Below are positions 1-32,593 of a DNA stretch of 32,593 nt, piece after piece. The notes under the pieces were generated by a model. The model did no database searches, had not been told where the DNA came from, and saw nothing but the letters and a program-made list of their open reading frames with translations. Source of the DNA: an uncultured Nitrospirota bacterium (GTDB lineage Bacteria; Nitrospirota; Nitrospiria; SBBL01; CAZOFZ01); NCBI GenBank assembly GCA_964592995.1, contig CAZQIT010000029.1, positions 1 through 32,593 on the forward strand, written 5' to 3'. The stretch's first letter is position 1, and each line of letters starts with the position of its first letter. The translations under genes and the position numbers were made by a program.

Positions 1-126
1 TGGCTTGGGGGAAGGGGCCAGGAGGCGCACCTCTTTTTTTTGCTGATGCAGCCAGTGGATGAGTTTTTCAAGGATCGCGTCCTTTTGGGGATGATCTGAT
101 TTGATGACAATGCCGATCCGTTTCAT
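1..126 (-). CDS. nadK: NAD(+) kinase, first 42 codons only (gene runs off left edge)
   Basis: Minus-strand ATG at 126..124. Translation is MKRIGIVIKSDHPQKDAILEKLIHWLHQQKKEVRLLAPSPKP, which resembles the usual NadK/PpnK N-terminus (MKxIGIv.K ... L..WL...g.ev). Too short to appear in the ORF track. Confidence 0.45.
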   Translation of the reverse strand, partial: MKRIGIVIKSDHPQKDAILEKLIHWLHQQKKEVRLLAPSPKP

Positions 127-332
127 GATGGCCAAGCGTCAGTTGTCAGCAAGAAGAAGCCCTGTCGGCCCGCACATGATAAAGGGTTCGGCAGGTCAAG
201 TCCAGCTTACGGGTTCTTGACAGGGCAAGTGCAAGCAATTTGACAGGATGAGATGCCGCTGATAAGCTCTGGCGTGCGGCATTTTGATGACAACGCCGCA
301 CGCAACATCACACCGACAGCACAGGCAGGCCA

Positions 333-899
333 TTGCACAGGATGTTCTTCATCAGCGCTCTTTTTACCCTTCTCCTATCGGCGACCTACGGGTTTGCGAC
401 GGAGGTTTTTCGGTTCGTCGACGATGCCGGGACCCTTCATTTCGCCGATGCGCCCATCAACACCCGCTATCACTTCTTTATGAGGTATGGGACACACAGG
501 GAAAGCCTGCGGCCAAACCGGTTCGATACACTCATTGAGAATACGGCGAGCGGATATGGAATGGATCAGGCGCTGATCAAGGCCATCGTTCGCGTCGAAT
601 CCGACTTTAACGACCGGGCCGTCTCGCCCGCAGGGGCCATGGGGCTGATGCAACTGATGCCAAAGACGGCATCCGATCTGGGGCTGACCGATCCCTTTGA
701 TCCGGAAGAAAATGTGCGGGGCGGTACCCGATATCTCCGGTCGCTGTTAGGCATCTTGAATAACGACCTGAAGCTTGCACTGGCCGCCTACAACGCAGGC
801 CTTCAGCGGGTGTTGCAATATGGCGCCATCCCCCCCATCCAGGAAACGCAGCGCTACGTTGAAAAAGTCCTCCATTTCTATCGCCTCTACTCAAAATAA
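333..899 (+). CDS. secreted lytic murein transglycosylase (SLT/GH23 domain)
   Basis: 188-aa ORF with an N-terminal signal-like segment (FFISALFTLLLSATYGFA). Carries the SLT catalytic region VESDFNDRAVSPAGAMGLMQLMP ... AYNAG. TTG start at 333; alternative ATG at 342. Confidence 0.8.
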   Translation: MHRMFFISALFTLLLSATYGFATEVFRFVDDAGTLHFADAPINTRYHFFMRYGTHRESLRPNRFDTLIENTASGYGMDQALIKAIVRVESDFNDRAVSPAGAMGLMQLMPKTASDLGLTDPFDPEENVRGGTRYLRSLLGILNNDLKLALAAYNAGLQRVLQYGAIPPIQETQRYVEKVLHFYRLYSK

Positions 900-2533
900 G
901 GATCCCCGACAGCACGAGAAACCAATTCCTTTATTTCGGTCAGCGTCACAGTGGTGTGACCCGTGAGGGTTGCCGAATGAACGGGATGCGCCGGGGCTTC
1001 CGTGTGTGCCTCTGTCCGCGCCTCTGTCCGATAGTGTGCTCCTAGGCTCTCTTTCCGATTCAGGGCCGAGGCAATCATGGCCCCCGATACCTGCAGCAGG
1101 TTCGCCGTCTCTAACGCAGGCCGAGACAGGGCCAGCCCTGCCGTAACCTCGGTCCATTGGATCCATTGGGTCCATTGGGTCAGCGCCCTTTGAAGCGAGT
1201 CCTCGCTTCTGAGAATGCCCACTTCATTCCACATCATCTCACGCAGGTCTTTTTGGATTGACGCATAGACATGATGTGGCGCGGGATTGGCATATCGCGG
1301 CGCCACGGCATCGTCCGTTGCCTGCGGCGCATCGACTCTCCTGCCCATCTCTTCGCCTGCGCGTGCACCAAATACCAATCCTTCCAGCAGGGCATTACTG
1401 GCCAGTCGATTAGCGCCATGCACGCCGGTACAGGCGACCTCCCCGACGGCAAAGAGCCGAGAAAGGCTCGTTTCTCCGGTCAGAGATGTCTTCACCCCCC
1501 CCATGAGATAGTGCGCGCTGGGGGCCACGGGGATTTTCTCTCGCGTGATGTCAACGCCGTATCGAAGGCAGGTGGCATAAATCCGGGGAAACCGGTTTTG
1601 CACAAACTCGGCTGAAAGGTGGGTGACGTCCAGATAGACCGCCCGGCCCTGACGCATCTGATCCCAGATCGCGCGGGTCACGACATCTCGAGGCGCCATC
1701 TCACCGTCCGGGTGATACTGTTGTGCAAAGCGCCCGCCATCCGCATGGCACAAGATAGCCCCCTCGCCCCGCATCGCCTCGGAGAGCAAAAAAGAAGGGG
1801 CGGACGGAAGCAGCAGTGCGGTCGGGTGGAACTGCACAAACTCCATGTCTTCCACCACTGCGCCCGCTCGCAGCGCCATGGCAATGCCGTCTCCTGTGGC
1901 AATCTCCGGATTGGTCGTGCGTTGATAAACTTGGCCCCCGCCTCCGGTCGCCAGAATCACGCCTTTGGCCAGATACTTTTTCTGAACCCCCGTCTGCTCG
2001 TCCAGCACCCATGCCCCCCGACAGACCCCCTGTTGTTCGGCATCCATCAGGAGATCAATGGCGAAGTGACCCGTCTGAAACGTGACCTGAGGGTTGCCCT
2101 GGAGCGTTCGGATCAGGGTTCGAACAATTTCATAGCCGGTGGCGTCCCCCCTTGCGCGCAGAATCCGGCGATGGCGGTGCGCCCCCTCCGTCGCCAGGGC
2201 GAAGCGATCCCCGATTTTGTCAAACTCCGCGCCCCACCCGATCAGTTCCTGAACCCGCAGCAGCCCTTCTTCCACCAGCACGCGCACCGCCTCCGGACGA
2301 CACAGGCCACATCCGGCGTTCAGGGTGTCCTGAACGTGCGACGTAATGGCCTCTTCGTCCGCGTCCAGCGCGGCGGCAATGCCCCCTTGCGCAAACTCCG
2401 AACTGGACTCATTCAGCAGGCCCTTGTTCAGGATGATGACGCGCCCGTAGCGGCCAGCTTCAATGGCCGCGCGCAGTCCCGCAACACCGCTACCCATGAT
2501 CAGAACGTCGGTTTGAATGGAAGGATACGACAT
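887..2533 (-). CDS. nadB: L-aspartate oxidase
   Basis: 548 aa. FAD-binding N-terminus DVLIMGSGVAGLRAAIEA, plus HPTAL and HGANRLASNALLEGLVFG motifs typical of NadB. The C-terminal tail contains in-frame tandem repeats. Confidence 0.9.
   Translation of the reverse strand: MSYPSIQTDVLIMGSGVAGLRAAIEAGRYGRVIILNKGLLNESSSEFAQGGIAAALDADEEAITSHVQDTLNAGCGLCRPEAVRVLVEEGLLRVQELIGWGAEFDKIGDRFALATEGAHRHRRILRARGDATGYEIVRTLIRTLQGNPQVTFQTGHFAIDLLMDAEQQGVCRGAWVLDEQTGVQKKYLAKGVILATGGGGQVYQRTTNPEIATGDGIAMALRAGAVVEDMEFVQFHPTALLLPSAPSFLLSEAMRGEGAILCHADGGRFAQQYHPDGEMAPRDVVTRAIWDQMRQGRAVYLDVTHLSAEFVQNRFPRIYATCLRYGVDITREKIPVAPSAHYLMGGVKTSLTGETSLSRLFAVGEVACTGVHGANRLASNALLEGLVFGARAGEEMGRRVDAPQATDDAVAPRYANPAPHHVYASIQKDLREMMWNEVGILRSEDSLQRALTQWTQWIQWTEVTAGLALSRPALETANLLQVSGAMIASALNRKESLGAHYRTEARTEAHTEAPAHPVHSATLTGHTTVTLTEIKELVSRAVGDPYFE
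1008..1031. repeat. 12-bp tandem repeat x2 inside the nadB 3' region
   Basis: gcctctgtccgc / gcctctgtccga. Encodes part of TEARTEAHTEA on the minus strand. Confidence 0.9.
1152..1178. repeat. 9-bp tandem repeat x3 inside the nadB 3' region
   Basis: gtccattgg / atccattgg / gtccattgg. Encodes TQWTQWIQW on the minus strand. Confidence 0.9.
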
Positions 2534-2546
2534 GGGAAAGAGAGTG

Positions 2547-3356
2547 TTATCGCTTGCGGGCCGTCACCATAAAATTAAAACCAAACCGCCGGAAGGGATA
2601 GATTCCGGAGAGCTTCAGATCAATCTTCCCCAGCGCCAGGGCCAGCCTGCCAACCCACGTCCGCGCAGTTTCCAGAAGATACCGGTCCGGAATCAGTGAA
2701 GCCAAAAAATTGTGCCCCCGGCAGGAGAGCACCTCAAAGCCATTTTTCTCAAGCAGGGCTGTCAATTCGGAGTACGTGAAGGTCTTAAACCGCATTCCTT
2801 CCCAAACCCGCGTGGCGTGGCCCCGCCCCTTCACCAGAAAGGCATCCACACATTCCTCTGGATGATACAACATCCCAAAATTCCACTTGGTGTCGGCCTC
2901 CAGCGTTACAATGGCCCCCGGTCTGGACACCCGCGCCATCTCGGAAACCGCTTGTTCGTATCCGTCCACAATATGGCTGAGCACATCACCGTAAGAGACG
3001 ATGCAGTCAAAGCTGGCATCCGCGAAGGGAAGTTGGCAGGCGTCGGCCACCTGAAACCGGGCGTGGGGATGAGCCTGACAGCGTGTTTTGGCAATCCGGA
3101 TCAACGCCACGGAGAGATCGATGCCGATGACTTCTGCCGCATGGTCGGCCAAGTAGATGGATTGGAGACCGCTTCCGCACCCCAGGTCCAAAACGCGGGA
3201 GAAGCGTCGTCCCGCCGTCAGCTCCTTCAGACAAAGCGCGTACAGGAGGTAGCAGTTCAGGAGAAACGGGGTCACGCGCGCCAGCGCGTCATAGCCTTCC
3301 CCCAAATCATTATAACGCTTGAGGACCGCCTGACCAGCAGGGCCAGACTTGTTCAT
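2547..3356 (-). CDS. class I SAM-dependent methyltransferase
   Basis: 269 aa with motif I VLDLGCGSGLQS and a downstream acidic loop (IGIDLS). 4-nt overlap with the upstream peptidase gene. Confidence 0.75.
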   Translation of the reverse strand: MNKSGPAGQAVLKRYNDLGEGYDALARVTPFLLNCYLLYALCLKELTAGRRFSRVLDLGCGSGLQSIYLADHAAEVIGIDLSVALIRIAKTRCQAHPHARFQVADACQLPFADASFDCIVSYGDVLSHIVDGYEQAVSEMARVSRPGAIVTLEADTKWNFGMLYHPEECVDAFLVKGRGHATRVWEGMRFKTFTYSELTALLEKNGFEVLSCRGHNFLASLIPDRYLLETARTWVGRLALALGKIDLKLSGIYPFRRFGFNFMVTARKR

Positions 3357-4714
3357 TTTGGCCCCGTCTTTCGGGTGGGCGGACTTCCCACCCCCACAAG
3401 CGCGTAATGCGCTGGATTCAGATACGTTTTGGCCACACGCAGGACATCCTCCCGCGTCACGGCGCGAATAGACTGCGGATACTTTTCAAAATAATCCAGC
3501 CCCAATTGCTGGAACTCAATCGCCGCAAGCATCGCCGCAAACTTGGCCGTGCTGTCGATCCGGAGGGGAAAGCTGCCCGTGAGATACCCCTGTGTCTCCG
3601 AAAGCTCGGCCTCCGATACGAGGCCGTTCTGGATGCGTTTGATCTGGGCCAATACCGCATCGATGGCCACACCGACACTTTCATTCTTTGTCTGAAGTGA
3701 CACGGAGAACGACCCCGACATTTGCCTTGCATTAAACAAGGAGAAGATGGAGTAGACCAGCCCCTGGTTATCCCGCACGTCGGCCATCATTCGGGAAGAG
3801 AAGCCGCCTCCACCCAGAATATAATTCATGACGCTGACGGCATAATAGTCGGGATGGGCGCGGTGAATCCCCACATGCCCCAGCATCAGGGTGGCCTGCG
3901 TGAGATCCGGTTTGTCGATCCACTGTATCTCCTGTTTTTGCAGTGGCGCGGGGACCGCGCGCGTGAGGGCGGGGATGGACCCCGGCTCCCATGCCGAGAA
4001 GTATTTTTGGGCGAGGCCAACGACTTCGGCTTGCGTCACATCACCCACCACGGCCATGATGGTATTGTTGGGACGAAAGTAGGTTTTATGAAAAGTGACG
4101 ATGGCGCTCCGATCCAGCTTTCCGGCCGTCTCCTCTCGACCGATCACCGGATATTGATAGGGATGGCCCGAAAAAACAAGCTTCCGAAAGGCCCGCTCGG
4201 CCATTGCTTTAGGCTGATCCGACTCGGCCGCAATGAGGCTTAAAACGTTCCGGCGCACCCGCGCAACCTCAACTTCGCCAAAGGCGGGCGCCATCAGGAT
4301 ATCGGCCAGCAGATCCATGCCGACATCGACATCTTTTTTGAGGACTTGTAGCGTCACCGACGTGAAATCTTCTTCCGTCTCCACAGAAAGTCTGCCGCCG
4401 ATTGCGTCGATGGTTTCGGCAATCTGCGTTGCACTCCGCCGCGTCGTCCCCTGTTCCAAGAGGGATGCCGTCATATTGGCCAGCCCCGATTGCGCTTCCG
4501 GATCGCGGGCCGATCCGGCCTTGACCCGCACCTCCACACTCACGATCGGGATGGAGGAACGCGAAAGCATCAGAAGGGTTATGCCCCTGGCCGTCACAAT
4601 GCGCGTCGGCTTGATCTCGGCCGACTCGGCGCGCAGGACCAACAGGCCCATGACCCAGACGAGACAGACGAAAAGGATTAACAAATGAGTGCGGTTCATC
4701 TGTTTCCGATTCAT
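3353..4714 (-). CDS. M16 (pitrilysin/insulinase) family peptidase, probably the non-catalytic partner
   Basis: 453 aa with a signal/TM N-terminus and M16 fold-like sequence. The HxxEH position reads ANMTASLLEQGT, so the zinc motif is absent. 4-nt overlap with the preceding M16 gene. Confidence 0.75.
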   Translation of the reverse strand: MNRKQMNRTHLLILFVCLVWVMGLLVLRAESAEIKPTRIVTARGITLLMLSRSSIPIVSVEVRVKAGSARDPEAQSGLANMTASLLEQGTTRRSATQIAETIDAIGGRLSVETEEDFTSVTLQVLKKDVDVGMDLLADILMAPAFGEVEVARVRRNVLSLIAAESDQPKAMAERAFRKLVFSGHPYQYPVIGREETAGKLDRSAIVTFHKTYFRPNNTIMAVVGDVTQAEVVGLAQKYFSAWEPGSIPALTRAVPAPLQKQEIQWIDKPDLTQATLMLGHVGIHRAHPDYYAVSVMNYILGGGGFSSRMMADVRDNQGLVYSIFSLFNARQMSGSFSVSLQTKNESVGVAIDAVLAQIKRIQNGLVSEAELSETQGYLTGSFPLRIDSTAKFAAMLAAIEFQQLGLDYFEKYPQSIRAVTREDVLRVAKTYLNPAHYALVGVGSPPTRKTGPK

Positions 4715-6081
4715 GGGGCGGCTCCCTCTCCGACTTTGACTTCGGGTGCTGCGAAAGAAGCCTTCTTGGGAATGAGGATGCCGATGCTCTTGTTATCGTC
4801 GGTCAGGTATATCCTGGCAACCCGTTGAATGTCGGCGGACGTAACCTTACGGATATTTTCCACAAAATGTTCCGCAAAGGGATATCCTGCCCCCGTAGTC
4901 TCGGCCATGCCAATCTGCATCCCCCGATAAAAATTGGAATCGGCGCTCATGATCCATTTGGCCTCAATCTGGTTTTTCGCCTTCTGTATTTCCGGGTCCG
5001 AAGCTGCCTCAGATCGGACCCGCTCAATCTCGGCCTGCAGCGCAGTCTCCAATGCCGCAACGGATGTTTCCGACGCTTCTTTTGGATGGGCCATCGCGTA
5101 GAAATAGAACAAGTCCGGGTCGGTGGTCAAGCCATCGTAATGCCCGCCCGCATCTAGGGCAATCTGTTGCCGATAGACCAGGCTTTGATAGAGCCGCGTG
5201 CTCTTGCCGCCGGAGAGGATTTGCGAAAGAACCGTCAGCGGATAGAGGTCGGGGCTTTGATGGTTGGGCGCATGATAGGCCGCAAAGACAAACGGAATCT
5301 GCGCTTCGCGCGTTACCCGAAGACGACGCTCCCCGATCTGCGGCAACTCCGGAGAGACCGATTGCGAAGGAACTTCCGCAGCCTTTGGAATCGCCCCAAA
5401 CGCCTTTTTGATTTTGGGCCGCAAGGTCTGGGTGTCAAAGTCGCCGACGACAACAATCGTCGCGTTTTGTGGAATGTAATACTTTTTGTAATAACGATAG
5501 GCGTCGTCGCGAGTTAACCGATCCAGATCGCTCATCTGGCCGATGATCGGCTGGCGATAGGGATGAATCAGAAACGAAATGGCGTAGAGCTGCTCGATCA
5601 GGAAAGCGTAGGGGTCGTCGTCAGTACGGGTGCGGCGCTCCTCTTTGACCACGTCCCTCTCCAGCAAAAACTCGGCAGGATCAAGCAGCAGGTTTTGCAT
5701 CCGGTCGGCCTCCAACGCCAGCGAAAGATCAATCCGGTCGGCGGCAAAATTCTCGAAATAGGCGGTGTAATCCCGTCCGGTGAAGGCATTTTCCGTGCCG
5801 CCGTTTTTGGCCACGATCCGCGAAAATTCCCCTTTGCCATATTTCGGAGTCCCCTTGAACATCATGTGTTCGAGCAGGTGCGACAATCCACCCTGACCCG
5901 TCACCTCATTGCGGGAACCGACCTTGTACCAGACCTGAAAGGTCACCACGGGCGCCTTATGTTCTTCCATAAGGACGACCTTGAGGCCATTTTCCAGCGT
6001 AAAGGACTCCATCGTGCCCGCATGAAGATCGGACAGGACGAAGAAACCGAAGAGCAGCGTAAAGATGATTTTGCGTGTCAT
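4711..6081 (-). CDS. M16 family zinc peptidase (HxxEH present)
   Basis: Inverted zinc motif GLSHLLEHMMFKGT. Start moved to ATG 6081 (MTRKIIFTLLFGFFVL signal peptide). The 38 upstream codons of the tracked ORF merely translate the duplicated intergenic repeat. Confidence 0.85.
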   Translation of the reverse strand: MTRKIIFTLLFGFFVLSDLHAGTMESFTLENGLKVVLMEEHKAPVVTFQVWYKVGSRNEVTGQGGLSHLLEHMMFKGTPKYGKGEFSRIVAKNGGTENAFTGRDYTAYFENFAADRIDLSLALEADRMQNLLLDPAEFLLERDVVKEERRTRTDDDPYAFLIEQLYAISFLIHPYRQPIIGQMSDLDRLTRDDAYRYYKKYYIPQNATIVVVGDFDTQTLRPKIKKAFGAIPKAAEVPSQSVSPELPQIGERRLRVTREAQIPFVFAAYHAPNHQSPDLYPLTVLSQILSGGKSTRLYQSLVYRQQIALDAGGHYDGLTTDPDLFYFYAMAHPKEASETSVAALETALQAEIERVRSEAASDPEIQKAKNQIEAKWIMSADSNFYRGMQIGMAETTGAGYPFAEHFVENIRKVTSADIQRVARIYLTDDNKSIGILIPKKASFAAPEVKVGEGAAP

Positions 6082-6082
6082 G

Positions 6083-6177
6083 GCGTTTGTTTCATCCGTT
6101 TTGCAACATCGTTTTTTGAAAACGCTCCAATAGGGTGCGTGATCTGAACCCGATGCTCGGCATTTTTCGCGGATGTG
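6083..6177. repeat. direct repeat copy 1 (hscA-peptidase spacer), 95 bp
   Basis: Identical to 7192..7287 except ccaataggg vs ccaaacaggg. Contains the small palindrome cgtttt-ttg-aaaacg. Confidence 0.95.
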
Positions 6178-6210
6178 GTGTTCTCTTCTGCACAAAGAAA
6201 CAACTTATTA

Positions 6211-6231
6211 CAGCATCGGTGAGCAATGCTG
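6211..6231 (-). terminator. possible terminator hairpin after vapC
   Basis: cagcat-cggtgagca-atgctg (6-bp stem). On the minus strand it is followed by the T-rich taataagttgtttctttg. Weak stem, so tentative. Confidence 0.3.
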
Positions 6232-6296
6232 CTTTACCCCCCTCTCCTCCCCCTAATTTGCCCACAGATTCTGCTGAAGAGCCAGTAAATTGACCT

Positions 6297-6722
6297 CTAC
6301 GAGGAAAGACGCCCTTTCCTGTGGGGCTTGCCTTCAGGAGGGGAAACCGGATACAGACGTAAGTCAGAGATGGGGAAGTGGACGCGATTGTATGTAACAA
6401 TGACCATGCTGTGAATCTTTGCCGTTGCGGAGAGGAGGAGGTCTGGGAGGTCAACCGTAACCCCTTTGGCGCGCAGTGTCCGATAATACGCTGCTGCTTG
6501 ATCCGCGATTTCCGCAGTCAGATTAAAGTGTGTCAGGGCGTTTAAGAATGCTTCGGTAACTTCTCTTTCCTGTAGGCGCATTCCAGCCTTTACTTCGAAA
6601 AGGGTGATGACAGAGCAGGACAGCGTTTCTTCTCTGTGGATTTTTTGCATTAACTCCACAGTCTTACGATCTCCACGCAAAAACCAGATGATGACATCGG
6701 CATCTAAAAGCAGATCAGCCAT
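6297..6722 (-). CDS. vapC: PIN-domain toxin (VapC family)
   Basis: Start at ATG 6722 (MADLLLDADVIIWFLRGD...), a typical VapC N-terminus with conserved acidic residues. 8-nt overlap with the upstream antitoxin gene. Lower GC than the surroundings. Confidence 0.8.
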   Translation of the reverse strand: MADLLLDADVIIWFLRGDRKTVELMQKIHREETLSCSVITLFEVKAGMRLQEREVTEAFLNALTHFNLTAEIADQAAAYYRTLRAKGVTVDLPDLLLSATAKIHSMVIVTYNRVHFPISDLRLYPVSPPEGKPHRKGRLSS

Positions 6723-6987
6723 GCAGTTGCTCAATTCTCTTGCCTGTATCTTTATGGATTTCTGAAAGCTGATGATGAACATCTTTCAGGGTCGAAAGCT
6801 CTGGATACTGTGCATCTTTCCATGCCCCTGCCGCTTTCTCCATGGCCCGCGTCAAATGCTGTCGTTTTAACTCTTTCTGTGTAGCCGCTACAATAAACTC
6901 ACTCCGTTTTCTTCGGGAAACAATCTGGTCAACCATCACAAGAAGATTTTCCGGAAATACAACCTGCATTTTTATTTTTCTATCCAT
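6715..6987 (-). CDS. vapB: ribbon-helix-helix (CopG-like) antitoxin
   Basis: 90 aa. N-terminal beta-strand/helix pattern KMQVVFPENLLVMVDQIVSRRKRSEFIVAATQKELKR. Overlaps the vapC start. RBS AAGGAAG lies upstream. Confidence 0.7.
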   Translation of the reverse strand: MDRKIKMQVVFPENLLVMVDQIVSRRKRSEFIVAATQKELKRQHLTRAMEKAAGAWKDAQYPELSTLKDVHHQLSEIHKDTGKRIEQLHG

Positions 6988-6999
6988 GGTTCAGCTTCC

Positions 7000-7176
7000 T
7001 TATGTTTTATAGATTTTAGCATACCATATAGGTTGATACATATCAAGCCTTATAGGCTGTATTATCATCATGATAACCGTATCTTCAATGAGCACTGGGA
7101 CACGGGTTCCCACAAAGACCAGCGTACCGCCGAGAATCTCTGGATCACGATGAACTGCGGAAGCATTTCCACTCAT
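7000..7176 (-). pseudogene. relic of a DUF433-type antitoxin gene
   Basis: Unlisted 58-codon minus-strand ORF. It begins MSGNASAVHRDPEILGGTLVFVGTRVPVLIED, matching the DUF433 core (dP.i.gG.P.i.GTRipV). The sequence then degenerates and runs through the vapB promoter. Confidence 0.45.
7018..7046 (-). promoter_or_regulatory. cassette-internal sigma70-like promoter with palindromic operator for vapBC
   Basis: Minus strand reads TTGATA-17 nt-TATGCT, about 30 nt upstream of the vapB ATG. The -35 element is one arm of the perfect palindrome TTGATA-tg-TATCAA (7033..7046), a plausible RHH antitoxin operator. Confidence 0.5.
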
Positions 7177-7191
7177 ATCATTCTACCTATA

Positions 7192-7287
7192 GCGTTTGTT
7201 TCATCCGTTTTGCAACATCGTTTTTTGAAAACGCTCCAAACAGGGTGCGTGATCTGAACCCGATGCTCGGCATTTTTCGCGGATGTG
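7192..7287. repeat. direct repeat copy 2 (hscA-peptidase spacer), 96 bp
   Basis: See 6083..6177. Begins 21 nt downstream of the hscA stop codon. Confidence 0.95.
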
Positions 7288-7308
7288 TCGCATAACTTTT
7301 GTAATGGT

Positions 7309-8976
7309 CTATATGTCATCGACTTCTGATTCTGAAGCGTCCCCCGAAGGGGCTGCGTGGAGGGCCTGATTGATCCGCGCCTCAATCTGTGTCCGCGCGG
7401 CCATGTCGGCATGCGCATGTTGAATGGAGGCCGCAATCATCGCCTCCACTTCGTTATCGGTGAGGCCATGTGACGGCTTGATCTCTACCGACTGCACCTT
7501 TCCGCTTCGCAGCTCTTTGGCCGTCACGTTGAGCATCCCGTTCGCGTCGAGCAGAAAGGTCACCTCAATCCGGGGCGTCCCCGCCGGCATCGGATCAATG
7601 TCGGTGAGGTGAAATTTCGCCAGGCTCCGACAGTCCGCCACCAACTCCCGTTCTCCCTGCACCACATGGATCGAAACCGATTTCTGGCCGTCAACAGAGG
7701 TGGTGAAGCTCTCCTTCGCGCGGGTGGGAAGGGTCGCATTGCGCGGAATCAGCCGACTCACGACCCCCCCCAGGGTCTCAATCCCCAGAGACAAAGGGGT
7801 GACATCCAGCAGCAGCAGGTCGGTGATGCCGCCCGACAGAATGTCGGCCTGAATCGCGGCGCCCAGCGCCACGACCTCGTCGGGATTCAATTCGCAATGG
7901 GGGGTTCTTGAAAAAAAATCGGAGACCGCCTGTCGCACAAGTGGCATCCGGGTGGATCCCCCCACCAGCACGACCTCATCAATCTGTGCGGTCGAAAGAT
8001 GCGCGTCAGACACCGCATGACGGCAGCAAGCAATGGTCTGATTGATCAACCCCTGTATGAGCGCTTCAAACTCGACCCGCGTCAGTGTGCGACGATAGTC
8101 GATCTGTAGGTCGGGAATCGTCAGATGTATCTCCGTGGCTGGTTGTTCACTGAGTTGACACTTGGCCCCCTCTGCAGCCAGGCGCACAGCCTGGAGCGCT
8201 CCGGCACGACCGGTACGACCGGTACGACCGGTGCGAGTGGGATCGGATAAGAGATCGACACCGAACTGTTGCTGGATTTCAGAAAAAAAGAGGGCCGCCA
8301 GACGTTGGTCAATGTCGTCTCCGCCCAGATGGGTGTCTCCGTGGGTGGCGAGGACTTCAAAAATGCCGTTTTTGATCTTGAGGATCGAAATGTCGAATGT
8401 GCCACCGCCGAAGTCGTAGACGGCAATCGTCCCCTCCGACTTTCTCTGAAGTCCGTAGGCCAGCGAGGCCGCCGTCGGCTCATTCACGATACGGAGCACT
8501 TCCAGACCGGCAATCCGTCCCGCATCCTTCGTGGCCTGACGCTGGCTGTCGTTGAAGTAGGCCGGCACCGTGATGACCGCCTGCGTAATCTGTTTTTGAA
8601 GGAACGTCTCGGCCTGGACTTTTAGCGTCCTGAGGATGATTGCGGAGATTTCCGGCGGGGTATAGGTCTGCCCAGCAACCTCAATCCGAATGACCGCGTC
8701 GCCCGACAGTCGGAACGGAATGAACTTTCGATCCTGGCCAATCTCGTCGATTCCCTTCCCCATCAATCGCTTGATGGAATAGAGGGTGCGGTCGGCATGG
8801 GTCAAAAGCGCCCGTTTTGCCCGCTCTCCGGCGACCGGCGTATCCCCTTCGAAGGTTACGACAGAGGGCACCATTCCGCGCCCCTGGGCATCCGGAATGA
8901 TGCGGGGCGTACCCCGGTCCATATAGGCCACCAAGCTGTTCGTGGTTCCCAAATCAATCCCGACAATCATCTTCAC
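7309..8976 (-). CDS. hscA: Fe-S cluster assembly Hsp70 chaperone HscA
   Basis: 555 aa. Hsp70 signatures [21 protein letters not shown] and [11 protein letters not shown]. Sits after hscB within the isc operon. Confidence 0.9.
8202..8237. repeat. 9-bp tandem repeat x4 inside hscA
   Basis: cggcacgac / cggtacgac / cggtacgac / cggtgcgag. Encodes [13 protein letters not shown] in-frame. Confidence 0.9.
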
Positions 8977-9683
8977 CCCGACGCTGCGGGCGGGAGCGCC
9001 GCAGCGAGATTACTTAATATCCGTTCCAGATAAGCCTGGTGTGAAAGCGTCTGTTTTATTTGCGTAAGGACCGCGCTCTGCTTTTCCGTCCACCCCTGCG
9101 AGGGGTGCGGCCCCTGCGCGGGGCGCGACCCCCCGCTGTTTTCTCCCGCGCCTTCATCAAGCAGGGTGTCCCACATAACAGAAAGCGCGGCCAACGTGTC
9201 GTTCTCTTCTTTGAGGCGCGCCGCGAACTTCTCCTGCGCCGTTCGCAGCGCCGTCTGATGCGTTCCCTGATGGGGCGCCGCTTTCATCCCATCCAATGCC
9301 TCTTCCATCTCAAAAATCGCCTCAAACAGATCGGAGGGGGCCTCTGTGGGAATCGCGTTCCCCCCTTCCACCCGCCGAATCAGATATTCGATCCGTTTCT
9401 GCGGGTTTTTGAGTGTGCGATAGGCTGAATTCAAGAGGGCCGCGTTCGAAAGGCTGATGGCCTGCTCTTGGGAAGATTTCTGTTGATAAAAGTCGGGGTG
9501 GAATTTGCGGCTTAGGTCGTGGAAGCGGGCGGTCAGTGACGGCAGATCCAGGTTCAGGCGATGAGAAAACCCCAGGCAGGTGAAAGGGTCGCCGGAAAGT
9601 GGTTGAATGGCGTTACAATGGGGGCAAAAATGGAGGGTATCATGCGCGGCGTGACACCGCCAGCACGCAGTGATCTGCATCAT
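8973..9683 (-). CDS. hscB: J-domain co-chaperone HscB with N-terminal Cys4 zinc ribbon
   Basis: 236 aa. [18 protein letters not shown] is followed by a J domain with the HPD motif ([10 protein letters not shown]). 4-nt overlap with hscA. Confidence 0.8.
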
Positions 9684-9705
9684 CTCTTCAGCCTGATGAA
9701 CGATT

Positions 9706-10170
9706 TTACGGCCCTGCTGCTTTCTGTTGTTTTGAAAACAGGAAGAAAGAGACGGTCAACAGAACAATCGCGCCAGCGTTCAGCCCGATGTCCCACAGAT
9801 ACTGGTTGAACTCGGAGAGGCTCATTACTTCCGTGAGACCATGGTGAGGCCCGGCGGCCAAGATGCGCCGGACGGAGGCAATAATCCCGATATAGAAAAA
9901 AGGCTCCAGACGAAGGGTGCGGACCTTGAGATAGTTGATGATCGTGCCGAGTACTTCCAGGATGATCAGGGCGATCAGGGTCTCGCCGATGAGCGCGAAG
10001 ATCGATTTCAGGGGCGACTCTAAAACATGACGAAAGAACTCCGTCCACGCGAAGAAGAACGCGGCCACCAGCAGAAAAATCAGGGCGACGGCAATCACCA
10101 CGTAAATTGCGCGATCGCCGCGCTCCAGCCAGCCGATCACCTTGGCATCGAAAGGCGTCTTCGTTTCCAT
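9706..10170 (-). CDS. PsiE-like integral membrane protein
   Basis: 154 aa with about 4 hydrophobic segments. The stretch LEVLGTIINYLKVRTLRLEPFFYIGIIASVRRIL resembles the conserved PsiE core (F.YIGI.A.VR.I). Confidence 0.55.
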   Translation of the reverse strand: METKTPFDAKVIGWLERGDRAIYVVIAVALIFLLVAAFFFAWTEFFRHVLESPLKSIFALIGETLIALIILEVLGTIINYLKVRTLRLEPFFYIGIIASVRRILAAGPHHGLTEVMSLSEFNQYLWDIGLNAGAIVLLTVSFFLFSKQQKAAGP

Positions 10171-10196
10171 GTTACGACATTACCTCATACAGCCCG

Positions 10197-10547
10197 TTAC
10201 GCCGAAAATGATTCGCCGCAGCCGCAGCTTTTCTTCGCGTTGGGGTTGTTGAATTTGAAACCCCCGCCGACCAGATCATCGCTGAAATCAAGTGTCATCC
10301 CTTCGAGATAAACGGCGCTTTTGGCGTCGACCAGCACGCGAAGGTCTTCGATTTCCATCAAGACGTCATGCGCTGTCGCCTCGGTGTCAAAACTCAACTT
10401 GTAGGAAAGGCCGGAACAGCCGCCTCCTTCCACGCCAACACGCAGCGCAGCATGTCCCAGATTTTTCCGTGCGATGATCCCATGTACAGCCCGAACAGCC
10501 TTCGGCGTTAGGGTCAGAACCGGTGCTGTTTTTGTTTCCATACGCAT
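10197..10547 (-). CDS. iscA: IscA/HesB-type Fe-S cluster insertion protein
   Basis: 116 aa. Motifs GGGCSGLSYKL and C-terminal CGCGESF. Confidence 0.9.
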   Translation of the reverse strand: MRMETKTAPVLTLTPKAVRAVHGIIARKNLGHAALRVGVEGGGCSGLSYKLSFDTEATAHDVLMEIEDLRVLVDAKSAVYLEGMTLDFSDDLVGGGFKFNNPNAKKSCGCGESFSA

Positions 10548-10619
10548 GACCTCACATTAGAACATCATTTCAGAGCGCAGAGCGCGAGGGGCAGCTTGCA
10601 TAAATAGGCGATGTCATAG

Positions 10620-11474
10620 TTAACGTAGGGGATACCTATTTTGAGGACTTGGGAATGCCACGCCGGGTATGGGCGAACTGTTCATTTGGGTTGATGCACC
10701 CGACTGCCAACGCGGGTTAGGCTCATCCTTGATGGATCGAGCCAACGCAAAGAACTGCTCCACAGAGCCGTTTTCTCTAACGTTCCCTTCCATGGTGACT
10801 GTATACGATTTATTTTCAGTAGCCCAAGTCATCATCGACATTGCTTTACCCGATCCGTTTTTCGCGACCGAGAAGATCGCCGGATAATCGTTAACCTCTG
10901 CGTTAATAAGCTCTTTCACAGTAACACCGCCACCCGTCCCAGCGACTCGATAATCAAACTCTTTGAGTTCCACAACACCCCCTTCGGGTGTTGTAAAAAC
11001 CCGATTGATGAAAGAAACTTGTCCATTCATATTCAACACCTCTGGGCTTGCTCCAATGAATCTGAATTTTTCAAAGGGGGTTTTCTCTAGCGAAGCTGGC
11101 TTTATCATCAGGTCGTACCTTTCCTGCATCTCCTCTATTGATTGGAGCAATCTGGGACGAGACGAATGGATCTCATTTTGGTATTGCTCAAATGTTTGGA
11201 AATCTCCATCCTCTTTCTCTGTAACCGTATAATATCCTTTCTCGGCCTCTTCTTGAATACGCTGCTTTACTTGCGTTTTTAGTTCAGGAGGGAGAGACAT
11301 ATCATCAATCGGTTCACTTCTCCAGGGTTCGGCACCGCCAAAACCCCCCTCCGGATTATCCTTCCCCTGAACTGGCCCCTCAATCATTTGGGATGGGGGC
11401 ATAAAGAGAGGCGTAAAGAAGAAAAGGAAAAGAAACACCCCCACGATTCCCAGAACAGAAAAGAAGACACGCAT
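10620..11474 (-). CDS. hypothetical membrane-anchored protein (unknown function)
   Basis: 284 aa with one N-terminal TM helix (FFSVLGIVGVFLFLFFFTPLF), then an acidic linker and a C-terminal globular part. Clearly lower GC than the isc genes. RBS AAGGAA upstream. The C-terminal segment (MTWATENKSYTVTMEG...EQFFALARSI) is only vaguely DUF4367-like. Confidence 0.55.
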   Translation of the reverse strand: MRVFFSVLGIVGVFLFLFFFTPLFMPPSQMIEGPVQGKDNPEGGFGGAEPWRSEPIDDMSLPPELKTQVKQRIQEEAEKGYYTVTEKEDGDFQTFEQYQNEIHSSRPRLLQSIEEMQERYDLMIKPASLEKTPFEKFRFIGASPEVLNMNGQVSFINRVFTTPEGGVVELKEFDYRVAGTGGGVTVKELINAEVNDYPAIFSVAKNGSGKAMSMMTWATENKSYTVTMEGNVRENGSVEQFFALARSIKDEPNPRWQSGASTQMNSSPIPGVAFPSPQNRYPLR

Positions 11475-11531
11475 AAAATTCGGTTCCTTTGAGTTTCAAG
11501 TGGGTAAAGCTCTCCCATTAGAAAAGCGAGC

Positions 11532-11571
11532 GGGCCATTCCCCCTTAATAAAGGGGGGCAGGGGGGTTGTT
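11532..11571. repeat. left arm of a 40-bp perfect inverted repeat
   Basis: gggccattcccccttaataaaggggggcaggggggttgtt is the exact reverse complement of 11731..11770. Each arm also holds its own hairpin, CCCCCTT-aata-AAGGGGG. Confidence 0.95.
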
Positions 11572-11586
11572 TTAATTTTTCTAATC

Positions 11587-11730
11587 TCATCCTGAATCGC
11601 GACGCATAAACGGGTAGCCGCCGATCTTTCTGCCTTTTAGGTGTGCCCAAAGTAACACTTCTAACAAAACACCCGGCCTTCTGAGTTCTTTTGCTCGTTG
11701 TTCTAATCTCGGATTGTATACGATTTTCAT
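11587..11730 (-). pseudogene. truncated DUF559 (Vsr-like endonuclease family) N-terminal fragment
   Basis: MKIVYNPRLEQRAKELRRPGVLLEVLLWAHLKGRKIGGYPFMRR matches the usual DUF559 N-terminus (A+.LR+..T.aE..LW..LR.r.lgGykFRRQ). It stops after 47 aa, whereas full-length proteins are about 120 aa. Confidence 0.5.
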
Positions 11731-11770
11731 AACAACCCCCCTGCCCCCCTTTATTAAGGGGGAATGGCCC
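11731..11770. repeat. right arm of the 40-bp perfect inverted repeat
   Basis: Reverse complement of 11532..11571. The arms enclose 159 bp. Confidence 0.95.
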
Positions 11771-11820
11771 ACTTAAAATTTCAAAGCGCCATCATGATCA
11801 GAGCGCACAGGAGGGGCCGC

Positions 11821-12210
11821 TCACCCGACGGCCACCGGTTGTTTCCTGCGGAAATCGGAAATGGCGGCCTTAATCGCATCTTCTGCCAGGACGGAGCAGT
11901 GGATTTTGACGGGCGGCAGGCTGAGTTCGTTGACGATGTCGGTGTTTTTAATGGTGAAGGCCTCGTCCACGGTTTTCCCCTTGAGCCACTCCGTCGCCAG
12001 ACTGGAGCTGGCGATGGCACTGCCGCAGCCGAAGGTTTTAAACTTGGCATCTTCGATGACCCCGTCGTTCACCCGCAATTGGAGCTTCATGACGTCTCCA
12101 CATTCCGGCGCCCCGACAACGCCAGTGCCCACGCTCGGGTCGTTTTTGTCGAGACTCCCCATATTCCTCGGATTCGTATAGTGATCGATGACCTTGTCGC
12201 TGTATGACAT
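11821..12210 (-). CDS. iscU: Fe-S cluster scaffold IscU
   Basis: 129 aa. MSYSDKVIDHYTNPRNMGSL, GAPECGDVMKL, FGCGSAIASSS and HCSVLAEDAI are all canonical IscU motifs. Confidence 0.95.
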   Translation of the reverse strand: MSYSDKVIDHYTNPRNMGSLDKNDPSVGTGVVGAPECGDVMKLQLRVNDGVIEDAKFKTFGCGSAIASSSLATEWLKGKTVDEAFTIKNTDIVNELSLPPVKIHCSVLAEDAIKAAISDFRRKQPVAVG

Positions 12211-12226
12211 GTTGTCCTCCTTGTTG

Positions 12227-13444
12227 TTAATGCGCGGCCCACTGGACGCTCTTTAGATCAATCCCCTCTTTTGCCATCTCGTAGAGAGGCGACATGTCGC
12301 GCAAGCGTCGCACCGATTCGATGACCCGCTGACCGACATAATCCACTTCTTCTTCCGTATTGAATCGTCCCAGGCCAAACCGGAGCGATGAATGGGCCAG
12401 ATCGCTCCCCACCCCCAGGCTGCGGAGCACATACGAAGGCTCCAGCGTCGCCGTCGTGCAGGCCGATCCCGACGAGAGGGCCACCTCTTTTAAGCCCATC
12501 AGGAGCGACTCCCCCTCCACGTAGGCAAAACTCATATTTAGATTGTGCGCCAGACGTTCCGTGGGATGCCCGTTGAGATAAACCTCGTCCAACTCCTCCA
12601 GAATCCGTCTCTCAAGCCGATCCCGCAGCCGGGTCAGACGCACCGTCTCTTCTGCCATCTCTTTTTCGCAAATTTCACAGGCCGCGCCAAACCCCGCAAT
12701 CGCCGGCACATTTAGCGTGCCGGAGCGCATTCCCCGTTCGTGCCCGCCGCCATCCATCAGCGGCGCAATCCGCACACGCGGATTTTTGCGGCGCACATAG
12801 AGCGCCCCCACCCCCTTGGGGCCGTAGATTTTATGCGCCGTGAACGACATCAGATCAATTCCCATGGCCTGGACATCCACCGGAATTTTTCCAACCCCTT
12901 GTGTGGCATCGCAATGAAAGATCACCCCCCGCTCTTTTGCGATTTTTCCGATTTCGGCAACAGGCTGAATAACGCCAATTTCGTTATTGGCCATCATAAT
13001 GGAAATCAGAATCGTCTTTTCGGTAATGGCCGCCCGCAGCGCAGAAAGATCAATCAATCCATTGGAGTCAACCGTCAGATAGGTGACCGAAAGCCCGACC
13101 TTTTCAAGCCGTTTGGCGGTATCCAGAATCGCCTTGTGTTCGGTGGCCACCGTAATGATATGGTTGCCCTTGTCCCGATACATCTCGGCCACCCCTTTGA
13201 GGGCCAGATTGTCCGACTCGGTGGCGCCGCTGGTGAAGATGACCTCTTTGGGGTCGCAGTGAATCAATTGCGCAATCTGGCCGCGCGCCCGATCCACCGC
13301 CTTTTCCGCTTCCCACCCAAAGGCATGGTTCCGGCTGGCCGCATTCCCGAACTTTTGGGTAAAATAAGGGAGCATGGCCTCCAAGACACGGGGGTCCATC
13401 GGCGTGGTGGAATGGTTGTCCATAAAAATCGGAAGTTTTAACAT
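12227..13444 (-). CDS. iscS: cysteine desulfurase IscS
   Basis: 405 aa. PLP-lysine region [12 protein letters not shown] and active-site loop SSGSACTT. Confidence 0.95.
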
Positions 13445-13463
13445 TGTCCCCCCCTTAAGTTCC

Positions 13464-13919
13464 CTAATAAGCGTGCGTCAATTGCACCAAACCTTCCGGT
13501 TCATCCTGTTCATTTTGGTCCGCTTGCTGATACATCTGATCCACTGTAATGCTTTCCAGGAATGCGACAATTTTCCGCTCAATCCGGATCAACGGCCCAC
13601 GCACCGTACAGTGTTCCATTTGTGAACAATCCTCGTCTTCGCAGCGCACAATTCGGATGGGGCCTTCAATGGCCTGGATGACTTCTCCGATGGTAATGTG
13701 AGCGGCGTCCTTCGCTAGGGCATAGCCCCCCTTGGGACCGCTCTTACTTAGAATAATCCCGCTTTTTGCAAGCCGTTGTAGGATTTTTGCAAGCAATTCC
13801 AATGGAATATGATATATTTCTGCGATTCTTTTCGTATTGGCGACAAACTGATCTTCCTGGCACGCCATAAAATTGATCGCCATCAGGGCATAATCTGTAT
13901 TTTTGGTAAGCCTCAACAT
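13464..13919 (-). CDS. iscR: Rrf2-family regulator (IscR-like)
   Basis: Start taken at ATG 13919 ([15 protein letters not shown]...). Winged-helix Rrf2 N-terminus. First gene of the isc operon. Confidence 0.8.
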
Positions 13920-14047
13920 GACTTCTGATACGCCTTCAGGCGACCCCATCTTTCTGTCTAGCAGAACACAAACAGCACATCTTCAACGTCCATCATATCA
14001 GAATCCATGATATCCGACAGATTATATCTGCGATTCATTTAATCGTA

Positions 14048-14077
14048 TATATAGCACTCCCCGAAATCGCATGTCAA
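14048..14077 (-). promoter_or_regulatory. candidate sigma70-like promoter of the isc operon
   Basis: Minus strand reads TTGACA-18 nt-TATATA in the AT-richer divergent spacer. Palindromes CAGATATAATCTG (14018..14030) and ATATCA-N7-TGATAT (13995..14013) lie just downstream and could be Rrf2 operator sites. Confidence 0.4.
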
Positions 14078-14308
14078 CTTTTTCGGAACGGCCTGTAGAG
14101 AACACGTAAACGGTCCGGTTTCATATCGGAAGATGAGATGGGTTCGCTGTGCTCACGAAAATGCTGTTCCGGAACTGAAAGGGGTAGAAATTATTGACGC
14201 GCTCTCGTATGATTACGCTGTTACTGTAATTGCGGACGCGACCTCAATCTGTGTCGTTGGACGCGGTGGGTTCGTCCGGGCGACGTTTTGGGAAGCTTGG
14301 AGGGTTAT

Positions 14309-14992
14309 ATGAACGCATCTGATTCTATCCGCGTGCTAGAGGATGAAATCCTTCAGCACGACGCAGTGCAGCACCCCTTCCTCAAGCGGTTTGCCTCCGA
14401 GCCACTGACGCTGGCCCAAATCCAGACCTTTGGCCTTCAGCACTATCAACTGGTCAAAATTTTCGTCAACTACATGACGAACCTCCTGCCGCGCATTCCC
14501 GACCCGGAGGCAGCCGCACTCTTTCGGGTGGTTTTCGACGACGAGTTTGGCCAGCACACCATCTTCCGCAGCCATCCAGCGCTCTATCGCAATTTCCTTC
14601 GGAGTCTGGGGTTCGACGACGGGGCGTGGGGGCGGGTGGCGGCGCTTCCTGTGGTGTCGGCGTTTGTTGAGGGCCACATGCGGCTGACGCGGGATGAAGA
14701 CTTTCTGGTCGGCTTGGGGGCGGTGGGGCCGGGACATGAATTTTCCATCCCGACGATGTTCGGATACCTCGTTTCCGGACTCCAGCGCAACACGCAACTG
14801 ACCGACGAACAGGTGGAGTATTTCACGCTGCACATTGTCGAAGACAAGGAACATGCCGTCGTCTTCAACAAACTGATTGTTCGCCACACGCAGGATGAGG
14901 CGGCTCAGTCTCGCATCCGCGATGGCGCAATGCGCTCTCTGGCCCTGCGCAAAACCTTCTGGGACGGCCTTTCACGGGTGATCTTCCCATGA
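14309..14992 (+). CDS. haem-oxygenase-like fold protein (iron-containing redox enzyme family, PqqC/CADD-like)
   Basis: Start at ATG 14309, preceded by GGAGG with a 5-nt spacer. Sequence HPFLKRF...LAQIQTFGLQHYQLVKIF...DEFG...HPALYRNFLRSLG...HIVEDKEH is typical of this helical family. Confidence 0.55.
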   Translation: MNASDSIRVLEDEILQHDAVQHPFLKRFASEPLTLAQIQTFGLQHYQLVKIFVNYMTNLLPRIPDPEAAALFRVVFDDEFGQHTIFRSHPALYRNFLRSLGFDDGAWGRVAALPVVSAFVEGHMRLTRDEDFLVGLGAVGPGHEFSIPTMFGYLVSGLQRNTQLTDEQVEYFTLHIVEDKEHAVVFNKLIVRHTQDEAAQSRIRDGAMRSLALRKTFWDGLSRVIFP

Positions 14993-15014
14993 GATTACCC
15001 GTTGTGGAACCGAC

Positions 15015-15503
15015 ATGCACCTCCTGATTGACGGCTATAACTTGATCGGGCGACAGGGAGGGCTGCGCGGGGACATTGCAGGCAAGCGCGATCGGCTTCT
15101 GGCCGATCTTTCAGAATATCTTCAGATCAAAGATCACGATATTATCGTCGTTTTTGACGGATGGAAATCGGGACATCCGGTCGAATACGAAGAGCGGATC
15201 GGCGGCGTCACCATCATCTATTCCCGTCGCGGCGAACAGGCCGACGCCGTCATTGTGCGCCTGGCCGAGACGATGGGCAACACCTGTGCGGTGGTCACTT
15301 CCGATCGGGAGGTGCAGCGGTCGGTTGCGCCATTTGATTGCGCCGTCCTCTTTTCGGGTGAGTTTGACCTGCGGTTGCGGCAGGCGCTGTCGGGCGAAGC
15401 CGCACCTTTGCCGTCACCGTTGCGTCCAGGCCCCAAGTCGGGGAATCCCGCCCGTCGTCCCAAGTCGGAACGCAAACGGCAATCTCAATTGAGGCGGTTT
15501 TAA
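15015..15503 (+). CDS. NYN-domain / YacP-like predicted RNase
   Basis: 162 aa. MHLLIDGYNLIG ... VVFDG ... VVTSDREVQ pattern with a basic C-terminal tail. Confidence 0.65.
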   Translation: MHLLIDGYNLIGRQGGLRGDIAGKRDRLLADLSEYLQIKDHDIIVVFDGWKSGHPVEYEERIGGVTIIYSRRGEQADAVIVRLAETMGNTCAVVTSDREVQRSVAPFDCAVLFSGEFDLRLRQALSGEAAPLPSPLRPGPKSGNPARRPKSERKRQSQLRRF

Positions 15504-15513
15504 GGGCTCATCC

Positions 15514-17631
15514 ATGAATAACATCCACAAAAAGGGCAAACGCGTCGCCGAACTCTTCGTGGAGGTTGGCGTGGAGGAGATGCCGTCGGGCGTGATGGCC
15601 GACACGCTCCGGCAGTTGCGGGAGACGAGCGAGCGGCGACTTGCTGCCGATGCCCTGCCGTTTGATTCGGTGCAGACCTTCGGGACCCCTCGAAGGCTTA
15701 TTCTGGTTGTCTTCGCGCTGGCCGCGACGCAGACGACGCGCGCCACGCAGGTGATTGGCCCGCCCAAACGCGCAGCCTTTGACGCCGCAGGTCACCCGAC
15801 GCCCGCCGCCATCGGCTTTGCCAAATCGCAGGGGGTGGCGGTGGAGGCGCTTGCGGTGATCCAGACGGAAAAGGGGGAATATCTCGCCGTCGAAAAGACG
15901 ACGCCAGGCCAGCCGACGGCGGCGCGCCTCCCGATCCTGCTTCCCGAAATCCTTGCCAGCCTGACCTTCCCAAAGTCGATGCGCTGGAATGAGACCGCCG
16001 TGGCCTTTGCCCGCCCCATCCGGTGGATCGTGGCAATGTACGACGGCCAGCTTGTCCCATTCCAATATGCGGGCGTTGCTTCCGGCGACCTCTCGCGCGG
16101 CCACCGCATCCTCTCGCCAAAGCCTTTCCGCGTCACCACGTTCGCCACGTATCAAAAGGAGATGGCGCGGCGACAGGTTGTGATCGACCCAAAAGCCCGC
16201 TACGACCAGATTGTTGCCGAGATGGCCGCGCTGGCCGATGCGGCAGGCGGGATCGTGAAGGGGGACGACGACCTGCTCTGGCAGGCGGCATGGACCACGG
16301 AGTATCCAAGAGCACTCTGCGGGGCGTTTGACCCCCCGTTTCTGGACTTGCCGCCGGAGGTCATCACCACGGTGATGAAGGAGCATCAGGGCTACTTCCC
16401 GCTGTACGAAAACAAAGAAGGCGGGAAACTGCTGCCGGCGTTTATCACGATTGCAAACATTCAGGCCAGCGACATGGATGTGATCCGCCGGGGCAACGAA
16501 CGGGTCTTGCGCGCCCGCCTGGTGGACGCCCGCTTTTATTACGATCAGGATCGGAAGGTGAAACTGGCCGACCGGGTAGACGCCCTCCGGCAGGTGACGT
16601 TTCAGGAAAAACTGGGCACGCTGCACGACAAGATCGAACGGGTGGCTGGGCTGTCTCTTGTCTTGGCGCAAACCGTGCCGAACGCGCCGCCGGAGGCGCT
16701 GCTCCGCGCCGCACTCCTTTATAAATGTGACCTGCTGACGGGCGTGGTGCGAGAGTTCCCGTCGCTTCAGGGGGTGATGGGGCGGATTTATGCCCTCCGT
16801 GATGGGGAGTCTTCCGATGTGGCCGCCGCCATCGAGGCACATTACCGGCCCCGCTTTGCCGGGGATGTGCTGCCGACCGACCCCGTCGGACGTTACTTGT
16901 CGGTTGCCGATAAACTGGACACGATTGTGGGCTGCTTCGGTGTGGGCCTCATCCCCAGCGGTTCCGAAGACCCCTACGCCCTGCGGCGACAGGGGATGGG
17001 CGTGGTGCAGATTTTGGCGGTCCGTGGAGTGAAGAATGGCGCGATTATTGCCGCAGCCGTGCAGCAATACGAAAAACAGGACAAGTTTTCCGGTGCGGGG
17101 GTGGCCGAGGCGGTGGGCGAATTCCTGAAAGGCCGGATGGCGTCGTGGCTTCAGGCCCGTGACATGCGGCATGATCTGGTTCACGCCGTCTTAAACCGGC
17201 CCGGCCTGTCGGCTGCGCAGTTCCCAGACGATCTCTGTGGTACAATGGCGCGCGTCGAGGCCCTGGTTCGGGCCGCAGGGCAGCCCCACTTTGACCGGCT
17301 TCTAACCGGGGTAAAACGGGCCAGCCGCATCCTGCCTGCGGGATTTTCCGGCGAGGTCGATCCGGGGTGGATCAAAGACGAGCCGGAGGTGGCGCTCTTT
17401 GACGCAGTTGTTGAGGCCGAAACAGCGATAGACCAGGATCAGAAACAGCAGTTCAACGCGGTTTTGCAGACACTGGCGGCGTTGGCGGAGCCGCTGGCTT
17501 GCTTCTTCGACGGTGTCTTGGTGATGGCCCCCGACGAGACCCTCCGCCGCAATCGTCTGGGCCTGCTTTTGCGGGTGCGCCGCCTGTTTGACCGCGTCGC
17601 CGACTTCTCCAAAATCGAAGGCGGGGGATGA
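15514..17631 (+). CDS. glyS: glycine--tRNA ligase beta subunit
   Basis: 705 aa. N-terminus LFVEVGVEEMP, GTPRRL, and a C-terminal anticodon-binding region. No glyQ is adjacent. Confidence 0.9.
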   Translation: MNNIHKKGKRVAELFVEVGVEEMPSGVMADTLRQLRETSERRLAADALPFDSVQTFGTPRRLILVVFALAATQTTRATQVIGPPKRAAFDAAGHPTPAAIGFAKSQGVAVEALAVIQTEKGEYLAVEKTTPGQPTAARLPILLPEILASLTFPKSMRWNETAVAFARPIRWIVAMYDGQLVPFQYAGVASGDLSRGHRILSPKPFRVTTFATYQKEMARRQVVIDPKARYDQIVAEMAALADAAGGIVKGDDDLLWQAAWTTEYPRALCGAFDPPFLDLPPEVITTVMKEHQGYFPLYENKEGGKLLPAFITIANIQASDMDVIRRGNERVLRARLVDARFYYDQDRKVKLADRVDALRQVTFQEKLGTLHDKIERVAGLSLVLAQTVPNAPPEALLRAALLYKCDLLTGVVREFPSLQGVMGRIYALRDGESSDVAAAIEAHYRPRFAGDVLPTDPVGRYLSVADKLDTIVGCFGVGLIPSGSEDPYALRRQGMGVVQILAVRGVKNGAIIAAAVQQYEKQDKFSGAGVAEAVGEFLKGRMASWLQARDMRHDLVHAVLNRPGLSAAQFPDDLCGTMARVEALVRAAGQPHFDRLLTGVKRASRILPAGFSGEVDPGWIKDEPEVALFDAVVEAETAIDQDQKQQFNAVLQTLAALAEPLACFFDGVLVMAPDETLRRNRLGLLLRVRRLFDRVADFSKIEGGG

Positions 17632-17636
17632 CGGCG
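17559..17636. repeat. direct repeat copy 1 (functional glyS 3' end plus 5 nt)
   Basis: 17571..17636 is identical over 66 bp to 18211..18276. Similarity extends leftward to 17559/18198, with cttttg vs ctactcg between. Confidence 0.95.
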
Positions 17637-17942
17637 GATGCGCTCATACGAATCAAACGCGTCGTTCTTGCTGGAAGGTATGCCTTTAGCGAAAAGGCGC
17701 GTTTGGAAATGGAGGCGGACGGTCTCGCCGAGATGGACGTCGCCGAGTCGATTCTCAATGCTGTTGCGATTTACAAGAAGATCCGATCACGGAGTCCGTT
17801 TCGTCGCGGGACAAGCGAATACCTCTATGTCATTCAAAGCGTCAATCTGGAGGGTTTGGCCATCTACACCAAAGGGAAATTGGTGCGAGAGATGGACGAA
17901 GATGTCTACTACTTTCTCGTCTCATCCAAGCGCGCCTTGTAA
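17628..17942 (+). CDS. MqsR-like (or DUF4258-like) toxin
   Basis: 104 aa. IKRVVLAGRYAFSEKARLEMEADGLAEMDVAESILNAV aligns by eye with the MqsR N-terminal region. Toxin-first gene order with a Zn-ribbon partner. The ATG overlaps the glyS TGA (ATGA). Confidence 0.55.
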   Translation: MTADALIRIKRVVLAGRYAFSEKARLEMEADGLAEMDVAESILNAVAIYKKIRSRSPFRRGTSEYLYVIQSVNLEGLAIYTKGKLVREMDEDVYYFLVSSKRAL

Positions 17943-17955
17943 AGGGTAAGTACTG

Positions 17956-18198
17956 ATGAACATCATACAATGCCCAACGTGTGGCAGTGATCAAATAAAA
18001 AAGGTCCGTCGAGATTGGACCAGCACGTATCAAGGCAAGAGATACCGGGTTCCCAATCTGGAATATTATGACTGCCCCGATTGCGGCGAGAAGGTGTATG
18101 ATCGGCAAGCGATGCAAAAAATCGCGGCCTATTCGCCCGCGTATGCCGGACGGCAGGAGACACCGGTTTGGGTGAACCCTCCCGCAATGGCAGGCTAG
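17956..18198 (+). CDS. YgiT-type zinc-ribbon protein (MqsA N-terminal-domain-like antitoxin, no HTH domain)
   Basis: 80 aa. CPTCGS...(30 aa)...CPDCGEKVYD is the MqsA/YgiT zinc-finger pattern. Lies immediately downstream of the toxin-like gene. Confidence 0.6.
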   Translation: MNIIQCPTCGSDQIKKVRRDWTSTYQGKRYRVPNLEYYDCPDCGEKVYDRQAMQKIAAYSPAYAGRQETPVWVNPPAMAG

Positions 18199-18276
18199 GG
18201 CCTGCTACTCGCGGGTGCGCCGCCTGTTTGACCGCGTCGCCGACTTCTCCAAAATCGAAGGCGGGGGATGACGGCG
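18198..18276. repeat. direct repeat copy 2 (non-functional duplicate of the glyS 3' end)
   Basis: See 17559..17636. Starts at the last base of the Zn-ribbon gene stop codon. Confidence 0.95.
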
Positions 18277-18352
18277 CGGCCCGGCCGCTGGGAATAATCG
18301 GCGTGCCTGCCGCGTTGCGGCGTCATGATCCATCTGATTAAGGAGTAGAAAC

Positions 18353-18556
18353 ATGTTATCACTGGAGTTGCAGCCAGAGACGCTTCTTTTTCCACGTGGC
18401 GTGTTTGAAACGGCAGAGACGAAGGAAGACTTGGAAGATTGGCTTGTGTCGCAAAACCCCGCCTTCTTAAAACGAATGCGGAGGGCCAAGCGCAGTGACC
18501 TTCAGGGTCATGGCAAGGACTGGTCCCAGGTCAAAGAAGAGCAATGTATCGCGTAA
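18353..18556 (+). CDS. putative antitoxin of the downstream RelE/ParE toxin
   Basis: 67 aa, acidic, preceded by RBS AAGGAG. 13-nt overlap with the toxin gene. C-terminal LEDWLVSQNPAFLKRMRRAKRSD resembles many small antitoxins. Confidence 0.5.
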   Translation: MLSLELQPETLLFPRGVFETAETKEDLEDWLVSQNPAFLKRMRRAKRSDLQGHGKDWSQVKEEQCIA

Positions 18557-18825
18557 TTTTCCTGCCCGATGCGGAAGAATCGTTTAAGAAACTGGACAAA
18601 TCAATCCGATTAAAAGTTGCCGACAAGATCGACTGGATGCAAGAGAATGCGGATCAAGTCATCCATCATCCGCTCACGTCGTTGCCGGACGATCTTCGGG
18701 GGTTATGCCGGATGCGCGTGGGCGATTATCGGGTGCTTTATTGGGTTTATGCTCGACGAAAACAGATTACTGTGTATGGGATTGAGCACAGAAGCCAAGT
18801 CTATCGCCCGCTGAAAAGGAAGTGA
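18544..18825 (+). CDS. RelE/ParE-family toxin
   Basis: 93 aa. MYRVIFLPDAEESFKKLDKSIRLKV ... LCRMRVGDYRVLYWV ... ITVYGIEHRSQVY is the classic RelE/ParE pattern. Confidence 0.8.
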   Translation: MYRVIFLPDAEESFKKLDKSIRLKVADKIDWMQENADQVIHHPLTSLPDDLRGLCRMRVGDYRVLYWVYARRKQITVYGIEHRSQVYRPLKRK

Positions 18826-18863
18826 TGAGTAGCGACGTAAGGGCCCCGTTAAGCCCAGGAGAT

Positions 18864-18999
18864 CAATGCTGACCAAACTCCAAATCGAAAACTTTCGCTG
18901 TTTTCGCCAGTTGACGGTCGATCCGCTCAAGCGGATTAACCTGATCTGCGGCCAAAACAACAGCGGGAAAACGGCCCTGCTGGAGGCGCTGTTCGCCCT
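18864..18999. repeat. direct repeat copy 1 (ATPase 5' end, truncated copy)
   Basis: About 136 bp and about 96% identical to 19507..19642. This copy keeps the native AGGAG RBS (18857..18861). Confidence 0.95.
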
Positions 19000-19048
19000 T
19001 TTCCAAGATCGAAGGCGGGAGATCGTGAAGATGAATGGGAGGTCCTGA
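18866..19048 (+). pseudogene. truncated duplicate of the ATPase N-terminus (Walker A only) fused to 16 unrelated codons
   Basis: [45 protein letters not shown] equals residues 1-45 of the 19509 ORF with a single K/R change. It then reads [15 protein letters not shown] and stops. Confidence 0.85.
18999..19023. repeat. relic of the glyS 3' end at the left edge of the hicBA insert
   Basis: ttttccaagatcgaaggcgggagat vs glyS 17605..17629 ttctccaaaatcgaaggcgggggat, 22 of 25 identical. In another frame it still reads FSKIEGG. Confidence 0.85.
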
Positions 19049-19254
19049 TGCAATTTACAATCACAATGGACCGTGATGAAGATGGCGTTTGGATTACCGA
19101 ATGCCCCTCTATCCCGGGCTGTGTCAGTCAAGGGACAAGCAAGGAAGAGGCGCTAAACAACATTAAAGAAGCGATCCAATCATGTTTAGAGGTCCGCGCT
19201 GAACGTGGACTTCCCTTGACGATAGAAACCCGGCAGGTGGCGGTGGTGGTTTAA
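19048..19254 (+). CDS. hicB: HicB-family (UPF0150) antitoxin
   Basis: 68 aa. FTITMDRDEDGVWITECPSIPGCVSQGTSKEEALNNIKEAI is the canonical HicB N-domain. TGATG overlap with the preceding ORF. Confidence 0.75.
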   Translation: MQFTITMDRDEDGVWITECPSIPGCVSQGTSKEEALNNIKEAIQSCLEVRAERGLPLTIETRQVAVVV

Positions 19255-19484
19255 TGCCGCCATTACCGACACTGCGTGGTCGCGATGTGGTTCGAGTTTT
19301 TGAAAGGTTCGGATGGAACGTTGTACGACAGGAAGGCAGTCACATTATTATGGTCAAGGTGGGACACATCGCGACACTGTCCATTCCAAACCATAAAGAA
19401 GTCGCGAAGGGGACATTGCGCAGCCTCATCCGTTCGTCCGATCTGACTGTCGCCGAATTTACCGAAATATTGAGAACCGTTTAA
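19254..19484 (+). CDS. hicA: HicA-family (YcfA-like) mRNA interferase toxin
   Basis: 76 aa. LRGRDVVRVFERFGWNVVRQEGSHIIM ... IPNHKEVAKGTLRSLIR. TAATG overlap with hicB. Confidence 0.8.
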   Translation: MPPLPTLRGRDVVRVFERFGWNVVRQEGSHIIMVKVGHIATLSIPNHKEVAKGTLRSLIRSSDLTVAEFTEILRTV

Positions 19485-19506
19485 GGCGCAGACGCCACAC
19501 CCTATC

Positions 19507-19642
19507 CAATGCTGACCCGACTCCAAATCGAAAACTTTCGCTGCTTCCGCCAGTTGACGGTCGATCCGCTCAAGCGGATTAACCTGATCTGCGGCCAAAA
19601 CAACAGCGGGAAAACGGCCCTGCTGGAGGCGTTGTTCGCTCT
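19507..19642. repeat. direct repeat copy 2 (5' end of the intact ATPase gene)
   Basis: See 18864..18999. No Shine-Dalgarno sequence lies upstream of this copy. Confidence 0.95.
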
Positions 19643-20495
19643 ACCGCGTCCCCAAGAGGGCAGCAAGATGCCTGAATTACTCCACACGTTCCGCGTCCAG
19701 TCATCTGGTCCTTCTGCTGAGGATGTGTCTTGCTTGTTTTATGACAAGGACAAAAACGCCATGGTTAACATTACCGGCTGGATGGATCAGTCTCCCATTG
19801 GCGTAGAGGTTCGGTACGCCTCACAACCAGAACCATCCGTGGCGTCATCCGATAACACAGCATGGCAACCAAACAGGATCATCATCAACTCAGAGGGCCT
19901 ATTCCAGAGAACCCATTATTCAGGGGCGGGGTATAAAGTTCGTGTATTTCCAGCGCATTCTTCCAAGCCAGAAGAAGACACGTGGGACTTTAGTAGGGCC
20001 ATTCTCAAAAAGCAGAAAGATCGGATTGCGAAACTGATGGGCAAAATTGAACCTCGTTTGGTCTCAATTGAAGCGTTGCAGATTGATCGTAATCGCCCTC
20101 CGCGACTGTACGCCGACATGGGCTTGAGGGAGATGATTCCGATTACACACCTCGGGCAGGGGTTTGGGCGATTGCTCAACATCTACTCGGGGATTTTGGT
20201 GGAAGATGCCAACGTGCTGTTGATCGACGAGATTGAGAACGGCCTTCACCACAGCGTGTTGCCGACGGCGTGGAAAGGGCTGATGGCTGCGGCGCGGGAC
20301 ATCGGCGTCCAAATTTTTGCCACGACCCACAGTTGGGAGTGCATCCGTGCCGCAAACGCGGTGGTCAACGAGGCCGGAGACAGCGACGACTTCCAGGTGA
20401 TCCGTCTGGACCGCATCGGAGACGACATCAAGTCCACGACCATTGATAAAGAAATGATTGAGACGGCAAAGGAATTCAATCTGGAAATGCGTTAA
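19509..20495 (+). CDS. ABC/SMC-type P-loop ATPase (AAA_15/AAA_21-like, defence-island type)
   Basis: 328 aa. Walker A GQNNSGKT, signature-like HLGQGFGRLL, Walker B VLLIDEIENGLH, H-loop FATTHS. No fused nuclease domain was recognised. Confidence 0.75.
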   Translation: MLTRLQIENFRCFRQLTVDPLKRINLICGQNNSGKTALLEALFALPRPQEGSKMPELLHTFRVQSSGPSAEDVSCLFYDKDKNAMVNITGWMDQSPIGVEVRYASQPEPSVASSDNTAWQPNRIIINSEGLFQRTHYSGAGYKVRVFPAHSSKPEEDTWDFSRAILKKQKDRIAKLMGKIEPRLVSIEALQIDRNRPPRLYADMGLREMIPITHLGQGFGRLLNIYSGILVEDANVLLIDEIENGLHHSVLPTAWKGLMAAARDIGVQIFATTHSWECIRAANAVVNEAGDSDDFQVIRLDRIGDDIKSTTIDKEMIETAKEFNLEMR

Positions 20496-20610
20496 CGGTT
20501 AAATGGGTTCTTTGTGCGATGTGATGGGTTGTCGATCCATCAAGCAAAAAGAAGGAGCGGATATGACGCAGGATTTGCAACAGATGTCGGTAAATTGAGG
20601 AGTACTGGAC

Positions 20611-20826
20611 ATGCAAGCCTATCGGATTGAAACGGTTCTAAAACAAGATGGGATCGTGACCCTCGACAACCTGCCGTTTCAGGCGGGGGAATCGGTTGAA
20701 GTGATTGTACTGGTCCAGCAGGCGAGGTCTGGCCACACGGGTGGCTATGCGCTACGGGGCACGCCCATCACATACCTTGATCCCCTGGAACCCGTGGCCC
20801 AGGCAGATTGGGAAGCCCTGCGGTGA
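20611..20826 (+). CDS. small antitoxin-like protein without a cognate toxin gene
   Basis: 71 aa, RBS GAGGAG. N-terminal beta-rich segment (ETVLKQDGIVTLDNLPFQAGESVEVIVL) and C-terminal DPLEPVAQADWEAL motif, as seen in small proteins that normally precede PIN toxins. The next gene is ppdK. Confidence 0.35.
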   Translation: MQAYRIETVLKQDGIVTLDNLPFQAGESVEVIVLVQQARSGHTGGYALRGTPITYLDPLEPVAQADWEALR

Positions 20827-20850
20827 TTGTTTATTTAAGGAGATCTTTTC

Positions 20851-23601
20851 ATGGCGCACGTTAAGATAAAAAGCAGTCGCGTGAAGGCAGCGGTGGCGCA
20901 ATCCAGCCCCGCAGCGAAGGCCGCAGGGCAAGCTCCCCAGAAGTACGTCTACTATTTTGGGCCGGGGAAGGCCGAGGGCCGGGGCGACATGAAGGAATTG
21001 CTGGGCGGAAAAGGGGCGGGGCTGGCCGAGATGACTCGCTTGGGCATTCCGGTGCCGCCGGGGTTTACGATCACCACCGAGGCGTGCGTCCAATTCTTTG
21101 CTGCGGGCAACACGTTTCCTGCGGGCATGTGGGAAGAGGGGATGACAGGCTTGCGTCGCGTGGAGAAGGCCACGGGGCAGACCTTCGGCGATCCGACCCA
21201 TCCCCTGCTCGTCTCCGTCCGCTCCGGCGCGCGCGCCTCCATGCCGGGCATGATGGACACCGTGCTCAATGTCGGCCTCAACGATCAAACGGTCGCAGGA
21301 TTGATTAAAAAGACGCAAAACGCCCGCTTCGGCTACGACGCCTATCGGCGCTTCATCGCCATGTTCGGCAGCGTGGTCATGGGTGTCAAACGCGAGCACT
21401 TCGAGAAGGCGCTGGAAGATAAAAAGGCCGCGCTGAACGTTCATCAGGACACGGATCTATCCGCCGACGCCCTGGCTGATCTGGTGGCGACCTGCAAGAA
21501 AATCGTCCTGACCGAGACCGGCGTCCCCTTCCCCGACGATCCCATGACGCAGCTTCGGATGGCCATCACCGCCGTTTTTAGTTCCTGGTGGGGCCAGCGG
21601 GCGGCCACCTATCGGCGGCTCAACCACATCCCCGACGCCTGGGGGACGGCGGCGAGCGTGGTGGCGATGGTCTTCGGAAACTTGGGTGAGACCTCCGGCA
21701 CCGGCGTCGCCTTCACGCGTGATCCGTCCACCGGTCAACGGCGTTTCTTCGGCGAGTTTTTATTTAACGCGCAGGGTGAGGACGTGGTGGCGGGCATCCG
21801 CACGCCGCTTCCCATCGACGCGCTGCGAAAGCGGCTTCCTTTGGCCTACCGCGACCTGATGGCAGTCTATAAAAAACTGGAAGCGCACTATCACGACATG
21901 CTCGATATTGAGTTCACCATCCAGGACGGCACGCTCTACATGCTTCAGACCCGCGTCGGCAAGCGGACGGCGGCGGCGGCGGTACGGATTGCGGTCGATC
22001 TGGTCAAGGAGCAGCAGATCAGCAAAGAGACGGCGCTGCTGCGGATTGACCCGGTGTCGCTGGATCAACTGCTTCACCCCAGGGTCGATCCGAAGGCGAC
22101 GGCGCAGGTCATTGCCAAAGGGCTTCCGGCCTCGCCGGGGGCCGCCATCGGCACGGTGGTCTTCTCGGCGGAAGCGGCGGAGCGGATGAAGGCGCAGCAG
22201 CAGAAGGTGATCCTGGTGCGGGCGGAGACGTCGCCGGAGGACATTGGCGGGATGCACGCTGCAGAAGGAATTCTCACGGCGCGCGGCGGGATGACCTCTC
22301 ACGCGGCGGTCGTGGCGCGCGGCATGGGCAAGTGCTGCATCGTGGGATGCGGGACGCTGGTGATCGACGAAGCGGCGCGCACCGTGCGGGCGGGGGAGGT
22401 CATGGTGCGGGAGGGCGAGACCCTCACGCTCAACGGCTCCACGGGCGAGGTGATCCTGGGTGAAGTCGCCCTGATTGAGCCGACGCTGGGGCCTGCCTTT
22501 AAGACGCTGATGTCGTGGGCCGACGCCGCGCGGACGATGAACGTTCGCGCCAACGCCGACACGCCCCGCGACGCCAAAGTGGCGCGCGGCTTCGGCGCCG
22601 AGGGGATCGGCCTCTGCCGCACCGAGCACATGTTTTTTGAACCCGACCGGATCAAGGCAGTGCGCGAGATGATCCTCTCCGACGGCATTGAGGGGCGCAA
22701 GCGTGCCCTGGAGAAATTACTGCCGATGCAAAAAGGGGATTTCCTGGGCATCTTCCGCGAGATGCGCGGTTTGCCGGTGACCATCCGGCTGCTGGATCCG
22801 CCGCTGCACGAATTTCTCCCTCAAACAGACGAAGAGCTGGCGGGGCTTGCGTGCGAGATGGGTGTGTCGATTGAGACCCTGCGCGAGAAGAACCAGAGTC
22901 TGCACGAGTTTAATCCGATGCTGGGGCATCGTGGCTGCCGACTGGGGATCACCTTCCCCGAAATCTATCAGATGCAGGTGCAGGCCATTTTTGAGGCCGC
23001 CTGTGAGCTGGCCGCGCGGAAGGTGGTGGTAATGCCGGAGGTGATGATTCCGCTGGTGGCCGACACGAGAGAGTTCTCCAAAATGCGCGCCCTCTGCATG
23101 GAGACGGCGGACGCAGTGATGACGCGCTACAAACGCCGGGTCGCCTATACCATCGGGACGATGATTGAGCTGCCGCGCGCGGCGGTGGTGGCCGATCAGA
23201 TTGCAAAAGAGGCCGAGTTTTTCTCGTTTGGCACCAACGACCTCACGCAGACGACCTATGGCCTCTCACGCGACGACGCGGGGCGTTTTTTGCCCGAATA
23301 TGTTCGGCAGGGGGTTTTCGATCAGGACCCGTTTGTGGCCATCGACCAAGAGGGGGTCGGGGCGCTCATGCAGATGGGGGTCGAGAAGGGCCGCGCCACC
23401 CGCGCTGACCTAAAGGTCGGCATTTGCGGCGAGCATGGCGGCGAGCCAAGTTCGGTGGAGTTCTGCCACCGGATCGGCCTCAACTATGTGAGTTGTTCCC
23501 CCTTCCGCGTGCCGATTGCGCGCCTGGCCGCAGCACAGGCTGCGATCCGGTCGAAGGCAACGGGGAAGAAGAGCGACCAGGATCATCGCGCCACGGTGTA
23601 G
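20851..23601 (+). CDS. ppdK: pyruvate, phosphate dikinase
   Basis: 916 aa. KYVYYFGPGKAEGRGDMKELLGGKGAGLAEM, phosphohistidine region GGMTSHAAVVARG, and a C-terminal PEP-utilising TIM-barrel domain. RBS AAGGAG. Confidence 0.95.
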   Translation: MAHVKIKSSRVKAAVAQSSPAAKAAGQAPQKYVYYFGPGKAEGRGDMKELLGGKGAGLAEMTRLGIPVPPGFTITTEACVQFFAAGNTFPAGMWEEGMTGLRRVEKATGQTFGDPTHPLLVSVRSGARASMPGMMDTVLNVGLNDQTVAGLIKKTQNARFGYDAYRRFIAMFGSVVMGVKREHFEKALEDKKAALNVHQDTDLSADALADLVATCKKIVLTETGVPFPDDPMTQLRMAITAVFSSWWGQRAATYRRLNHIPDAWGTAASVVAMVFGNLGETSGTGVAFTRDPSTGQRRFFGEFLFNAQGEDVVAGIRTPLPIDALRKRLPLAYRDLMAVYKKLEAHYHDMLDIEFTIQDGTLYMLQTRVGKRTAAAAVRIAVDLVKEQQISKETALLRIDPVSLDQLLHPRVDPKATAQVIAKGLPASPGAAIGTVVFSAEAAERMKAQQQKVILVRAETSPEDIGGMHAAEGILTARGGMTSHAAVVARGMGKCCIVGCGTLVIDEAARTVRAGEVMVREGETLTLNGSTGEVILGEVALIEPTLGPAFKTLMSWADAARTMNVRANADTPRDAKVARGFGAEGIGLCRTEHMFFEPDRIKAVREMILSDGIEGRKRALEKLLPMQKGDFLGIFREMRGLPVTIRLLDPPLHEFLPQTDEELAGLACEMGVSIETLREKNQSLHEFNPMLGHRGCRLGITFPEIYQMQVQAIFEAACELAARKVVVMPEVMIPLVADTREFSKMRALCMETADAVMTRYKRRVAYTIGTMIELPRAAVVADQIAKEAEFFSFGTNDLTQTTYGLSRDDAGRFLPEYVRQGVFDQDPFVAIDQEGVGALMQMGVEKGRATRADLKVGICGEHGGEPSSVEFCHRIGLNYVSCSPFRVPIARLAAAQAAIRSKATGKKSDQDHRATV

Positions 23602-23628
23602 TCAGTGGTCAGTGGTCAGTGGTCAGTG
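23601..23628. repeat. heptamer tandem repeat (GTCAGTG)x4 at the ppdK/gltD junction
   Basis: Four perfect units start at the last base of the ppdK TAG. A fifth degenerate unit, gttaatg (23629..23635), contains a candidate gltD ATG. Confidence 0.95.
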
Positions 23629-23644
23629 GTTAATGGGTAGTTTG

Positions 23645-25069
<1,425 letters not shown>

Positions 25070-25118
25070 CCCTCCTCCTGTCCGTCTCATATTCGGTCTC
25101 CTGAAAATCCAATATGAA

Positions 25119-25161
25119 ACCGGACAGATTACGTGTTACAAGACCGGACCGTTTACGTGTT
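25119..25161. repeat. two 19-bp direct repeats with 24-bp period, upstream of the aminotransferase promoter
   Basis: accggacagattacgtgtt (25119..25137) and accggaccgtttacgtgtt (25143..25161), 17 of 19 identical. Confidence 0.9.
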
Positions 25162-25173
25162 CTCTACAGATAT

Positions 25174-25202
25174 TTGACAAGGCGGAACAACTTCAATAGA
25201 AT
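25174..25202 (+). promoter_or_regulatory. sigma70-like promoter for the aminotransferase-hom-thrC unit
   Basis: TTGACA (25174..25179), 17-nt spacer, TAGAAT (25197..25202). AGGAG RBS at 25220..25224 and TTG start at 25231. Confidence 0.5.
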
Positions 25203-25230
25203 TTTCGCGGTTGTTTATCAGGAGTATCCT

Positions 25231-26394
25231 TTGCGCGAATTTGGGCGAATCAAGCGGCTTCCGCCGTATGTTTTTAACATCGTCACGACAATGAAAATGG
25301 AGGCGCGGCGGCGCGGCGAGGACATCATCGACTTCGGGATGGGCAATCCCGACCAGCCGACCCCCGCCCACATCGTCGAAAAGGCGGTCGAGGCGATGGC
25401 TCACGGCAAAAATCATCGCTACTCGGCCTCGAAGGGGATCACCCATCTGCGGATGGCGATCACCGATTGGTACAAACGCAACTATGGCGTGGAACTCGAC
25501 CCCGAATCTGAGGCCATCGCCACCATCGGCTCCAAAGAAGGGATCTCGCATCTGGCCCTGGCCACCATTGAGCCGGGCGACACGGTGCTCGTCCCCAACC
25601 CGACCTATCCCATCCACCCCTACAGCGTGATTATCGCCGGCGGAACGGTCTGCCACATTCCGCTTGCGCCGGGGATCGACTTTTTCGAGGAACTCACCGC
25701 CGCCGCTCGCCGCGTCCGCCCCAAGATGCTCATCATCAACTTCCCGCACAATCCGACGACCGAGGTGGTTGATCTCGACTTTTTTAAAAAGGTGGTCGAT
25801 TTCGCCCGCGAGCACGACATCATCGTGGTGCACGATCTGGCCTACGCCGACCTGGTCTTTGACGGCTATCGCGCGCCGAGCCTACTGGAAGTTCCGGGGG
25901 CCAAAGAGGTCGGGGTGGAGTTTTTCACGCTGTCGAAAAGTTACAACATGCCGGGTTGGCGGGTCGGCTTCTGTGTGGGCAACCGCGAGGTCATCGGAGC
26001 GCTGACGAAACTAAAGAGCTATCTTGACTATGGCATGTTTCAGCCGATCCAGATTGCGTCGATCATTGCGCTAAATGGGCCACAAGCGTGCGTCGGGGAG
26101 ATCGTTGCGACCTATCGCAGCCGCCGCGACGTGTTGGTGGATGGCCTCAATCGGATTGGCTGGAAGGTGGAGAAGCCGAAGGCGACGATGTTCGTCTGGG
26201 CGCCCATTCCCGACGCCTTCCGCGCGATGGGGTCGCTGGAGTTTTCCAAGAAATTGCTCACCGATGCGAAGGTGGCCGTCTCCCCCGGCATCGGATTTGG
26301 CGAGCAGGGGGATCACGCCGTCCGCTTCGCCCTGGTCGAAAACGAGCACCGCACCCGCCAGGCGATCCAGGGCATCCGGAAGATGTTGTCATGA
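25231..26394 (+). CDS. class I/II PLP-dependent aminotransferase (Ala/Asp aminotransferase-like)
   Basis: Homology begins at [14 protein letters not shown]. Other motifs: [29 protein letters not shown] (PLP lysine). Start set to TTG 25231 behind AGGAG. The tracked ATG 25114 would translate the promoter and direct repeats. Confidence 0.8.
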
Positions 26395-26693
26395 AACGGG
26401 AACTTGAAGGCGGTCTTCTAATAGAACGGGGTAGGGAGAGGGCAATGGGGGTTCGGACTCCATCTGAAGCGGAGCAACACAAAGGCCTCTTGGCGGAGGT
26501 AGAGAAATGGAGTCCGGAGGACCGCCTTGATTTGATCGGGGCTGTGTGGGACACCCTTCTGTCCGATGACCTTCTGCTTACGCAGGAGGAGAAGGTGCTT
26601 TTGGATGAGCGATTGGAAGACCTTCATGTCAATCCCGCAGCGCAGAGTCCTTGGCCTGCGGTGAAGGCACGGCTTGCACAGCGACGGCGATGA
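26391..26693 (+). CDS. putative addiction-module antitoxin (TIGR02574 / Unstab_antitox-like)
   Basis: [20 protein letters not shown]...[34 protein letters not shown] is the characteristic pattern. ATG 26391 overlaps the aminotransferase TGA; alternative start at ATG 26445. Confidence 0.6.
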
Positions 26694-27001
26694 AAGCAGA
26701 TGTCGTCTTCCGGAAAGCGGCGGAGCGGGACGTGGAACGGATTGAAGATTGGTATGAGCGTCGGCGGCCCGGCCTGGGCGATGCATTCCGGGAGGCGCTG
26801 GGAGAGGCCGTTGACCAGATTGCTTCCAGGCCCTTGATGTATCCTGCGCTGTATCAGGAAAATCGCCGTGTCTTGCTCCATCGGTTCCCCTACAAACTGT
26901 GGTATCGCCTCGAAGGCAAAGGGGTGATTGTGTTGGCGTGTATCCACGGGAAGCGCCGTCCTCAGTATGAAAGGACGAGGCTTCGGCGTCGGCTATCCTG
27001 A
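26690..27001 (+). CDS. RelE/ParE-family toxin
   Basis: [22 protein letters not shown]...ALGEAVDQIASRPLMYPA...RRVLLHRFPYKLWYRLEGKGVIVLACIHGKRRP. ATGA overlap with the antitoxin stop. Confidence 0.75.
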   Translation: MKADVVFRKAAERDVERIEDWYERRRPGLGDAFREALGEAVDQIASRPLMYPALYQENRRVLLHRFPYKLWYRLEGKGVIVLACIHGKRRPQYERTRLRRRLS

Positions 27002-27015
27002 TTTTTCTTCCTCCT

Positions 27016-28329
27016 ATGAAACCCGCAATCAAAGTCGGCCTGATTGGTTTTGGAACGGTGGGTGTCGGCGCCGTCCGAATTCTGATAGAGCAAAAAGACC
27101 TCATCCGGCGCCGTCTGGGTTGCGATTTGGACGTGGTACAGATCGCCGATTTGGACCCCAACAGAGACCGTGGCCTCCCCCTCGCCCAGGGGGTACTCAC
27201 GTCCGATGCGATGAAAGTCGTCCGCAATGCGGACATCGACATCGTTGTGGAGCTGATCGGCGGCATCCATCCTGCTCGCGAGTATATCCTGGAGGCGCTT
27301 CGCCGTGGGAAGCCTGTGGTCACCGCCAACAAGGCCCTGCTGGCCCTGCATGGAGAGGAAATTTTTCAGGCGGCACACAAGGCGCAGATGGACCTGGGCT
27401 TTGAAGGCAGTGTCTGCGGAGGCATTCCGATTATTCGTGCCATCAAAGAAGGCTTCGCGGCGGAGAACATTTCGGCGCTCTACGGCATTGTCAACGGCAC
27501 CTGCAATTACATTCTTACGCGCATGGCCGACGACGGGCTGGCCTTCGAGGATGCCCTGGCCGAGGCGCAACGTCTGGGCTATGCCGAGGCCGATCCCACG
27601 CTGGATGTGGGCGGCGGCGATTCGGCGCATAAGCTGGCCATCCTGGCAACCCTGGCCTTCGGCGCCCCCGTGGCGCTCAAGGAAATCTACACCGAGGGGG
27701 TCGATCATGTGCTGCCAAGCGACATCGCCTATGCCGATGCGTTGGGCTACAAAATCAAGCTGCTGGCCATCGCCAAGCATGAAAACGGAGAGATTGAAGC
27801 CCGTGTTCATCCCACGATGATCCCGAAATCGTATCTTCTGGCGACCGTCGGCGGCGTTCACAACGCCGTCTATCTCATGGGCGCGTCGGTGGGTGAATCG
27901 CTTTTGTATGGACGCGGTGCGGGCGGGGCGCCGACCGGGTCGGCGGTGGTCTCAGACCTCATCGACATCGCCCGCAACATTCAAAAAGGGGCATCGGGCC
28001 GCGTCCCCCCGGCGTCGTTTCAGGCGGACGCGCGCGAGCCACTGCGTATCAAGGAGATGGCCGAGATTGAATGCCGCTACTATCTGCGTTTCATGGTTCA
28101 GGACCGGCCCGGCGTGCTCTCTAAAATCTCCGGCGTGCTGGGACGGCATCGGATTGGCATCGCCTCGGTGATTCAGCAGGGGAGGGCGGCGGGCGGAAAC
28201 GTCCCGCTGGTGATGATGACCTACCGCGCCCGTGAACGCGACATGCAGGCAGCCCTTTCGCGGATCGACCGGATGGGCGAGGTGTCGGTGCCGACGGTGC
28301 TGATCCGTGTCGAGGAGAGACATGAATAA
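27016..28329 (+). CDS. hom: homoserine dehydrogenase
   Basis: 437 aa. IKVGLIGFGTVGVGAV NAD fold, catalytic region GIVNGTCNYILTRM ... LGYAEADPTLDV, and a C-terminal ACT domain. Confidence 0.9.
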   Translation: MKPAIKVGLIGFGTVGVGAVRILIEQKDLIRRRLGCDLDVVQIADLDPNRDRGLPLAQGVLTSDAMKVVRNADIDIVVELIGGIHPAREYILEALRRGKPVVTANKALLALHGEEIFQAAHKAQMDLGFEGSVCGGIPIIRAIKEGFAAENISALYGIVNGTCNYILTRMADDGLAFEDALAEAQRLGYAEADPTLDVGGGDSAHKLAILATLAFGAPVALKEIYTEGVDHVLPSDIAYADALGYKIKLLAIAKHENGEIEARVHPTMIPKSYLLATVGGVHNAVYLMGASVGESLLYGRGAGGAPTGSAVVSDLIDIARNIQKGASGRVPPASFQADAREPLRIKEMAEIECRYYLRFMVQDRPGVLSKISGVLGRHRIGIASVIQQGRAAGGNVPLVMMTYRARERDMQAALSRIDRMGEVSVPTVLIRVEERHE

Positions 28330-29491
28330 CCCTCCAGATATTGTTGATGTAAATCAGGATGCGCTGCCGGTAGCCGATGCGTGTGCGAAGCCTATCGCCG
28401 TGCGCAGCACTTCCGTGCGAAGCACCGCCGTGTGCAAGCACTGGCCGGGCATCATCGAAGCCTATCGGGACACGCTGCCGGTGACGGATCGGACGCCCAT
28501 CGTCACGCTGCTGGAGGGCAACACGCCACTGGTTCCTGCTCCGCGCCTCGCTGCGGCCATCGGTGCGCCCATCGATCTTTATCTGAAGTGCGAGGGGGCC
28601 AATCCGACCGGATCGTTCAAAGATCGGGGAATGACGCTGGCCATCTCGAAGGCCAAAGAGGCGGGGGCTGCGGCAGTCATTTGCGCCTCCACCGGCAACA
28701 CGTCGGCGGCGGCTGCGGCCTACGCCGCACGCGGCGGCATGAAGGCGTATGTGCTCATCCCCGAAGGCAAGATCGCCCTGGGGAAGCTGGCGCAGGCGAT
28801 GATTCATGGGGCACACGTTATTCAGGTGGACGGTAACTTTGACGAGGCGCTCACGCTGGTGCGGCAGGTGGCGGAAGCCTATCCGATCACGTTGGTCAAC
28901 TCGGTCAATCCCGATCGGCTGGAAGGTCAGAAGACGGCGGCCTTTGAGGTCTGCGACCAACTGGGAGGGGCGCCGACCTATCATTTTCTGCCGGTGGGCA
29001 ATGCGGGCAACATTACGGCCTACTGGCGTGGATATGTGGAATATCACAAGGCGGGCCGGATTGCGGCGTGCCCGAAAATGATTGGTTTTCAGGCGGCGGG
29101 GGCGGCCCCCATTGTGCTGGGCCATGTGGTCGAAAAGCCGCAGACGGTGGCCACGGCCATCCGTATCGGTAATCCGGCCAGTTGGCAAGGGGCGCTGGCT
29201 GCGGTCTCTGAATCCGGCGGACAGATCGGAATGGTCCCCGACGAGGAAATTATCGCGGCATATCGAATGATCGCGGGTACCGAGGGCATATTTTGCGAAC
29301 CGGCCTCGGCGGCCAGCGTCGCGGGCGTTATCAAATTAAACCAAGAAGGCGTATTCCAGTCGGGCGATGTGGTGGTCTGCACGCTGACGGGCCACGGCCT
29401 GAAGGATGCCGCCTTCGCCATCGAACGCGCGCCGCAGCCCGCCACCATCCGAGCGCGGCTCGAAGACGTCCTGCGGGTGATCGGGGTTTAG
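28322..29491 (+). CDS. thrC: threonine synthase
   Basis: WPGIIEAYRDTLPVTDRTPIVTLLEGNTPLV and PLP-lysine motif NPTGSFKDRG. ATG 28322 has a GAGGAG RBS and overlaps the hom stop. It adds a ~36-aa N-terminal extension containing 15-bp repeats. Alternative GTG start at 28430. Confidence 0.85.
   Translation: MNNPPDIVDVNQDALPVADACAKPIAVRSTSVRSTAVCKHWPGIIEAYRDTLPVTDRTPIVTLLEGNTPLVPAPRLAAAIGAPIDLYLKCEGANPTGSFKDRGMTLAISKAKEAGAAAVICASTGNTSAAAAAYAARGGMKAYVLIPEGKIALGKLAQAMIHGAHVIQVDGNFDEALTLVRQVAEAYPITLVNSVNPDRLEGQKTAAFEVCDQLGGAPTYHFLPVGNAGNITAYWRGYVEYHKAGRIAACPKMIGFQAAGAAPIVLGHVVEKPQTVATAIRIGNPASWQGALAAVSESGGQIGMVPDEEIIAAYRMIAGTEGIFCEPASAASVAGVIKLNQEGVFQSGDVVVCTLTGHGLKDAAFAIERAPQPATIRARLEDVLRVIGV
28400..28444. 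repeat. imperfect 15-bp tandem repeat x3 at the thrC 5' end
   Basis: gtgcgcagcacttcc / gtgcgaagcaccgcc / gtgtgcaagcactgg. A related gtgtgcgaagcc lies at 28381. Confidence 0.8.
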
Positions 29492-29652
29492 TCTCCATAG
29501 ATATTCCATAAATAACATATTAGTAATTATAATAATCAATATAATACAACAATATACGAATATATATTAATTTTTTAAAAAAATATTGATGGAGAGATAC
29601 ACCCGTGCTAAATCTGTCTCCCGTCCATCTAATAACTGGTTAGCACCATGCC

Positions 29653-29976
29653 ATGAACACGGACATACGAAAAATCGACGGTCTTAAGCTTTACTTTCCT
29701 TACTTGGACTCCAAGCAAGGACATGTCTGCTCAATACGCAGTCAGATTTCATGGATCACGCTTTATTCGTTGTTTTTCTACAGAATCATTCTCCCACCAC
29801 AAAGCCTGTTTTCAGGCCAGTTTGCATTGCAAAACTTGGCTGATCTGCATAATATTCCATTACTTAGAAGTTTAGTTGAGAGTGGCGCACTCATTACAAC
29901 TACTACCGACAATAACGTCAGAGACTTGCCTGATCTTTTCGAGAGTTACTGGATCACACGCAATAGTGGGTTTTGA
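29653..29976 (+). CDS. hypothetical ORF in a low-GC orphan segment (may be non-coding)
   Basis: 107-aa ORF with no recognisable motif and no clear RBS. Its composition is unlike the neighbouring genes. Confidence 0.2.
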   Translation: MNTDIRKIDGLKLYFPYLDSKQGHVCSIRSQISWITLYSLFFYRIILPPQSLFSGQFALQNLADLHNIPLLRSLVESGALITTTTDNNVRDLPDLFESYWITRNSGF

Positions 29977-30026
29977 TGATTTTCGTGGTACCCCTTACAG
30001 GACGACGGACGACGGGGGCCATGCGC

Positions 30027-30701
30027 TCACGCAACCGCATAGGTCTTGAGGGCCTCTTCCGACATGGCGGCCAGTCGCGCCCACTCGGCATCGTACTTGC
30101 CACTTTGAATTTCGCTGATACGGGTTTCGAGTGCGGAGGGTTTTTCGCTCAAAAAGGCGCCCTGCATTCGGCGGGCATAGAGGCCAATCTGGTTTGAAGA
30201 AATCTCGGCGATGCAGACGGGAACACACAGGCTGCACATGACGCAGGGAAGGAAGAGATCGGAGGCGGCCTTAAAGTCACCGAAGGCCGCCTTCCAGATG
30301 CCGGTTCGGACGTCAATCTCTTGGGGACAGGCCTCGGTGCAGGCGTTGCAATTTCGGCAGAGGGCGGCCTCCGGGAAATACTGAAACAATTCCTGTTTCG
30401 GGTCGGAAATCGCTTCAATTTTATAGATCGGTTTATGTACGGGGAAAGCGGGAGAGAACGAAAAAGAGATGCCTTCCTGCACGATGATCTGACAAGCCAA
30501 ACCCGACTTTAGTTCATGGCTGTCTGGCGTTCGATAGTAGGTCGCACAGGCCCCGCAGACACCCCCCAGACAACCAATGCCGCGAGTGATTTCGTGGCCC
30601 GTGTGCCACATCGCCTGAACCAGCGTGATCCCCGGCGGCACCTGATAGCGCTTTCCCATAATCTCGACGGTCACCCCACCCGCCGTTTCCGTGCTAGACA
30701 T
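30027..30701 (-). CDS. Fe-S protein with 2Fe-2S ferredoxin-like N-domain and 4Fe-4S dicluster C-domain (SdhB/FrdB-like)
   Basis: 224 aa. GCLGGVCGACA, CRNCNACTEACP and CVMCSLCVPVC cysteine clusters. 8-nt overlap with the aconitase gene. Confidence 0.7.
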   Translation of the reverse strand: MSSTETAGGVTVEIMGKRYQVPPGITLVQAMWHTGHEITRGIGCLGGVCGACATYYRTPDSHELKSGLACQIIVQEGISFSFSPAFPVHKPIYKIEAISDPKQELFQYFPEAALCRNCNACTEACPQEIDVRTGIWKAAFGDFKAASDLFLPCVMCSLCVPVCIAEISSNQIGLYARRMQGAFLSEKPSALETRISEIQSGKYDAEWARLAAMSEEALKTYAVA

Positions 30702-32593
30702 GAACCCCCTCTCCGACGCTCAGCGCGTTGAGGGCGGAACCGGCGGCAAACCAGCCGATCTGCTGTGCGGTGAGGCTGTGGCGGGTCTCGACAGGGATCG
30801 TTCGGCCATCGGCCTTATGCAGAACGACGGTCACCGGCTGTCCTGGCGCCAATTGTGCGAGGCCCGTGACACTCACCCGATCTGTCTGATCGAACGACGC
30901 CCAGTCGTCGGGCTTCGCAAAGATCAGCGGCAACACCCCCTGCTTTTTCAGATTGGTCTCGTGGATGCGGGCGAAGCTGCGGGTGATGACCACTTTCACG
31001 CCCAGATAGCGCGGCGACATGGCAGCGTGTTCTCGGGAACTCCCCTCGCCATAATTTTCGTCGCCGATGACAACCGACCCCACCCCTTTGGCTCGATAAT
31101 CCCGCGCCACCGCTGCGGGCGTCTGGTTGGCGTCGCCGGTGAGCACGTTATTGGCCTTGCCCGCTTCCGGCGCGAAGGCATTGTGGGCGCCCAGGAAGGC
31201 GTTGTCACTGATTTTATCCAGATGGCCCCGATAGCTCAGCCACGGCCCGGCGGGGGAGATATGGTCGGTCGTACACTTGCCTTTGGCCTTCAGCAGGATC
31301 GGCAGCCGGTCAAAATCGGCCCCGTCCCATTTTGGAAACGGCGCAAGAAGGGCAATCCGCTCGCTGTTGGGCGGCAGATCAACCGTGAGCGCGCTGCCAT
31401 CCGCAGCAGGAGGAATCAGGCCCTCTTCTCCCGTGGCAAAACCGCTGGCGGGCAACTCCTCGCCGCGGGGTGGCTCAAAGCGGATGGTCGTTCCATCTGC
31501 AGCCTGCAACGTGTCGGTCATCGGGTTAAATGTGAGGTCGCCTGCGAAGGCCATCGCCGTCACCATCTCCGGGCTGCTTAAAAATGAGAGGGTCTCGGCG
31601 ATGCCGTCGTTGCGGCCCGGAAAGTTGCGATTAAACGAGCTGATGATGGAATTTTTCTCTCCCTTTTGCACGTCGGTGCGCTTCCACTGGCCGATGCACG
31701 GCCCGCAGGCGTTGGCGAGGACGGTCCCGCCCATCTTCTGGAAGGTGTCCATGACGCCGTCGCGCTTGATCGTCTGGAAGATGCGATCCGAGCCGGGCGT
31801 GACCAGGAACGGCACTTTCGCTTTGAGCCCGGCCTTGAGCCCCTGCATGGCGATGTGGGCGGCGCGCCGCATGTCCTCGTAGGAGGAGTTGGTGCAGGAG
31901 CCGATGAGAGCGGCCTTGAGGTTGGCCGGCCAGCCGTTCGCCTTGACCTCCGCGGCGAGCTTGCTGATAGAACGCGCGCGGTCGGGAGAGTGCGGGCCGA
32001 CGATGTGGGGCTCCAGGGTCGAGAGATCGATCTCCACGATCTCGTCGAAGAACTTCTCCGGGGCCGCGTGGACCTCGGGGTCGGCCACCAGGTGCTCCCG
32101 GTATTGCCGGGCCAGCTTCGCGATGTCGGCCCGGTCCGTGACCTCGAGATACGCCGCCATGCGGTCGTCGAAGGGGAAGACGGACGTGGTCGCGCCGAGC
32201 TCGGCGCCCATCTTGCAGATGGTCCCCTTCCCCGTCGCGCTGATGGACTCGGCCCCGGGGCCGAAGTACTCGAGGATCTTGTTGGTGCCGCCCTTGACGG
32301 TCAGCACCCCGCAGAGGTAGGTGATGACGTCCTTCGCCGTCGTCCAGCCGGAAAGCTTCCCCGCTAGCTTCACCCCGATCAGCTTCGGGTGGAGCACTTC
32401 CCACGCGAGCCCCGCCATGACCTCGCCGCAGTCGGCCCCGCCGACCCCGATCGCCAGCATCCCGAGGCCGCCGCCGTTGGGCGTGTGGGAGTCGGCGCCG
32501 ATCATGAGCCCGCCGGGGAAGGCGTAGTTCTCGAGCACGACCTGGTGGATGATGCCGGAGCCGGGCTTCCAGAAGCCGATCCCGTACTTCTTC
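30694..32593 (-). CDS. acn: aconitate hydratase, mitochondrial-type (5' end beyond the window)
   Basis: The frame stays open to the window edge (KKYGIGFWKPGSGIIHQVVLENYAFPGGLMIGADSHTPNGGGLG...). IGSCTNSSYEDM and NACGPCIGQW are the aconitase cluster ligand motifs. Confidence 0.9.
   Translation of the reverse strand, partial: KKYGIGFWKPGSGIIHQVVLENYAFPGGLMIGADSHTPNGGGLGMLAIGVGGADCGEVMAGLAWEVLHPKLIGVKLAGKLSGWTTAKDVITYLCGVLTVKGGTNKILEYFGPGAESISATGKGTICKMGAELGATTSVFPFDDRMAAYLEVTDRADIAKLARQYREHLVADPEVHAAPEKFFDEIVEIDLSTLEPHIVGPHSPDRARSISKLAAEVKANGWPANLKAALIGSCTNSSYEDMRRAAHIAMQGLKAGLKAKVPFLVTPGSDRIFQTIKRDGVMDTFQKMGGTVLANACGPCIGQWKRTDVQKGEKNSIISSFNRNFPGRNDGIAETLSFLSSPEMVTAMAFAGDLTFNPMTDTLQAADGTTIRFEPPRGEELPASGFATGEEGLIPPAADGSALTVDLPPNSERIALLAPFPKWDGADFDRLPILLKAKGKCTTDHISPAGPWLSYRGHLDKISDNAFLGAHNAFAPEAGKANNVLTGDANQTPAAVARDYRAKGVGSVVIGDENYGEGSSREHAAMSPRYLGVKVVITRSFARIHETNLKKQGVLPLIFAKPDDWASFDQTDRVSVTGLAQLAPGQPVTVVLHKADGRTIPVETRHSLTAQQIGWFAAGSALNALSVGEGVHV

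Follow-up and report, generated by a model that had tools for sequence, protein, structure and literature searches.

The closest described parallel to the inserts analyzed here is insertion with long target duplication, in which R-M gene complexes lie between direct repeats of 46–423 bp and carry no mobility genes (Nobusato et al. 2000, Gene 259:99; Furuta, Abe & Kobayashi 2010, PMC2853133). Furuta et al. 2010 recognized such events by flanking direct repeats of more than 30 bp, an insert shorter than 20 kb without integrase, transposase, or prophage genes, one repeat copy at the empty site, a repeat that is unique, and the presence of R and M homologues. Long flank duplications also arise in the laboratory: in an E. 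coli conjugation screen for homology-facilitated illegitimate recombination (HFIR), single crossovers of re-circularised DNA accounted for 56 of 60 recombinants and left the homologous segment duplicated over 109–950 bp (PMC3240628). In Vibrio cholerae, T6SS effector-immunity arrays show sequential displacement of modules via HFIR, and the same study cites orphan arrays of Rhs and CDI systems (PMC5361080). How chromosomal TA modules that lack mobility genes enter housekeeping operons is poorly understood.

Here, we analyzed a single metagenome contig of a Nitrospirota bacterium, 32,593 nt long (the window), which contains three long flank duplications. All three bracket TA cassettes, four cassettes in total, while the same duplication scan returned none in 863 kb of related sequence covering 87 loci. 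Our main reading, to which we assign a probability of roughly 0.55, is that the vapBC pair between hscA and an M16 peptidase gene is a horizontally acquired type II TA module that probably entered through host recombination via flanking homology rather than by means of a transposase. The features of this locus, with the closest relative designated L081, are:

4711..6081, minus strand: M16 peptidase gene, the first of a pair, downstream of R1
6080..6177, no strand assigned: R1, repeat copy 1, directly 5' of the M16 peptidase start codon
6178..6296, minus strand: tail of 119 nt that separates R1 from the vapC stop, without conservation at other vapBC loci
6297..6722, minus strand: vapC, PIN-domain toxin of 141 aa, assigned by Pfam, NCBIfam, and residue conservation
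6715..6987, minus strand: antitoxin gene, 90 aa, overlapping vapC by 8 nt, the pair being kept in relatives
7000..7176, minus strand: DUF433 N-terminal relic, family-like over about its first 28–34 codons and not over the rest
7018..7088, minus strand: candidate vapBC promoter/operator with two sigma-70-like matches and a 6+6 palindrome
7189..7287, no strand assigned: R2, repeat copy 2, 21 nt past the hscA stop and 12 nt 5' of the DUF433-relic ATG
7309..8976, minus strand: truncated hscA, aligning to residues 1–523 only of L081 HscA

Direct alignment bears out the coordinates, orientation, and sequence given for the repeat, hereafter R, in a preliminary description of this DNA. The two copies lie in direct orientation and share exact blocks of 48 nt (6083–6130 and 7192–7239) and 46 nt (6132–6177 and 7242–7287), which are split by a TA/ACA difference (one copy reads CCAATAGGG, the other CCAAACAGGG). 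Adding AT carries the match to 6080 and 7189, yielding 96 identities in 99 alignment columns and repeat lengths of 98 and 99 nt that are ~97% identical. Each half of R occurs exactly twice in the window, with 0 occurrences expected from 100 shuffles. Copy 1 had been placed 1 nt from the M16 ATG and copy 2 21 nt past the hscA stop, and both placements hold; the start codon (CAT on the forward strand, 6079–6081) is backed by the N-terminus of the L081 orthologue and the hscA stop lies at 7309–7311. The lower GC of the ~1.0-kb insert was likewise reproduced, the value for 6178–7188 being 0.463 as compared to 0.574 for the contig and 0.547–0.589 for the flanking genes. It is important to note that R itself has a GC of 0.469 and in this respect resembles the insert and not the host genes, which counts against entry through host flank homology.

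Between the R copies lie 1,011 bp in which an intact antitoxin–VapC(PIN) pair is accompanied by a DUF433 relic and by sequence resembling a promoter/operator. VapC matches PF01850 (E=3.6e-12) and the NCBIfam VapC model (E=2.3e-12, under that model's equivalog cut-off), and its residues D7, E43, and D94 are invariant across six relatives. The two-gene layout of antitoxin and vapC recurs at three related loci (L082, L083, L084), at which the antitoxin is 64–67% identical at the amino acid level. The antitoxin has no Pfam match, its single-sequence AF2 model (pLDDT 62) was too low in confidence for a structure search, and a profile match to the RHH N-terminus of the EndoAI antitoxin 4me7_E (E about 0.1) weakly suggests that it may have an RHH fold. 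Based on the PIN toxin and the overlapping, co-conserved antitoxin, we predict that the cassette functions as a VapBC-family type II TA module. The DUF433 relic covers profile positions 2–21 of 56 with 22.5 bits, slightly below the 23.6-bit cut-off. Of the cargo proposed in the preliminary description, vapC therefore stands, the DUF433 relic stands as an N-terminal fragment only, and the RHH antitoxin stays at the strength of its E-value of about 0.1. Similarly, the insert had been credited with its own promoter and operator: promoter-like hexamers do exist at 7088–7061 and 7046–7018 on the minus strand and the TTGATAcaTATCAA palindrome at 7033–7046 overlaps one −35 element, but the promoter scan was not above background, with 4 sites found versus 1.9 ± 1.3 expected. 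Exact-protein look-ups returned no recorded match for the peptidase, VapC, or the antitoxin.

The organization of the hscA–peptidase junction in the closest relative changes how the insertion has to be understood. L081 (74–75% amino acid identity) is the sole relative that shares the hscA–M16 adjacency, and hscA was found within 6 kb upstream of M16 relatives at 0 of 80 species-representative loci. In L081, hscA encodes 603 aa and overlaps the peptidase ATG (ATGA), leaving no spacer and no R-like sequence. HscA in the window follows the HSP70 profile only as far as position 533 of 599, such that the last ~80 residues are missing, and the 17 codons at 7312–7362 that precede the stop are unrelated sequence. 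Because HscA is truncated and L081 has no spacer, the vapBC event would have included a deletion of ~240 nt rather than being a clean insertion into a spacer, and the proposal that R represents the original hscA–peptidase spacer, present on both sides of the cassette, is not upheld. A loss of this kind is usual for illegitimate joins. The insertion would have cost the Fe-S chaperone HscA its C-terminal lid and uncoupled its translation from that of the peptidase genes. We also considered that R might be the decayed hscA 3' end and rejected this idea: local nucleotide alignment of R to the L081 tail scored at shuffle level (17 versus 15.8 ± 2.5), tblastn was empty, the lost tail is encoded nowhere else on the contig, and a 13/16 match of AACGGATGAAACAAAC to AACTGATGAACCAGAC is put down to chance.

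An empty site consisting of hscA, one copy of R, and the peptidase gene, which the preliminary description had suggested searching for, was not found among relatives, of which only the spacer-less L081 is syntenic; this result, too, counts against the recombination reading. R was absent from the metagenome and viral contigs in exact 24-mer and 33-mer scans, nothing R-like was present in more than 120 related loci, the whole element had no blastn match in plasmids or phages, and no collection that was searched contained a near-identical strain.

One alternative is that the cassette inserted without any duplication and that R was copied later, by template switching or gene conversion, to a position before the peptidase gene or the cassette and was kept because it restored expression signals lost with the hscA coupling. 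In favor of such an in-situ event, any insertion at a junction in which the peptidase start overlaps the hscA stop, as in L081, disrupts the coupling, the end of R1 coincides with the peptidase ATG, and the about 97% identity of the copies suggests that the event was recent. Scans of R, however, revealed no promoter-like site or clear ribosome-binding site. Moreover, a dispersed, non-tandem copy of 97 nt is a rare type of event, and the signature at the second locus of the contig would be left unexplained, the duplicated pieces there being coding fragments without regulatory value. We consider this alternative quite unlikely. The duplication may also, as the preliminary description had suggested, leave one copy of any spacer signal in front of the cassette and another in front of the peptidase genes; scans of R revealed no promoter-like site, terminator, or Rfam match, and its folding was not significantly better than that of shuffles (z = −1.35 as RNA and −0.78 as DNA), giving no sign of a structured RNA.

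The second locus lies between glyS and an ATPase gene and contributes the two further long flank duplications, one of the glyS 3' end (66–79 nt) and one of the ATPase 5' end (136 nt), which surround MqsRA-like, RelE/ParE, and HicBA cassettes. Its features, all on the plus strand, are:

17559..17636, plus strand: S1, the genuine glyS 3' end, with the stop at 17629–17631, single-copy in relatives
17628..18198, plus strand: cassette A, a 104-aa ORF without a family match, which in our own reading may be MqsR-like, and an MqsA/YgiT zinc-ribbon antitoxin-like ORF
18198..18276, plus strand: S1', second copy of the glyS 3' end, 79 nt overall, its final 66 nt 100% identical to S1
18353..18825, plus strand: cassette B, a 67-aa ORF and a RelE/ParE-family toxin
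18864..18999, plus strand: S2', copy of the ATPase 5' end (−2 to +134), from 18864 identical to S2 at 130 of 136 positions (96%)
18998..19023, plus strand: S1'', third copy of the glyS 3' end, diverged (23/26) and directly adjoining S2'
19048..19484, plus strand: cassette C, HicB-like antitoxin and HicA toxin
19507..19642, plus strand: S2, the genuine ATPase 5' end, belonging to an AAA_15/AAA_21 ATPase gene at 19509–20495

In related genomes, the site 3' of glyS is empty (L089, L090), holds one small ORF (L091), or contains just one TA pair, of a different kind, ahead of the same ATPase gene (L088); in these four, the glyS 3' end is single-copy, with 82–94% nucleotide identity. A search for other alleles by way of metagenome ATPase relatives returned only one close locus (L092), which has neither glyS nor TA genes. 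In a codon comparison of S2' with S2 that addressed a possible allelic origin of the ATPase 5' copy, five of the six differing codons are synonymous, a raw count that is suggestive, but three of the changes, when polarised with L088, fall on the lineage of the functional copy, where selection would filter them in any case. Separately, a ParE cassette at 26445–27001 showed no flank repeats on check.

At the junction 18999|19000, the copy of the ATPase 5' end is joined to a copy of the glyS 3' end with an overlap of only about 2 nt, so that sequence from the right flank precedes sequence from the left flank. Because a staggered cut followed by fill-in cannot give this right-to-left order, the permuted junction argues for recombination through flank homology. 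As read from the sequence, the order is consistent with a circularised allele fragment or with an unequal join of two alleles. Throughout the contig, the cassette-proximal edges of the duplications lie 0–5 nt from a start or stop codon, which is where alleles would cease to be homologous, while the distal edges are arbitrary and lie inside genes.

The same junction speaks against a true target-site duplication of unusual length, in which a trans-acting enzyme or repair would introduce nicks with a spacing of about 97 nt, into which a linear cassette would be ligated, and fill-in would duplicate the target. The structure of the vapBC locus, taken alone, fits this scheme, no mobility gene is needed in cis, and the R-M literature, which proposes double-strand breakage, leaves the option open (PMC2853133). 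Beyond the permuted S2'–S1'' junction, which it cannot yield, the lengths of the duplications on the contig vary (26, 66–79, 97, and 136 nt) and the vapBC event was accompanied by the hscA deletion. PIN, RelE/ParE, and HicA are RNase-type toxin families; because all toxins here belong to such families, the cargo cannot itself supply the DNA breaks. We therefore regard a long target-site duplication as most improbable.

A further alternative is that R and S1 are att sites of elements without an integrase of their own, comparable to CIME or integron cassettes, which accumulated in tandem through a recombinase encoded elsewhere. The same 26-nt core of the glyS 3' end precedes each of cassettes A, B, and C, integration into the 3' end of a gene with restoration of that end by the element is typical of integrases, and TA cassettes are common in chromosomal integrons. 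However, transposase or integrase domains were found neither in contig ORFs of at least 90 aa nor in the small cassette ORFs, and the 32.6-kb contig contains no tRNA that could be a target, no tmRNA, and no Rfam family. Inspection of R revealed no RYYYAAC/GTTRRRY core sites, and R folds no better than shuffles. Terminal inverted repeats were not present at the cassettes, nor inverted repeats in 6100–7300. R, S1, and S2 share no common core, with scores at chance level, which makes the action of one site-specific recombinase unlikely, and the att model leaves the 136-nt ATPase fragment within the array unexplained. Altogether, we find site-specific recombination a very unlikely origin for the repeats.

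Because all observations come from one metagenome contig, and one that is unusually rich in such repeats, we also considered that strain variants, or a small circle sharing R, were merged into a single path during assembly. The R copies, however, differ internally, and each variant is thus tied to both of its own flanks at any k of at least 49. In addition, the sources of the 18999|19000 junction share only about 2 nt, and k-mer overlap cannot produce such a junction; the outer flanks are syntenic with L081 (hscB–hscA–M16a–M16b) and L088 (glyS…ATPase…ppdK); and it is hard to envisage a 1.1-kb circle that lacks a replication gene. An assembly artefact thus appears highly improbable to us.

Returning to entry of the vapBC module through flanking homology, two routes may be envisaged. 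In one, a fragment carrying the cassette and about 97 nt of the upstream flank of the peptidase gene would circularise and integrate by a single (Campbell-type) crossover. In the other, a linear fragment would undergo homologous recombination on one side and an illegitimate join on the other. Either route would place one copy of the homologous segment at either end of the insert. Repeated action of this process at the glyS–ATPase hot spot would have stacked three TA cassettes, originally alternatives to one another at a single site, and the addictive nature of TA modules may help to retain the inserts. We infer the crossover and the circular or linear intermediate from the structures left behind: flank duplication is present at R, S1, and S2, and the permuted junction expected from circularisation is present at the glyS–ATPase locus only. 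Since the vapBC locus has no permuted junction, the mechanism there is borrowed by analogy from the glyS locus. Because direct repeats flank the cassette, RecA-dependent excision or amplification should be possible.

We speculate further, in full awareness that the idea is rather unlikely to be correct, that small TA cassettes of this Nitrospirota lineage spread and pile up by a cycle that is independent of a recombinase. The repeats would recombine and release a circle composed of the cassette and one flank copy, which would re-integrate through a single crossover at any site with homology to the flank, also in sister strains that take up the DNA, and this would be the general mechanism of insertion with long target duplication. 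If true, the cycle would explain a class of insertions that has been unexplained since 2000, would not require a nuclease among the cargo, and would represent a distinct mode of mobility of addiction modules.

The significance of the contig lies in its four TA cassettes between long duplications of the insertion site, and in the one permuted junction that records the joining of two occupants of a shared site. Should further genomes and sequencing reads bear out the pattern, the long-target-duplication class would extend from R-M to TA systems, and the duplication could be argued to come from host recombination rather than from a DNA-cutting cargo. Two predictions would then be open to testing by PCR, namely circles released by excision and alleles that retain only one copy of the repeat.

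How, then, do these inserts compare to known systems? The features by which integron cassettes, IS elements and transposons, and att-type integrative elements are recognized were not found at the contig inserts. Integron cassettes are alike in size (about 0.5–1 kb), in often being TA pairs with their own promoters, and in being separated by repeats of about 60–140 nt; unlike in integrons, there is here no intI, no attC core site, and no significant hairpin, the second-locus repeats duplicate host coding sequence, and the different repeat families show no relationship to one another. As in the target-site duplications of IS elements and transposons, direct repeats of target DNA surround the insert, but the repeat (97 nt) is, as the preliminary description had correctly emphasized, far longer than the 2–15 bp made by these elements, the domain search of the contig ORFs returned no mobility gene, and neither terminal inverted repeats nor a transposase accompany the cassettes.

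As in E. coli single-crossover integration (PMC3240628), the insert lies between direct duplications of a homologous segment and no dedicated recombinase is needed, although that system was an engineered laboratory plasmid, whereas here the cassettes are natural, the event is reconstructed, and the homology is shorter (26–136 nt). In the T6SS arrays, modules arrive at a conserved anchor gene, earlier ones are displaced downstream, gene-end remnants are left, and related strains carry alternative alleles, much as we propose for glyS; classical HFIR, in contrast, is an insertion plus a deletion without duplication, and the arrays hold immunity genes rather than complete TA pairs.

The event is not without precedent: long target duplication is documented for R-M systems (PMC2853133). 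On the contig, the repeats exceed 30 bp (R, 98/99 nt; S1/S1', 79 nt; S2'/S2, 136 nt), and the inserts are small (0.5–1.0 kb), with no mobility domain in contig ORFs. The glyS repeat is single-copy in L088–L091, while R is absent from L081, the sole syntenic relative; R is present in two copies in the contig and in none of the metagenome, viral, plasmid, and phage collections. In place of R and M homologues, the cargo comprises a PIN toxin–antitoxin pair and MqsA-like, RelE/ParE, and HicAB genes, and these RNase-type toxins lack the DNA-breakage property that the authors invoked. Also unlike in R-M insertions, three cassettes are stacked at one site and one flank junction is permuted. Both kinds of insert consist of a small addictive gene pair between long direct repeats without a linked transposase or integrase, and in both, the GC of the insert is unlike that of the host and insertion is often at gene ends. 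R, with its two copies on the contig, may likewise share the genome-wide uniqueness of the R-M repeats. Because their cargo is TA and not R-M, we conclude that the contig inserts are a variant of the long-target-duplication class rather than a member of it.

The window, an entire metagenome contig of 32,593 nt from a Nitrospirota bacterium near the Manganitrophaceae, carries a vapBC insert that lies between two direct copies of a repeat, R, at the junction of hscA and two M16 peptidase genes.

Features of the vapBC locus
9683-8973, minus, hscB
8976-7309, minus, hscA
7287-7189, repeat copy R2, between hscA and the DUF433 relic
7176-7000, minus, DUF433 N-terminal relic
6987-6715, minus, antitoxin gene, 90 aa
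6722-6297, minus, vapC
119-nt tail, between vapC and R1
6177-6080, repeat copy R1, between the tail and the M16 peptidase genes
6081-4711 and 4714-3353, minus, two M16 peptidase genes

The copies share 48 exact nt, then differ (TA/ACA), then share 46 exact nt, and each of these two exact blocks has just two occurrences on the contig, against an expectation of zero. The GC content is 0.46 in the R1-R2 insert compared with 0.55-0.59 in the adjoining genes; R itself (0.469) resembles the insert. Because the repeat alignment, copy counts and insert GC all agree, we confirm the repeat as placed and described in the preliminary description. VapC belongs to the PIN proteins and retains the conserved acidic residues; the antitoxin gene overlaps vapC by 8 nt and the pair is kept together in other genomes. 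The suggested RHH fold of the antitoxin is tentative. Nucleotide homology with other vapBC loci is confined to the two coding regions (~6316-6984), and R, the DUF433 relic and the 119-nt tail had no such homology in the loci compared.

The source genome is a singleton across all collections searched, with the closest peptidase at 74-76% identity and the closest VapC at 69%. A search of relatives yielded no empty site with a single R, and hscA lay upstream of the M16 relatives in none of 80 species-representative loci. The sole syntenic relative, ENA contig L081, has the order hscB-hscA-M16a-M16b, and because the stop codon of its 603-aa HscA overlaps the peptidase start (ATGA), there is no spacer. 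The HscA of the window aligns only to residues 1-523 of L081 HscA, covers 1-533 of the 599 positions of the HSP70 profile (L081, 1-598) and ends in 17 unrelated codons (7309-7362 including the stop). Judged against L081 and this profile, it lacks ~80 C-terminal residues (the helical lid); the function of this Fe-S chaperone may be impaired, or the lid may be dispensable for it. The missing tail is encoded nowhere else on the contig and does not resemble R. Relative to L081, ~240 nt of hscA are replaced by ~1.28 kb (6082-7362), so that a deletion was part of the vapBC insertion event. The long flank duplication stands as observed and, in part, as interpreted; R may have been either host spacer or imported DNA.

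Also within hscA, about four tandem copies of a CCGGTACGA-like 9-nt unit (8201-8236) encode TGRTGRTGR, part of a 12-aa insertion missing from L081 HscA. In the operon for Fe-S cluster assembly, hscB is separated from the iscA-like gene by a gene for a PsiE-family membrane protein (9706-10170).

A repeat scan of the whole contig revealed two further long duplications in direct orientation, each at a gene junction, in an array between glyS and an ATPase gene.

Features of the glyS-ATPase locus
17559-17636, S1, glyS 3' end, first in the array
between S1 and S1', cassette A, 104-aa ORF and MqsA/YgiT-like zinc-ribbon ORF
18198-18276, S1', second glyS 3' end, last 66 nt identical to S1
between S1' and S2', cassette B, 67-aa ORF and RelE/ParE toxin
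18864-18999, S2', duplicated 5' end (first 134 nt) of the ATPase gene that lies downstream, 96% identical to S2
18998-19023, S1'', third, diverged glyS 3' end (23/26), directly fused to S2'
between S1'' and S2, cassette C, HicB and HicA
from 19507, S2, start of the real ATPase gene (AAA_15/AAA_21)

Thus, at 17559-19642 each of three stacked toxin-antitoxin (TA) cassettes (MqsRA-like, RelE/ParE-type and HicBA) is bracketed by duplicated glyS 3' ends and/or ATPase 5' ends. The same scan found three long flanking repeat pairs in this 32.6-kb contig versus none in 87 related loci (863 kb). The evidence base is one metagenome contig, without reads or close relatives; still, an assembly artefact is an unlikely source of the R copies and novel junctions because the R copies differ internally and the junctions are impossible from k-mer overlap. 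A chimeric 60-aa ORF (18866-19048), joining the ATPase N-terminus with its Walker A motif (GQNNSGKT) to glyS 3'-end-derived sequence, is probably a rearrangement by-product.

Relatives show the glyS-downstream site to be a variable hot spot: L089 and L090 have nothing there (glyS, 57 nt, ppdK), L091 has one small ORF, and L088 has one TA pair of a different kind, with the homologous ATPase gene after it. The glyS 3' end occurs once in each of L088-L091, so that at this locus the repeated sequence is single-copy where the site is unoccupied. A DUF3226 gene follows the AAA_15 ATPase gene in relatives (L088, 9686-11229; L092, 1486-3050), so that the pair resembles a two-gene module and may be a defence system; in the window (19509-20593) the ATPase is present and the partner absent. 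A fifth TA pair (26445-27001; TIGR02574/Unstab_antitox antitoxin and ParE toxin), lodged between the genes for an aminotransferase and homoserine dehydrogenase, has no long flanking repeat, and small TA pairs (ParE-type, DUF4258-type) inside a cytochrome c gene cluster of related Nitrospirota (L088, 526-2054; L089, 1548-2064) likewise have no long flank duplications.

The S2'-S1'' junction (18999|19000) is diagnostic for the mechanism: the right-flank copy comes first and the left-flank copy directly after it, with only ~2 nt common to both sources where they meet. Staggered cutting followed by fill-in is unable to yield this order. It does result when two alleles of the same site are joined, or when a fragment running from the glyS 3' end through a cassette into the ATPase gene is circularised and integrates by one crossover. 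Pointing in the same direction, each of the three duplications has its cassette-side edge 0-5 nt from a start or stop codon, where alleles would cease being homologous, with distal edges at arbitrary positions; the three repeat families have no common core motif; and the contig carries neither a recombinase nor a tRNA, and no terminal inverted repeats. When S2' was tested by codon position for an origin as an allele, five of six differing codons were synonymous, a count that is suggestive at most: polarised with L088, three of the changes fall in the lineage of the functional copy, where selection would filter them in any case. In E. coli experiments, re-circularised DNA that integrated by a single crossover left the homologous segment duplicated over 109-950 bp, and such events were much more frequent than true homology-facilitated illegitimate recombination (HFIR; PMC3240628). 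For T6SS effector-immunity and Rhs arrays, sequential displacement of an HFIR-like kind has been put forward (PMC5361080). The vapBC locus itself has neither a permuted junction nor, in relatives, an empty site with a single R copy, and the mechanism is carried over to it by analogy. Based on the permuted junction, the edges, the lack of a common core and the experimental precedent, we put at slightly better than even (roughly 0.55) the probability that the vapBC cassette integrated through ~97 nt of flank homology, which would have involved either a Campbell-type crossover or a homologous exchange on one side and an illegitimate join on the other. The glyS-ATPase locus on the same contig favours such recombination.

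On the features tested, IS/Tn insertion, an integron cassette and an att-flanked integrase element do not fit the vapBC locus. In an unrelated low-GC metagenome contig (L103), three copies of a 94-nt internally palindromic repeat (598-691, 2898-2991 and 3490-3583) separate an HTH/REase-like gene and C5-methyltransferase pair, an ORF of 173 aa and a gene for an AAA ATPase, an arrangement that resembles an array of attC-like or MITE-like cassettes. Restriction-modification (R-M) systems are known to insert with long target duplication, leaving 46-423 bp repeats without mobility genes, mostly in naturally competent hosts; the mechanism is unexplained, and DNA breakage by the cargo was suggested as a possible common cause (PMC2853133). 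The structure of the vapBC locus matches this class, the cargo being TA modules instead of R-M systems. Because the toxins of this contig belong to RNase-type families, the cargo cannot be the cause of DNA breakage here. In a full-text literature search, no paper applied the concept to TA modules, and where TA reviews cite it, they do so for R-M systems alone. The pattern, which is unusual and open to testing, is best classed as a variant, with TA cargo, of this known but mechanistically unexplained type of insertion.

Follow-up and report, generated by a model that had tools for sequence, protein, structure and literature searches.

A two-gene cassette at the end of glyS

The stretch of DNA analyzed here, hereafter the window, comprises 32,593 nt from an uncultured Nitrospirota bacterium (GCA_964592995.1, CAZQIT010000029.1:1-32593), in which the conserved genes glyS and ppdK are separated by a series of small gene pairs and displaced pieces of host genes (Table 1). 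Between the first two glyS tails lies a cassette of two genes of the toxin-antitoxin (TA) type, which has no promoter of its own and was acquired horizontally. A previous reading of the sequence alone had likewise proposed a foreign insert at the glyS stop codon flanked by duplicated glyS 3' ends, and the GC content indeed drops from 0.63 to 0.51 at the cassette. Equally borne out were its details that the toxin-like ORF starts at 17628 and overlaps the glyS stop codon as ATGA, with codons 1-3 (ATG ACG GCG) located within the repeat, and that the antitoxin-like ORF ends with a TAG at 18196-18198.

Table 1. Coordinates of the genes, gene pairs and repeat copies in the window
Feature	Position	Strand	Basis or remark
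VapBC pair bracketed by ~98-nt repeat of M16 peptidase gene leader and start	6080..7287	-	PIN domain
glyS (glycyl-tRNA synthetase beta subunit), conserved anchor gene	15514..17631	+	705-aa ORF, PF02092
glyS-tail repeat copy 1	17539..17636	+	last 31 codons plus 5 nt; perfect core 17571-17636
Toxin-like ORF, 104 aa	17628..17942	+	ATG overlaps glyS TGA; first 3 codons host-derived
Antitoxin-like ORF, 80 aa	17956..18198	+	YgiT/MqsA-type CxxC...CxxC zinc finger, no HTH
glyS-tail repeat copy 2 (displaced tail)	18176..18276	+	perfect core 18211-18276; left part 18176-18210 scrambled
Second TA pair, 67-aa ORF and 93-aa ParE/RelE-family toxin	18353..18825	+	PF05016 E 9.9e-9, TIGR02385
Displaced start of AbiLi-like ATPase gene (RBS and codons 1-45)	18864..18999	+	136 nt, 96% identical to 19507-19642
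Third, diverged glyS-tail remnant	18998..19029	+	glyS frame reads F S K I E G G R S stop; directly upstream of hicB
HicB (68 aa) and HicA (76 aa) TA pair	19048..19484	+	PF15919 E 1.5e-8, PF07927 E 5.1e-18
Intact AbiLi/PDC-M38A-like AAA ATPase gene	19507..20495	+	PF13175, PF13304, PADLOC AbiLi E 2e-51; first 136 nt = repeat copy 2
ppdK, conserved gene beyond the islet	20851..23601	+	PPDK Pfam domains

The toxin-like protein belongs to a family of ~103-aa members (1777 word-index matches, forming 395 clusters at 50% identity) that matches no Pfam, NCBIfam or PADLOC profile, and neither single-sequence nor profile searches of the PDB sequences returned a match for the window toxin. Its AF2 model (pLDDT 86.9) yielded best Foldseek matches that are weak, to the TA toxin 7vd7_A (E 0.015, TM 0.52-0.57) and to BrnT (3u97, target-normalised TM 0.61), and no MqsR entry is present among the 50 matches listed. 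The observations bearing on a putative mRNA interferase activity of the toxin, neutralised by the antitoxin, are this weak RelE/BrnT-like fold resemblance and the conserved two-gene pairing of the toxin family with its zinc-finger partner. The closest homologues of the toxin, P0002 and P0006 (80-84% identical), are found in other contexts and not behind glyS, and the plasmid collection contained no homologue. The antitoxin-like protein, with the finger motifs CPTCGS and CPDCGE, exceeds the cut-offs of PF15731 (35.1 bits versus 30, covering only profile positions 2-58 of 131) and TIGR03831 (34.1 bits versus 20.2), and falls under that of TIGR03830 (35.1 bits versus 61.8); the ten full-length members of its family that were inspected measure 73-91 aa. 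The label "mqsRA-like" given to the cassette by the sequence-only reading is not supported in that form, the zinc finger of the antitoxin being the only part that matches. Like MqsR/MqsA of E. coli, the cassette has a toxin-first order and an antitoxin with an N-terminal YgiT-type four-cysteine zinc finger, whereas the DNA-binding HTH (XRE) domain found at the C-terminus of MqsA is missing from its antitoxin and its toxin falls into a separate, unannotated family of ~103 aa with no MqsR profile match.

The two glyS tails are identical at 66/66 positions (17571-17636 versus 18211-18276) with a spacing of 640 nt, and in the extension beginning at 17559 and 18198 (gggcctgct) the sole differences are ttt versus actc, i.e. 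CTT TTG versus CTA CTC plus an extra base, all as previously described. The exact 66-nt match cannot be a product of chance. Local direct repeats of at least 40 nt at 85% identity are absent from 80 related glyS loci (1.05 Mb), as opposed to three in the 32.6-kb window. Copy 1 is the functional glyS tail. Copy 2 possesses a degraded leftward extension of ~35 nt (18176-18210 versus 17539-17570, three indels), the local alignment of which scores 25 versus a maximum of 24 in 2000 shuffles. The complete repeat, including this degraded part, measures 98-101 nt, and because copy 2 reaches left to 18176, the final seven codons of the antitoxin are made up of former glyS-tail DNA. The foreign DNA, originally assigned a minimum of 561 bp, may accordingly measure as little as ~539 bp.

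The third glyS-tail remnant matches 17604-17629 at 23/26 positions (88%; 18998-19023), and two of its three differences are synonymous. It is fused to codon 45 of the displaced ATPase start with ~2 nt of microhomology. Both this remnant and two further cassettes of the same architecture in the window had escaped the sequence-only reading.

The stack between glyS and ppdK

The glyS-ppdK gap consists of ~3.2 kb of low-GC DNA, while the two genes are adjacent in a relative. Addiction and defense cassettes have accumulated in this gap as a stack, to which the toxin/zinc-finger cassette was the latest addition. Next downstream is the ParE/RelE pair (18353..18825), which has no flanking repeat of its own, followed by HicBA, which is bracketed by the 136-nt duplication of the ATPase start and preceded by the 26-nt third glyS-tail remnant. 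Since this remnant abuts hicB, hicBA must once have been located directly behind a glyS gene. The two ATPase-start copies differ at six codons, five of them synonymous. Elsewhere in the window, the VapBC pair lies between repeats of ~98 nt (6080-6177 and 7189-7287) that are 97% identical. The three repeat pairs are mutually unrelated in sequence, no integrase or transposase is encoded anywhere in the window, and its Rfam and tRNA scans were empty. The window contains three different TA families, each bracketed by duplicated host gene ends, and its glyS site represents a dated stack comprising two proposed acquisitions, two displaced glyS-tail remnants and one displaced ATPase start. Relative to the functional glyS tail, the nearer copy is 100% identical and the farther one 88%.

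The closest GlyS relatives are Nitrospirota proteins of 71-73% identity, among them those of the loci L001, L099 and L100. As the sequence-only reading had anticipated, the region downstream of glyS is variable among them. The site is empty in L001, where ppdK begins 57 nt after glyS, while L100 contains decayed TA remnants. In L099, the order is glyS, a TA pair, an intact ATPase gene, a DUF3226 gene and ppdK, with the TA pair directly following glyS and differing from that of the window; the ParE pair of L099 and that of the window are not homologous despite sharing the same position. The window ATPase is 56% identical to its intact L099 orthologue, and ppdK of the window and ppdK of L099 are 89% identical. 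Each of the three relatives has a single glyS tail, and L099 has a single intact ATPase start. With L001 the glyS-tail core shares 95% nucleotide identity, while its nucleotide sequence is not conserved in the more distant relatives examined. The collections searched contained no strain- or species-level relative: out of 5.8 billion proteins, the closest GlyS has 73% identity, a 30-mer taken from the glyS tail gave 0 matches in JGI metagenomes, and no record matched the GlyS or the toxin of the window exactly. Consequently, donor and recipient alleles are inferred rather than observed, and at 71-73% GlyS identity the relatives allow no base-by-base comparison of the junctions.

Recurrence in other genomes and known counterparts

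The same architecture is evident well beyond the window. Among 48 independent, dereplicated metagenome contigs carrying this toxin family, 13 (~27%) have cassette-bracketing repeats of at least 30 nt, where 0.33 would be expected (P ~1e-17) using housekeeping glyS loci, rather than matched accessory regions, as the control. These repeats, 36-316 nt in length, are derived from many different host genes and cover either the 3' end of a gene together with its stop codon, a 5' end or a promoter. Other cassettes stacked with the toxin/zinc-finger pair are also TA modules of the BrnT/BrnA, MNT-HEPN, PIN and CopG types. In the three-copy arrays of L108 and L119, the nearer copy again exceeds the farther one in identity (96.8% versus 94.9% in L108 and 94.2% versus 91.6% in L119). 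In 66 dereplicated loci, the sequence preceding the start codon of the toxin contains no conserved column, and no conserved cassette end or att/attC-like site was found. When the differences between repeat copies are pooled over the other loci, the synonymous to nonsynonymous count is ~28 to 32, which lies between the expectations of a two-allele model and of an in situ model. Gene-end duplication around about a quarter of related cassettes suggests how addiction modules may spread and persist without mobility genes.

Insertion with long target duplication has been described for restriction-modification (RM) complexes (Nobusato et al. 2000, Gene 259:99; Furuta, Abe & Kobayashi 2010, PMC2853133), in which the repeats measure 46 to ~420 bp and in many cases include the start or stop codon of the gene next to them (PMC2853133), such that this gene stays intact. 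The parallels are extensive: a small addiction-type complex without a mobility gene, long target repeats of variable length (36-316 bp here), fusion to host coding sequence and empty sites in relatives. Measured against the definition of Furuta et al. 2010, the window has direct repeats longer than 30 bp (66 nt perfect, 136 nt at 96% and ~98 nt at 97%), a single copy at the corresponding site of relatives (L001, L099 and L100) and inserts of ~0.5-1.0 kb, well within the <20 kb without mobility gene of that definition, whereas in place of R and M genes it carries a YgiT-finger pair, HicBA and VapBC, all of which are type II TA pairs. Given this cargo, the cassettes are a variant of the long-target-duplication class and not members by its original definition. 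They further differ in forming in-register stacks with age-ordered tail remnants and in having one repeat pair with allele-like synonymous divergence. DNA is not cut by TA toxins of these types, and what they share with RM systems, the only ones described with this architecture in the papers found, is post-segregational killing and not DNA breakage. A limited search of the literature yielded no report of TA cassettes with this architecture. Repeats around TA loci are reportedly mentioned in the census of Pandey and Gerdes from 2005.

A second parallel is provided by Rhs, CDI and T6SS effector-immunity loci, which undergo C-terminal displacement and accumulate orphan arrays (Jackson et al. 2009; Kirchberger et al. 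2017, PMC5361080). There, as in the window, a conserved upstream gene serves as the homologous anchor beside which new toxin-immunity modules enter, and earlier 3' pieces, along with protective genes, are shifted downstream and retained. In those loci, however, it is the toxin gene that serves as anchor and a toxin tip that is displaced, whereas in the present case entire TA pairs are stacked beside a housekeeping gene unrelated to them (glyS, or others elsewhere). With respect to the junctions, E. coli receiving DNA with one-sided homology mostly re-circularises it and integrates it by a single crossover, and 109-950 bp of the homologous segment were duplicated around the foreign DNA in 56/60 clones (Amarir-Bouhram et al. 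2011, PMC3240628). This route and homology-facilitated illegitimate recombination (HFIR; also de Vries & Wackernagel 2002; Prudhomme et al. 2002) both combine one homologous with one illegitimate junction, as proposed below, but they concern laboratory constructs under marker selection, whereas the occurrence, TA cargo and persistence considered here are deduced from sequence.

Possible origins of the gene-end duplications

How chromosomal TA cassettes become fixed "is not yet understood" according to a review of the subject (PMC2654758), and the entry and fixation of such "naked" cassettes is an acknowledged open question for which the window provides an unusually clean anatomy. The origin we favor, with moderate confidence, involves one homologous junction within a conserved neighboring gene and one illegitimate junction that displaces the old end of this gene, with addiction protecting the resulting repeats. 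Donor DNA would originate from a related strain already carrying the cassette beside the same conserved gene; the first junction would form by homologous recombination inside that gene and the second, illegitimately, inside the recipient's own gene end. Most likely, the incoming fragment would be end-joined into a circle and then integrated by a single crossover, with a homology-facilitated illegitimate joint as an alternative yielding an equal product, namely an intact glyS followed by the cassette and the displaced old tail. Two events would account for everything downstream of glyS. In the older, tail 2 would have arrived with the ParE pair and 45 donor ATPase codons, and the joint with the resident order glyS-hicBA-ATPase would have formed 26 nt ahead of the stop codon of the old glyS; the recent one would have added tail 1 with the toxin/zinc-finger pair, joined 72-98 nt before the tail 2 stop codon. 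The repeats would then persist, as RecA-mediated deletion between them should remove a putative addiction module of stable toxin and labile antitoxin, to the detriment of the cell. The general route pointed to is one in which host recombination makes the duplication and addiction preserves it.

Several observations are consistent with this combination of homologous and illegitimate junctions, including an ATPase repeat with allele-like synonymous differences, a microhomology of ~2 nt where the glyS remnant meets ATPase codon 45, and stacks ordered by age, with the pooled counts being intermediate. The order of the layers fits sequential addition, since the tails nearer the gene are the more identical ones in the window as well as in L108 and L119. 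By their substitutions, the repeats look like two alleles, with five of six differences synonymous in the ATPase repeat and two of three in the 26-nt glyS remnant. The earlier suggestion that copy 2 is the displaced tail of a diverged glyS allele is plausible in view of this synonymous bias, but copy 2 itself offers just three substitutions along with frame-breaking indels, its left part being no intact coding tail (three indels), and the pooled counts are equivocal. The toxin start is host-derived: the toxin family begins with MSD and the window toxin with MTA-D, and the stop region reads GGC TGA GGGCGG in L001 versus GGA TGA CGGCG in the window. The toxin gene would thus have lost its own start and 5' region and would now use the host ATG overlapping the glyS TGA. 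Its translation appears to be linked to the stop codon of glyS, an essential gene for an aminoacyl-tRNA synthetase, which would tie toxin expression to glyS, most likely via translational coupling and transcription reading through from glyS. For the toxin to become fused in frame to a host ATG in the first place, an additional, unobserved illegitimate event would have been required.

It is conceivable, if rather unlikely, that host segments of 66-136 nt were instead duplicated on site and that their differences arose later. Such is the original interpretation of the same architecture in RM systems, the mechanism there still being unknown (PMC2853133), and it is compatible with the pooled counts as well as with the several repeats that are 100% identical, for example the 37-nt repeat of L137 and the 66-nt glyS core. 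It is difficult to reconcile with an ATPase repeat that differs almost exclusively at synonymous sites, and with a HicBA insert that carries a glyS-tail remnant and must therefore come from a glyS-adjacent site. Neither in-register stacks at a single gene end with age-ordered divergence would be expected from random breaks, nor would uniform decay leave copy 2 scrambled on its left and perfect on its right. Furthermore, the toxins are predicted to be RNase-type and not DNA nucleases, so the double-strand-break idea developed for RM systems would not be transferable. Artefactual assembly is very improbable. In this scenario, the 66-nt repeat would have threaded an empty glyS-ParE chromosome together with a separate tail-toxin-antitoxin molecule (e.g. 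a circular one of 640 bp) or would have merged two strains. An exact repeat of 66 nt does exceed common assembly k-mer sizes, and the window apparently corresponds to one metagenome contig of 32.6 kb for which there is no second record. However, the antitoxin-to-tail junction (18176-18211) must be present in reads whatever the scenario, the other two repeat pairs are imperfect (96-97%) and hence did not result from k-mer collapse, and many samples, assembled independently and with various assemblers, display the architecture, with L083-L088 alone representing six assemblies of six different samples.

Genomic islands targeting tRNA genes or gene 3' ends use site-specific integration, and the glyS tail could in principle be an attachment site for a minimal cis-mobilisable cassette served by an integrase in trans; the repeat does cover a conserved gene 3' end, as att sites often do, and the window and L001 share 95% of the nucleotides in its core. 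We nonetheless regard this as highly unlikely and an integrase island as close to refuted, with no recombinase gene in the window and no att core common to the cassettes. The three window cassettes have three unrelated repeats, those elsewhere are the ends of many host genes (36-316 nt), the cassettes lack a common conserved end, and the tail nucleotides are not conserved in the examined relatives beyond L001. Least probable are integron-type gene cassettes with attC sites as flanking repeats. TA cassettes are common in superintegrons (PMC2654758), and repeats of 60-140 nt, small promoter-less cassettes and the three-copy arrays of L108 and L119 superficially resemble chromosomal integron arrays. 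Here, however, the repeats are host coding ends that occur singly in cassette-free relatives (the glyS tail in L001, L099 and L100, the ATPase start in L099), the glyS tail has no hairpin potential (DNA folding z-scores +0.47 and +0.99), and there is no integron integrase. For the window, the homology of the repeats to host genes refutes the integron reading.

An extension of the favored junction model, which we consider unlikely, is that the cassettes are self-mobile without any recombinase: RecA would excise a 640 bp circle consisting of a glyS tail, the toxin and the antitoxin, and after transfer a single crossover within its gene-end homology would re-target it to the same essential gene of a related genome. 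This is the "virus-like life cycle" proposed by Kobayashi's group for RM systems. If true, repeats would be regenerated without damage to the gene while addiction selects against loss, and the spread of chromosomal TA loci in their thousands, as well as their accumulation downstream of housekeeping genes, could be accounted for. Lastly, when compared with L099, the differing sites of the two ATPase-repeat copies split 3 and 3 (chance probability ~0.3), a distribution that might reflect reciprocal crossover and is only a hint of it.

The cassette at the glyS stop codon

The duplicated glyS tail is a real feature, rightly seen in the sequence-only reading. Its two copies match at 66/66 positions with a spacing of 640 nt, and the extended copies (from 17559 and 18198) differ, as had been claimed, solely by ttt versus actc, equivalent to CTT TTG against CTA CTC with one added base. 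The start codon of the toxin-like ORF does overlap the glyS stop (ATGA), and the first three codons of the ORF lie within the repeat. The cassette's right boundary, in contrast, needs to be moved. The antitoxin TAG was correctly placed, but copy 2 does not begin there: a degraded part reaches left to 18176 and aligns with 17539-17570 with three indels, net +3 (BLAST and shuffle test), its local score being 25 versus a maximum of 24 among 2000 shuffles. Old glyS-tail sequence thus supplies the final seven codons of the antitoxin, and the foreign insert, put at 561 bp, may be as little as ~539 bp. The repeat has no rightward extension. Local direct repeats of ≥40 nt and 85% identity number three in the 32.6-kb window and zero in a control set of 80 related glyS loci (1.05 Mb).

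Coordinates and order of features in the window (order runs from the glyS stop to ppdK)
Order	Feature	Position	Strand	Remark
	VapBC-flanking repeat, copies	6080-6177 / 7189-7287		~98 nt, 97% identity
	haem-oxygenase-like and YacP/NYN genes	14288-15514		these genes, not glyQ, precede glyS
	glyS	15514-17631	+	
	glyS-tail copy 1, 66-nt core	17571-17636		
	promoter-like TTGACC-16-CAAAAT	17588-17615 / 18228-18255		in both glyS-tail copies
1	toxin-like ORF, 104 aa	17628-17942	+	ATGA overlap with glyS stop
1	zinc-finger antitoxin-like ORF, 80 aa	17956-18198	+	TAG 18196-18198
2	glyS-tail copy 2, 66-nt core	18211-18276		
3	67-aa ORF and ParE/RelE toxin			
4	60-aa fragment of ATPase gene	18864-18999		position of repeat copy
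5	26-nt remnant of glyS tail			
6	HicB and HicA			
7	intact AbiLi/PDC-M38A-like ATPase gene	19507-19642		position of repeat copy at gene start
8	71-aa ORF	20611-20826		
9	ppdK			

The toxin start ATG ACG GCG is host DNA. The toxin family begins M-S-D-I-L-V-R-I-K-R versus M-T-A-D-A-L-I-R-I-K-R in the window, and the glyS stop reads GGC TGA GGGCGG in the relative's locus L001 versus GGA TGA CGGCG here. A start, RBS and promoter of its own have therefore been lost from the cassette; other copies carry 36-520 nt of upstream sequence. Toxin expression would then presumably rely on transcripts reading through from glyS and on translational coupling to it. The promoter-like motif of the tail is identical in the L001 tail, and the count of such matches is not above that in shuffles; if the motif is real, the duplication would supply a promoter both to the cassette and to the displaced downstream genes.

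The "mqsRA-like" label of the sequence-only reading holds for the antitoxin's finger, a four-cysteine zinc finger of YgiT/MqsA type (PF15731 and TIGR03831 both exceed their cut-offs), but not for the MqsA HTH domain, which is absent from this protein, nor for the toxin. The latter has no match in Pfam, NCBIfam, PADLOC or PDB sequences and belongs to a compact family of ~103 aa (1777 word-index hits, 75-84% identical; 395 clusters at a 50% identity threshold), labeled only "hypothetical protein" in the sources and without a homologue in the plasmid collection. Its AF2 model, of good confidence (pLDDT 86.9), places three helices ahead of a four-stranded sheet; the best fold matches are the Salmonella TA toxin 7vd7_A (E 0.015, TM 0.52-0.57) and BrnT 3u97 (target-normalised TM 0.61), with no MqsR among the 50 fold-search matches listed. 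Toxin and antitoxin genes are paired consistently across many contexts, and the pair is better described as a putative RelE/BrnT-fold-like toxin with a zinc-finger antitoxin.

A variable islet between glyS and ppdK

The window, from an uncultured Nitrospirota lineage, consists of housekeeping genes (M16 peptidases, hscA, iscS, iscR, glyS, ppdK, a gltD-like gene, hom, thrC and aconitase) and is devoid of integrases, transposases, tRNA genes and Rfam matches. Its closest GlyS relatives are 71-73% identical and the next, from Manganitrophaceae, ~57%; none of the collections searched holds a strain- or species-level relative. The glyQ-glyS order is present in the relatives' loci L001 and L099.

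In L001, ppdK follows glyS after 57 nt, versus 3.2 kb in the window, an interval whose GC is 0.51 vs 0.63. Locus L099 (GlyS 73% identical) reads glyQ-glyS-[antitoxin-ParE]-[intact ATPase]-DUF3226-ppdK, which is the window's islet minus both repeat-flanked cassettes, while L100 holds a 71/72-aa ORF together with decayed remnants alone of the L099-type TA pair, indicating TA loss at the same hotspot. The site is accordingly a variable hotspot, and the sequence-only reading, which a lack of variability downstream of glyS in relatives would have refuted, survives this check of its own. The L100 remnants (2340-2560, behind glyS) comprise the antitoxin 3' end and the first ParE codons. The 71/72-aa ORF upstream of ppdK is 73% identical between the window and L100 (2577-2795) and has no family match. 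The DUF3226/PDC-M38B partner, which comes after the ATPase in L099 (region 9686-11229), is missing at that place in the window (region 19509-20850), so the defence pair may be incomplete there.

Two further cassettes in the window are bracketed by repeats. HicBA is flanked by a 136-nt direct repeat of 96% identity, formed by the ATPase fragment and the beginning of the intact gene; its period is 643 nt (18864-19642), near that of the glyS repeat. A minus-strand VapBC pair at 6.1-7.3 kb separates an M16 peptidase gene from an hscA-like gene, and copies of the leader and start of the peptidase gene flank the pair.

Recurrence of the architecture at other loci

Among JGI metagenome contigs with the toxin and sufficient flanking sequence, 15/51 bracket the cassette with a direct repeat ≥30 nt long; 13/48 do so once the set is dereplicated, versus 0.33 expected from control loci (binomial P ~1e-17, the controls being housekeeping regions). 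These repeats derive from the ends of host genes, whether 3' ends that include the stop codon (L137, L177, L158, L108), 5' ends (L156, L119) or promoters (L170). Homologous cassettes are also bracketed by a 141-nt repeat taken from an acetyltransferase gene's start (L081) and by repeats of 89 and 35 nt (L083-L088). The antitoxin ORF of L177, like that of the window, ends inside the duplicated tail. Two different cassettes are set apart by in-register repeat copies, three per locus, in L108 (3869-5404; a regulator's 3' tail) and L119 (227-1938; a gene's 5' end), and the co-stacked cassettes are also TA modules, of BrnT/BrnA, MNT-HEPN, PIN and CopG types. The flanking repeat moves together with its cassette in the L085/L088 lineage. 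A 927-bp unit, comprising an antitoxin 3' remnant with small palindromes, promoter, toxin and antitoxin, recurs there in a different context at 97.8% identity (L085 3593-4519, L088 1767-2693). Among the six weak repeat pairs of the control glyS loci, one encloses a TA-like pair: in L019, a 66-nt direct repeat (8344-9347) surrounds a small ORF and a DUF6036 nucleotidyltransferase.

Origin and persistence of the repeats

An assembly artefact is very unlikely, given the imperfect matches of the window's other repeats and the recurrence of the architecture across many independent assemblies. No recombinase was found in the window, 66 dereplicated loci share no conserved sequence ahead of the toxin start, and the repeats, whose sequence varies from site to site, show no hairpin potential; element-encoded machinery is absent. 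Site-specific integration is close to refuted, and an origin as integron cassettes is even harder to credit.

In-situ duplication via staggered breaks or template switching deserves more weight, although we consider it improbable. Copy 2 is scrambled on its left and perfect on its right, which does not fit uniform decay, and the pattern parallels the orthologue conservation profile, the tail core being 95% identical to L001. Between the ATPase repeat copies six codons differ, five synonymously and one as K/R, as expected of two selected alleles; under neutral decay we estimate P ~0.008, taking ~28% of random changes as synonymous. Two of the three differences in the 26-nt remnant before hicB (glyS-frame F-S-K-I-E-G-G-R-S-stop) are synonymous, and the presence of this remnant indicates that HicBA was formerly the immediate downstream neighbour of a glyS gene. 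Divergence from the intact gene is greater for the more distant copy in each of the three stacks (near vs far: window, 100% vs 88%; L108, 96.8% vs 94.9%; L119, 94.2% vs 91.6%). Synonymous and nonsynonymous counts pooled across other loci, ~28 to 32, count against a firm conclusion, as does the fact that the collections searched yielded no genome of a donor or a recipient.

The favoured explanation, somewhat more likely than not, is capture from a related strain, a single process that, used twice, would account for all three repeat features behind glyS. The donor would be DNA with a different cassette beside glyS, entering through one homologous junction in glyS and one illegitimate junction inside the recipient's glyS tail. 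An older event would have joined donor ATPase codon 45 to the recipient tail 26 nt before its stop, importing the displaced tail and the ParE pair and leaving behind the ATPase fragment and the 26 nt of glyS tail, followed by the resident hicBA-ATPase arrangement. A recent event would have imported the functional tail and the toxin/zinc-finger pair, joining the antitoxin 3' end to the displaced tail 72-98 nt before its stop. In E. coli, DNA with one-sided homology was mostly re-circularised and integrated by single crossover, with 109-950 bp of the homologous segment duplicated in 56/60 clones; true deletions by homology-facilitated illegitimate recombination were rare (PMC3240628).

The window's architecture is the "insertion with long target duplication" known from restriction-modification (RM) complexes, in which repeats of 46 to ~420 bp often span start or stop codons, mobility genes are lacking and the mechanism is unknown, breakage of DNA by the restriction enzyme having been proposed (PMC2853133; PMC3874152). 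Its stacking resembles the C-terminal displacement and orphan arrays seen at Rhs, CDI and T6SS loci, a proposed mechanism there being homology-facilitated illegitimate recombination (PMC5361080). A limited literature search found no prior description of the architecture for type II TA cassettes, and the glyS cassettes make the question of TA cassette mobility testable. Unlike RM systems, these cassettes encode TA-type toxins that are not DNA nucleases, yet both share post-segregational killing, so the focus shifts from how the element cuts to why the repeats survive. Recombination between repeats of 66-136 nt would precisely delete the insert. Addictive cargo is presumably the simplest explanation for repeats lasting to 4-12% divergence, a reading that agrees with the stabilisation model summarised in PMC2654758.
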